The notes beneath the pieces were generated by a model. It was given only the letters and a program-made list of their open reading frames with translations, had not been told where the DNA came from and did no database searches. A program made the position numbers and the translations under genes. Below, piece by piece: positions 1 to 64,000 of a stretch of 64,000 nucleotides of DNA; position 1 is the stretch's first letter; every line of letters starts with the position of its first letter. Origin of the DNA: Macrostomum lignano (lineage: Eukaryota); NCBI GenBank assembly GCA_002269645.1, contig NIVC01001388.1, positions 62,001-126,000 of the forward strand. Reading direction: 5' to 3'.

Positions 1-3000
1 TCTCATGTCAACTTAAGGCTCTGGAATGGAGCCCGAAGTTCAGCTCCGGACCAAACCGACTGCAATCGATAACTTGTCGGCCCAGACGACTAGAATCGCC
101 GAGACATCCCATCCGGCTCCCTTCCTTGGGGTCCCAGGGGATAAAGGGGATAAAATGGGGATCTCATGTCAACTTAAGGCTCTGGAATGGAGCCCGAAGT
201 TCAGCTCCGGACCAAACCGACTGCAATCGATAACTTGTCGGCCCAGACGACTAGAATCGCCGAGACATCCCATCCGGCTCCCTTCCTTGGGGTCCCAGGG
301 GATAAAGGGGATAAAATGGGGATCTCATGTCAACTTAAGGCTCTGGAATGGAGCCCGAAGTTCAGCTCCGGACCAAACCGATGCAATCGATAACTTGTCG
401 GCCCAGACGACTAGAATCGCCGAGACATCCCATCCGGCTCCCTTCCTTGGGGTCCCAGGGGATAAAGGGGATAAAATGGGGATCTCATGTCAACTTAAGG
501 CTCTGGAATGGAGCCCGAAGTTCAGCTCCGGACCAAACCGACTGCAATCGATAACTTGTCGGCCCAGACGACTAGAATCGCCGAGACATCCCATCCGGCT
601 CCCTTCCTTGGGGTCCCAGGGGATAAAGGGGATAAAATGGGGATCTCATGTCAACTTAAGGCTCTGGAATGGAGCCCGAAGTTCAGCTCCGGACCAAACC
701 GACTGCAATCGATAACTTGTCGGCCCAGACGACTAGAATCGCCGAGACATCCCATCCGGCTCCCTTCCTTGGGGTCCCAGGGGATAAAGGGGATAAAATG
801 GGGATCTCATGTCAACTTAAGGCTCTGGAATGGAGCCCGAAGTTCAGCTCCGGACCAAACCGACTGCAATCGATAACTTGTCGGCCCAGACGACTAGAAT
901 CGCCGAGACATCCCATCCGGCTCCCTTCCTTGGGGTCCCAGGGGATAAAGGGGATAAAATGGGGATCTCATGTCAACTTAAGGCTCTGGAATGGAGCCCG
1001 AAGTTCAGCTCCGGACCAAACCGACTGCAATCGATAACTTGTCGGCCCAGACGACTAGAATCGCCGAGACATCCCATCCGGCTCCCTTCCTTGGGGTCCC
1101 AGGGGATAAAGGGGATAAAATGGGGATCTCATGTCAACTTAAGGCTCTGGAATGGAGCCCGAAGTTCAGCTCCGGACCAAACCGACTGCAATCGATAACT
1201 TGTCGGCCCAGACGACTAGAATCGCCGAGACATCCCATCCGGCTCCCTTCCTTGGGGTCCCAGGGGATAAAGGGGATAAAATGGGGATCTCATGTCAACT
1301 TAAGGCTCTGGAATGGAGCCCGAAGTTCAGCTCCGGACCAAACCGACTGCAATCGATAACTTGTCGGCCCAGACGACTAGAATCGCCGAGACATCCCATC
1401 CGGCTCCCTTCCTTGGGGTCCCAGGGGATAAAGGGGATAAAATGGGGATCTCATGTCAACTTAAGGCTCTGGAATGGAGCCCGAAGTTCAGCTCCGGACC
1501 AAACCGACTGCAATCGATAACTTGTCGGCCCAGACGACTAGAATCGCCGAGACATCCCATCCGGCTCCCTTCCTTGGGGTCCCAGGGGATAAAGGGGATA
1601 AAATGGGGATCTCATGTCAACTTAAGGCTCTGGAATGGAGCCCGAAGTTCAGCTCCGGACCAAACCGACTGCAATCGATAACTTGTCGGCCCAGACGACT
1701 AGAATCGCCGAGACATCCCATCCGGCTCCCTTCCTTGGGGTCCCAGGGGATAAAGGGGATAAAATGGGGATCTCATGTCAACTTAAGGCTCTGGAATGGA
1801 GCCCGAAGTTCAGCTCCGGACCAAACCGACTGCAATCGATAACTTGTCGGCCCAGACGACTAGAATCGCCGAGACATCCCATCCGGCTCCCTTCCTTGGG
1901 GTCCCAGGGGATAAAGGGGATAAAATGGGGATCTCATGTCAACTTAAGGCTCTGGAATGGAGCCCGAAGTTCAGCTCCGGACCAAACCGACTGCAATCGA
2001 TAACTTGTCGGCCCAGACGACTAGAATCGCCGAGACATCCCATCCGGCTCCCTTCCTTGGGGTCCCAGGGGATAAAGGGGATAAAATGGGGATCTCATGT
2101 CAACTTAAGGCTCTGGAATGGAGCCCGAAGTTCAGCTCCGGACCAAACCGACTGCAATCGATAACTTGTCGGCCCAGACGACTAGAATCGCCGAGACATC
2201 CCATCCGGCTCCCTTCCTTGGGGTCCCAGGGGATAAAGGGGATAAAATGGGGATCTCATGTCAACTTAAGGCTCTGGAATGGAGCCCGAAGTTCAGCTCC
2301 GGACCAAACCGACTGCAATCGATAACTTGTCGGCCCAGACGACTAGAATCGCCGAGACATCCCATCCGGCTCCCTTCCTTGGGGTCCCAGGGGATAAAGG
2401 GGATAAAATGGGGATCTCATGTCAACTTAAGGCTCTGGAATGGAGCCCGAAGTTCAGCTCCGGACCAAACCGACTGCAATCGATAACTTGTCGGCCCAGA
2501 CGACTAGAATCGCCGAGACATCCCATCCGGCTCCCTTCCTTGGGGTCCCAGGGGATAAAGGGGATAAAATGGGGATCTCATGTCAACTTAAGGCTCTGGA
2601 ATGGAGCCCGAAGTTCAGCTCCGGACCAAACCGACTGCAATCGATAAGTTGTCGGCCCAGACGACTAGAATCGCCGAGACATCCCATCCGGCTCCCTTCC
2701 TTGGGGTCCCAGGGGATAAAGGGGATAAAATGGGGATCTCATGTCAACTTAAGGCTCTGGAATGGAGCCCGAAGTTCAGCTCCGGACCAAACCGACTGCA
2801 ATCGATAACTTGTCGGCCCAGACGACTAGAATCGCCGAGACATCCCATCCGGCTCCCTTCCTTGGGGTCCCAGGGGATAAAGGGGATAAAATGGGGATCT
2901 CATGTCAACTTAAGGCTCTGGAATGGAGCCCGAAGTTCAGCTCCGGACCAAACCGACTGCAATCGATAACTTGTCGGCCCAGACGACTAGAATCGCCGAG

Positions 3001-3091
3001 ACATCCCATCCGGTTTCAAGTGACGAAGCTCTATTCTATTCGAATATCGCATTAGCGGGTGTATTTTATTTTAGCTATTATATATTGTTTG
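1..3091 (+). repeat. Left arm: about 18.7 near-identical 161-bp tandem units (1-3012) plus a ~79-bp inner unique segment (3013-3091)
   Basis: Period of 161 read from recurring ORF starts (26, 187, 348, then 508, 669... after a 1-bp deletion near 381). One substitution at 2648. The inner segment is the reverse complement of 6871-6949 with few mismatches. Confidence 0.97.
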
Positions 3092-3327
3092 CATTGTAAT
3101 ATTTCCGTCGTTTAATTTTTCCGGATTTTTGAGAATGTTTTCGCGGTTTTGATTTGACCACTTTAGGCGAGAGATTTTTGATACTGTGCGTCAAGTATTT
3201 GTAGCATTAGTTTAAGTGATATATTTTAAGTGATATATTAATGAAGTTAAGGTTTTGGTCAGTTTTTCTTACTTAGTTTTATGACAGGTGCAGATTTGTT
3301 GCAGATTGCGTTTTATACTTGCTAGTA

Positions 3328-6264
3328 ATGTCCGATTTTACTTGCTCTCAATGTGGTCATCAATTCAGCAAAGCAGCCAATTTGAACCGACATCTCGAAA
3401 CGACTAGATGTGGTCGCTGCTCATCTGAATCGTCTGGAGCCTTCGCGCCTCCGAGAAACGCACGAGAGGCGCTTCAGTTTCTTGCGGTCGGTGGTAAGTA
3501 TGTGAAAGTTTTTTTGAACCCAAACCTTTTTCCACGAACCGCAAATGAGAAGGAGTTCAAACGTATTTGCGGTCTTAGCTATAGTGATTTCGATAGCTTC
3601 TCAGAAATGTTACCAGAAGTATCTCGCCTTCGTATTTTGACAAAGCCATCTCGAATATTTTTGTACCTGAAGAAGCTTCGCCAAGGTTGCAGCTTTCAAT
3701 CATTAGCTTTCGATTTCAACATTTCTGCCCAAAGAGCAAGCGACATTTTTTGGGAGATTGCCAAGGAGCAGTACCTACGGGATCCATATCAACCGAGGTC
3801 GATAGCGTCGACTCCGATTCAGACTCTGCTTGAGGAAAATGTAGTACGCGATCAATTTATTCTCGGTGTATTTCACACACTACTCAAAGGCAAGAAGCTT
3901 GTTCTTCTAGTGGGTGATCATACTTACTTTTATCTCCCTAAGAGCAGCTCACACCACACGCAAATTCGAACTTACTTTTCCGGCAAGAAAATGAATGTGA
4001 ACAAAAAAATGGCGGTTGTCAACAGTAGAGGAAAAATTATCTACACCGCTCCCCTTACCGCCGCTATCTCGCCAACAATGGGCGATGGGAATTTGACTGC
4101 AATGCAAGTTGACATGGAGGCTGAAGGACTAATAGAGCCCACTTTGTTGCGCATTCTGTGCTCTGTACAGAAAGATTATCACGTTATTGGCATTTTCGAC
4201 AAAGGTTACAGCCACCAACTTTGTTCACCAACTTCGGTTAACTTCCGCGACTTTATAGAGACTAATAGTAAAGGCTGCACGACGCTTCTATTTCCGACCA
4301 GTCCAGGTGACCGAGTTCTAAACGAGCAGTTTGAATTTGTAAATAATGAGGCTCCTGTTGGTGACCGATCAATACCAGGAAAGCTTACATCAATCGAAGC
4401 AAATACAAGTCGCTGCGCTACGCTTTTCCGTTATCTCGTAGAATGTAGCTTTGCTGCAATCAAGCAGGACAAATGCATAAATGAGCGACAGGAGCCGTAC
4501 CAATGGCTACATGCCCCAGAGTTTACCGAACGCAGCCGGCTCGATGTTGTTATTGAAAACTCCATGGCAAAATTCAACCGTTCGCATCCAGGATTTCAAG
4601 CTACAAGGAGTCTGCCGCCGTCATGGTCAGATTGCTCCATGTTCGAATACGGACGGAACTTTGCTAAACGTCTTTTCATTGCGAATGAGCTAGACGAAAT
4701 TGAGCAACTTGAGTACAATTGCGATTTGACTCGAATACCAACGAGTTCTACCCGAAAATGGACAGCAGTGGATCCCCTGGACCCTGAAAGTTCAGGGTTC
4801 CCCAGCGTTGACGAAAGAAATCTGGAAGAGCTTAGCATCGGCCCATACCACGTTCTTCAGTCAAAACGCTACATCGAAAACGTCAGAGTTCATGAGGTGC
4901 TCAGTAGCTACGCTGGAGACTCGTGGCGCGATTTCGAATTGTTGATTTCTGAACTGCCAAGCCATTTAAAATGCTGGAAGTTTCATCAGCGAGCGCCACC
5001 AAAGGGGTGGAGCAGTAAGTTTGGAGAATGGAGGCCATCTTGGATATATTTAGCCGTTCTTCATTCCCGTCATCGGTCAAAAACTTACCGAGTTGTCCTT
5101 CGTATTTGCGAAACTGCAAGTGGTAACCGATTCGGATTTCGTGACTCGGGGCTGCTGCGTCTGCATGGCTACTTTTCATCCTCAAAGGCCGGAAGCAGGA
5201 CAGCAGGGTGTGACAGTCATGTTATGGCTGTGGTTAGAATGCTAGGCTGTTATGCATATCACCCCGAAAGCTACAACATGTGCGGCAGCAGCTTCCGATT
5301 TATTGACAGTGCTTTGCCAAAAGCACTGATTGCCAATCTTTACAATGATCAATCTGGTGGTCATCCAGCTCCAAATGCACCTCGCAGAGACAGTGCTGAA
5401 TCGCAGCAAGATGAACAGAGGCACAGTTCAAATGCTACTGGTTCATTGAATTCGCCGAAGAAGTTATTTGGGTTGCCAAATAATGGCCTGCAGTGCTACG
5501 CAAATGCAGCAGTGCAATTGTTTCTCTGCCTGCATTCTAATGGATGCATTTTAAAAGAGACTAGCAACGACCAAGTCCATCGAGAGCTGCTTCGTCTTCT
5601 GACGGAGATGCAACAGCGGTCTGCAACAGTCACTCCACTGTTAACGGCAGTTCGGTTGCAACATCCAGATTCATTTCAAACAAATCAGCACCATTGCGTC
5701 AACGAATTTGTTCAAACGCTTCTAATACATCTGGAATTTCTGTCATCAGATGCTTTCACAGAATTTTCACTCATTCAAACTTGTCGGGATTGCCAGCGCA
5801 CAAGTGCTGAAGTTCCTGTTGGCACAATCGATAACAGAGTGATTTGCATTCCTCTCTGTCAATTTGAGCGCTCAATTGTCAGTTTAGACAAAATCTTCTG
5901 CGCTTTTGTCGCTCCTCAGGTAGTGAAATGTTCGGACGCCAATTGCCTGGGCGATTGTAATCAAGAGATCGTAGTAACACCTGGAAAGTTTACCCTGATA
6001 TATCTTGATCGTGCTAGTATGGATGGCCACCTTAAGCTTCAAACTCCTGTAAGCTTTTCTTCAAGGTCAGGGGGTGTTTCTACACTTGGTAAGCCAGTGG
6101 CCACAATATCACACCATGGAAACCGACTGAAATCGGGACATTTCACAGCAAGCGTACTGAGCTGTGTGTGGACGAGAATTGACGACATGAAAGTTACGTC
6201 AGACTATAACCCGTTCGTACGTGAGCCTGAGTGCATCGTGCTCGTTGCACTTTTAAACTCGTAA
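3328..6264 (+). CDS. Transposase-deubiquitinase fusion (~978 aa): C2HC Zn finger, HTH, DDE_Tnp_4-like nuclease, degenerate SWIM-like motif, linker, USP/peptidase C19 domain
   Basis: First ATG at 3328. Zn finger CSQC-x12-H-x5-C. HTH-like IFLYLKKLRQGCSFQSLAFDFNIS. Catalytic-like D (GDHTY, 3916), D (FDKGY, 4198), E (RYLVECS, 4441). USP Cys box GLPNNGLQCYANAAVQ (Cys 5494), His box HHGNRLKSGHF (His 6139), WTRIDD (Asp 6181). No stops or frameshifts. Confidence 0.9.
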   Translation: MSDFTCSQCGHQFSKAANLNRHLETTRCGRCSSESSGAFAPPRNAREALQFLAVGGKYVKVFLNPNLFPRTANEKEFKRICGLSYSDFDSFSEMLPEVSRLRILTKPSRIFLYLKKLRQGCSFQSLAFDFNISAQRASDIFWEIAKEQYLRDPYQPRSIASTPIQTLLEENVVRDQFILGVFHTLLKGKKLVLLVGDHTYFYLPKSSSHHTQIRTYFSGKKMNVNKKMAVVNSRGKIIYTAPLTAAISPTMGDGNLTAMQVDMEAEGLIEPTLLRILCSVQKDYHVIGIFDKGYSHQLCSPTSVNFRDFIETNSKGCTTLLFPTSPGDRVLNEQFEFVNNEAPVGDRSIPGKLTSIEANTSRCATLFRYLVECSFAAIKQDKCINERQEPYQWLHAPEFTERSRLDVVIENSMAKFNRSHPGFQATRSLPPSWSDCSMFEYGRNFAKRLFIANELDEIEQLEYNCDLTRIPTSSTRKWTAVDPLDPESSGFPSVDERNLEELSIGPYHVLQSKRYIENVRVHEVLSSYAGDSWRDFELLISELPSHLKCWKFHQRAPPKGWSSKFGEWRPSWIYLAVLHSRHRSKTYRVVLRICETASGNRFGFRDSGLLRLHGYFSSSKAGSRTAGCDSHVMAVVRMLGCYAYHPESYNMCGSSFRFIDSALPKALIANLYNDQSGGHPAPNAPRRDSAESQQDEQRHSSNATGSLNSPKKLFGLPNNGLQCYANAAVQLFLCLHSNGCILKETSNDQVHRELLRLLTEMQQRSATVTPLLTAVRLQHPDSFQTNQHHCVNEFVQTLLIHLEFLSSDAFTEFSLIQTCRDCQRTSAEVPVGTIDNRVICIPLCQFERSIVSLDKIFCAFVAPQVVKCSDANCLGDCNQEIVVTPGKFTLIYLDRASMDGHLKLQTPVSFSSRSGGVSTLGKPVATISHHGNRLKSGHFTASVLSCVWTRIDDMKVTSDYNPFVREPECIVLVALLNS

Positions 6265-6870
6265 AAGCATTTTTAGCGAAAATACAATTGTTTTAAGCGA
6301 GTGTACTGTACGTTTTGTATTGCAGATTTTAAAGGACATGCAGATTAAGAAACAATGTCATCTCACGCATTCTTTACGTACCATAGGTTACATGTGAAGA
6401 TAATTCAGACTGACATCAAATAACAAAAGCTTTGAATTAGTTGTTTCAATTTCTTTTAGACTCACAATTAACTAAAAATTGGAAGTATTTTTTACTGAAG
6501 CAAAGAACTTAAACCCAAAAACCGTTTCTTAGGACTGAGAAACTTTTGCAATTATGATTTTACTAAGCTTTGCGTGAGAGGCGTTACTTTATTTGCTTAA
6601 AAACGTGTGCTGCTTTGCATGACATGCTTTGTTTTTATTACTTTGATAACTTGTACAGCTTTGCATGATATGCTTTGTATCCATTACGTCATAACTTGTA
6701 CAGCCTTGCGTGATATTCTTTATTTTACCAATATACATGGTTTCGGTTTATCGTCAAAAGTTCTGCTTACTAATAACCAAACGAATTTACAAGTTAATTT
6801 TTTCAAACTGAGTTTCCAGATCAGCATTTTTAACAGGTTTCGATACGAGCAAATCATTTTTATTACTTAA

Positions 6871-7546
6871 CAATCAATGTATAATAGCTGAAATAAAATA
6901 CACCCGCTAATGCGATATTCGAATTGAATAGAGCTTCGTCACTTGAAACCGGATGGGATGTCTCGGCGATTCTAGTCGTCTGGGCCGACAACTTATCGAT
7001 TGCAGTCGGTTTGGGCCGGAGCTGAACTTCGGGCTCCATTCCAGAGCCTTAAGTTGACATGAGATCCCCATTTTATCCCCTTTATCCCCTGGGACCCCAA
7101 GGAAGGGAGCCGGATGGGATGTCTCGGCGATTCTAGTCGTCTGGGCCGACAAGTTATCGATTGCAGTCGGTTTGGTCCGGAGCTGAACTTCGGGCTCCAT
7201 TCCAGAGCCTTAAGTTGACATGAGATCCCCATTTTATCCCCTTTATCCCCTGGGACCCCAAGGAAGGGAGCCGGATGGGATGTCTCGGCGATTCTAGTCG
7301 TCTGGGCCGACAAGTTATCGATTGCAGTCGGTTTGGTCCGGAGCTGAACTTCGGGCTCCATTCCAGAGCCTTAAGTTGACATGAGATCCCCATTTTATCC
7401 CCTTTATCCCCTGGGACCCCAAGGAAGGGAGCCGGATGGGATGTCTCGGCGATTCTAGTCGTCTGGGCCGACAAGTTATCGATTGCAGTCGGTTTGGTCC
7501 GGAGCTGAACTTCGGGCTCCATTCTGGTGCTTAAGTTGACATCCCC
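6871..7546 (-). repeat. Right arm: inner unique segment plus about 3.7 inverted 161-bp units and a variant terminal unit
   Basis: Reverse complement of the left arm. The outermost unit diverges (attctggtgcttaagttgacatcccc versus attccagagccttaagttgacatgagatcccc). Confidence 0.95.
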
Positions 7547-7990
7547 TTTGCAGTTTTTCGCCCAATACCAAATGTACGAGCCGAAATGGTCGCTCGAGAA
7601 CTGAAACGCCTATTTGGCCTTTTTGGCTGGCCTCGCATTCTTTTGAGTGATCAAGGCAGGGAATTCTGCAACTCCATCATCGAGGCTTTGCTACAGGAGG
7701 GCGGTACGGAAAGACGAGTAACGAGTGCCTACAATCCCCAGACAATGGACAAGCTGAGAGGCTAAACCAAACGTGCCTCAGCTTGCTTCGCAAGGTTTGC
7801 AACTCCCCAACTGACATTAATTGGGATCGGCCATCTGGACGCAATCCAACTTGCTTACAACAGCAGACGCAATCCAACGACCCTGGCTTCGCCTTCCAGT
7901 GCTGTTTTTATGCGTCTACCATTGCGCTGTACCAATGGAGTACATCTGAAGCGATGCAGGACGCAGGCCCAACCTTATACTCGTAGTCGA
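7547..7990 (+). pseudogene. Retroviral-type (rve) integrase fragment, probably a Gypsy remnant, interrupted by the DNA transposon
   Basis: Reading from 7547 gives FAVFRPIPNVRAEMVARELKRLFGLFGWPRILLSDQGREF...TSAYNPQT, then frameshifted AERLNQT and IQLAYNS-like motifs. Confidence 0.85.
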
Positions 7991-8425
7991 AGTGCTTCCC
8001 CAATATTTTGGTGACTTTAACTAATTTATCTTTACTCATGCAAAGTCTTTGACTTATGCTGATATCAATTAGCTATCTTATTTTCTGATCGCGGTTGTTA
8101 GAAGCTGTATTTTCTGTTAGTAAAAAAGAAAAACAACAATTGCGTCTTGGAATTTTGCCAATTTGGTATTAAATTGCTGCTTTGCTTTGAAAATATTAAA
8201 CTGACTAATCGTTCTTTGACCCGGACTTCACAATCCGGATATCGCAAAGCAAACCTTAGTTTTTCGGCCGGATATTTCAACCTGTAATTGTGACTTCCGG
8301 CGGTAGGGGGAGTGACTGCAAGTACCCCGGAGAACGCAAAGCAGCTTAAGATATCCGGACCGGATACTCTAAGACGCTTGGAATATCTGGGGGGAGACTC
8401 GAAAGCACTTGCAATGTACGTGTTG

Positions 8426-8440
8426 CAAGTCTATAAAAAG
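8426..8440 (+). promoter_or_regulatory. TATA box of three-finger gene copy 1
   Basis: CAAGTCTATAAAAAG about 100 bp upstream of the ATG. The same 15-mer precedes copies 2 and 5. Confidence 0.7.
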
Positions 8441-8536
8441 TCGCCCACACTCGATCTTCTCCGCTCCAGAACGCGCTTTCTCCTGCATCTATTAATCGTC
8501 CAGAATCAGTCAACCTTTACCAATTGCAGCACCGAT

Positions 8537-9114
8537 ATGACCAAGTCCAGCTACATCTGTCTGGGACTCCTCATCATGGCCTCCATGATCGGTAAGTGGC
8601 TGAATTATGCAATGCACAGCTTTGCGCTGTTAATCATAGGCTCAGAATTTAAATCGTTATCAGCTAAAACTGTTCACACGCAGGTGTCGGACACGCCATC
8701 AGCTGTCTGGCATACGGCCACGCGGGAATTTCCGGCCTCCGCGGCACCCCCACTGTACTGGAGTGCGGCAGCGCCGTAACCACCTGCTTTAAGATGAACT
8801 TTGTGCAATATTACACCGCTTCGAGCACGACCGTTAAATCCAATAGCAGTGTTACTGTGAGTAGCAAATGCATGAGCTGATTGAGTTCTGTCTCAGAATT
8901 TTGGCCCCATCCAAAGCAGCTGCGAACTCAACCGCACTCGCATTCTCAGGTCTACTCTGGCAGCTGCGGCAACTGCACTGGCTTGCCGTCCTGGTACACC
9001 TGCACCACCTGCAGCACCGACCAGTGCAACTCCGCCTTTGCCGCTGTGCGCGCCGCCGCCCCGCTGACGCTGGCTCTGCCGCTGCTGATGGCCGCTGCCC
9101 TGCGCAGCTTCTGA
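8537..9114 (+). CDS. GPI-anchored three-finger (Ly6/uPAR/quiver-like) protein, copy 1, 130 aa, 3 exons
   Basis: Exons 8537-8591, 8684-8856, 8950-9114 (393 nt) with GT-AG introns of 92 and 93 nt. Protein MTKSSYICLGLLIMASMIGVGHAISCLAYG...LECGSAVTTCFK...GSCGNCTGLPSWYTCTTCSTDQCNSAFAAVRAAAPLTLALPLLMAAALRSF: signal peptide, 8 Cys, terminal CxxCxxDxCN, hydrophobic GPI-type tail. Confidence 0.88.
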
Positions 9115-9485
9115 AAACAGCAAGCAAACTGGAGAGTTGGAGAGAATGAAACACCATGAAATATTCTAAAAAAAATTGATAGCGTTCCCTGATACTCGAG
9201 ATCGACTTCTGTTGAAGGAATCAAATTATCCGAATTTCTATTCTTTGGAAACGTTAAATTAACTTTTCAATTAAGTTTAATTGATTTGAGTTCATAAAAT
9301 TCTAGAAAGAACAATTTTGTTTTTTTCAAGAGAATTTTTCATACTTTTTTTTAAAAAGAAATAAAATAAGACACAGACAGCCTGTCTCATATTTAAATTT
9401 TACTTTCTGAAAAAAACTATGTCTACGTTTCTTTGTTTCTATCACAGAGAGTAATTGTAAATTTTTGCAGAAATATTGTCCGTGG

Positions 9486-10263
9486 ATGTCAGGGGATTCG
9501 GAGTGAATGTCAGGAGAGATTCACAGTGAATGTCAGGAGAGATTCGGAGTGAATGTCAGAAAAGATTCGGAATGAATGTCAGGAGAGATTCACAGTGAAT
9601 GTCAGGAGAGATTCGGAGTGAATGTCAGGAGAGATTCACAGTGAATGTCAGGAGAGATTCACAGTGAATGTCAGGAGAGATTCACAGTGAATGTCAGGAG
9701 AGATTCACAGTGAATGTCAGGAGAGATTCACAGTGAATGTCAGGAGAGATTCACAGTGAATGTCAGGAGAGATTCACAGTGAATTTCAGGAGAGATTCGG
9801 AGTGAATGTCAGGAGAGATTCAGAGTGAATGTCAGTAGAGATTCGGAGTGAATGTCAGGAGAGATTCGGAGTGAATGTCAGGAGAGATTCGGAGTGAATG
9901 TCAGGAGAGATTCGGAGTGAATGTCAGGAGAGATTCACAGTGAATGTCAGGAGAGATTCGGAGTGAATGTCAGGAGAGATTCACAGTGAATGTCAGGAGA
10001 GATTCAGAGTGAATGTCAGGAGAGATTCACAGTGAATGTCAGGAGAGATTCACAGTGAATGTCAGGAGAGATTCACAGTGAATGTCAGGAGAGATTCACA
10101 GTGAATGTCAGGAGAGATTCACAGTGAATGTCAGGAGAGATTCACAGTGAATGTCAGGAGAGATTCACAGTGAATTTCAGGAGAGATTCGAAGTGAATGT
10201 CAGGAGAAATTCGGAGTGAATGTCAGTAGAGATTCACAGTGAATGTCAGGAGACATTCAAGTG
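9486..10263 (+). repeat. 23-bp minisatellite (GGAGTGAATGTCAGGAGAGATTC and CACAGTG variant)
   Basis: Period 23 read directly (ATTC at 9841, 9864...). About 33 units. Confidence 0.95.
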
Positions 10264-10533
10264 GTAAAGTTGAGATTTTTTGCCAAACCGGCCGGTTCAA
10301 TTCTTCGCGGGCTCAGGGGGCCTCGCGGCCTATTCGCGGCGCCTGCGCCCCCCGTCAGTAGTAAGTAAGTAAGTAGTATTGCAAAATTACTTACTTATTG
10401 TAGGCGCGAGCCATAGACAAATCGTTGTCACGTGCTGCGACCGCTGATTCTTTGCATTGTTTTTCTGTTCGCCGATCCTACAGACAATGCATTGTTTGTA
10501 GTAATGGATTGTTCTGCATTAAAAATGTGAATA

Positions 10534-13500
10534 ATGATCGTCAAATTGCTAAACAATGTCACAAACCTCACGCAGCAAATTAGTAAGTTACCGCCGCCCA
10601 GTACAGCGTTGGCCAAATGGCTCACAGCCCAATTCCAACTAGATCAAGCTAACCTGTCTAGGGCTCAACTCACCACCGCATTAAAATTGCTCAACTACTT
10701 CAACAGCCAAATCTCTAGATCAAACACAGATTTAGGCCACACCACCCTGCACGAGATGGGTATAGAGCTAATAGATCCAAAATCCAAGCCCATTGCGCAG
10801 CCGTCTAGACGCACTACTCCAGCTCAAAAGGAGTTCTTAGACCAACATGTAGCCCAGATGCTCGAACAGGGGGTCATCGAAGAATGTGACTCCGACTGGG
10901 TGTCACCCATTGTCTTAGTCAAAAAGAAGGATGGCACTCAGCGCCTGTGCATAGATTACAGGGCTGTCAACAAGCTCATCAAGCCATGCAGTTACCCTCT
11001 GTCACTCATTGAGGAATCCTTTGATAGCCTTGCTGGGGCCACCGTATTCTCTAGCCTGGACCTGACATCTGCGCACTGGCAGGTAGGGATCAAGGAGGAG
11101 GCTAGGGATTACATCGCCTTTGCCTGCCCCCAAGGTACATTCCGTTGGAAGGTGGTACCGTTCGGGATCAAGACGGCGCCTGCCAACTTCGCCAAACTCA
11201 TGCACAAGGTATTCAGGCCCCTCCTGATGAAGGTCAGCCTCATTTACCTAGATGACATTATCATCAAGGCAGTCAACAATGACCAGATGATCGCGCACCT
11301 CGCGCTGGTCCTCTGGCAACTTAGAAAAGCCGGTCTCAAAATTAAACCGTCCAAGTGTGAGCTGTTTAAGGACAAGGTCTCCTTTCTGGGCTTTGTTGTG
11401 TCTAGCCGGGGCATTGAAGCCGACCCAGCAAAGACTCAGGCCGTTCAAGATTGGCCTAAGCCGCTTTCTAAGAAACAGCTCTTATCATTCTTGGGATTCG
11501 CGAATTTACCGAAAATTTGTGCCGCGATTCTCTATCATCACCACACCAAGAAGGAAGCCCCGTTCCTATGGCAACCGCATCACGAACGGGCTTTCCAGGA
11601 ACTCAAAAGTAATCTCTGCTCACCACCAATTCTGGCATATCCAGACCTCTCTGCCAAAGGGCGCGAATTTATCTTGGACTGCGATAGCTCTCTAGACGGC
11701 ACAGGGGGTGTGCTGAACCAGCTAGGGCCAGATGGCCAAGAGCAAGTTATAGCTTACGCATCCAAGAAGTTCAATAGTAGTCAGAGGAACTACTGCGCCA
11801 CCATGAGGGAGTTGCTGGGGCTCGTCCTGATGCTCGAGCACTTCCGTCCTTATCTATTAGACAAGCCTTTCACTGTCCGGGTAGACGCAGCTGCGCTCAA
11901 ATGGCTGCATTCTAAGAAGCATGCCACTGGTATGCTGGCTCAGTGGCTCGCCACTATTGAACTGTATCCACTGAAGGTCCAACAGTCCACTCTGGAACGA
12001 ATAGCAGAGTATGATTTCACCGTCCAGTACCGTCCAGGCGTTGATCACGTGCCTGCGGACGCCCTCAGTAGACTAACAAAGTTCAGAGCTGACCACTTCG
12101 ACTGCCCGACATGTAGTCAGATTCCGGAATTCAAGAGGAAGTTCCTAGATCAGGATTCTAAGGCACGCCGTAAACCGCCCACTGGGGAATTGCGGCAGGT
12201 GAGCGTCCAGAACACGGGCAAAAGTGTCGCGTGTCAGACTGACGCCGATAGTAGCCTTTCACCATCACAGCCACCCCGGCCAAGGGCAGCCCCGGTGCCC
12301 GAGGAGGCGCCAAGAGTCACTATGGCTAAACCATCGCCAAATGTCCGCGCTGCTGCTAGTAGTGCTGATCACAGTCCAAGGACTGAATTCCTTGAGCCTG
12401 AAGCAGGACTTCAAGTGCCACCTGAACTCATCTGGGCCCAGAATGCCCAGGACTCCTGTGTTGACATGGCGCGCTTAATTGCCAGTGTCCAGGGTAAGGC
12501 CGAGCCATTGTCCAAGGCCGAGCTGCAGAGCTGTAACCGGGAAATACGCACACTCTGGGCTCAAATCAACAACCTCGAAGTTATTGAAGGCCTCCTGTAC
12601 CTAGTCAGACCTTCAAAAACCAAGACAGCCAATAGACGTCTTGTAGTGCCTGAAACTGCAGATGTCAGCCACCTGGTCCTCCAGTATCATGGCCAGCTGA
12701 ATCACTGCGGCATCACCAAGACGATGTCCGCCCTGAAGGCGCGCTTCGCCATTTCCGACTTAGATACTATTGTCAAGGGGGGTCCTGGCCGAATGCACCG
12801 TTTGCGCCAAGACTAAGAAGTCAAAGCGTAAGCTCAAGGCCCCTATGCAACCAGAACTGTCCGGCTACCCGAACCAGGTTGTCCACGTGGACCACGCAGG
12901 CCCGTTTGAAGAGTATGACGGGTACAAGTACCTGCTGGTTATGATTGACCGGTTCACCGGGTTTGTAGAAGTCGTCCCTGTCCCCGATGTCAGTGCTGAG
13001 ACCACTGCCACCTCCATCCTGACTGAATGGATTGCCAGGTATGGGGTGATGGAGCAGCTGGTATCTGACAACGGGACCGCCTTCATCAACAGTACGATGA
13101 CAGAATTGACTAGACTCTTACAAATTGACATGGGTCGGATCACAGCCCGCCGTCCTCAGGCTAACGGTAAAGCTGAGAGGATGATCCAGACGGTGAAGGC
13201 CCAGGTTAGAGCCATCTGTCTTGAGAGGCAATGCGATTGGCCTCTTGCCAGCCGGCTGGCCGCCATGTCAATTCGTGCCACGATTGCAGAATCCACCAGA
13301 TTTACTCCAGCCAAACTTTTCTTCGGGCGTGAGTTCGAATTACCACTCGACCTCTGTCATAACCCACCGCCCAATGAGCACTATCAGCCGGAGAGGTACG
13401 CGCACCAATTGCATCGGACTTTAGTCGAAGCCTCTGCCTTAGCCCGCCGCACTAGGGGCAAAGCCCAGGAAAGGCAGAAGAGGTATTACGACCGCCGCGC

Positions 13501-14272
13501 CCTCCGCGCTGAGTTCCACGAAAGGGAATTAGTCTGGGTCTTGAACCCGAATCACAAAGGCATCGAACCCGCTGTGTGGTTGGGGCCATACCGAGTAGTG
13601 CAGCGCTGCTCAGAGCGGACTTACCGTTTGGTCCCAGAGTACGGACTCCTAAACCCAGCAGATCGAGTGCCAAATCCGCGCCACAACATTTATAACATTG
13701 ACCGTCTCAAGCCGTGCATCAGACAGCCCACCTACCAAGATGTGATTGACAGGTATGGTGAGGCAGTCCATGCCAGATCTTCACCACCTCCTAGTGACAG
13801 CCACAGCAAATCCACAAACGAGCCCAGCCTCGTAACCATCCACCAGCCTCCCTCTGCCCGGCCAGGAAGCCCAAACAGAGAATCAGAGCCTAAGCCACCA
13901 TCGCCAGCTTCAGGCGCTTCTGAGGAGGAGGCGGGAGCTGGAGCTGGGGAGGAACAGCCAATCGCTGAAGCCGACGATGCTGTAGCCATTGAAGGACATG
14001 CCAGCGCTGACAGAATCAACACCGACACTAGCCACAGCCAAGAGAGCTCGGAATCGCTCCACACAGCTTCTCTGGGGGACTTTTCCCTGCCAGCCTCCGA
14101 ACCAATAGAGCGACCCGAGCCTGTTGCGAACCCAGCCGCCGCGCAAGCGGTGGGTCCACCAGCCCCAGCCGCGGAACCTAGGTCTAGGTACGGGCGCCCC
14201 ATCCACCCGCCCGTCAGGTACCGGACTTGTCAGGTGTCCGACCTGCTCCAGCAGTGGGGAAGCAAGCACTAA
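10534..14272 (+). pseudogene. pol: Gypsy A pol, disrupted
   Basis: RT LIYLDDII, RNase H LDCDSS and NYCATMRELL, integrase H-H/CTVC, VSDNGTAF, ANGKAERM. Compensating frameshifts at about 11505-11545 (the correct YRKFVPRFSII lies in another frame). An extra G in a G run at 12777-12782 splits the two ORFs. Confidence 0.9.
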
Positions 14273-15600
14273 CAAGCTCTCGCCTCGGGCAAGGCGTTAT
14301 ACTACCTCCTGTGGCACCTGCCGCCCACAGGTCCCTGCGGCACCTGCGGACCGCAAGCTCACGCCCCGGGCAAGGCGTAAAACTACCTCCTGTGGCATCT
14401 GTCGGCCACAGGTCCCCGTGGCACCAGTAGGCCACAAGTTCCTGTGACACCTGTCCGGTGTTGCCGTAATCGATGAAGTATACAAGGGCCGGACCGCGTA
14501 TGCTCGTATAAACCTAATATAGCAGCATAAAAATAGGCGAATATTAACTAATAACATATATATGAATATAACATAAACAATAACAGTATACGAATATGAC
14601 AATATGAGTATAACACCAATCAATAAGAAATGGCCAGCCGAAAAAAATTATAAAACTCCATGTCACCACTGCTAACAGTGCAGCGTGACACTGCGCAGCT
14701 CATTGATGAGGGCAGCATCACTTTCTCTGTCGAAAATAATCTGCAGCTCAGCTGACCGCCGCGTCTGGTAAGGCGCGTAGAAGAAAAACCTTGAAAACTT
14801 GAGGAAAAAACATCAGCAGGAAATTTTTTAATTTTTATATCTCGTGGGAATAAAATAACATACAACATACTAATTAAAATTAATGACATAATAACTTCAT
14901 AAGATACAGCAAGCAGAGGCATTGCATGCACCGGACGCACTTCACATGCACGTACACATGCGCCAGGACCTGGCGTAGGGTTAGCCTAGCAAGGGAGAGG
15001 TGGTTGTTTCCAGGGCATTTGTCTTCCTCCGCCACGGCACTTGGTGCCGGTTTCTCTGTTTGGCGCGCCGCGCCGTTCTGTCCCGCCTTGGGCGCTTCTG
15101 CGCCGGTTTCCTCCGCCACGGCACTTGGTGCCGGTTTCTCCGTTTGGCGCGCCGTGCCGTGTCCCGCCGCCTTTGACGCTCAGCGTCGTTTGCCCGCAGT
15201 TGTTCGGACTGTGCCTTCTGTCTGTGTCCTTCCTTCTGTGCCTCATCCGCCTTCTCGCCTTTGCTCGTGCCTGTGTTGTAGTCGTTGCTTGTAATCGCGT
15301 GCGCCGCGGGAGTAGTTCCAGCGCGCCCTGCCCTGCTCTACCTTTGTAACCAATGCTATGTAATACTGCTGTAACGCATCATGCGTACTACTAATGCTCT
15401 GTGACTCTCCGTAACTTTTGGTAATCTTTTGTAACCTTTTGTAACCCTACCATTCTGTAATTTTGTCATGTTTTGCCATATAATTTTTGTAATATTGCAA
15501 TGCTGTGAATCCGCCCTCCGTAGTATGCTGTGTTTTCGCCGTCACCCCACGTGCTGGTTTTCCTTTGCGTGGCCCTATCCTTTTTCGGAAGGGAGGCGGG

Positions 15601-16244
15601 TGTAACGTTGTCAGTTTAAAGTGGTCCCGCAAAAGGGCCGTTGGACTACAATTTCTCATTTAACATTCTCCAATCTTGTATGCGCACGTTTACTTGTAGT
15701 AGCGCCCAACGAATCTGTATCAATTGCTAATCATTGCGTACATTGTAATCTTTGCGTACGTCTGTAGGGTCTTCGCGCGATCGATACTTTCTGTTTTTGG
15801 TTTTCCCCCGCCAGCCAATGGAAACTCCGCGCATTTTTTATGCTAACCCTCCTGCGCTCCTTTATTAACCCCGCCTGGCGGGGGGCTGGGGGTTTCCACT
15901 TTCCCTTTCTCTCTCCTCTCTCTCCTTCCCTCTCTTCTCTTCGCTTCTCTCTCTCCTTATCTCTCGCCACGGCCCCGCTCCGTCTGGGCCAGACTTGTTT
16001 ACGCCTTCTCGTCTCTCTCTGTCTCACTCCGCCACGGGCTAGCCTTACCTTCGCTAGGCCCTGCTACGCTGCCTTCCTGCCTGCCAGTTTGCCACCTAAG
16101 ACTGCCATCACTGTCTACTTACCGCCATCGCTCTACTATTTGCGTCACCTTCATCAATCTGCTCATCATCCTACTTAATCTATTAAAGTCAAACCCATTG
16201 TTGCAGCCGCCAGCGCCCCCGCGTGCACTGGAATTGTGCTTACA
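15601..16244 (+). repeat. 3' LTR of Gypsy A (~644 bp)
   Basis: TGTAA...TTACA termini, preceded by a PPT, with ATTAAA near 16185. No partner LTR in the window to confirm the right end. Confidence 0.65.
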
Positions 16245-16436
16245 TCGAAGCGAAAAAACAACGGCCTACTCTTGTCTCAACCGGTGCTATCCAGCCAGAC
16301 CAGCTCTACACTAAAGGGCAAATAACAAAGCTGAGGTTCGAAGGCCAAGCCAGCAGCCTGCGAACGCGTGACACAGTAGACTCGCAGCAATGCTTTGGGG
16401 GGTGATATGGTTGCCTAACAACGGGACAGAGAAAAA

Positions 16437-16652
16437 TGTAGACTAAGGCAGAGAGATACAACTGAGAGTTGACGAAGCCTCTTGGCGTTTATTAGATCGA
16501 TACGCAGGTTAAATACGATGCAACGATTGTTACATAACTGGGTATAAAAGATAGAGACAGGGGTGGGTGAAAAGCACGTACATGCTGTACAATAGCAACC
16601 CCCACCCCGCTCTAGCGACTGGCGCATACAAGTACACTTGCAACTCACTACA
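16437..16652 (-). repeat. 3' LTR of Gypsy B (216 bp)
   Basis: TGTAG...CTACA, matches 20887-21102. Confidence 0.95.
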
Positions 16653-16807
16653 ATCCTCCCCGGCGAAAAAGATCAATAACATTCGAACGAATAATTCGAA
16701 GGAAACATAAGAACAGTAAAACATTCGAACAATATTGTTATAAAGAATTTCTCGCTTTCAAATAATTCGCAACAGTCAGTCGAACAGTCACTGAGTCAAT
16801 CAAAAAT

Positions 16808-19800
16808 TCAACCGGCCACATAGCGATCCACCGGCATCCGCCTACGCACCGGGTAGCGTCTCGGGGGCGGCTCCTCGTCCGCCTCATCGCCGCCGTGCGC
16901 CGCGTGCGCAAAGGGCGGCTGCAGGAAGCGCTCTCCGTCAGGGACTGGCAGGATCCGCGGCCGCAGACGATTCACATTCACCCTGCGGGTCCGGCCGTTC
17001 TCGATCTTTTGGATTTCGACTACCAGATCCCGCTGCGACAGCACCTGCCAGCCCGGCTCCCAGTAAGGCGCCAGCTTGGAGCCCCTCAGCTCGATGCGCA
17101 GCAGGACCTCGTCTCCAGGACTGAACATGCGCAGCTGCCCGGTCGACCTGTCGTAGCCGCTCTTTTGCTCGCCAGCCGCCTGCACCAGATGCTCCTCGAC
17201 AAACTCTCGAATTCGCAGCAGGTCGCCCTCGAGCTTGTCGGCGTAGGTGCGCACGTCATAGAATCGCCTGGACTGCTGGCTGATGACCGGCAGGCTCGGA
17301 TCGCGCCCGGTGAACACCTTCAGTGGCGGCAGCTGTGTTGAGCAGTGCACCCGGGAATTGTAGGACAGCAGGATCAGTGGCAGCTTGTCCTCCCACTCGC
17401 TCTCTCGCTCGGTGAAACACCTGAGTAACTGCAGCACTGACTTGTTGCCCGACTCCGTTGCCTTTGGGATTATAAGCCGTTGTTCTTGTCTTCGTGACTC
17501 CCAGGCCTCGCAGAGTGTCTTGAAAAAGCTGAGACTCGAAATTCGGTCCTTGATCGGAGTGGATGACTCGGGGAAGTCCAGTCTGGGAGCAGATGGAGAG
17601 GAAGGCGCGAGCAGTAGTCTCAGCAGTCTGGTCAGGAATCGCCACGGCCGTCAGGTACTTGGAAAACTGATCCTGAGCCACCAGCAGGTATTTGTTGCCG
17701 CGCGATGATGGCGCCACCTTGACGATGTCGATAGCCACAGAATCCCACGGCGAGCCGATTGGCAGTTCTCCGAGTGGCGCGCTGGTCCGCGAGCCCGCTT
17801 TCTTCTCCTGACAGACAGAACAACTCTGGCAGTGTTGCACGATGTCTTCAGCCATGCCGGGCCAGTAGGCGGTCAGTTTCAGTGTGCGGTAGCATTTCTC
17901 GGCTCCGAAATGACCTCCCAGACCTTCGTGAGCGTTGGTCAAAAACTGTTGTCGAAGCCGCGCTGGCACCACTGGAACCTCCCGCAGGCCGTCCGGGTCA
18001 TTGAACTTGCGCAGTAGAACACCGTCATCATCCAGCTTCAGCTTCTTCCAGATTCTGCCGAGTTGCTGCAGTGGTCCTGCTCGCCATCTGGGTGCAATTT
18101 CTGCGTCCTTGTCCATCGCCTGAATCACCTGGCTGAGCTCCGGGTCATGTCGCTGCGCAGTTTTGAGCTCTTCAGTGTCGATTTCCGGAGTCAGCTGCGT
18201 AGCTGCGACTTCTTGGCCGTGCAGTCTGGACAGCGCGTCAGCATCTGAGTTCTCAACGCCTCTTCGGTACTTGACGGTGAAGTCGAACTCTTGAAGCAGC
18301 AGACGCCATCGTCCTAGCCTGCCGTAGCTGTCAACTCTCTGTGAATCGATGTAGGTGAGCGGGCAGTGATCCGTGTGCACCGTGAAATGCTTGCCGAGAA
18401 GATAGTGGCGAAAAACTTTGAATGCGTGCAGGATGGCCAGGCACTCCTTTTCTGTTGCAGAGTATTTCTTCTCAGCTGAATTGAATGCGCGGCTTGAGAA
18501 CTCGATCACCGCCTCGCCTTGCTTGAGAATTGCACCGACTCCGCTGCCACTGGCATCCGTGAAGACTGAGAACTCCTTAGTGAAATCCGGGTTCACCAGG
18601 ATCGGAGGACTAATTAGGCACCTTTTGAGCTCGTCGAAGGCCGTCTGGCATTCCGAAGTCCAGTCAAATGGAACGCCCTTGCCAGTCAGATGGTGCAGCG
18701 GTGCGGCGATGGCAGCGAAGTTGGCTACATGGCGTCGGTATTGGTTGCACAGGCCGATGACCTGACGCACCTCCTTGGCTGACCTCGGCTCTCTCCACTG
18801 CTGAATTGCCTCCAGCTTCTCCTGGCTGGGCTGGGCACCATCCTTTGAATACCGTGTGCCGAGAAAGGTCACTTCGGGTACCGCGATCTTGCACTTGGAG
18901 CCTCTTAATGTCAGTCCGGCTGCTCGAAGTCGCTCGAAGGTCTCTCGAAGTTGCCGCAGATGATCCGACTTGGTCTTTGAGAAGCACAGGCTGTCATCGA
19001 AGAACGTGAAGATGAAATCGCAGCCGTTGAAAACTTTTGACATTAGCATGCAGAATGTGCTTGGGCCCCCCGACAGACCTTGGGGCATTCTCTTAAATTG
19101 GTACAGCGGCATCCCTGGTCCCGGACAGAAAGCAGTTTTTAGCTTGTCTTCTTCTGCCATCGGAATTTGAAAATAGCCTCCATTGAGATCCAACACAGAG
19201 AACACTGAACTGCCTGCGATTCGATCTCTTGCCTCCTCCATCAACGGAATTCCCTGTGCAGAGCGAATAGTCTTCTTGTTGATCTCTCGATAGTCTATGG
19301 TCAGGCGGAGACTGCCATCCTTCTTTGTCACGTACACCGGTGGGGCCACGTACGGACTTTCGCTCAGCTCTATTACGTCGTTCTCCAGCAGTTCCTGAAT
19401 CAGCTGCTCTACCTTCTCCCGGTAATGCACAGGCATTCGGCGCGGTGGCACTCGGACAGGTACTTCATCCGAGAGAACAATTCGGTGCTGTTGCAGATGA
19501 GTTAGTCCCGGCTTTTTCTTGAACAAGTCTTTGAACTCCACCAGCAGCGGTTGTACATCAGGGTCGTCGGTAGTCGGCAACTCGAACTCCTCACAGCTGA
19601 ACTCGGGGACGAGTGCGTCTTCGATGTCAACTGGATCGTCGGTGTCAGCCTGGAATCTGGTGCTGCAGACTTGGCCAAATTATGCTTGCCGATGAAGTCG
19701 ACTCCAACAATGACAGGGCAGACCAAACCTGACACAACGAAAAACAATTGCCGGGCTGTCACTCCACCGACTGTAAGTGGCAAATCGATTTGCCGTTCTA

Positions 19801-20101
19801 TGCTAATTGGCTGCTTGTTCACTGAATGAAGTTGCACTCTGGCTGCAGTTGCCTGTCTGAGCTGGGATTTTGTCAGGATGCTGGACTCAACTAGTGAGCA
19901 CTGGCTTCCGGTGTCTAACAGCGCCTTCACACTTCTGCCATCAAGCTTGCACTCACACTGCGATAGTCGGTCGGGCGCGACGCTGCATCCGTCGAAGATC
20001 CCGCCGACAGTGAGCGCCGGCCTTGAAGCCGCTGCTGCTGGGCCCGCAGTTACTGCTGGCCGGGGTTGCGGGCCCGCACACCCCAGCCTCTGGCGTTTCC
20101 C
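16808..20101 (-). pseudogene. pol: Gypsy B pro-pol with two frameshifts
   Basis: Protease LLDTGS, RT TFFDDSL, RNase H TDASGSGVG, integrase HEGLGGH...CQSC, SDQGPNF, AYNPKGNG. Frame breaks at about 19660 and 17450. Confidence 0.9.
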
Positions 20102-20859
20102 GGCTGTCGCCTGCTGTAGCAATCTCTGGCAATGTGGCCGGCCTTGTGGCAGTTGTAGCAGATGATGTCAGACTTCGAACGGTGCTGCGGTCTCGTTGTG
20201 CTACTCGTCCTCACTCCACAGGCTGCCAGCTGCTGCAGCTGGGAACTCAGGGTGCTCACCGATGCCTGCAGACTCTGCACAGTGTCCCGCAGCTCCTGAA
20301 ACTCGCTGGATTGGCTCGACTGAGGTTGCACCGCTGCTGCTGGGATGCTTGGCGAGCTGTGCTGCATCAGTAGCTGGGCCTTTTGAAGCGCTTGCTCTGA
20401 GGTCTTAACGCTGGAATCCGCGCGAATCTGCCAGCTCACGGATTCGGGAAGGCCACAGACGAACTGATGGAACAGCAGAGCCTCTTGAGCATCTTTGTTG
20501 TCCACGGAGGAGCTTTTGAGCATCTTCTTTAACTCGTAAAGATACATGCGTGGAGTCTCATTCGACAAAATCTTCCTTGATTTGAACGCCTCCATGACGG
20601 CGAAGTGCTCGCGGTTCGGGTGGAATGCATCATCCAATGCCTGGACTACTTTGTCGTAGTCTGCCTGATCTCCTGCCGACAGTTCCAAATAAACGACGAG
20701 AGCCTCGCCATCCAAAAATGTGGCCAGTCGCTCCGCTTTGCACGTGTCCCACTTGTTGACTTTTGCGCATACATTGAAACGCTGCAGCCATTCCTTAAAG
20801 TTGCCGGTACTGAAAACTCTGGGCAGCGCTGCACTGGCGGTCAAACCTTTCTCAGCCAT
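20050..20859 (-). CDS. gag: Gypsy B Gag (269 aa)
   Basis: ATG 13 nt after the PBS. C-terminal zinc knuckle CYNCHKAGHIARDC. Confidence 0.9.
   Translation of the reverse strand: MAEKGLTASAALPRVFSTGNFKEWLQRFNVCAKVNKWDTCKAERLATFLDGEALVVYLELSAGDQADYDKVVQALDDAFHPNREHFAVMEAFKSRKILSNETPRMYLYELKKMLKSSSVDNKDAQEALLFHQFVCGLPESVSWQIRADSSVKTSEQALQKAQLLMQHSSPSIPAAAVQPQSSQSSEFQELRDTVQSLQASVSTLSSQLQQLAACGVRTSSTTRPQHRSKSDIICYNCHKAGHIARDCYSRRQPGNARGWGVRARNPGQQ
20058..20101 (-). promoter_or_regulatory. Programmed -1 ribosomal frameshift signal (gag to pro)
   Basis: In-frame slippery heptamer G GGA AAC (20101-20095), 6-nt spacer, then hairpin GGCTGGGGT-G-TGCGGGCCCGCA-ACCCCGGCC. A -1 shift enters the protease frame (GKRQRLG). 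Confidence 0.8.
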
Positions 20860-20872
20860 TCTAGAATAATTT

Positions 20873-20884
20873 GCTCTGCTACCA
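20873..20884 (-). promoter_or_regulatory. Primer binding site, initiator tRNA-Met type
   Basis: TGGTAGCAGAGC 2 nt from the 5' LTR, complementary to the tRNA-iMet 3' end GCUCUGCUACCA. Confidence 0.85.
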
Positions 20885-20886
20885 GT

Positions 20887-21102
20887 TGTAGACTAAGGCA
20901 GAGAGATACAACTGAGAGTTGACGAAGCCTCTTGGCGTTTATTAGATCGATACGCAGGTTAAATACGATACAACGATTGTTACATAACTGGGTATAAAAG
21001 ATAGAGACAGGGGTTGGTGAAAAGCACGTACATGCTGTACAATAGCAACCCCCACCCCGCTCTAGCGACTGGCGCATACAAGTACACTTGCAACTCACTA
21101 CA
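20887..21102 (-). repeat. 5' LTR of Gypsy B (216 bp)
   Basis: Matches 16437-16652 except at 2 nt. Confidence 0.95.
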
Positions 21103-21440
21103 AAAATGCTCGAGCGATAACCCTGCCCCGCTCAAACTATGCATTGCTCTTCATTTTGTCAACTAAACCAGTTTGCTTGCTTGACTATAAAATACACTGT
21201 CGAGTCTTGAATAATTGCGGCACAAAGAGAGATTCGGAGATGTGAGCCTCACACTCATAAGAGGGCCCTCAGAGGCCAGGTGTGTTAGAAATTCTTTCTG
21301 ACTTGTGAGCAGAAGATAACAGGAATAAAAACTGTTATAAAGTGCATGTTTGATGGTCCAAAAGTCGAGAGGCAAAGTCCAGGGACGGAATGATAGCGAT
21401 ATAGTTAGAAGTATAAAATGTACAACCAGTGGCCCCTCCC

Positions 21441-21930
21441 TCAGAACACACGGAGGACATGTCCCGCGCCACTGTGTTGGAGTTGAATGTTGAGGTTGGG
21501 GGAATGCGCTTTAATGTACAGCGCTTCAAGTATCTGGAGTTTGGAGTCATATGAGCATTGATCTATGACTTTGAAGCGCTCTTCGGGTTTGCAGTTGGAG
21601 CAACTATTACACTCTAGGAGATGGGTTTGGATAACCGACGGTTTCAGCCAGTGCTCCCTGATTCTAGTGTGCAGGTGCCTTTTTGTCTTCCCCACGTAGG
21701 AGACGCTCTGGTCATCAGAGCAGTTGAACTGATAAACGACACCAGCACGAAGAGCACAGGGAACACGTGAATTCAACCGGTTACAGTTCACCTGCCTGAT
21801 GTGCACCTGTTAGTCCAGGTGTTACAGACACTGAAAGCTCTGTGGAGCAGACATCTAATCAGGCCGGATTTCCATTGTCTTGGACATAAAGTATTGAAGT
21901 TGAGAATGAGATTGGTAAACGTGCTGCTCC
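21441..21930 (-). mobile_element. Penelope-like retroelement 3' fragment (RT thumb remnant plus GIY-YIG endonuclease)
   Basis: GVVYQFNC...YVGKTKRHLHTRIREH...LEALYIKAHSPNLN. Upstream in another frame, NFNTLCPRQWKSGLIRCLLHRAF. Confidence 0.88.
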
Positions 21931-22055
21931 CTACTCCCATTACCCAGCCACTCCCTTCTCCCTTCACCTCGCCGCTCCCTACTCCATTCCCTTCACACAG
22001 TTTAAGTGATTATCATGCAGATTGGAGCGATTCTCATGTACAGTGGAGCGACGAT

Positions 22056-22104
<49 letters not shown>

Positions 22105-22135
22105 TTCTCTTTCTCTCTCTCTCTCTCTCTCTTAC
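22056..22135. repeat. (TC)n microsatellite
   Basis: Directly visible. Confidence 0.95.
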
Positions 22136-22282
22136 TCACTCACACGCACACACGCATACAACTTTTGCGAATAATTAAACTAAGATATGTTATTACCAAC
22201 TTATCATAGATATTTACAATCTGTTTGTCAAATACAAACGATAACTTTGCACCGCTTGTCATCTTAATCTCGACACACATCA

Positions 22283-25200
22283 ATGGCTTTGCAACTCGGC
22301 AACCTGCCGCTGGAAAAGCCGGAGAGGGCGCAAACATGGCTGACTGCCTTCCAAGCGTTGGCCAGAGCCAAAGGATGGACTGACACTGCAGAAAAGAAAT
22401 GCATCGCTGACAATTTCCTAGCTTGCTGCGGTTTGACTGCACTTGAAAAATTGCAAGATCTTGTGTCTCTACGACTGGTAGCCGACCTGTCGTTTGCGGA
22501 CATTGAGAAAACACTCCTGGACTACCTACGACCCAGAGAGAAACTGACCGTGGCGGAGCGGGCGCGGTTCTTCAACGTTCGTCAAGCGCCTAGCGAGTCC
22601 ATTGGCGACTTTGTGAGCGACTTCGTCATGCCGCAAATTCGACTCTTTACGCTCGAGCCAAAGCCCATCGGAAGAGTTGATTCGAATGGCGCTGATCGCT
22701 GGACTTCGAGACAGTCGGGAGCAGCAACGCGTGCTAGAGGCCATGCAGTTACAGGAGCTCTCAACCACGGAAATAGTAGATTTCATCCGCAATTCGGAGC
22801 AGGTAACAAACTTTTTCTCTAGTCAGAAGGAGCTCCTGAGCAGTGGAATTGCTTCTGCTATGCCATGTGCCATTGGTGCATCCTCTCCCAGCCATATCGG
22901 CGCTGAAGAAGTCTCGCTACACTTCACCAAGCAGCGTTCCGCACCTAGGATGGAATCGGCTCAACACTATAGTGCCCGGCGAACTAATTCTACCTGTTGT
23001 TATTGCGGTAGGTCCCACCTCGAAGTTAAATGTCCGGCCTACGGAAAAACCTGTATGAAGTGCGGAAAAAAAGAATCATTTTAGCAACGTCTGCAGGTCT
23101 GGAGCTACTCGTTCGCTGCACCACACGACGGCAGACCAAGGTGACCAGGGCAAAGAGCCAGCTCATTTACCGGGATCCATCATGCACCTCACCGACGCCA
23201 GTTCTGTGCACGCTATCAGCGAGACTATCGAAACGGTGGTCGTCGACGGCAGAAGCCTGAGAATGTAGGTTGATACTGGGGCGTCTGTCTCAGTGATTTC
23301 AAGTGCGCAGTGGATTTCGCTGGGTCGCCCGCAGCTGCAAAAATGCTTTCGCCGCCTTGAGGCCTTTGATGGTCACGTCATGCGTACACTGGGCAAATTG
23401 TGCACCGCTGTGCAGCTCCGAGGACGTTTGCACCCAGCAGAGCTTATGGTTGTTGCCGCAAGCAAGGCTCATGGTCTTATCGGCCATGATCTACTGCAGT
23501 CAGATAAACTCTTTCACGCCACGGCCTTGCCATCCGACAACCAGCCGGCTGTGGAACCTCTGCCGACAATTAAGGGCGTGAAAGCCAGAATGTAGCTCTT
23601 GGACGGAGCAAGGCCACAGTTTTGTAGGGCTTGGCCCGTACCAATCGCACTGGAGGCCAAGATCAACGCGGAGCTGGATCGATTGCAAATGTTAGGCGTC
23701 ATCGAGCACATTGAGGGCCCTGTCGCCTCGTCGCATGTCGTGTGGGTGAAGAAGAAGGATGGCTCCTTGAGAATGTGTGCTGACTATAGCGTACACGTTA
23801 ACGCAAAGATCCAATCAGATTCCTACCCCATTCCAAACGTCGAGACGATGTTCTCACGGCTCAATAATTCAAAGACATTCGCTACTGTAGATTTGCGTTC
23901 TGCTTATTGGCAGATCGAACTGGATGATTCCGCTCGGGATTTATCCGTAATAAACACATCCCGGGCTCTAGGGAGTCAATAGGCTTCAAATGGGGATTAA
24001 GAACGCTTCCTTCATCTTCCAGCGCACAATGGAGTCCATTTTGGGTGATATTAAAGGTCTACTCATCTACCAAGATGATATTCTCGTACACGCACCGGAC
24101 GCAGTCGTCTTGGAGAAGCGACTAGCGGCAGTCAGAAAGCGCCTCACCGAGAAGCGAGTGACTATAAACGAATCCAAGTGCATCAACTACCCATTCTAGG
24201 CTTCCGGATTTCCGCCGCCGGAATCCAGCCAGACGAGCGTCTCGTAGAGAAGATTCGCCATGTATGCGTACCGAAAAACAAGACGGAGCTCTCCCAGTTT
24301 CTAGGTCTAGTCAATTTCTTCGGACGATTGATTCCGAAATTTGCAGGCAAAACTGCTCCGCTTAACAGACTGCGAAAGGCTGGCATTCCGTTCACCTGGT
24401 CAGACGAGTGTTCCCGAGCGTTCAAAAATCTGAAAGCGGAGATTGCATCCGCGGCGGTTGTGCAGCCATACAGTCTAACTAAAGAGCTGATTCTGACGAC
24501 AGATGCGTCCAAAGGTGCACTCGCCGCCGTGGCAACGCAGGAGGGTCACCCGGTAATATACGTCTCCTGTACCCTTTCGGCCGCTGAAAGCAACTATTCA
24601 AACATCGAACGCGAAGCACTTGCAATATTCTGGGCCGTTTCCAGACTCAAGCATTTCCTACAAGGTCGCAAGTTCGTGATTCAGACAGATCATCAGCCGC
24701 TACTGCTCCTCTATGGAAGCGGGATTACGCTAAATACGTCAGCGAGGATTGGCCGCTGGGCCATGTACTTAATGCAGTTCGACTTTGACATCCGGTACGC
24801 GCGAGGGAGCAGCATTCCCCATGCTGATGCAATTTCTAGGCTGCGCTTTGACGACTGCACCTCGGATGACAAGGAGACGTTCGAAGCTATTAATGCTGTG
24901 GCTTTTGAGGCACCGGTAATTGACGCAGATAGGGTTGGAGACGAACTGAGTACTGACGCGTTCGCTCAACGCATCTTGGAGCGTGTACGCTCCGGCAATT
25001 GGAAGAGTTGCAGTCAGGCAGAGGCACCCTTTAAGAATGTGCAGAAACACTAACGCTGGAGAACGGGCTTCTCTATATACAGAGACGTGTGTTTATACCA
25101 CCGCGGCTGCGCAAGGCAGCGTTTGAGGCTATTCATGACACCCATTCAGGTGCACAAGCTTCGTACAACCTGCTCTCAGCGTCCTGCTGGTGGCCTGGCA

Positions 25201-25800
25201 TGCAGCAGGATGTAACCCAGTTCGTCCAGCGCTGCCCAGGCTGTTGCCACTTGCGACCTCGCTTGGGAAATGACAGGGACCATTGGCCGGCAGCTTCGTA
25301 CCCGTTTCAACGTATCCATATGGACTGGGCCTACGTGAAGGACGCTGGTAACATTCTAGTCATCGTTGAAACATTTTCTGGCTGGGTAGAGGCATTCCAT
25401 TGGCCTTGTCGGAATGGAACTGGCGAATCAGTTATGCAGTGCTTGCGCGCAGTGTTCGCACGCTTTGGAGTGGCCGAGCTGGTAGTGTCCGATAATGCAC
25501 CAGAGTTCATCGGTGATCCCCTCTACTCTCTTGGCTACGGGCCAATGGTGTCCATAAACTTGAATCGCCAGCTTATTATCCACAGGCAAACGGAGTGGCC
25601 GAAAGCACTGTACAGACGGTCAAAGCTGCACTGCGCGCGTGGTCAGAGAGAATTACGCACATAGTCTTCAGCCATTTTCTGCAGAAAGTGCTGCTCCATC
25701 ATCGGAACTCAGTATCGTCGCGGGGGCAATGCCCGGCCGAGATACTGTTCGGCAGAAAGCTCAGAGTGTTTTGTTTGGGACACCGTAGAAACAGACACAA
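22283..25800 (+). mobile_element. Decayed Gypsy element C (Mag-like gag-pol), many stops and frameshifts
   Basis: Gag with paired knuckles CCYCGRSH...CPAYGKTCMKCGK, protease VDTGAS (~23270), RT IYQDDILV, RNase H TTDAS, integrase HDTHSG...CPGC and VSDNAPEF. LTRs not identified. Confidence 0.88.
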
Positions 25801-26019
25801 GATCAGTTGCTTGACGTGAAGATGCCAGCGGGCGCATATTTGCTCAAGAATAAAAGAAGGGCAGAGGCTCTTCTTGAGCTTGCACCAATTATCATATATA
25901 TGGTTTCAACCATAGACTAAATTCTTAGCAGATGGATCAAAACGCAAGTGCATGCAAATATGTTACACCCCCAACAATGCCAAAAGAAGACTGTCATGCA
26001 TTGTAAAGGCGTGCAGGTG

Positions 26020-27740
26020 GTCAGGCAGGTCGTTGATGTACAGCGCAAAGAGCAGAGGGGAAAGGACACTCCCCTGTGGCAGGCCCTCGCGGAAGAGCCG
26101 CCAGCTGCTCAGCGCGCCGTCCACCCTGACGGCAGCACGACGGTCGGCCAGGAAATTGCTGAGCCAGCGGACCCCGGCCGCTGGGATACCGGCCTTGTGC
26201 AGCTTGTGCAGCAGGCCCTGCTTCCAGACGGTGTCGGATGCCCGCGGCTGTCGGCGGCATACTCACGGGCGTAGGCCTCGGCGATGTCCTTCGACTGGAC
26301 GAGCGTCTTCTGGCCCACCCGGAGCGCTGCGTCCCGCTGCAGGTTGCTATTTCTGCCGTCGAGGGAGCGGACAACTCTCCAGATCTTGGAGTGGTCGCTG
26401 TCGGCTGCCACCTCGCCGGCGAAGGTCCTCCAGCTCTCGCGTTTGGCATCGGTGATCGTCTTCTTGGCATCGGCACAGGCTCGATTCCAGGCGGGCCGCG
26501 CGCTCGGGTCGGCGGTGGCGGCGGCGGCCCGCGCGGCGCAGCGAGCCTTCACGGCGTCGTCGACCTCTGGCGTCCACCAGGCCTTCGCGGAGGGCCGCGC
26601 CCCGCGAGAGACAGACGCCTTGTCGGCCGCTTGGATGGCCGCGGTCAGCTGCCGGTTGGCCTCGTTGACCGACTCGGGCGGGCAGGCCTCCCAGACAGCC
26701 AGCCAGGGCTTCCTCGGTCCAGGCGCGGAAACTGGCCCAGTCCGCCTTCGCCAAGGACCGCCGGGCGGCGCCCGCGCGCTTGGCCGCGCCTCGGCTGTAG
26801 TGGATGGTGATGCAGATCGGCAGGTGGTCCGAGCTGAGGTCGCCTTGCACCTGCCACTCGGTCCGGATGGCGAGCGACTTGTGGCACAGGCTGACGTCGG
26901 GCGCCGTCTGCCGGGTGTTGGCGCGGCGCGGCATGTGGGTGGCGCTGCCGTCGTTCAGGACGCGCATGCCGGACACCACGGACCACTCGAAGACCGCCGT
27001 GCCCAGGTCCGACTCTTCTAATTCGGGGTCCCAGGCCGGATGGTGCGCGTTCAGGTCGCCCAGAATCACCGTGTTGACGCCGGACGGGAGGTGCTGGGGG
27101 CTGAAGAGCTGCACGCGGTCGTCGCCTTCAGCCGTTCTGATCGGCGGGATGTAGAGGCAGTGGATGTCCAGGCTCTCGACGCTCTTTTCAGAGGGGAAAA
27201 CCCGGACGCCGGCCCACTACTTGGTGACATCATCGGGGGCACTGGGGCGCTCCTGCAGCACCTCGAAGCGCAGCCCCTCGCGGATGAGGATTGCAACTTC
27301 GGTGGCGCCAGATCGCGTTGAACCCCGGCAGGCGCGGATCCTGACCCTCGGTGGTGTGGGTCTCTTGCAGACATGCCACGTCGATGTGCAGGTCCAGCAG
27401 CAGCTTGCGAAGTTCGGGCATCTTAGAGGCGACGCCCTCTGCGTTGAGTTTCAGGAGGTGCAGACTACTGGGGGCCGCGCGCGCGCGGACCGCTGGATCG
27501 AGGGGCGCCTCGCGCCGCCGGGACCCGCCGTTGAGGCTCGGCGGGCTGGTTCAGGCGTCGGCTAGTCATTTAAATCGGCAGATGGCCGCCAGATGCCAAT
27601 TGGGCGGCGAAGAGACTGCGTTGTGGTGCTGGGCCTCGGGCCCGTTGCTGACCTGCATTTCGTGGACCTTGCGGTCCTCCGGAGGGCACCTCGGGAAGGC
27701 GCGGGCCGTTGCTCTCCTGGGCTGGCCCCCACTAAGGGAG
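26020..27740 (-). mobile_element. GC-rich non-LTR retrotransposon (LINE) fragment: AP endonuclease plus partial RT, internally deleted
   Basis: DVACLQETH, VILGDLNAHHPAW, SSDHLPI. RT FDTVW...GLPQGSVLSPLLFALYINDL, joined by a deletion directly after AYAREY. Confidence 0.9.
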
Positions 27741-27745
27741 CCCAT

Positions 27746-27913
27746 TCTATGGATGAATAATCTAACCGGATCGCCAGAAGCTCGATTTTTATATAAGCAA
27801 TATATGCAGGGTGAAAGTACGGCATTCTGAGCTTCTTGTGATGCTGGTGCTTGTCTATGGCTAAGACCAAAAAAATCGAGCTTCTGGCGATCCAGTTATA
27901 TTATTCATCCATG
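27746..27913. mobile_element. MITE candidate (~168 bp) with ~44-bp inverted repeats
   Basis: ATGGATGAATAATCTAACCGGATCGCCAGAAGCTCGATTTTT (27749-27790) is inverted at 27871-27912 with 2 mismatches. GCCCAT is present on both flanks (27740-27745, 27914-27919). Confidence 0.6.
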
Positions 27914-28594
27914 GCCCATCCCACCGTGGGCTGGGTCCCGTTAACGGCTATTTTTAGCGTGGGATGGCCCCCACTCACAGACCTTATACGGTCTGTGGCC
28001 CCGCTAGTGGCGGGCCGTTAGGTGCAAGATGGATGGGGCGGAAAAATATACCGCCACCCCCCCCCACACTGCCCCCGAGCACAGTGCCGAGTGATAGAAT
28101 ATAAATCAGAGCCGAGGCTCTCCACTGCCGAGTTTAGTAAAGTTTGAGCTCAAACCTAAGAAAGGAACTCGTCTTATTTCTTCGAAGATTCTGTCTGTCG
28201 AGGCAGAGGGGTAGCAGGTGTGTAAGGTATTTAGTTGGCGTGAGAGGCCTTCAGTGACTACCGATCAACGGCCTGTTACATTTAGCATACAACAGGTAAA
28301 AAGAAAAATAGACATACCGAGTAGGTAAAATAGAGCAGACAGCATGGAGGGAGCAGGTTAGAGAGAAGAGAAGCTGCGTTGCCATGGTGTGTCCAATGCC
28401 AGCAGCAATAAATCTCATCCAGCCATCTCATCAAAATTTTCGGCCCTGCTGTTTGGCTGAATTTTTAGCGGCATTGTGCAAGTAATGCAATTCATTCATT
28501 ATTATTTTTTTAATCTGCCATCTGTATTCAAGGCGTTTTCACTTCTCAGTCCCCCCCCCCAACCGCACGTTTTTCCGCGAAGCGTGCCGCCCAG

Positions 28595-28609
28595 CAAGTC
28601 TATAAAAAG
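28595..28609 (+). promoter_or_regulatory. TATA box of three-finger gene copy 2
   Basis: CAAGTCTATAAAAAG about 90 bp upstream of the ATG. Confidence 0.7.
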
Positions 28610-28698
28610 CAGCCCAAACTCGCGCTTCTCCGCCCCAGAACGCACCTTTTCTCCTGCATCTATCCAGAATCAGTAAATCTTTACCAAGCAGCACCAAG

Positions 28699-29266
28699 AT
28701 GAACAAGTCCAGCTACATCTGCCTGGGACTGCTGGTCCTGGCCTCCATGATTGGTAAGTGACTGAATTATGTAAATGCACAGCTTGGCTCTGTCAGTCAA
28801 TCAAATCATTATCAGTCAAATCTGCTCACACGCAGGTGTCGGCCACGCCATCAAGTGCCTGCTCTATACCCACTCGGGCATTTCCGGCCTCCGCGGCACC
28901 CCCACTGTAGCAGAGTGCGGCAGCGCCGTCACCACCTGCATGAAGTACAACTATAAGCGAACCTACACCGGTTCGAGTACAAGCGTCAAGTCCGATATCA
29001 CTGGTACTGTGAGTAGAAAATTCTTGAGCTGATTGAGTTCTGTTTCAAAATTTTTGGCCCCAGCGAAAGCAGCTGCGCACTCACCGCACTCGCATTCTCA
29101 GACCTATGTAGGCTTCTGCGGCGACTGCACTGCCATTTCGTCTAGTTACGACTGCACCACCTGCAACACCGACCAGTGCAACTCCGCCTTTGCCGCTGTG
29201 CGCGCTGCCGCCCCGCTGACGCTGGCTCTGCCGCTGCTGATGGCCGCCGCCCTGCGCAGCTTCTGA
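28699..29266 (+). CDS. GPI-anchored three-finger protein, copy 2, 130 aa, 3 exons
   Basis: Exons 28699-28753, 28836-29008, 29102-29266. Protein MNKSSYICLGLLVLASMIGVGHAIKCLLY...AECGSAVTTCMK...GFCGDCTAISSSYDCTTCNTDQCNSAF...LRSF. Confidence 0.88.
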
Positions 29267-29650
29267 AAGCAGCAAGCGAACTCGAGAGTTGGAGAGAATG
29301 AAACACTTTGATGAAACACTTTGAAACACTTTGAAACACAATCTCTACAAAAAAACTTTGATAGCGTTCCCTGATACTCAAGAGTAACTTCTGTTCCACC
29401 AAACAAATTATCCAGATGTTGACCTTGTGTGGCATCAAAATTGTTTTTAGACCTAAGTTTATTTGATTTGATTTTATTAAATTCTGGAAAAATTTATCTC
29501 ATCTATATTCTTACATGTACAAGCTAAATTTACTTTTTTTAATGCTTTCTTTAAAGCCAAATACAATACAACACAGACAGCCTGTTTCTCGACTAAAATT
29601 TTTAACACTGAGTAATTGTAAATTATTGCAGAAAATGCTGTAAATATCAT

Positions 29651-30100
29651 GAGAGATTCAGAGTGAAAGTCAGGAGATTCGGAGTGAATGTCAGGAGAGA
29701 TTCAGAGTGAATGTCAGGAGAGATTCGGAGTGAATGTCAGGAGAGATTCGGAGTGAATGTCAGGAGAGATTCGGAGTGAAAGTCAGGATTTCGGAGTGAA
29801 TTTCAGGAGAGATTCAGAGTGAATGTCAGGAGAGATTCAGAGTGAATGTCAGGAGAGATTCGGAGTGAATGTCAGCAGAGATTCGGAGTGAATGTCAGGA
29901 GAGATTCGGAGTGAATGTCAGGAGAGATTCGGAGTAAGTATCAGGAGAGATTCGGAGTGAATGTCAGGAGAGATTCGGAGTGAATGTCAGAAGAGATTCG
30001 GAGTGAATGTCAGGAGAGATTCGGAGTGAATGTCAGGAGAGATTCGGAGTGAATGTCAGAAGAGATTCGGAGTGAATGTCAGGAGAGATTCGGAGTGATA
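29651..30100 (+). repeat. 23-bp minisatellite downstream of copy 2
   Basis: Same unit as 9486-10263. Confidence 0.95.
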
Positions 30101-30849
30101 GAGTTGAGATTTTATGGTCAAACTTGCCGGTTCATCTCTTCGTTGGCTCAGGGGCGCTGGCTGCCAACACGAACCAGATCGGGGTTGCTTTAGAGATGCG
30201 TGGATTAATAAACGCCCTCTGGGCCGCTGCTCAGTCGCTCAGAACTCATTGCAGAGTCACTCCATTTGAGTCTGCATGGTACTTGTGTCTTCGGGATCAG
30301 GAATCTAAGCAGAGGACGCATACATGTATGTTCTCCGTGCTGCTTCACTAATCATGGCGACCTTGTTCCAAGCTTAGAATCGCACCCGGAGTTCTCAACT
30401 CCTTTTCTCTTACTCTTTGTTAGTCTAGACAAATTGACAAGTCAAGTCATAATTGCAAGCGAAAAGAGGTGAGGAAATGATAGCTCATAGGCAAACCTTT
30501 TATTGATAATAAGCGTGCGGCAGGCAGGTGCAACGATAAATATTGAATCAATAATATTTGGGGTTAAAAGCATGCACAAATGTGCAAGTACAAACCGGAA
30601 TATGAAAGGGCATAGAAATAGCGCGTGAAGTAAACGAGAGAGAGAAAGAGACAAGTGCGGCATGCACTCACCAAGCAAAACCACAAACACAAACCCAACA
30701 CTCTTAGTAGGCAGGCTCTGAGTTTTATCTTCCGTAACTTTTCTGGAAATTGGTTTTGCTATTTTCCAGAACGCGCACTTTTTTGTAGAGATTTATTCCA
30801 ACGACTCTTGTTGTACTACAGGCATACTACAGTTTCGATCGTTACAGTG

Positions 30850-33800
30850 CCCCTGGGCTCGGCTTTTGGGGTGACCCAGGGCTCGATTCTTGGGGTGAAC
30901 CATCAGGGCTCGATTCTTGGGGTGAACCATCAGGGCTCGATTCTTGGGGTGAACCATCAGGGCTCGATTCTTAGGGTGAACCATTAGGGCTCGATTCTTA
31001 GGGTGAACCATTAGGGCTCGATTCTTGGGGTGAACCATCAGGGCTCGATTCTTGGGGTGAACCATCAGGGCTCGATTCTTAGGGTGAACCATTAGGGCTC
31101 GATTCTTAGGGTGAACCATTAGGGCTCGATTCTTGGGGTGAACCATCAGGGCTCGATTCTTGGGGTGAACCATCAGGGCTCGATTCTTAGGGTGAACCAT
31201 CAGGGCTCGATTCTTAGGGTGAACCATTAGGGCTCGATTCTTAGGGTGAACCATCAGGGCTCGATTCTTGGGGTGAACCATCAGGGCTCGATTCTTAGGG
31301 TGAACCATCAGGGCTCGATTCTTGGGGTGAACCATCAGGGCTCGATTCTTGGGGTGAACCATCAGGGCTCGATTCTTGGGGTGAACCATCAGGGCTCGAT
31401 TCTTAGGGTGAACCATTAGGGCTCGATTCTTAGGGTGAACCATTAGGGCTCGATTCTTGGGGTGAACCATCAGGGCTCGATTCTTGGGGTGAACCATCAG
31501 GGCTCGATTCTTGGGGTGAACCATCAGGGCTCGATTCTTGGGGTGAACCATCAGGGCTCGATTCTTAGGGTGAACCATTAGGGCTCGATTCTTGGGGTGA
31601 ACCATTAGGGCTCGATTCTTGGGGTGAACCATCAGGGCTCGATTCTTGGGGTGAACCATCAGGGCTCGATTCTTAGGGTGAACCATTAGGGCTCGATTCT
31701 TAGGGTGAACCATTAGGGCTCGATTCTTGGGGTGAACCATCAGGGCTCGATTCTTGGGGTGAACCATCAGGGCTCGATTCTTGGGGTGAACCATCAGGGC
31801 TCGATTCTTAGGGTGAACCATTAGGGCTCGATTCTTGGGTGAACCATTAGGGCTCGATTCTTGGGGTGAACCATCAGGGCTCGATTCTTGGGTGAACCAT
31901 TAGGGCTCGATTCTTGGGGTGAACCATCAGGGCTCGATTCTTGGGGTGAACCATCAGGGCTCGATTCTTGGGGTGAACCATCAGGGCTCGATTCTTAGGG
32001 TGAACCATCAGGGCTCGATTCTTAGGGTGAACCATTAGGGCTCGATTCTTGGGGTGAACCATCAGGGCTCGATTCTTGGGGTGAACCATCAGGGCTCGAT
32101 TCTTGGGGTGAACCATCAGGGCTCGATTCTTGGGGTGAACCATTAGGGCTCGATTCTTGGGGTGAACCATTAGGGCTCGATTCTTGGGGTGAACCATCAG
32201 GGCTCGATTCTTGGGGTGAACCATCAGGGCTCGATTCTTGGGGTGAACCATCAGGGCTCGATTCTTGGGGTGAACCATCAGGGCTCGATTCTTGGGTGAA
32301 CCATTAGGGCTCGATTCTTGGGTGAACCATTAGGGCTCGATTCTTGGGGTGAACCATCAGGGCTCGATTCTTGGGGTGAACCATCAGGGCTCGATTCTTA
32401 GGGTGAACCATCAGGGCTCGATTCTTGGGTGAACCATCAGGGCTCGATTCTTGGGGTGAACCATCAGGGCTCGATTCTTGGGGTGAACCATCAGGGCTCG
32501 ATTCTTGGGGTGAACCATCAGGGCTCGATTCTTAGGGTGAACCATTAGGGCTCGATTCTTGGGGTGAACCATCAGGGCTCGATTCTTGGGTGAACCATCA
32601 GGGCTCGATTCTTGGGGTGAACCATCAGGGCTCGATTCTTAGGGTGAACCATTAGGGCTCGATTCTTAGGGTGAACCATTAGGGCTCGATTCTTGGGGTG
32701 AACCATCAGGGCTCGATTCTTAGGGTGAACCATTAGGGCTCGATTCTTGGGGTGAACCATCAGGGCTCGATTCTTGGGGTGAACCATCAGGGCTCGATTC
32801 TTGGGGTGAACCATCAGGGCTCGATTCTTAGGGTGAACCATTAGGGCTCGATTCTTGGGGTGAACCATCAGGGCTCGATTCTTGGGGTGAACCATCAGGG
32901 CTCGATTCTTAGGGTGAACCATCAGGGCTCGATTCTTGGGGTGAACCATCAGGGCTCGATTCTTGGGGTGAACCATCAGGGCTCGATTCTTGGGGTGAAC
33001 CATCAGGGCTCGATTCTTAGGGTGAACCATTAGGGCTCGATTCTTAGGGTGAACCATTAGGGCTCGATTCTTGGGGTGAACCATCAGGGCTCGATTCTTG
33101 GGGTGAACCATCAGGGCTCGAATCTTAGGGCGAACCATTAGGGCTCGATTCTTGGGGCGAACCATCAGGGCTCGATTCTTAGGGTGAACCATCAGGGCTC
33201 GATTCTTGGGGTGAACCATCAGGGCTCGATTCTTGGGGTGAACCATCAGGGCTCGATTCTTGGGGTGAACCATCAGGGCTCGATTCTTGGGGAACCATCA
33301 GGGCTCGATTCTTGGGGTGAACCATCAGGGCTCGATTCTTGGGGTGAACCATCAGGGCTCGATTCTTGGGTGAACCATCAGGGCTCGATTCTTGGGTGAA
33401 CCATTAGGGCTCGATTCTTGGGTGAACCATCAGGGCTCGATTCTTGGGGTGAACCATCAGGGCTCGATTCTTGGGTGAACCATCAGGGCTCGATTCTTAG
33501 GGTGAACCATTAGGGCTCGATTCTTGGGGTGAACCATCAGGGCTCGATTCTTGGGGTGAACCATCAGGGCTCGATTCTTGGGGTGAACCATCAGGGCTCG
33601 ATTCTTGGGGTGAACCATCAGGGCTCGATTCTTGGGGTGAACCATCAGGGCTCGATTCTTAGGGTGAACCATCAGGGCTCGATTCTTAGGGTGAACCATC
33701 AGGGCTCGATTCTTGGGGTGAACCATCAGGGCTCGATTCTTGGGGTGAACCATCAGGGCTCGATTCTTGGGGTGAACCATCAGGGCTCGATTCTTGGGGT

Positions 33801-36800
33801 GAACCATCAGGGCTCGATTCTTGGGGTGAACCATCAGGGCTCGATTCTTGGGGTGAACCATCAGGGCTCGATTCTTGGGGTGAACCATCAGGGCTCGATT
33901 CTTGGGGTGAACCATCAGGGCTCGATTCTTGGGGTGAACCATCAGGGCTCGATTCTTGGGGTGAACCATCAGGGCTCGATTCTTGGGGTGAACCATCAGG
34001 GCTCGATTCTTAGGGTGAACCATTAGGGCTCGATTCTTGGGGTGAACCATCAGGGCTCGATTCTTGGGGTGAACCATCAGGGCTCGATTCTTGGGGTGAA
34101 CCATCAGGGCTCGATTCTTGGGGTGAACCATCAGGGCTCGATTCTTAGGGTGAACCATCAGGGCTCGATTCTTGGGGTGAACCATCAGGGCTCGATTCTT
34201 GGGGTGAACCATCAGGGCTCGATTCTTGGGGTGAACCATCAGGGCTCGATTCTTGGGGTGAACCATCAGGGCTCGATTCTTAGGGTGAACCATCAGGGCT
34301 CGATTCTTGGGGTGAACCATCAGGGCTCGATTCTTGGGGTGAACCATCAGGGCTCGATTCTTGGGGTGAACCATCAGGGCTCGATTCTTGGGGTGAACCA
34401 TCAGGGCTCGATTCTTGGGGTGAACCATCAGGGCTCGATTCTTGGGGTGAACCATCAGGGCTCGATTCTTGGGGTGAACCATCAGGGCTCGATTCTTGGG
34501 GTGAACCATCAGGGCTCGATTCTTGGGGTGAACCATCAGGGCTCGATTCTTGGGTGAACCATCAGGGCTCGATTCTTGGGGTGAACCATCAGGGCTCGAT
34601 TCTTGGGGTGAACCATCAGGGCTCGATTCTTGGGTGAACCATCAGGCTCGATTCTTGGGGTGAACCATCAGGGCTCGATTCTTGGGGTGAACCATCAGGG
34701 CTCGATTCTTGGGGTGAACCATCAGGGCTCGATTCTTAGGGTGAACCATCAGGGCTCGATTCTTAGGGTGAACCATCAGGGCTCGATTCTTGGGGTGAAC
34801 CATCAGGGCTCGATTCTTGGGGTGAACCATCAGGGCTCGATTCTTGGGGTGAACCATCAGGGCTCGATTCTTGGGGTGAACCATCAGGGCTCGATTCTTG
34901 GGGTGAACCATCAGGGCTCGATTCTTGGGGTGAACCATCAGGGCTCGATTCTTAGGGTGAACCATCAGGGCTCGATTCTTGGGGTGAACCATCAGGGCTC
35001 GATTCTTGGGGTGAACCATCAGGGCTCGATTCTTAGGGTGAACCATCAGGGCTCGATTCTTGGGGTGAACCATCAGGGCTCGATTCTTGGGGTGAACCAT
35101 CAGGGCTCGATTCTTGGGTGAACCATCAGGGCTCGATTCTTGGGTGAACCATCAGGGCTCGATTCTTGGGGTGAACCATCAGGGCTCGATTCTTGGGGTG
35201 AACCATCAGGGCTCGATTCTTGGGTGAACCATCAGGGCTCGATTCTTGGGGTGAACCATCAGGGCTCGATTCTTGGGTGAACCATCAGGGCTCGATTCTT
35301 GGGTGAACCATCAGGGCTCGATTCTTGGGTGAACCATCAGGGCTCGATTCTTGGGTGAACCATCAGGGCTCGATTCTTGGGGTGAACCATCAGGGCTCGA
35401 TTGTTGGCGTGAGCCAGTGCCCGATTGTTGGCGTGAGCCAGTGCCCGATTGTTGGCGTGAGCTAGTGCCCGATTGTTGGCGTGACCCAGTGCCCGATTCT
35501 TTGGGTGAGCCAGTGCCCGATTGTTGGCGTGAGCCAGTGCCCGATTGTTGGCGTGACCCAGTGCCCGATTCTTGGGGTGACCCAGTGCCCGATTGTTGGC
35601 GTGAGCCAGTGCCCGATTGTTGGCGTGAGCCAGTGCCCGATTCTTGGGTGACCCAGCCCGATTCTTGGGTGAGCCAGTGCCCGATTGTTGGCGTGACCCA
35701 GCCCGATTCTTGGGTGACCAGTGCCCGATTGTTGGCGTGACCAGTGCCCGATTGTTGGCGTGACCAGTGCCCGATTGTTGGCGTGAGCCAGTGCCCGATT
35801 GTTGGCGTGAGCCAGTGCCCGATTGTTGGCGTGAGCCAGTGCCCGATTGTTGGCGTGAGCCAGTGCCCGATTGTTGGCGTGAGCCAGTGCCCGATTGTTG
35901 GCGTGAGCCAGTGCCCGATTGTTGGCGTGAGCCAGTGCCCGATTGTTGGCGTGAGCCAGTGCCCGATTGTTGGCGTGAGCCAGTGCCCGATTGTTGGCGT
36001 GAGCCAGTGCCCGATTGTTGGCGTGAGCCAGTGCCCGATTGTTGGCGTGAGCCAGTGCCGATTGTTGGCGTGAGCCAGTGCCGATTGTTGGCGTGAGCCA
36101 GTGCTCGATTCTTGGGGTGAATTCCATCAGGGCTCGATTCTTGGGGTGAACCATCAGGGCTCGATTCTTGGGTGAACCATCAGGGCTCGATTCTTGGGGT
36201 GAACCATCAGGGCTCGATTCTTGGGGTGAACCATCAGGGCTCGATTCTTGGGGTGAACCATCAGGGCTCGATTCTTGGGGTGAACCATCAGGGCTCGATT
36301 CTTGGGGTGAACCATCAGGGCTCGATTCTTGGGGTGAACCATCAGGGCTCGATTCTTGGGGTGAACCATCAGGGCTCGATTCTTGGGGTGAACCATCAGG
36401 GCTCGATTCTTGGGGTGAACCATCAGGGCTCGATTCTTGGGTGAACCATCAGGGCTCGATTCTTGGGGTGAACCATCAGGGCTCGATTCTTGGGTGAACC
36501 ATCAGGGCTCGATTCTTGGGGTGAACCATCAGGGCTCGATTCTTGGGTGAACCATCAGGGCTCGATTCTTGGGTGAACCATCAGGGCTCGATTCTTGGGT
36601 GAACCATCAGGGCTCGATTGTTGGCGTGAGCCAGTGCCCGATTGTTGGCGTGAGCCAGTGCCCGATTGTTGGCGTGAGCCAGTGCCCGATTGTTGGCGTG
36701 ACCCAGTGCCCGATTCTTGGGTGACCAGTGCCCGATTGTTGGCGTGAGCCAGTGCCCGATTGTTGGCGTGACCAGTGCCCGATTGTTGGCGTGACCCAGT

Positions 36801-37490
36801 GCCCGATTCTTGGGTGAGCCAGTGCCCGATTGTTGGCGTGAGCCAGTGCCCGATTGTTGGCGTGACCCAGTGCCCGATTCTTTGGGTGAGCCAGTGCCCG
36901 ATTGTTGGCGTGACCCAGTGCCCGATTGTTGGCGTGACCCAGTGCCCGATTCTTTGGGTGAGCCAGTGCCCGATTGTTGGCGTGACCAGTGCCCGATTGT
37001 TGGCGTGAGCCAGTGCCCGATTGTTGGCGTGAGCCAGTGCCCGATTGTTGGCGTGAGCCAGTGCCCGATTGTTGGCGTGAGCCAGTGCCCGATTGTTGGC
37101 GTGAGCCAGTGCCCGATTGTTGGCGTGAGCCAGTGCCCGATTGTTGGCGTGAGCCAGTGCCCGATTGTTGGCGTGAGCCAGTGCCCGATTGTTGGCGTGA
37201 GCCAGTGCCCGATTGTTGGCGTGAGCCAGTGCCCGATTGTTGGCGTGAGCCAGTGCCCGATTGTTGGCGTGAGCCAGTGCCCGATTGTTGGCGTGAGCCA
37301 GTGCCCGATTGTTGGCGTGAGCCAGTGCCCGATTGTTGGCGTGAGCCAGTGCCCGATTGTTGGCGTGAGCCAGTGCCCGATTGTTGGCGTGAGCCAGTGC
37401 CCGATTGTTGGCGTGAGCCAGTGCCCGATTGTTGGCGTGAGCCAGTGCCCGATTGTTGGCGTGAGCCAGTGCCCGCGTGAGCCAGTGCTC
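30850..37490 (+). repeat. Compound minisatellite: 27-bp GGGGTGAACCATCAGGGCTCGATTCTT blocks alternating with related 24-bp GGCGTGAGCCAGTGCCCGATTGTT blocks
   Basis: 27-mer at about 30870-35400 and 36105-36615, 24-mer at about 35400-36105 and 36615-37490. Periods match the 9-aa and 8-aa repeats in the ORF track. Confidence 0.97.
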
Positions 37491-38610
37491 CGACAATAAC
37501 AGAATGCGGCAGCGTCGTTATCACCTGCAATAGGTACCACGACGATCAGACGTACGACGCTTCGAGTATTTACCTAAAAAATTGAGCATATCTAACAGTG
37601 AGTACTAAGCACATGAGCTGACGAGTGTTTATTTTGCTAACGAGCTGGTTTATTGTGCTAAACTTTGCTCGTTGCATTTTGCGCCGTCAGACTACTTGTC
37701 TAAAACTCTAGCTGCAAATACATCTGCTTCTGCTCAGCTTGAGAAGGATTGGAGGCTCAGTGTGAGGCATTTAAAGCTGAGGACTCATCAATACATTGAC
37801 GCTGGATGAATTGGAACATTAATTAGACGCTCGCGACTTACCTTGGCTGGGTGTGTGTACGAGCGTATCTGCGCAATAATAACTAGCACGCTACATCACG
37901 CGTTATATCACGCTTACACAAAAAAACATACTTTTTAAAAAAGTTAACCGAATTTGAATGACACTTATTGGTTGAAGCAGACCGATTTTGGGTGAACAAT
38001 TACTAATCTCAGGGTCATACACGGACACTAGGATAACTGTGTAGGTCGGTCAGTCGCAATAAATTTGCTCATCTACTGTTTTCAGTAGCAAAATTAGCAT
38101 TTTTTGTCTTTATAGTAGATTTTTTACGAGATATTTAAAGCCTTTGAAGCTGCAAAATCGCCTTTGACTTTCTAGAAGCAGATCCATTTGGCAGTTTTTT
38201 CTTGAATCCAGAAATTATCTAGAACGGAATGAATTCAAGATTGGAAATTGCGAGAAAACTGAAAAAACCACAAATCAATTACGTGTGCATAGCGAGCAAG
38301 AGAGAATGGGGTTGGCGCTCCAGACCCCGTCCGTCGAAAGTCCAGCCAACTTATCTAACGGCGAACTTAATAGGATCTCAAGATTTTCCGCATCTCGGAA
38401 GGATATGAAGCTAACGAATACTTTTTTGAGAGCGATGCTGTTCAGGAATTGAGTCATGCTGAGATGCTTCAGTTTCTTAGGTATCACTGCTACCAATAGA
38501 GGCACCATAATGACAATCATCTACTCCTACTTGTTGGAATTTTGAACATAGATGCCGATAGAGAGGTCGATTTTCGTTCCTTCGGGGACTCGAATTTTAG
38601 GCCATAGATT

Positions 38611-38803
38611 GGGCCGTATGCAGAAAGCTCTGTCTAGGGTAGTCCGGTCTTGAAAAGCTAGTCAGGACTTGGATTTGGTATGCAGAAACACAAAGTTAGA
38701 CCGGTCTACTATAGCAGAACTAGGCTAGCTAGACCATAGACTATAGACTGAACTACCCAAGTCCGGACTAGCTAGTCTGGACTAAGCTTTATACATACGG
38801 CCC
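38611..38803. mobile_element. MITE candidate (193 bp), Harbinger-like ends
   Basis: GGGCCGTATGCAGAAAGCT...AGCTTTATACATACGGCCC, with ATT on both flanks (3-bp TSD candidate). Confidence 0.65.
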
Positions 38804-40119
38804 ATTGAGTTTTAGCGGGCGCAGTTAAAATATGCTTGCTCACTTGCTTCTATGTAAGGCTAATCCAGTACACAGCCTTCGCAAGTCCCCTAAAACTCAA
38901 TGACTATGGCCCAATGTTTAGATCTCTAAAATACAGTACAGTCAAACTACTAGAAGTAGTGTGATGAAAATATGTAAAAACCAAAATTTTTAATGTCACG
39001 CGTTCATACCCGATTTTTAGAAGTATCATGAAAACAGCAAATGACTACACCCCGGCTACATCTCTAAGAGATAAGTTTATTCCGATCGGTAAGCTTTTTA
39101 CAAAGTCTTCGTTGTTTAATTATTTAGAGCTGAGTTTAATTTATTGCCAGCCGTTATTGATCAGTTGATTTCTATTGAGTTATTGAATTTGAGATCCACT
39201 GGACCGATTCCGTCCCATACTCTTAGACGAATTATTGATTTGAATGATTTTGGAACTCTACAGTAACAGATAAAAGGGCACACACGACTCCGATTCCGTC
39301 ATTTATAGAAGAAGACGCCCTTTCTGGAGTACCTCATTACTGCTATAGAGTTGATTTTGTCATTAGGGCGCACCTCTGATTCTGATTACTGATCTCGAGG
39401 AATACATTTACGTTGACGGATTAAATTTTTACGTCACTCAAGTGCTCGGAAGAGGGAGTTTTCGAGTGACTGGATCACCACTCTTAAACTCTTCAACATA
39501 TTAGGCTTCAGTGGTAAAATTTAAGAAATTAGTCACCCTCTGTTATGGCACTGATGGCTATTAGTGCATTATATTATTGTAAGAGATGTCCCATATAGAC
39601 ATGCTGAAAATTTACAAGCGCATTAGAGAGCCAAGAGCTCATATTGAGTTTCGAACTCGCAGTTTAGTTTGCGTCACAACTTCAAATCGGTTCATCCCTA
39701 CCCCTAGTCTTTCCTTTGCTTCTCTGGCAAGCACTGACAAGAGTATGATGCCTTGCAGTAGTTTCTTTTCACGATACTATTTTTAGTAGTCCCTGGCTGG
39801 TCTACCATAGATTTTTCATACCATATTGCTTCTAAATGGTTGCCAATCGCAACAGTACAGGCCCGAACATTCAGTATTGAAGGGGGAGGACAGAGTGAGT
39901 AGTTTAAGGTATGAATATTCTCTGAAGTTCCAGCCCGCTATCTATAACTAATTTTAGCGATATTCCCATCCTAATGTCAGGTTCAGTTACTTTAATATAG
40001 AGTCAGAACCGGATATGATTTTCTTATTAAATTTAAAAAAATTAAACTATTGATAATTTCCTTGTTCCCGTTTGACTACGTGCAATCACTCGTACAATTA
40101 GCTTCAGGTCTGCCCTGAC

Positions 40120-41582
40120 CATCACTCCGAATCTCTCCTGGCATTCACTCCGAATCTCTCCTGACATTCACTCCAAATCTCTCCTGACATTCACTCCGAA
40201 TCTCTCCTGACATTCACTCCGAATCTCTCCTGACATTCACTCCAAATCTCTCCTGACATTCACTCCGAATCTCTCCTGACATTCACTCCGAATCTCTCCT
40301 GACATTCACTCCAAATCTCTCCTGACATTCACTCAGAATCTCTCCTGACATTCACTCTGAATCTCTCCTGACATTCACTCCGAATCTCTCCTGACATTCA
40401 CTCCAAATCTCTCCTGACATTCACTCCAAATCTCTCCTGACATTCACTCCAAATCTCTCCTGACATTCACTCAGAACCTCTCTTGACCGTCACTCCGAAT
40501 CTCTCCTGACATTCACTCCGAACCTCTCTTGACCGTCACTCCGAATCTCTCCTGACATTCACTCCGAACCTCTCTTGACCGTCACTCCGAATCTCTCCTG
40601 ACATTCACTCCGAACCTCTCTTGACCGTCACTCCGAATCTCTCCTGACATTCACTCCGAACCTCTCTTGACCGTCACTCCGAATCTCTCCTGACATTCAC
40701 TCCGAACCTCTCTTGACCGTCACTCCGAATCTCTCCTGACATTCACTCCGAACCTCTCTTGACCGTCACTCTGAATCTCTCTTGACCGTCACTCCGAATC
40801 TCTCTTGACCGTCACTCCGAATCTCTCTTGACCGTCACTCCGAATCTCTCTTGACCGTCACTCCGAATCTCTCTTGACCGTCACTCCGAATCTCTCTTGA
40901 CCATCACTCCGAATCTCTCTTGACCATCACTCCGAATCTCTCATAACCATCACTCCGAATATCTCATGATCATCACTCCGAATCTCTCATGACATTCACT
41001 CCGAATCTCTCCTGACATTCCTCCGAATCTCTCCTGACATTCACTCCGAATCTCTGCTGACACTCCTCCGAATCTCTCCTGACATTCACTCCGAATCTCT
41101 CCTGACATTCACTCCGAATCTCTCCTGACATTCACTCCGAATCTCTGCTGACATTCACTCCGAATCTCTCCTGACATTCACTCCGAATCTCTCCTGACAT
41201 TCACTCCGAATCTCTGCTGACATTCACTCCGAATCTCTCCTGACATTCACTCCGAATCTCTCCTGACATTCACTCCGAATCTCTCCTGACATTCCTCCGA
41301 ATCTCTCCTGACATTCACTCCGAATCTCTCCTGACATTCACTCCGAATCTCTCCTGACATTCACTCCGAATCTCTCCTGACATTCCTCCGAATCTCTCCT
41401 GACATTCACTCTGAATCTCTTCTGAAATTCCTCCGAATCTCTCCTGACAATCACTCTGAATCTCTCCTGACATTCCTCCGAATCTCCTGACATTCCTCCG
41501 AATCTCTTGACATTCACTCCGAATCTCTCCTGACATTCACTCCGAATCTCCTGACATTCACTCCGAATCTCTCCTGACATTC
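40120..41582 (-). repeat. 23-bp minisatellite downstream of copy 3, with internal variant blocks
   Basis: TCACTCCGAATCTCTCCTGACAT is the reverse complement of the 9.5-kb unit. Confidence 0.95.
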
Positions 41583-41943
41583 AGTGCACTAACTTTCTGC
41601 AATAATTTACAATTACTGAGTTTGAAAAATAGGCAGAAACTTTGACAGTGTTTTTACTATTCAGAAAATCTATGTGTATTTAACTTAAAAGAAAGCATGT
41701 GAATTTTTTTAGGTAGAATTTGCTTCTAACAGAATATAGGTGGGATAAACTTTGCCAGAATTTAATAAAATCAAATTACTTAAACTTAATCTTCAAACAA
41801 ATTTAAGGCTGCTGAGAAGTAAAAAGTGAAATAATTTTGTTCGTGGAAAAAAGTTGATTTTGAGTATCAGGGAACGCTATTATTTTTTGTAGAGTATTTC
41901 AAAATGTTCGATTCCATCCAACTTTTAAGTTTGCTTGCTGCTT

Positions 41944-42529
41944 TTAGAAGCTGCGCAGGGCAGCGGCCATCAGGAGCGGCACAGTCAGCGTCAGAGGAGC
42001 GGCAGCGCGAACAGCACCGAAGGCGGAGTTGCACTGGTCGGTGGTGCAGTTGGTGCAGGTGTAATAAGACGGGAAGATGCCAATGCAGGCGCCGCAGTCG
42101 CCAGTGTAGGCCTGAGAATGCGAGTGCAATGAGAGCTCAGCTGCTTTGGATGGGGCCAAAAATTCTGAGACAGACTCAATCAGCTCATGCATTTTACTAC
42201 TCACAGTACTGCTGAAATTGGCTTTATAGGTCGTAGGCGAATGGCTATGATATCGCACAATGCTTATCTTCCTGCAGGTGGTGACGGCACTGCCGCACTC
42301 CACTACAGTGGGGGTGCCGCGGAGACCTTCAATGCCCTCATGGCCGTATACCAGACAGCTGATGGCGTGTCCAGCACCTGCGTGTGAGCAGTTTTAGCAG
42401 ATGATATTCAAATTATGTTTATTTTATTGGCAGTAAAAAACTGTGTATTCTACAAGCTTCAGTCAGCTTACCAACTAAGGCGGCCAGGACGCTGAGTCCC
42501 AGGAGAATCGAGTTGGTTTTCTTCAGCAT
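41944..42529 (-). CDS. GPI-anchored three-finger protein, copy 3, 132 aa, 3 exons
   Basis: Exons 42529-42472, 42377-42205, 42111-41944 with GT-AG introns. Protein MLKKTNSILLGLSVLAALVGAGHAISCLVY...VECGSAVTTCRK...GDCGACIGIFPSYYTCTNCTTDQCNSAF...LRSF. Confidence 0.88.
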
Positions 42530-43132
42530 TTTGGTTGCGTATTCAGCAGTTTCTGTGGCAATGAGGCGATTATGAAGCGAAGTGTGAAACCTACATAGAT
42601 GACCCAGAATCCCTACAGCGGTGCGGCTTTTTATGTAGATTGAGAACCTGGGGTGGGGCGTCTGCAGGGGTGGCTGTTAGGGATAGAATCCCCGAAATTT
42701 TTGCCCACCTGTGCGATGGTAGATTGTCCCGGCTATAGCTATCTAGGGGAGGGAAGATTTTGCGTCTATGGCAACTAGACTGACTCAGAGCCCGCTCTTA
42801 GCAACCAAAAGCATTCATCTTAAGCCCCCCCCCGGCTCCCACCACCCACCTCAGCCTCAGCTGCAACTACGAGCAAGACAGATATCCACAGGCACAGTGA
42901 ATGCGACGCGTCACTCCATAAAAACCTGCGGGTTTAAACTAACCAGTTCGTTTGCTTTTATTGCTGGGATGACTTTATGGGATAATGCACTTGGAATCGA
43001 GTGAAGAACCTCCTGCAATGATCTAAGAAATCTTATCAGCTGCTGAAAAAACCTGAAAGTTTCGCTGTGCGGCTTGGTTTCAGATAGATATATCTGAGAG
43101 ATAGGGATATAGATAGGGAGATTGGGAGATTT

Positions 43133-43709
<577 letters not shown>

Positions 43710-44357
43710 CAAGATGGACCCTAACCGATGGCGTGCTGCTCTAAAAGTCCTGACTAACTCTCTGTGCATCATTCAGTTTTTAAATAAGCAGCACTGACCG
43801 TGAGCAGTGTGTTGCAGGCTACGCAGGAAGCAGTCGGACAGAACAATAGGGAAGCATCTCTTAACTGGTAGCCATGGCTACCTTGAGGGAGAGGGAGAGA
43901 GTGAGAGAGGGATAGAGTGAGAGAGGGAGAGTGGGAGAGAGTGGGAGAGTGGGAGAGTGGGACAGAGAGCTACGCCTTCCCACCCCCCTCCCCCCCCCCT
44001 ACGTTCAACTCTGTGCATGCATCGCTTTGTCGGGTAGAGGCGGAAGTGTTGCACTGGTCTTGAAACAATGAACTCCCAAATGAGTACTGAGCTCTTTTTC
44101 TCAGAGCGTCCTTGACGACTAGCTCAAGGAAGCTAGTTGCTAGTAGTAGAAGCAAGTTGAGAGAATTGGGTTGAGTCATTGAGTACTAGTACAGTAGATC
44201 TTAGCCAAGTCAGTTGCTTCTTTCGCTGATGATAAGCATTTAACGTCAGATTTGATGTAAAAAGCATTGTGCGTATTAAACTCAAATATCAGGCAAAACA
44301 TAAGAGGCACATCCACAGACACCGTGGCAACAGTTTTGAACAATCGTTGCAAAACAC

Positions 44358-44830
44358 TCTTGACCGTCACTCCGAATCTCTCTTGACCGTCACTCCGAAT
44401 CTCTCTTGACCGTCACTCCGAATCTCTATTGACCGTCACTCCGAATCTCTCTTGACCGTCACTCCGAATCTCTCTTGACCGTCACTCCGAATCTCTCTTG
44501 ACCGTCACTCCGAATCTCTCTTGACCGTCACTCCGAATCTCTCTTGACCGTCACACCGAATCTCTCTTGACCGTCACTCCGAATCTCTCTTGACCGTCAC
44601 TCCGAATCTCTCTTGACCGTCACTCCGAATCTCTCTTGACCGTCACTCCGAATCTCTCTTGACCGTCACTCCGAATCTCTCTTGACCATCACTCCGAATC
44701 TCTCATAACCATCACTCCGAATATCTCATGATCATCACTCCGAATCTCTCATGACATTCACTCCGAATCTCTCATAACCATCACTCCGAATCTCTCATAA
44801 CCATCACTCCGAATCTCTCATGACCATCAG
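44358..44830 (-). repeat. 23-bp minisatellite, CTTGACCG variant
   Basis: Same variants as 40760-41010. Confidence 0.95.
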
Positions 44831-45974
44831 TCTTTTCAATTTCATCACTACCGCGATCCAGGAGACCATCGAAGAAAATGTGCCGGTGAGAAAAGGCCAT
44901 TGCTAGTCCGCTATGCTAAAAATTGTTTTTCTCTAGGTCATGTTGGTAGGTAAATCGGTAGGCGGCAGGAGCGCGGAGGGGACGGCACCGCGGCTTTCTC
45001 CCAGCCTGCATGGTTGCTATGACAACGTGGTAGGATGAGAGACTCCACTGTTCTCACCCAAACCGCGTGCCCCCAGCACTCAACAGTTTTGTCAGTGAAC
45101 AAGCTCCCAGCTGCGTTACTCACCCCTCTGTCAGAGGCTTTGTTGGGGAATGAGTCGTTAATCCGCCGTTTCTATGGGCAGCCTGGCAGGGCTCGCTTAA
45201 CTCCCCTCCCCACTAGCAGCAGCTCCTGGCCCCTTCCATTTCCATTGCTTAGGGCTCTTTAAAAACATGAAAGCTCACTAAAAGTACTTTTATTTTAGTA
45301 ACTTTGCAAATGGATTGGTGTTGGCAGAAGTTTGGATGAAGTCTGTTAAAGCAGATAGTTTAATTTGAGCCTTTACAATGTGGACTAGCAATCTGTGCCG
45401 CTCCCCTCTCTCGTGTTGGGGGAGTCAACAAGGAAAGTAATATTTTTTTGAATAACCTACATGTAATTTTGTATCTTTAACAATATAATATAGTCTCAGA
45501 GATTAGCACCTCCTGTGAGCTTTGAAATCAAAGCATACCTATAGGCCATGGCTTAATCCTATCTCTCCATTCGATTCTTGGCCTACCGAAAGCTTCCAAA
45601 TTGAGTCTTGGCAGCTCACCAATCCCAAATCTATGAGTCCTTTATAATTGAACCCTTTTCCTAGAACTTTGAGCAATTCCCCTCATTAAACTTGAATCGA
45701 AAGCTACATATAAATCTAAGTGTACGCACGGAGGATCAGAAAAGTAATTAGGACACCTTCACAACTGGCACAGCAGCTCCGAGGTGGCGCGTCTGACCTG
45801 GGCTCGACTCATGACCAACTAAAGCAGGACACTGCATTCGTAACTCGTGAACCAGAGCATGGATGTCAAGTTAGTCCCGAAAAGGAAGCAATGCGCCGCT
45901 TTCACTGCTGCCTGCTGGATCCCTCCCTATAGAATCATCGAAAATCCTGTCTTTCTATCTAGACCCCAGAGGGA

Positions 45975-46286
45975 AAATAATAAATAATAATCATTGATTA
46001 CACCTGTCCATATGGGCAGATGTGCAACCGACAGCTCAGCCGCTGCTATTGCGCGGCTCATCTGAAGGCTGCGTACGGCTGTTCAGTCCAAGGACTGGGG
46101 GGTCGCCACACACACCCTCAGTTATCCCAGCTAATGCTGGCACCCATTTAACAGCTGGGTGAGCTGAAGCAATTGCAGAGTTAAGTGCCTTGCTCAAGGA
46201 CACAACTTGTTCTAGTGGGATCGGGAGTCGAACCCCGGACCTTCAAGTCGTGAGTCCGACGCTCTAACCACTAGGCTAAAAACCCC
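45975..46286 (-). mobile_element. tRNA-derived SINE with Nin/Deu-like central domain, full-length copy
   Basis: Head GGGGTTTTTAGCCTAGTGGTTAG (A box)...GGTTCGACTCC (B box). Core GTGTCCTTGAGCAAGGCACTTAACTC...CACCCAGCTGTTAAATGGGTGCC. (ATT)n tail. Two more copies in the window. Confidence 0.85.
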
Positions 46287-47059
46287 AGTGGTATAATATG
46301 GGATAAAAGGGGATCTATGGCAATTTAAAGCTTCAGAACACCGGCGACAGAGTTTTTACCGGTTTTTAACATGAGTTCCTCAATGGCATACCTACTAGGC
46401 ATTCGAATGCCAAGTACTACCGAAGACTAAATCAAAAAATCCAGAATGCTGGAACATGAAATCAGTTTTTAATGTTTGGTCAGATTGTAAGTCAGATTGT
46501 ATTTTAATGGTAGAACTATTTTTACTTTAGAAATAAAAACTTCCGTGTCATAAGCTGGGTTGGACACCGCCTGAATGAAGATCAGCTTGAAAAAGGCTCG
46601 TAGATTTAAAGATGTTTTAATACAAAACTGCCTACTTCCAGTAGTTTAAGTAGAACAGGAAAGAGAATATTATCTTAATTAAGCTTGTTTAAGAAACGTC
46701 ATTTCAATTAAAAAGCTGTACTTAGGGATATCTGGCAAATTAGAGTTTTTTAGATTAGCTGGACCCATGTGGTACAGCAGGAATACGGCAGGAATGCGGG
46801 ATTGCTTGAGTTCACACAGTTACAGTGCCCCCCCCTTACTTGGCACTGAAGCACTGGTCATTTGGTCATTTGGCCATAGACATCCGCAGGAGGCATGTCT
46901 TGGCGTGCTCCAATAGGTCAGTTCCGCTGTGCCCTGACTCTGCACCACTTTAGTGCAGAAAAACAACATTAGTAGAGAATGAGAATACTAAAAAAGTTCT
47001 AATAAGAGTACTAAAATTTCAAATAGTTGAACTTTTTCTGTTTGTTGAAATATAGCTGA

Positions 47060-47595
47060 CGACCGTAAGAGGACGGAAGCGAGGAGCTGCACGAGCGCAG
47101 TTTCCAGTGTAAATCTGCAAATGAGATGAAGAGACACAAACAGCTATAGTTCGGAAGTGGCTCATTTCATCTTTCTAGCTAGTCTCGGCAGGGAAAACCC
47201 TTGGCCTCGAGTGAACTTTAACTGCCCCATGTGCGAGCACACAGAAGGTATGGACTGAAAGCATGGCTTACAGTGATACTTTGGTTATTTTAGAAGGTGA
47301 GGCTCGTGGCGACCACTGTTCGCGTAAACTGGTACTTGAAGCAGGTGGTGACGCTGCTGCCGCACTTAACGGCTAGAATTGAGCCACCAGCGATGCCCGA
47401 GTAGGTGTACACCATGCAGGTGATGACGTGTCCCGCACCTGTTGATCAAAAAAATTCAGTTGATATTTACGAGGTAGTTTCGAAAGACATCGATTCATTT
47501 TTTTAGCACTAGCATGCAGGTTGAACAGCCTCATCTTACCAACCAGAGCGGGCCAGGACTAGAATAGCCAAGCAGTTTGAGCTGGTCGCGTGCGG
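47060..47595 (-). pseudogene. Three-finger gene copy 4, pseudogene
   Basis: Exon 1 (to 47540) lacks an ATG and has a 1-bp insertion. Exon 2 (47438-47272) has an in-frame TAA after ...TSLTF. Exon 3 (from 47114) has a 1-bp deletion and stops matching before the DxCN/GPI part. Confidence 0.82.
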
Positions 47596-49027
47596 CAGTG
47601 TCTTGCTGACTGCGAGTCACCTGATGGACAAAGTGTAGTGTTTAAAGACAAACCAAGCGATTTGTGGGAGTTCCTAGATGGAGCAGACGGCTTTAAATAC
47701 ACATTGACTGAATCGTGTACAGCTCGGAATTCTCCGGATTCCAGATTTCAACACTGGGAGCGAAAGGCAGGAAGCTTCACATTGAAGGTTTCAAATTTTT
47801 AAGCTAATATCGAATTGCGCTGAAATTCTGTTGAAATACATGTAATTAAAATACAGGCTTTCGGACTGCTCCAAAACTGCTTATAAAATCACTCACAATG
47901 ATTGACTATATAGTTTCTTGTTGCACACTAGAAAGAAACCAAAAATCTTCCGAGCTATTCAATAAAACGCTTGAAATAATTTCTTCATGTGAATGTCCAT
48001 GATACTACTTTTGTACGCAGTAGCATGCGTGCGCAAATATTCTAGATTTTTTTAACGCATCAAACTGGTTTAACGGCTTTTTTCACTATAAAACTTTCAC
48101 AACTCTCATATACAAAAAATTTTCCACACCTCCACACCTCTACACCTCCATATTCTCCAGATTGGAAAAGAAGGTCCACGGACATTCGACTTTCAAGAAG
48201 CAAGCTCAGATACAAGATCATGTTGCATTTACCTAATTGATTTAGCAGCGTTCAACAACCAGAGCTGACGGCTATTCTGCCCATTCTGCAGGCTCCTGAG
48301 CACACACAGGCGCGCCAGTACTGTACGCACTCATGCACACACTCACACAGGTGTACAGCGTCCCAAACTTTCAAATCGTCAGGCATAGCTGTGAATCGCA
48401 CGACAACTGTTCCAATTTGCGTGCGCACAAGCCCCAAATTAATGTGTTTGCGCACGCAAGCGTTGTCCTACGTTGCGTTTCATGCGCCCTCGTCACATTT
48501 CTCTTAGAGCTTGATGAGTCGCATCTGCCGGCGGCTCTCTATAGCTATCTACTGTGACAGCGGGGCTGTCGCTTGAAAAGCTGGGAACAGGCTGCAAGGA
48601 CCTCTGAATAAACTTACCTGAAGTGTTTCTGAATTATGCTGGCACTCCACTACAGGTGGTCTTATTATACTCGTAGTTCTCTCCCTATCCAGACCTTCAA
48701 TAATAAGTGACAGAAAATCTGAGGCTGTTTCATTGATGTTAGCAACGCTGAGATTTGCAGTATGCTTTTGTAAAAGCCTGACAGCTAGGCTAATTGCTTT
48801 TAAAGGTAGTCGCTTTCCTTAGTTTTCTACCTAAGCTTTATTGCTTCACTTAATTGAAGTATTCTTGACAGGTCTATTTTTAGCAAGAATTGTAACAGCT
48901 AGTTCAGCCACGGTACAGTATTAGTTAGTACTAATATCAAGTAAGATCATGTAACATGTTGAGATTTCACTGCATGTAGCTTACTTTTGATGGAAACAAA
49001 ATCTAGATATCAATATCAATGCAGGAG

Positions 49028-49577
49028 TAAGTACAGTCTTAAGTACAGTACTCAAGTACAGCCTCAAGTACAGTACTCAAGTACAGCCTCAAGTACAGTA
49101 CTCAAGTACAGCCTCAAGTACAGTACTCAAGTACAGCCTCAAGTACAGTACTCAAGTACAGCCTCAAGTACAGTACTCAAGTACAGCCTCAAGTACAGTA
49201 CTCAAGTACAGCCTCAAGTACAGTACTCAAGTACAGCCTCAAGTACAGTACTCAAGTACAGCCTCAAGTACAGTACTCAAGTACAGCCTCAAGTACAGAA
49301 CTCAAGTACAGCCTCAAGTACAGAACTCAAGTACAGAACTCAAGTACAGCCTCAGTACATTACTCAAGTACAGCCTCAAGTACAGCCTCAAGTACAGTAC
49401 TCAAGTACAGCCTCAAGTACAGAACTCAAGTACAGCCTCAAGTACAGTACTCAAGTACGGCCTCAAGTACAGTACTCAAGTACAGCCTCAAGTACAGTAC
49501 TCAAGTACAGCCTCAAGTACAGTACTCAAGTACAGCCTCAAGTACAGTACTCAAGTACAGCCTCAAGTACAGTACTC
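49028..49577. repeat. 25-bp dimeric minisatellite (CAAGTACAGTACT + CAAGTACAGCCT)
   Basis: Alternating 13- and 12-bp subunits. Confidence 0.95.
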
Positions 49578-50226
49578 ACGTGCAGCCTGAAGTCATCGTA
49601 TCATTTTAAAGAGATTTTTTAGAGTCCACCATAGATCTTGTTTATGATCTTTGGAGTCCACTAACTAATCTAGCGCGATCGCCGTCTTTATGGTCTATGG
49701 CCACGACTTGCTAACCCCGTCGCTCTGTTTACAGAACCAACCTTCGCGAATATTTCATGAAAATAACGGCTGTTATCCTCTATGATATTTAAACGGCACC
49801 CTCTGATTTCCAATTTACGCCCTTAAACATGGGTATTAATATACTATTGACAGAAAATAACAAATTAAAAATAAAAAGAATAAATTAAAGACGAAAAACA
49901 AGATCAATTGTGCCTTTCAGGTCTAATCTATTAAGAAAAACAATGATTTTTGTCAAATGAAGGATCGACAAGGATCAAGCGCACACAGATTGATCATCTA
50001 AAAACATTTATTGTGCTGCAGAAGTACTTTGATTAAATACGAGTCGTACTTATAAAAAACTTATCAAAATCATCAAGGTTTTGTTGTCGAAATTAGTACA
50101 TAAAAAATAGAAATTAAAGAGTGTAAACTATCGGGCAACTGGTCAGCTGGTACAGTGTTCCCTACAGACTCTGATGAAGAGTATTGTTAAATCTGCAATT
50201 TGCGGTCGCACATGCAGTTGAATTGT

Positions 50227-50771
50227 TTAGAAGCTGCGCAGCATAGCGGCGATCAGGAGCGGCAGAGCCAGCGTCAGCGGCACGGCGGCGCGCACGGCAC
50301 CGAAGGCGGAGTTGCACTGGTCGCTGGCGCAGGCAGAGCAGCCGTACGAGGATGGCAAGAGGCTGCTGCACGTGCCACAGCCGCCGACGTATTGCTGCAA
50401 AAGAGAATTCAGTGCAAGCAGCAGGTCAGCCATTTTGATAGATTAGAAGGCTTGAACTACTAATGTAACTGCCTACCGTGCCGGTGTACGATTCCGCGAA
50501 AGTGATGCTCGATGCCGCTGTCGTAGTGGTGACGGAGTACTTGAAGCAGGTGGAGTAGCTGCTGCCGCACTCCAGAGCCAAGGGAGTGCCACCGGTGATG
50601 CCGCTGTAGCTGTACACCAGGCACTTGATGGCCTGGCCAGCGCCTGAGGGAGTGACGAAGGTGACACGGTGCGAGTCCTGCAGTGCGACTCAAGCACAAC
50701 TCCCCCAATCACTTACCGATCATGGAGGCCAGGACCAGCAGTCCCAGGCAGATGTAGCTGGACTTGTTCAT
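50227..50771 (-). CDS. GPI-anchored three-finger protein, copy 5, 129 aa, 3 exons
   Basis: Exons 50771-50717, 50643-50477, 50394-50227. Protein MNKSSYICLGLLVLASMIGAGQAIKCLVY...LECGSSYSTCFK...GGCGTCSSLLPSSYGCSACASDQCNSAF...LRSF. Confidence 0.87.
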
Positions 50772-50865
50772 CTCGGTGCTGCTTGGTAAAGGTTGACTGA
50801 TTCTGGGCGATTAATAGATGCAGGAGAAGGCGCGCTCTGGAGCGGAGAAGCGCGAGTTTGGGCGC

Positions 50866-50880
50866 CTTTTTATAGACTTG
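50866..50880 (-). promoter_or_regulatory. TATA box of three-finger gene copy 5
   Basis: CAAGTCTATAAAAAG on the minus strand, about 95 bp upstream of the ATG. Confidence 0.7.
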
Positions 50881-51431
50881 CTGGGCGGCACGCTCCCGCG
50901 GGAAAACGTGCGGCTGAGGGTGGGTGGTCAGAGACTGCAAATCTTGCGCTTTAGGGTAGGGGGGTGTAGGGTAGAGTCTTAGGGCCCTGTTAGTAGCACC
51001 TTTGTATCTTCTTACTCCGTTGCTACCGCGTTCCTAGCAACTGGCGCAGGCCCCCCCCCCTACTTGAATGCTTTGATTGACAGTATCCACAACCACTACG
51101 TCTGCGCTACGGGGCCAGAGAGAAGGGGGTGAGGGGATGAAGAACGCCTTGAGTACAGATAGCAGGCATTTTTAAAATGAAAAAATGAATGCATACTTGC
51201 ACAATGCCGCGAGAAACACAATACCGCTGGGCCAAAACTTTGTTATTAGGGGGGGGGGGCTGAGATTGAATGCTACTGGCATTGGATACCATGGCAACGC
51301 AGCTTCTCTTCTGTATTCTCTGCTCCCTCTCTGCTGTCTGCCTCTCTTTCACTCATTCTGTGAGTTTTTTAATCTCTTCCAAAGGCGCATTCCTGTCGAA
51401 GTAGTCTAGCCATTCTCAAAACTAGTTTGAA

Positions 51432-54400
51432 AATCACTCCAATCTCTGTGTGAGGATCAATCCAATCTCTTTGTAAGAATCACTCCAATCTGTGTGGGAG
51501 AGTCACTCAAATCTCTGTGTGAGAATCACTCCAATCTGTGTGAGAATCACTCCAATCAGTGTGAGAATCACTCCAATCTCTGTGTGAGAATGACTCCAAT
51601 CTCTGTGTGAGAATGACTCCAATCTCTGTGTGAGAATCACTCCAATCTCTGTGTGAGAATCACTCTAATCTGTGTGAGAATCACTCTAATCTCTTTGTGA
51701 GAATCACTCTAATCTGTGTGAGAATCACTCTAATCTCTTTGTGAGAATGTCTACAATCTGTGTGGGAGAGTCACTCCAATCTATGTGTGAGAATCACTCC
51801 AATCTGTGTGAGAATCACTCCAATCTGCATGAAAATCACTCCAATCTCTTTGTGAGAATCACTCCAATCAGTGTGAGAATCACTCCAATCTCTGTGTGAG
51901 AATGACTCCAATCTGTGTGAGAATCACTCCAATCAGTGTGAGAATCACTCCAATCTCTGTGTGAGAATCACTCCAATCTCTGTGTGAGAATCACTTCAAT
52001 CAGTGTGAGAATCACTCCAATCTGTGTGAGAATCACTCCAATCAGTGTGAGAATCACTCCAATCTGTGTGGGAGAATCACTCCAATCTCTGTGGGAGAAT
52101 CACTCCAATCTCTGTGTAAGAATCACTCCAATCTGTGTGAGAATCAATCCAATCTCTTTGTAAGAATCACTCCAATCTGTGTGGAAGAGTCACTCAAATC
52201 TCTGTGTGAGAATCACTCCAATCAGTGTGAGAATCACTCCAATCTCTGTGTGAGAATCACTCCAATCTCTTTGTAAGAATCACTCCAATCTGTGTGGGAG
52301 AGTCACTCCAATCTCTGTGTGAGAATCACTCCAATCTCTTTGTAAGAATCACTCCAATCTGTGTGGGAGAGTCACTCCAATCTCTGTGTGAGAATCACTC
52401 CAATCAGTGTGAGAATCACTCCAATCTCTGTGTGAGAATCACTCCAATCTCTGTGTGAGAATCACTCCAATCTCTGTGTGAGAATCACTCCAATTTGTGT
52501 GAGAATCACTCCCATCTGCGTGAGAATCACTTCAATCTCTGTGTGAGAATTACTCCAATTTGTGTGTGTGAGAATCACTCCAACCTGCATGAGAACAACT
52601 CCAATCAGTGTGTGAGAATCACTCCAATCTCTGTGTAAGAATCACTCCAATCAGTGTGAGAATCACTCCAATCTGCATGAGAATCACTCCAATCTCTGTG
52701 TGAGAATCACTCCAATCTCTGTGTGAGAATCACTCTAATCTGTGTGAGAATCACTCTAATATCTTTTTGAGAATGACTCCAATCTGTGTGGGAGAGTCAC
52801 TCCAATCTCTGTGTGAGAATCACTCCAATCAGTGTGAGAATCACTCCAATCAGTGTGAGAATCACTCCAATCTCTGTGTAAGAATCACTCCAATCTGTGT
52901 GAGAATCACTCCAATCTGTGTGAGAATCACTTTAATCTCTGTGTGAGAATTACTCCAATTTGTGTGTGTGAGAATCACTCCAACCTGCATGAGAATCACT
53001 CCAATCTGTGTGAGAATCACTCCAATCTGTGTGAGAATCACTCCAATCTGTGTGAGAATCACTCTAATCAGTGTGAGAATCACTCCAATTTCTGTGAGAA
53101 CAACTCCAATCAGTGTGTGAGTATCACTCCAATCTCTGTGTGAGAATCACTCCAATCTCTGTGTGAGAATCACTCTAATCTGTGTGAGAATCACTCTAAT
53201 ATCTTTTTGAGAATGACTCCAATCTGTGTGGGAGAGTCACTCCAATCTCTGTGTGAGAATCACTCCAATCAGTGTGAGAATCACTCCAATCAGTGTGAGA
53301 ATCACTCCAATCTCTGTGTAAGAATCACTCCAATCTGTGTGAGAATCACTCCAATCTGCATGAGAATAACTCCAATCTCTGTGAGAATGACTCCAATCTG
53401 TATGAGAATCACTTCAATCAGTGTGAGAATCACTCCAATCTCTGTGTAAGAATCACTCCAATCTGTGTGAGAATCACTCCAATCTGCATGAGAATAACTC
53501 CAATCTCTGTGAGAATGACTCCAATCTGTATGAGAATCACTCCAATCTGTGTGAGAATCACTTTAATCTCTGTGTGAGAATTACTCCAATTTGTGTGTGT
53601 GAGAATCACTCCAACCTGCATGAGAATCACTCCAATCTGTGTGAGAATCACTCCAATCTGTGTGAGAATCACTCCAATCTGTGTGAGAATCACTCTAATC
53701 AGTGTGAGAATCACTCCAATTTCTGTGAGAACAACTCCAATCAGTGTGTGAGTATCACTCCAATCTCTGTGTGAGAATCACTCCATTATCTGTGTGAGAA
53801 TCACTCCAATCAGTGTGAGAATCACTCTAATCTCTTTGTGAGAATGACTCCAATCTGTGTGGGAGAGTCATTCCAATCTCTGTGTGAGAATCACTCCAAT
53901 CTCTGTGTGAGAATCACTCCAATCAGTGTGAGAATCACTCTAATCTCTGTGAGAACAACTCCAATCAGTGTGTGAGAATCACTCCAATATCTGTGTGAGA
54001 ATCACTCCAATCAGTGTGAGAATCACTCCAATCAGTGTGAGAATCACTCCAATCTCTGTGTAAGAATCACTCCAATCTGTGTGAGAATCACTCCAATCTG
54101 CATGAGAATAACTCCAATCTCTGTGAGAATGACTCCAATCTGTATGAGAATCACTTCAATCAGTGTGAGAATCACTCCAATCTCTGTGTAAGAATCACTC
54201 CAATCTGTGTGAGAATCACTCCAATCTGCATGAGAATAACTCCAATCTCTGTGAGAATGACTCCAATCTGTATGAGAATCACTCCAATCTGCGTGTGAGA
54301 ATCACTCCAATCTGTGTGAGAATCACTCTAATCTGCGTGAGAATCACTTCAATCTCTGTGTGAGAATTAATCCAATTTGTGTGTGTGAGAATCACTCCAA

Positions 54401-55575
54401 CCTGCATGAGAATCACTCCAATCTCTGTGTGAGAATCACTCCAATCTGCGTGAGAATCACTTCAATCTCTGTGTGAGAATTACTCCAATTTGTGTGTGTG
54501 AGAATCACTCCAACCTGCATGAGAATCACTCTAATCTCTGTGTGAGAATCACTCCAATCTGTGTGAGAATCACTCCAATCTGTGTGAGAATGACTCCAAT
54601 CTCTGTGAGAACAACTCCAATCAGTGTGTGAGAATCACTCCAATCTCTGTGTGAGAATCACTCCATTATCTGTGTGAGAATCACTCCAATCTGTGTGAGA
54701 ATCACTCTAATCTCTTTGTGAGAATGACTCAAATCTGTGTGGGAGAGTCACTCCAATCTCTGTGTGAGAATCACTCCAATCCCTGCGTGAGAATAATCCA
54801 ATCTCTGTGTGAGAATCATTCCAATCGGTGTGAGAATCACTTTAATCTCTTTGTGAGAATGACTCCAATCTGTGTGTGAGAATGACTCCAAGTGTGAGAA
54901 TCACTCCGATATGTATGTGAGAATCCTCCAATCTGCGTGTGAATCACTCCAATCTCTGTGTGAGAATCACTCCAATCTCTGTGTGAGAATCACTCCAATC
55001 TGTGTGTGAGAATCACTCCAATCTGCGTGTGAGAATCACTCCAATCTGTGTGAGAATCACTCCAATCTGTGTGTGAGAATCACTCCAATCTGCGTGTGAG
55101 AATCACTCCAATCTGCGTGAGAATCATTCCAATCTGTGTGTGAGAATCACTCCAATCTGTGTGTGAGAATCACTCCAATCTGCGTGTGAGAATCACTCCA
55201 ATCTGCGTGAGAATCATTCCAATCTCTGTGTGAGAATCACTCCAATCTGTGTGTGAGAATCACTCCAATCTGCGTGTGAGAATCACTCCAATCTGTGTGA
55301 GAATTACTCCAATCTGTGTGTGAGAATCACTCCAACCTGCATGAGAATCACTCCAATCTGCGTGAGAATCATTCCAATCTCTGTGTGAGAATCACTCCAA
55401 TCTGTGTGTGAGAATCACTCCAATCTGCGTGTGAGAATCACTCCAATCTGTGTGAGAATTACTCCAATCTGTGTGTGAGAATCACTCCAACCTGCATGAG
55501 AATCACTCCAATCTGTGTGAGAATCATTCCAATCTGTGTGTGAGAATCACTCCTACCTGCATCAGAGTCACTCTA
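51432..55575. repeat. Heterogeneous 21/23-bp minisatellite (GAGAATCACTCCAATCT[CT]GTGT)
   Basis: Directly visible, about 4.1 kb, with internal multi-unit duplications. Confidence 0.96.
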
Positions 55576-55679
55576 ATCTGTATAATGTATAAACGTAAAA
55601 TCTTTATAAAAATTTCTATAATGACACACGGAAGTATTTTAACCGATATATTGTTTTATAAGTTTTATAAGACGAAGAA

Positions 55680-57432
55680 ATGCGTCTTTTTCTCTAATGA
55701 TTGAAACACTTCGAAATACTCGTAGTAATCGATAATAGACCGCTGGAGCCGATCTTAAATAAGTATACTTTGGACCAAATCGATAAACCAAGGTTTCAGC
55801 GACTGCACCAGAAGTCAGACTGTTTCAGACTGTTTCAGACTGTTTCCAGCATACAGCCAGATGGATTAAAGGCAGTATTCACAAGGACGCAGATGCACTA
55901 TCAAGGGCCCCAGTGGATCAGGCTAAGAGTGATGATGAAATTGCAGAGGATCACAAGGAGAGTCTTACTCTAGCCATTAACGAGTTGTCTGCTTCGGACA
56001 GTAAAGTACTGCAAGTGTCCAAAAGCGATTCCGAATATCAAGAACTGAAGTTGATGATTCTCGATGGATTTCCTGACGAGAAAGATAATTTTCCGCTGTC
56101 TCTGAGGCCATACTGGAGCATGCGTGAGAATTTCGCTGTTGAAGCAAAACTAATACTAGTTGGAAAGAGATTATTGATACCGAAAGAGATGAGACGAGAA
56201 GTGCTCGAACACCTGCTAAGTATGCACCACGGAGCAGCAAAGATGAAGGAGAGAGCGCGCCTGTCGTTTTATTGGCCTGGCATTGACAACGACATTGTGA
56301 ATGTAGCAAAACACTGTGTAAGATGTCAAGAGAATCTTCCGAGTCAGCAGAAGGAGCCAATGTTAAGGGGAGAAGAGCCCGATAGAGTGTTCCAGCCCCT
56401 TCACATTGATCTGTTCGAATTTGGAGGGAAGAGTTTCTTGGTAACAGCCAATGGCAAGTCCGGATGGGTGAGACTCGACAGTCTGGGTTCTCACGCGCCA
56501 ACATACAAAATTATAAATTACCTGAGGCAGAGATTTTGCCAGAAAGGAGTTCCCGATGTCATTTGGAGCGACAACGGACCGCAGTTCACGGCAAAGCCAT
56601 TCCAGCGATTCCTGGAGCGATGGGAAGTTGAGAGTCGGACGTCATCTCCAAGGTATCCGCAAAGTAACGGAAAGGCGGAGGCCGCAGTAAAGGCCATGAA
56701 AAAAACTGATGAGAGGCAGCTGGAACTCCATTTACGTGAGCCAGACTGGGACAAACTGAGCAAAGGACTCCTGATCTACATCAACTCACCTCGATACGAT
56801 GGCCGATCACCAGCACAAATAGTGTTCTGACACCCAGTCAAGGACACATTACCAATTCATCGGCGTGCATTTGCCAAAGAGTGGCAACAAGCAGCTGACG
56901 AAGTAGAAGCAAGGGCAATTTCCAAGCACGAGAAGGTGAAACAGCACTACAACACGTCTGCAAAGGAGTTACCGAAATTGAAGGTGGCTGATCGCGTGGC
57001 AATTCAAGACTCACAGACCAGGAAATGGGACCACTACGGAGTGATCGTTGAGGTAATGCGCAACAACGACTTCCTAGTCAGACTAACCAGCGAAAGAGTT
57101 CTACGTAGGAACCGGAGGTTTCTGGCGAGGCGATTGCCCATGATGGTTGAGAACCGACAAAGGAAGCCAGAACCACAAGGCGCAGGACTAGGGACCAGTG
57201 GAATCGAACAGAATGAACCTCGTTGCAGCCGGCGAATCAGGAGACCCGCGGAGAGGATCCAAGCCGATCCCCGCAAAAAGTCCTAAGTTCCAAAAGACTT
57301 TAAAGGGGGAGATGTTGTATTGTTGTCTATTGTCTATGTTATACCCAAGAAATACGAGCGTATATCGTTTTGAGCTCGAGCTCTCAAGTGAGAGAGCAAA
57401 GTTTTTCTGTTCGCTCAACTCGCATCGCAACA
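55680..57432 (+). mobile_element. Gypsy element 3' remnant E (RNase H end, integrase, PPT, short LTR candidate)
   Basis: HLLSMHHGAAKMK...YWPG...CVRCQ, WSDNGPQF, YPQSNGKAE, with stops and frameshifts. PPT AAAGGGGGAGA, then TGTTG (57313)...CAACA (57432). Confidence 0.85.
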
Positions 57433-58040
57433 CTTGAAATGGTACTTTATAATTTTTCGATGTTTTTTTACGAGGGAAGGGACTCCAATTGAGCACACTC
57501 AATTGCGGGTAATGGCCCAACGCATCACTCATTTAATTAATTGATACTATGGTTATCTATAACTGATTAGATTAAAATGCTCCCGCAATCTGTGTAGGTT
57601 ATGAAGTTAAAAGTTCAAATTTATGTTAGGCGGTCTTAATTCATTGTGCGCCACTGTACATGTTTGCGCTCAGCTCTTAATTCGCTTCCAGTGAAGTTAG
57701 TTTTTTTTCACTGGCAGCGTTGCGAAACAGGTTCCCTTTAAGAACCCTCGATCACCAGGAAGGACCCTGGTCTCAGCTCACCTTCACCAGACTGCTGACA
57801 CTTTGACAACCCCGACAACTGAGTTCCGCGTGCGCGCTGCACCCTATTAAACCCGGCAAAACTCAAACTTTTTCTTCCGTAGTCACTGTGTGTTTCCCAG
57901 TTGGCTGTTTGATAAGGCACAAATCTGTAACTGCGTGCTTACAGAAATGTATGAGATAAGGATCAATGTTTGCAAAATTTTCCCTGCGACCAGAACACAG
58001 TGGCTGTTTGATAAACACTTTATCATTTTTAATTTCACTA

Positions 58041-58300
58041 TCGGACTCGACTTTGGGTTCGATTTCCGATCCCACTGGAACAATTCGAGTCCCTGAGCTG
58101 AGGACACTTAACTCTGCATTGCTTCAGTTCACCCAGCTGTAAAATGGGTGCCAGCATTAGCTGGGGTAATTAAGGGTGTGTGGCGACCCCCAGCAGTCCT
58201 TGGACTGAACAGCCGTACGCAGCTTTCAGATGCGCCGCGCAATTGCTGCGGCTGAGCTGTCGGTAGCACGTCTGCCATAAGGGCAGTTGTAATAAAAAAA
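58041..58300 (+). mobile_element. SINE copy 2, 5'-degraded
   Basis: Homologous to 45975-46286 from GGACTC/GGTTCG through the tail. Confidence 0.85.
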
Positions 58301-59169
58301 ATATTGAACATAATTAACAGTGCAAACTATAGGCTCTGACCGTAGAAGGAGGCGCTGAAGCTTCCAGGTTCCGGGTAATATCTGTCGAAGCTCAAGGATA
58401 TTAAGGCAGAGTCTGGTTGCAGAGAGATGTTAAAATCTTACCGTAATGTGCTACTTAAAGTAAAAATCTAAGAAAAATCAATCTAAATCTGCAGCCAAAA
58501 ATTTTTTCATGAGTCGTGTAAACAGTGGCAAAGAAGCCTACATAGGACCAACGTTTGTTTGATCAAGTTACCAGAATTCAGCAGCTTCCATTGCTTCTGA
58601 TTCGATCTCGCTTTTAGTCAACTTCAGATAAAGTCAAGCAAGCACCCCCTGAGACAAGCAGAAAGCTCACGAGCACCTTTCGAGACCACAGCCAGATGTC
58701 GGAAAATCACAGGAGGAGCACGCATAGGTTTCAAAGTTAGTTTAATGCCGAAGATTTGTATATAGCTACATAGGCATTTGTTCCCCAGTGTCTAGAAGTG
58801 GAAGTTTTGAGTGACTGATCACCACTCTTAAACTCTTCACTGTGGTTTCGGCGAAGCTGGCAGACACGCAGATGCCAGCAAGGGAGCCGATGACAACCGC
58901 TAAGAATTGAGAATAATCTCTGCGTGATACGTTAAGAGAATTTTCTAGAAAAAGATTCAATGGGAAACTTGACTTTACACTAGTGACAGAGTATAGTACC
59001 TGTGGGTTCGAATCAGAGTGCGGTCACACTTCAACTAAAGTTGGCCCCGTGCGCTTCACGACAGCCAATGACGGCCAACCCTCGAGGCACAGAAAAGTAT
59101 GGCCACTGTACACTTTAAGTGGCACTGTACATGCTAGAGGTCGGCCTCTCTCTCTGGAAGAACATGTCG

Positions 59170-59850
59170 AGGTTGTAGACTAGTAGGGGGGTTGTAGACT
59201 AGAAGTACGCTCGTAGGAGGGTTGTAGACTATCTAGTAGTGGGGTTGTAGACTAGAAGTACGCTCGTAGGAGGGTTGTAGACTAGTAGGGGGGTTGTAGA
59301 CTAGTAGGGGGGTTGTAGACTAGTAGGGGGTTGTAGACTAGTAGGGGGTTGTATACTAGTAGGGGGTTATAGACTAGTAGGGGGTTGTAGACTAGTAGGG
59401 GGTTGTAGACTAGTAGGGGGGTTGTAGACTAGTAGGGGGTTGTAGCCTAGTAGGGGGTTGTAGACTAGTAGGGGGGTTGTAGACTAGTAGGGGGTTGTAT
59501 ACTAGTAGGGGGTTGTAGACTAGTAGGGGGGTTGTCGACTAGTAGGTGGGTTGTAGACTAGTAGGGGGTTGTAGACTAGTAGGGGGTTGTAGCCTAGTAG
59601 GGGGGTTGTAGCCTAGTAGGAGGGTTGTAGACTAGTAGAGGGGTTGTAGCCTAGTAGGAGGGTTGTAGACTAGTAGAGGGGTTGTAGCCTAGTAGGAGGG
59701 TTGTAGACTAGTAGGTGGGTTGTAGACTAGTAGGGGGTTGTAGACTAGTAGGAGGGTTGTAGCCTAGTAGAGGGGTTGTAGCCTAGTAGGAGGGTTGTAG
59801 CCTAGTAGGAGGGTTGTAGCCTAGTAGGGGGTTGTAGACTAGTAGGGGGG
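59170..59850. repeat. 18-bp minisatellite (GGGGTTGTAGACTAGTAG / GGGGTTGTAGCCTAGTAG)
   Basis: Directly visible, runs into SINE copy 3. Confidence 0.93.
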
Positions 59851-60085
59851 TTTTTAGAGCGTCGAACTCCCGATTCCCGATCCCACTGCAAGAATTTGTG
59901 CTGTAAAATGGGTGCCAGCATTAGCTGGGGTAATTGAGGGTGTGAGTGGCGACCCCAGCAGTCCTTGGACTGAACAGCCGTACGCAGCCTTCAGATGCGC
60001 CGCGCAATAGCTGCGGCTGAGCTGTCGGTTGCACGTCTGGCCCAATTGGGCAGATGTAACCAGTTATTATTATTATTATTATTTT
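59846..60085 (+). mobile_element. SINE copy 3, internally deleted head and core
   Basis: The body from GCTGTAAAATGGGTGCC to the (TTA)n tail matches the other copies. Confidence 0.85.
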
Positions 60086-60683
60086 GCGTTAAGCATTGTT
60101 TGGGAACTGTATTATACACCGTTGCCATGACTACAGCATTACAAGGATATGCAGCGCTGATTGCCAACCTGATATTATTTACTTCCAAAGAGTCAGGCGC
60201 ACTGCGGATTTAAGCCGAAGCGAATTTCAGTAGATATTCTGTCCGATTAACTGTTTTGCTCTACAAAAGCAATTCAATTCAACCGGATTAGCAGTCACTG
60301 CAAGCAATGTATCTACTTAAATTTCCAAATTCTGACAGTCATGCGAGCCAAAAAATATGATTCCCAAAATTTTATCGACAGAGCTGATTGACCTTAAGTG
60401 GAATTTCAAATCAGAATTCATATCGCATTTATGAGTCATAGCAACAGGGTGGGAGCTTGCGAGTACTGAGTGCGACAGTCTAATAAGCGTGGTCAATGAA
60501 GGAAGAATATGTGAATATTGAAGTAATGACGTGGACCAAACTAGCTTTACCTGTTAACAACAACAAAAGCATTTTTTGGCTTCAGCTGCAACAGCGAAGT
60601 TGTCATTCTTGTGTCTTGTGTTCTCCGGTATTCTTTGGTTCGTGCAACCAAAGAGTTCTATAATTAGCATCTGGAGAATGCTT

Positions 60684-60824
60684 CTTAGTCTTAGTGTCTT
60701 AGTGTCTTAGTGTCTTAGTGTCTTAGTGTCTTAGTGTCTTAGTGTCTTAGTGTCTTAGTGTCTTAGTGTCTTAGTGTCTTAGTGCCTTAGTGTCTTAGTG
60801 TCTTAGTGTCTTAGTGTCTTAGTG
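60684..60824. repeat. (TTAGTGTC)n 8-bp repeat
   Basis: Directly visible. Confidence 0.97.
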
Positions 60825-60831
60825 TATTTGT

Positions 60832-61155
<324 letters not shown>

Positions 61156-61904
61156 TCTTACTGTCTTAGTTCTATGGCAGAGTATTTTGAGAAGATTCTT
61201 AAAACAATTATTGGTAAGGTACGAGTAGTTGCTCCTAAAAATTACAAAGACGTGGGTAGGAATTGATGACAACGAGATCAATGAGAACTCTCAAAGTAAA
61301 CACCATTTATTTATATATCACTCACTGTTAGGATAAAGCTATTAGATAAAATTTGATTAGTGCACAGTTTTAATTAATCAAAGTTATTCGAAAAAAATTA
61401 AAAAAGCCACCATTTTCATTGTTGTTTAAGAGAGATGAAATTTTTCTTTACTGACTTTTTGGACCGAAAGAAGGCCAAAGTGGTTGGCAATTGACGACAG
61501 TCAAAGATGCATCGAGATTTAATGAAAGCTTTCAAGAAAGAAAACCTGATTTAATGTGGTGCTTTACATTGAATAAAAACTTGAAAAGAACGCAATGTAC
61601 TTTAACTGGGAACTCTGGAAGGGTAAGAAAGGTAGCAGTTTATGTGAATAATATCTTTTCTAATTACACGCAAAGTTTGGTTAATACATTCAAATGGCGC
61701 TAGAGATCGATCGATACAAAAATGCCGAATGCAATGGTCGATGCGGATATCACTGGATTTCAGATTTCGAAGTCAGTTCTTTGTATTGTGAAATATTTTC
61801 GGGCTTAACAGCATGTGGTGAGTTTGAACTTGCTATGTAAGCAGGAGTTGTGCTTTTGAGTTACTTTCAAGTCTGGTAGGGTATTAATGTTTACTGTTGA
61901 AGTT

Positions 61905-62052
61905 CATAGACTTGCTACTGTCTTCACTGCTGCAGGTCATAGACCTGCTACTGTCTTCACTGCTGTAGGTCATAGACCTGCTACTGTCCTCACTGCTGTA
62001 GGTCATAGACCTGCTACTGTCTTCACTGCTGTAGGTCATAGACCTGCTACTG
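61905..62052. repeat. 33-bp tandem repeat, about 4 units
   Basis: CATAGACCTGCTACTGTCTTCACTGCTGTAGGT. Confidence 0.9.
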
Positions 62053-62736
62053 TTTTCAATATTGTAGCTAGTTCATAGAAAATTCCATGATCAGTAGGAT
62101 GTCGTAGGGATATCCGAGTATGTAAGGATCACTATTTAGTGCCGTTTAACACACAATCGATAATAATAGTAATGAGCAATCAGAGTGAAATGAAAACGCA
62201 TCTGTCAGTAACCGACACTATATTGGTACATTCGCGATTGAAAAATGTTCACATGTAGGTCATTACAAAAATATCTGCTCAATTCAATTGTGAAATTTAA
62301 GCTCCTTCGTACTCAATTATTAATATTAATTAATACTCAGCCAGTAGTCGCAACTGATGATGAGGAGGTTAGAGAAGCTGATTTATGATGCATTGTAAGC
62401 TGGTCATGCCGCTGCTGCTGCTGAGCCTGTGTTCGCTTGGCACTGCCCTCTCGCATCAGCCTTGGCAAATTCATGAGCTGTTGCTGCGGGATTAGAAATG
62501 CAGAAATTGGCATTAAAGGGCAACGGAGCCACCGAGACACATTGAATTAGAGCGAAGAGGCCTTTCAGAAATTTGTCAGTATTCGCGAGTGTAACGACAC
62601 AGTGGCGTAGGCAGAGGCCTCCTCCCAGTCGTCCCATTAAAACTGCACTCCTTCAGAAACTAAATGAAAGAGGCAAGCAAGCTTCATAAATGACAGAAGC
62701 TCAACTCTTGCCACCTCTTGGACGTGGGCATCCGCC

Positions 62737-64000
62737 GAGACAGGAGCGCCCACCAAGAGACAGGAACGCTCACCAAGAGACAGGAGCGCCCACCAAGAGA
62801 CAGGAGCGCCCACCAAGAGACAGGAGCGCCCACCAAGAGACAGGAACGCCAACCAAGAGACAGGAATGCCAACCAAGAGACAGGAACCCAACCAAGAGAC
62901 AGGAACGCTCACCAAGAGACAGGAGCGCCCACCAAGAGACAGGAGCGCCCACCAAGAGACAGGAGCGCCCACCAAGAGACAGGAACGCCAACCAAGAGAC
63001 AGGAACGCCAACCAAGAGACAGGAACGCCAACCAAGAGACAGGAACGCTCACCAAGAGACAGGAGCGCCAACCAAGAGACAGGAACGCCAACCAAGAGAC
63101 AGGAACGCCAACCAAGAGACAGGAACGCTCACCAAGAGACAGGAACGCCAACCAAGAGACAGGAACGCCAACCAAGAGACAGGAACGCCAACCAAGAGAC
63201 AGGAACGCCAACCAAGAGACAGGAACGCCAACCAAGAGACAGGAACGCCAACCGAGAGACAGGGGCTCCCACCAAGAGACAGGGGCTCCACCAAGAGACA
63301 GGGGCGCCCACCAAGAGGCAGGAACGCCAACCAAGAGGCAGGAACGCCAACCAAGAGACAGGAACCCCAACCAAGAGACAGGAACGCCAACCAAGAGACA
63401 GGAACGCCAACCAAGAGACAGGAACCCCAACCAAGAGACAGGAACCCCAACCAAGAGACAGGAACGCCAACCAAGAGACAGGAACGCCAACCGAGAGACA
63501 GGGGCTCCCACCAAGAGACAGGGGCGCCCACCAAGAGGCAGGAACGCCAACCGAGAGACAGGGGCTCCCACCAAGAGACAGGGGCGCCCACCAAGAGGCA
63601 GGAACGCCAACCGAGAGACAGGAACCCCAACCAAGAGACAGGAACGCCAACCAAGAGACAGGAACGCCAACCAAGAGACAGGAACGCCAACCAAGAGACA
63701 GGAACGCCAACCAAGAGACAGGAACCCCAACCAAGAGACAGGAACGCCAACCAAGAGACAGGAACGCCAACCAAGAGACAGGAACGCCAACCAAGAGACA
63801 GGAACGCCAACCGAGAGACAGGGGCTCCACCAAGAGACAGGGGCGCCCACCAAGAGGCAGGAACGCCAACCGAGAGACAGGAACCCAACCAAGAGACAGG
63901 AACGCCAACCAAGAGACAGGAACGCCAACCAAGAGACAGGAACGCCAACCGAGAGACAGGGGCTCCCACCAAGAGACAGGGGCTCCCACCAAGAGACAGG
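62737..64000. repeat. 20-bp minisatellite (AACCAAGAGACAGGAACGCC and variants), runs off the window
   Basis: Directly visible. Confidence 0.97.

What the first reader, a model, noticed from the sequence alone, without database searches (positions are those of the whole stretch)
3328..6264. DDE transposase fused to an apparently active USP-family deubiquitinase
Seen: one uninterrupted ORF inside inverted arms carries D/D/E-like residues (3916, 4198, 4441). It also carries a compact ~260-aa domain with USP hallmarks: GLPNNGLQCYANAAVQ, an EF box, CRDC and CSDANC pairs, LIYLDR, HHG...SGHF and W-x3-DD. Known: DNA transposons carry Ulp1/SUMO proteases (Mutator-like elements, Zisupton, Ginger) or OTU proteases (Dada, Ginger). 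I do not recall a peptidase C19 fused in frame to a PIF/ISL2EU/Spy transposase, but I cannot search to confirm that. Inference: the element may deubiquitinate itself to avoid degradation, or act on chromatin (H2A/H2B ubiquitin) or repair factors at the integration site, which would make it a transposon-encoded counter-defence.
Basis: partly seen in the sequence, partly recalled or inferred. Interest (0 to 1): 0.92.

Follow-up and report, generated by a model that had tools for sequence, protein, structure and literature searches.

The report
DNA transposon with built-in deubiquitinase domain
A jumping gene in this repeat-rich eukaryotic DNA encodes one protein joining a cut-and-paste transposase to a small, apparently working ubiquitin-removing enzyme; related elements in marine samples share this design, which adds a new case to the known habit of transposons carrying ubiquitin-system proteases.

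Summary
Window 3328-6264 (+) is one 978-aa ORF between long inverted arms. Its first 671 residues are a PIF/Harbinger-ISL2EU-Spy (PHIS, DDE_Tnp_4-type) transposase with D197, D291 and R368-x3-E372. Residues 713-963 are a compact USP (peptidase C19) domain. It scores above the Pfam gathering score, has an intact Asn718/Cys723/His938/Asp953 set and a four-Cys zinc ribbon, and its AlphaFold model (pLDDT 92) matches USP2, USP18 and USP46.

The fusion is not a one-off. At least nine protein clusters (50% identity level) from marine and other metagenomes carry the same transposase plus a USP. In one multi-copy family the USP is under purifying selection (dN/dS about 0.4). The module is variable: it is C-terminal in most lineages, internal in one, replaced by a Ulp1 protease in one, and absent in close relatives.

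The idea is not wholly new. A Trichomonas transposase-C19 fusion was mentioned in 2010, UCH domains were reported in Helentrons in 2024, and OTU, Ulp1 and VTD proteases are known in other transposons. I rate it a new variant of a known kind.

What the deubiquitinase does for transposition is untested. One relative has a ubiquitin-tail LRLRGG at an ORF1-transposase junction, which hints at polyprotein processing.

The parts
1..3013 (+). Left arm: tandem array of a 161-bp unit, at least 18.7 copies, running off the left edge of the window. There is a phase break at 381/382.
   Evidence: Tandem Repeats Finder; inverted-repeat pairs with 6949-7524 at 98-100%. The left terminus was not found in the window.
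3014..3101 (+). Inner, non-tandem part of the left inverted arm
   Evidence: 80/88 identical to the reverse complement of 6861-6948
3102..3327 (+). AT-rich leader (3014-3327 is 31.5% GC) with a 14-bp direct repeat at 3211-3239; presumed promoter / 5' UTR
   Evidence: The promoter role is inferred.
3328..6264 (+). Single 978-aa ORF: zinc finger, transposase, linker and USP
3337..3414 (+). N-terminal C-x2-C-x12-H-x5-C zinc finger (aa 4-29), a remnant of the ORF1-like zinc-finger protein of related elements
   Evidence: Weak Pfam zf-C2H2 hit; conserved in P0001; homologous to L009 ORF1 aa 42-85, E = 2.6e-5
3496..3840 (+). N-terminal helical DNA-binding module of the transposase (aa 57-171), including an HTH_Tnp_4-like stretch at aa 104-142
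   Evidence: Pfam HTH_Tnp_4 22.6 bits, below the gathering score of 27; family HMM E = 3e-39; all-helical in the model
3889..4599 (+). DDE catalytic core (aa 188-424): D197, D253 (GDGNL), D291, R368-x3-E372
   Evidence: Alignments A1 and A4 show these columns invariant or at least 90% conserved. Relatives hit Pfam DDE_Tnp_4 at 32-79 bits. The model has the mixed beta/alpha core. Best PDB fold match is Tn5 transposase, and it is weak.
4636..5340 (+). Conserved C-terminal transposase domain (aa 437-671) ending in a SWIM-like C-x-C...G-x-R...C-x-H motif. In this copy the first Cys positions are Ser (aa 617-619), while C628 and H631 are kept.
   Evidence: Family HMM E = 3e-80; weak Pfam SWIM hits in relatives; alignments
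5344..5463 (+). Low-complexity linker rich in Ser, Gln and Pro (aa 673-712), containing NDQSGG and SPKK
   Evidence: The transposase model drops below pLDDT 50 in its last residues (model 643-646, about aa 682-685). The first four residues of the USP model (aa 705-708) are below 50.
5464..6216 (+). USP / peptidase C19 catalytic domain (aa 713-963): Asn718, Cys723, zinc ribbon C819/C822/C868/C873, His938, Asp953
   Evidence: Pfam UCH 37.5 bits; profile vs PDB USP2 E = 2.7e-36; AF2 pLDDT 92.3; Foldseek hits to USP2/USP18/USP46/USP35; conserved columns
6265..6860 (+). AT-rich 3' non-coding region (32% GC) with a 45-bp tandem repeat at 6612-6726
6861..7545 (-). Right arm: inner unique segment (6861-6948) plus 3.7 inverted copies of the 161-bp unit. 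The element ends at about 7543-7550.
7547..7762 (+). Right flank (not part of the element): fragment of an rve-type retroelement integrase (…DQGREFCNS…SAYNPQ…), the apparent insertion target
   Evidence: Translation. The integrase call is by motif recognition, from my own knowledge.

Best explanation
The locus is a DNA (cut-and-paste) transposon of the PHIS superfamily (PIF/Harbinger-ISL2EU-Spy, DDE_Tnp_4-type), belonging to a deep 'long-transposase' clade. Its single gene encodes a bifunctional protein.

The N-terminal part has a zinc finger, a helical HTH module, a DDE core (D197, D291, E372) and a conserved SWIM-like C-terminal domain. This part would bind the repeat-laden inverted arms and carry out excision and integration. 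A flexible linker tethers a minimal USP-type cysteine deubiquitinase (Cys723, His938, Asp953) of about 250 aa.

Shown here: the domain identities, intact catalytic residues, a confident USP fold, recurrence of the fusion in many diverged relatives, and purifying selection on the USP in one relative family.

Inferred: the USP is enzymatically active and is delivered by the transposase to the place of transposition. There it removes ubiquitin (or a ubiquitin-like modifier) from the transposase itself, from chromatin, or from break-repair factors, which raises the element's transposition success.

The USP is an accessory module, not a core requirement. Sister lineages lack it, carry it at another position, or carry a Ulp1 protease in its place.
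For: ORF and residues.

USP identity: Pfam UCH above the gathering score; profile vs PDB USPs E = 2.7e-36; AF2 pLDDT 92.3 / pTM 0.90; Foldseek USP2/USP18/USP46/USP35 TM 0.73-0.77; catalytic and zinc-ribbon columns invariant or at least 90% conserved.

Transposase identity: phmmer against 1.84 billion representatives gave 131 hits. Relatives hit DDE_Tnp_4 at 32-79 bits and HTH_Tnp_4. D, D and R-x3-E columns are conserved, matching the PHIS signature in PMC4122938. The transposase model has pLDDT 90.7.

Recurrence of the fusion: the window protein, P0006, P0010, P0021, P0033, P0047, P0068/P0183, P0083/P0191/P0193/P0195, and P0017/P0201. Two clusters have 20 mostly intact members each.

Selection: in the P0010 family dN/dS is 0.11-0.16 for the transposase and 0.38-0.47 for the USP in the most divergent pairs, with P = 0.002-0.03 against neutrality.

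Co-inheritance: the USPs of P0195, P0183, P0047 and P0021 form a 100% bootstrap clade that mirrors transposase clade A.

Mobile-element context: inverted arms and insertion into an integrase ORF.

Same slot, different protease: P0110 has Ulp1 C-terminal to the same transposase.

Precedent for transposon DUBs being active: Helentron VTD domains (PMC9741609).
Against: The window protein itself gives no Pfam DDE_Tnp_4 hit, and its HTH_Tnp_4 hit is below threshold.

The left end lies outside the window, so terminal repeats and target-site duplication cannot be read. I could not resolve them in any relative either.

Only one copy is present in the window, and no copy-number or transcript data exist for the host.

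The nearest relative (51% identity) is a decayed copy on a contig that ends before any USP.

The first Cys residues of the SWIM-like motif are lost in this copy, so transposase competence is not assured.

Selection on the USP is weaker than on the transposase and was measured in a relative family, not in this lineage.

Close relatives do well without any USP.

No enzymatic or substrate evidence exists. Catalytic geometry could not be measured because model coordinates are not exposed.
Confidence: 0.6

Rival explanations
1. The USP is mainly a processing protease for the element's own products, as coronavirus papain-like protease (a USP-fold enzyme) cleaves LxGG sites in the viral polyprotein. 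In this reading it cuts after a Gly-Gly site to separate protein modules: ORF1-like protein from transposase, or transposase from USP. Deubiquitination of host proteins would be secondary or absent.
For: In the P0188/P0191/P0192/P0193 family, the exact ubiquitin tail LRLRGG sits 19 residues before the transposase module, at the junction with an N-terminal region homologous to the separate ORF1 of L002. This hexamer is expected only 0.007-0.014 times by chance in all the sequence fetched. ORF1 is separate in some lineages and fused in others, so a fused lineage would benefit from cleavage. The window protein has NDQSGG in the transposase-USP linker. The PLpro analogy is from my own knowledge.
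Against: LRLRGG occurs in one family only. No ubiquitin-like domain is detectable upstream of it (Pfam; BLAST vs ubiquitin E = 0.14), and USPs normally need the ubiquitin body. The window's SGG is not conserved in its nearest relatives (QSAAEF in P0006 and L001). Families whose ORF1 is a separate gene (P0010, P0033) still keep the USP. Fused lineages P0003/4/5 have no USP at all.
Confidence: 0.15
2. The USP fold is kept as a ubiquitin- or ubiquitin-like-binding module, or is otherwise catalytically silent. It would recruit the transposase to ubiquitinated chromatin or repair foci rather than removing ubiquitin.
For: The QQDAxEF ubiquitin-tail box has diverged to NQHHCVNEF in this subfamily. 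The domain is unusually small: about 250 aa against about 335 aligned residues in USP2. It lacks an insertion of about 40 residues that USP2 has between the LL..L helix and the zinc ribbon.
Against: Asn718, Cys723, His938 and Asp953 are all present, and these columns are conserved in every full-length fusion lineague examined despite only 19-35% overall identity. Pseudo-enzymes usually lose at least one of these residues.
Confidence: 0.1
3. The USP is a passenger: a host USP gene fragment captured by the transposon (transduplication) and carried along without contributing to transposition.
For: Transposons often capture host gene fragments; PMC11417382 discusses this for Helitron-like elements. 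The module is dispensable in close relatives. Its position varies between lineages.
Against: There is an in-frame fusion with intact catalytic residues in at least nine diverged clusters. dN/dS is significantly below 1. The USP clade is congruent with the transposase clade. A neutral passenger would have decayed over such divergence.
Confidence: 0.08
4. The locus is not a live transposon. It is either a host gene domesticated from one, or a dead single relic whose long ORF survives by chance of youth.
For: Only one copy is in the window. Only one close relative was found in very large public collections. The SWIM-like Cys residues are lost.
Against: Long, 98-100% identical inverted arms flank the gene. 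It sits inside a retroelement integrase in a repeat desert with no host genes. Related families are clearly multi-copy, with many intact members in many samples.
Confidence: 0.07

Closest known systems
Trichomonas vaginalis XP_001314237.1 (transposase_11, pfam01609, plus Peptidase C19), mentioned in Bao, Kapitonov & Jurka 2010 (PMC2836005), which cites Gladyshev & Arkhipova 2009
   Same: An IS4/IS5-related DDE transposase joined to a peptidase C19 (USP) domain. Distant members of the present family also hit pfam01609.
   Different: It is known only as a one-sentence remark, and the cited source could not be read here. I could not obtain its sequence, so homology to this family is untested. No NCBI-sourced protein appeared in the 20 clusters whose sources I looked up.
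Ginger1 transposases with C-terminal OTU or Ulp1 protease domains; Mutator-like elements with Ulp1 (PMC2836005)
   Same: A cysteine protease of the ubiquitin / ubiquitin-like system is fused in frame C-terminal to a DDE transposase. The protease type can be swapped (OTU vs Ulp1 there; USP vs Ulp1 in P0110 here).
   Different: The transposase superfamily differs (retroviral-integrase-like or Mutator vs PHIS). The protease clan member differs (C85 or C48 vs C19).
Helentron / HLE2 rolling-circle transposons carrying OTU, VTD and UCH domains (PMC9741609, PMC11417382)
   Same: Transposon-encoded deubiquitinases. The VTD domains were shown to be active. The Pfam UCH domain is reported as stably included in two HLE2 subgroups.
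   Different: Those elements use a RepHel rolling-circle protein, not a DDE transposase.
PIF/Harbinger, ISL2EU and Spy transposons (PHIS superfamily; PMC4122938, PMC4482050)
   Same: DDE_Tnp_4-type catalytic core with D...D...R-x3-E, an HTH upstream, and inverted termini. Many encode a second DNA-binding protein.
   Different: There is no Myb/SANT ORF (Harbinger), and no THAP domain or YqaJ ORF (ISL2EU). The partner protein here is a C2H2 zinc-finger protein, either separate or fused. The D2-E spacer is longer (81 aa vs about 35-53). There is a large extra C-terminal domain. Neither paper mentions a ubiquitin protease.
Cellular USPs with minimal catalytic cores (USP2, USP18, USP46/12, USP35)
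   Same: Same fold and catalytic residues; these are the best structural matches.
   Different: Sequence identity is 15-19%. The domain is about 250 aa against about 300-340 aa. The protein context is a transposase rather than a host regulatory protein.

Membership tests
Peptidase C19 / USP (Pfam UCH, PF00443) | Significant match to the family profile | tested here: met
   37.5 bits vs gathering score 23.9, aa 715-958; family profile vs PDB USP2 E = 2.7e-36
Peptidase C19 / USP (Pfam UCH, PF00443) | Cys box with the catalytic Cys and the oxyanion Asn five residues upstream | tested here: met
   GLPN(718)NGLQC(723)YANAAVQ; both columns at least 90% conserved in fusion proteins
Peptidase C19 / USP (Pfam UCH, PF00443) | His box with the catalytic His, plus the downstream Asp/Asn | tested here: met
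   SGH(938)F and W-x3-D-D(953); G-H invariant and Asp at least 90% conserved
Peptidase C19 / USP (Pfam UCH, PF00443) | USP fold (thumb, palm, fingers) with a four-Cys zinc ribbon in the fingers | tested here: met
   AF2 pLDDT 92.3; Foldseek USP2/USP18/USP46 TM 0.73-0.77, probability 1.0; C819, C822, C868 and C873
Peptidase C19 / USP (Pfam UCH, PF00443) | Isopeptidase activity on ubiquitin or a ubiquitin-like modifier; triad geometry | not testable with these tools
   This needs enzyme assays. Model coordinates are not exposed for distance measurement.
PHIS superfamily DDE transposase (Pfam DDE_Tnp_4, PF13359) | Significant sequence homology to DDE_Tnp_4 proteins | tested here: met
   There is no direct Pfam hit for the window protein. 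However, phmmer links it to P0007 (E = 3.7e-57) and to P0062/P0063/P0072 (E about 1e-8 to 3e-7 in a 1.84-billion library), and these score 32-79 bits on DDE_Tnp_4.
PHIS superfamily DDE transposase (Pfam DDE_Tnp_4, PF13359) | Catalytic signature D...K...D...D...P...R-x3-E (PMC4122938) | tested here: met
   D197, D253, D291 and R368-x3-E372 are conserved across 36 family members. The D291-E372 spacer (81 aa) is longer than the published range.
PHIS superfamily DDE transposase (Pfam DDE_Tnp_4, PF13359) | Terminal inverted repeats | tested here: inconclusive
   Long inverted arms are present, but the left terminus is outside the window.
PHIS superfamily DDE transposase (Pfam DDE_Tnp_4, PF13359) | Target-site duplication: 3 bp in Harbinger, 2 bp in ISL2EU, none in Spy | not testable with these tools
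   The left flank is absent. Relatives' contigs do not span whole elements.
PIF/Harbinger proper | Second ORF encoding a Myb/SANT protein | tested here: not met
   The element has no second ORF. Relatives' second ORF is a C2H2 zinc-finger protein.
ISL2EU proper | THAP domain on the transposase and a YqaJ-exonuclease ORF (PMC4482050) | tested here: not met
   No THAP or YqaJ hit in the window protein or in the relatives scanned
Spy | Single-ORF element inserted in AAATTT without a target-site duplication | tested here: inconclusive
   The single-ORF criterion is met in the window. The insertion site cannot be read, and relatives have two ORFs.
Transposases carrying a ubiquitin / ubiquitin-like cysteine protease (Ginger1-OTU/Ulp1, MULE-Ulp1, Helentron-OTU/VTD/UCH) | Protease domain in frame with, or stably linked to, the transposition protein and conserved across family members | tested here: met
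   Fusion in at least nine clusters; dN/dS below 1; Ulp1 in the same slot in P0110

The most novel reading that the evidence does not exclude
A whole clade of PHIS DNA transposons, apparently widespread in marine eukaryotes, depends on an in-built minimal USP. The enzyme would have a double life like viral papain-like proteases. It would process the element's own ORF1-transposase polyprotein at ubiquitin-tail-like (LRLRGG / xGG) sites. It would also strip ubiquitin from host chromatin or break-repair factors at the transposition site. That would make it a transposon-encoded counter-measure against ubiquitin-based host control.
Probability: 0.15. Interest if true: 0.8.

Novelty: new variant of a known kind. 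Interest (0 to 1): 0.58.

Why it matters
Transposons of several unrelated superfamilies have independently acquired proteases of the ubiquitin / ubiquitin-like system: Ulp1, OTU, VTD, and now USP on a PHIS transposase. No role in transposition has been shown for any of them.

This family offers an intact, compact, single-ORF example, plus multi-copy relatives with a naturally varying module (present, moved, swapped for Ulp1, or absent). That makes it a clean system for asking what deubiquitination does for a cut-and-paste transposon.

It also adds one of the smallest USP catalytic domains seen, which is of interest for USP structure-function work. The single-protein transposase may also be of interest as a tool.

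Tried and rejected
- **Word-indexed protein search.** The full protein found only P0001, and the fusion profile A3 found only P0001 and P0002. This was uninformative; the exhaustive HMMER search was what worked.
- **DNA-pattern scans.** I scanned JGI metagenome contigs twice, GTDB genomes once and IMG/VR once. None gave a confirmed locus. Profile A3 was too diverse to make patterns.
- **Element ends.** The window's left terminus is off-window. The P0033-family contigs agree on a left boundary near '|ATACTATAATG', but none reaches the right end. L008, L009, L014-L018 show no terminal inverted repeats.
- **Transposase fold.** The transposase model vs PDB gave no convincing match; the best was Tn5, E = 0.02. 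The A4 profile vs PDB sequences hit only USPs, because whole fusion proteins were in the alignment.
- **Ubiquitin-like domain upstream of LRLRGG in P0193.** No Pfam hit, and BLAST vs ubiquitin gave E = 0.14.
- **First dN/dS run.** It was distorted by indels in P0140 and was redone on a codon alignment.
- **Gladyshev & Arkhipova 2009.** The paper could not be read.
- **Other checks.** Rfam found nothing in the window. The host organism was not identified.


Full report
**Observation.** Window 3328-6264 (+) is one uninterrupted 978-aa ORF. All quoted motifs are present. The ORF lies between long inverted arms. A 161-bp unit is repeated at least 18.7 times at 1-3013, where the array runs off the window. 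It is repeated 3.7 times in inverted orientation at 6949-7542. An inner non-tandem inverted segment lies at 3014-3101 / 6861-6948. The right arm ends at about 7545, against a fragment of an rve-type integrase ORF. The rest of the window is retroelement ORFs and satellites with no Rfam hit. The setting is therefore repeat-rich eukaryotic DNA, and the element is inserted into another mobile element. It is the only copy in the window.

**The C-terminal domain is a USP.** Pfam UCH (PF00443) matches aa 715-958 at 37.5 bits against a gathering score of 23.9. A profile of this domain and its relatives hits solved USP catalytic domains, with USP2 at E = 2.7e-36. An alignment-guided AlphaFold2 model of aa 705-978 is very confident (pLDDT 92.3, pTM 0.90). 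Its best PDB matches are all USP cores: USP2, USP18, USP46/12, USP21 and USP35, with TM 0.73-0.77 and probability 1.0. The oxyanion Asn718, catalytic Cys723, His938 and Asp953, and the four zinc-ribbon cysteines (C819, C822, C868, C873), are in place. Their columns are invariant or at least 90% conserved among relatives that share only 19-35% identity. The domain is small, about 250 aa against about 335 aligned residues in USP2. Its QQDAxEF box has diverged to NQHHCVNEF.

**The N-terminal two-thirds is a PHIS-type transposase.** The window protein gives only a sub-threshold HTH_Tnp_4 hit and no DDE_Tnp_4 hit. An exhaustive phmmer search of 1.84 billion representatives returned 131 relatives. 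Local iterated HMMs resolve three conserved modules: a helical N-terminal module (aa 57-171), the DDE core (188-424) and a C-terminal domain (437-671). P0007 (E = 3.7e-57) passes DDE_Tnp_4. More distant members (P0062, P0063, P0072, P0093, P0104, P0110) score 53-79 bits on DDE_Tnp_4, and also hit HTH_Tnp_4, DDE_Tnp_1 and, weakly, SWIM. D197, D253, D291 and R368-x3-E372 are conserved across 36 members. They fit the PHIS signature published for PIF/Harbinger, ISL2EU and Spy (PMC4122938), except for a longer D-to-E spacer. The transposase model is confident (pLDDT 90.7) but has no close solved analogue. Its best match, a weak one, is the IS4-family Tn5 transposase. The defining accessories of Harbinger (Myb ORF) and ISL2EU (THAP, YqaJ ORF) are absent. 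I therefore place the element in PHIS but in none of its named groups. The SWIM-like C-x-C...G-x-R...C-x-H motif has lost its first cysteines in this copy and in its nearest relative.

**The fusion is recurrent and selected.** Transposase plus USP occurs in the window protein, P0006, P0010, P0021, P0033, P0047, P0068/P0183 and P0083/P0191/P0193/P0195, and in a different order in P0017/P0201. That is at least nine clusters at the 50% identity level. All come from metagenome or SRA assemblies, several of them Tara Oceans samples. Two clusters have 20 members each, mostly full-length and intact. The P0033 family recurs at about 99.5% DNA identity on contigs from several samples. In the P0010 family a Nei-Gojobori analysis on a codon alignment gives dN/dS of 0.11-0.16 for the transposase. 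For the USP it gives 0.38-0.47 in the most divergent pairs, with P = 0.002-0.03 against neutrality. In neighbour-joining trees, USP-bearing lineages fall in two of the three supported subclades of the long-transposase clade, mixed with USP-less lineages. The USPs of P0195, P0183, P0047 and P0021 form a 100% clade matching their transposases, so in that clade the module has been co-inherited for a long time. Deeper USP nodes are unresolved. One old gain with losses and repeated gains cannot be told apart.

**The module is accessory and interchangeable.** The closest USP-less families (P0003, P0004) have no USP remnant in any frame on their contigs. P0201 has the USP between an ORF1-like zinc-finger region and the transposase. 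P0110 carries a Ulp1 (Peptidase_C48) domain in the same C-terminal slot. Related elements encode a C2H2 zinc-finger ORF1 upstream of the transposase. In other lineages the homologous region is fused to the transposase N-terminus. The window protein retains only the zinc finger.

**Mechanism.** What is shown is a transposase and a USP with all catalytic residues, joined by a disordered linker, conserved together. What I infer is that the USP is active and that the DNA-bound transposase brings it to the site of transposition. There it would remove ubiquitin from the transposase, from nucleosomes, or from break-repair factors. This is the same kind of role proposed, without proof, for Ulp1 and OTU in Ginger and Mutator elements (PMC2836005). 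It was also proposed for the enzymatically active VTD domains of Helentrons (PMC9741609).

An alternative arose from a relative. The P0188/P0191/P0192/P0193 family has the exact ubiquitin tail LRLRGG 19 residues before the transposase module, at the ORF1-transposase junction. The motif is expected only about 0.01 times by chance in all the sequence fetched. This suggests USP-mediated polyprotein processing in that lineage. Support for this in the window element is weak. Its only linker Gly-Gly (NDQSGG) is not conserved in the nearest relatives, no ubiquitin-like domain is detectable upstream of LRLRGG, and families with a separate ORF1 keep the USP.

**Comparison with what is known.** Transposon-borne proteases of the ubiquitin system are an established theme. 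For C19 specifically I found two precedents. The first is a one-sentence mention of a Trichomonas vaginalis protein with transposase_11 plus Peptidase C19 (PMC2836005; the cited source was not readable). The second is the Pfam UCH domain as a stable component of two Helentron subgroups (PMC11417382). The two PHIS survey papers do not mention any ubiquitin protease, and full-text searches for the combination returned nothing else. None of the 20 relative clusters whose sources I looked up carries an NCBI or UniRef accession or name. I could not query Repbase, Dfam or InterPro.

**Verdict.** The claim of unprecedented architecture is overstated. The functional proposals are untested. I class the finding as a new variant of a known kind, of moderate to good interest. 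It is an intact, compact, experimentally tractable example, with natural present, moved, swapped and absent variants of the protease module.

**Limits.** The element ends and target-site duplication are unknown. The host is unknown. There are no copy-number or expression data. Selection was measured in a relative family only. No enzymatic evidence exists.

Noticed in passing
P0188/P0191/P0192 aa 257-262 and P0193 aa 297-302 (relatives, not in the window): The exact ubiquitin C-terminal tail LRLRGG sits at the junction of the ORF1-like N-terminal region and the transposase module, in a family that also carries the C-terminal USP. It is expected about 0.01 times by chance in all the sequence fetched. 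It may be a self-processing site.
   Followed up: partly
P0110 (733 aa, Logan assembly): The same transposase superfamily (HTH_Tnp_4 + DDE_Tnp_4 + C-terminal domain) carries a Ulp1 / Peptidase_C48 domain (aa 566-706) in the slot where the window protein has its USP.
   Followed up: partly
P0201 (924 aa) and P0017: The domain order is different: C2H2 N-terminal region, then USP (aa 265-502), then HTH and DDE. The USP can therefore lie upstream of the transposase. Its His box reads SSHY rather than GHY.
   Followed up: partly
L009-L013 (P0010 family CDS): Synonymous divergence in the USP part (dS 0.10-0.12) is about half that in the transposase part (0.17-0.25) in the same sequence pairs. This hints at recombination or module exchange between sublineages.
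   Followed up: no
window 5176-5184 (aa 617-619); L001 frame 0, near 2790: The first cysteine positions of the SWIM-like motif, conserved in at least 90% of the family, are Ser-Ser-Ser in the window protein and its 51%-identical relative. Zinc binding by this motif is probably lost in this subfamily.
   Followed up: partly
window 1-3013 vs 6949-7542: The two arms are strongly asymmetric: at least 18.7 vs 3.7 copies of the 161-bp unit. There is a phase break at 381/382. The left array may have expanded like a satellite after insertion.
   Followed up: no
window 10534-14272 (+), 16808-20859 (-), 22283-25664 (+), 55913-56830 (+): There are several Ty3/gypsy-like retroelement ORFs (protease / RT / RNase H / integrase, gag with a CCHC knuckle). 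Two have long intact pol ORFs of 760 + 500 aa and 774 aa, suggesting recent activity. They were identified by motifs only.
   Followed up: no
window 26000-28000: This is a GC-rich island (65.5% GC). An ORF at 26347-27114 (-) contains a GDLNAHHPAWD-type motif, typical of the apurinic-endonuclease domain of non-LTR retrotransposons.
   Followed up: no
window 9482-10263; 30793-37540; 43080-43772; 48987-49622; 62637-63992: There are large blocks of short-unit tandem repeats: a 23-bp unit repeated 34 times at 9482-10263, arrays several kb long at 30.8-37.5 kb with strong GC skew, and others. They give long spurious ORFs in several frames.
   Followed up: no
L002 1568-2932; L009 202-1944: Related elements encode an upstream ORF1 (454 and 580 aa) with C2H2 zinc fingers, instead of the Myb/SANT (Harbinger) or YqaJ (ISL2EU) partner proteins. 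It is homologous to the N-terminal extensions fused to the transposase in P0003/4/5, P0047, P0193 and P0201.
   Followed up: partly
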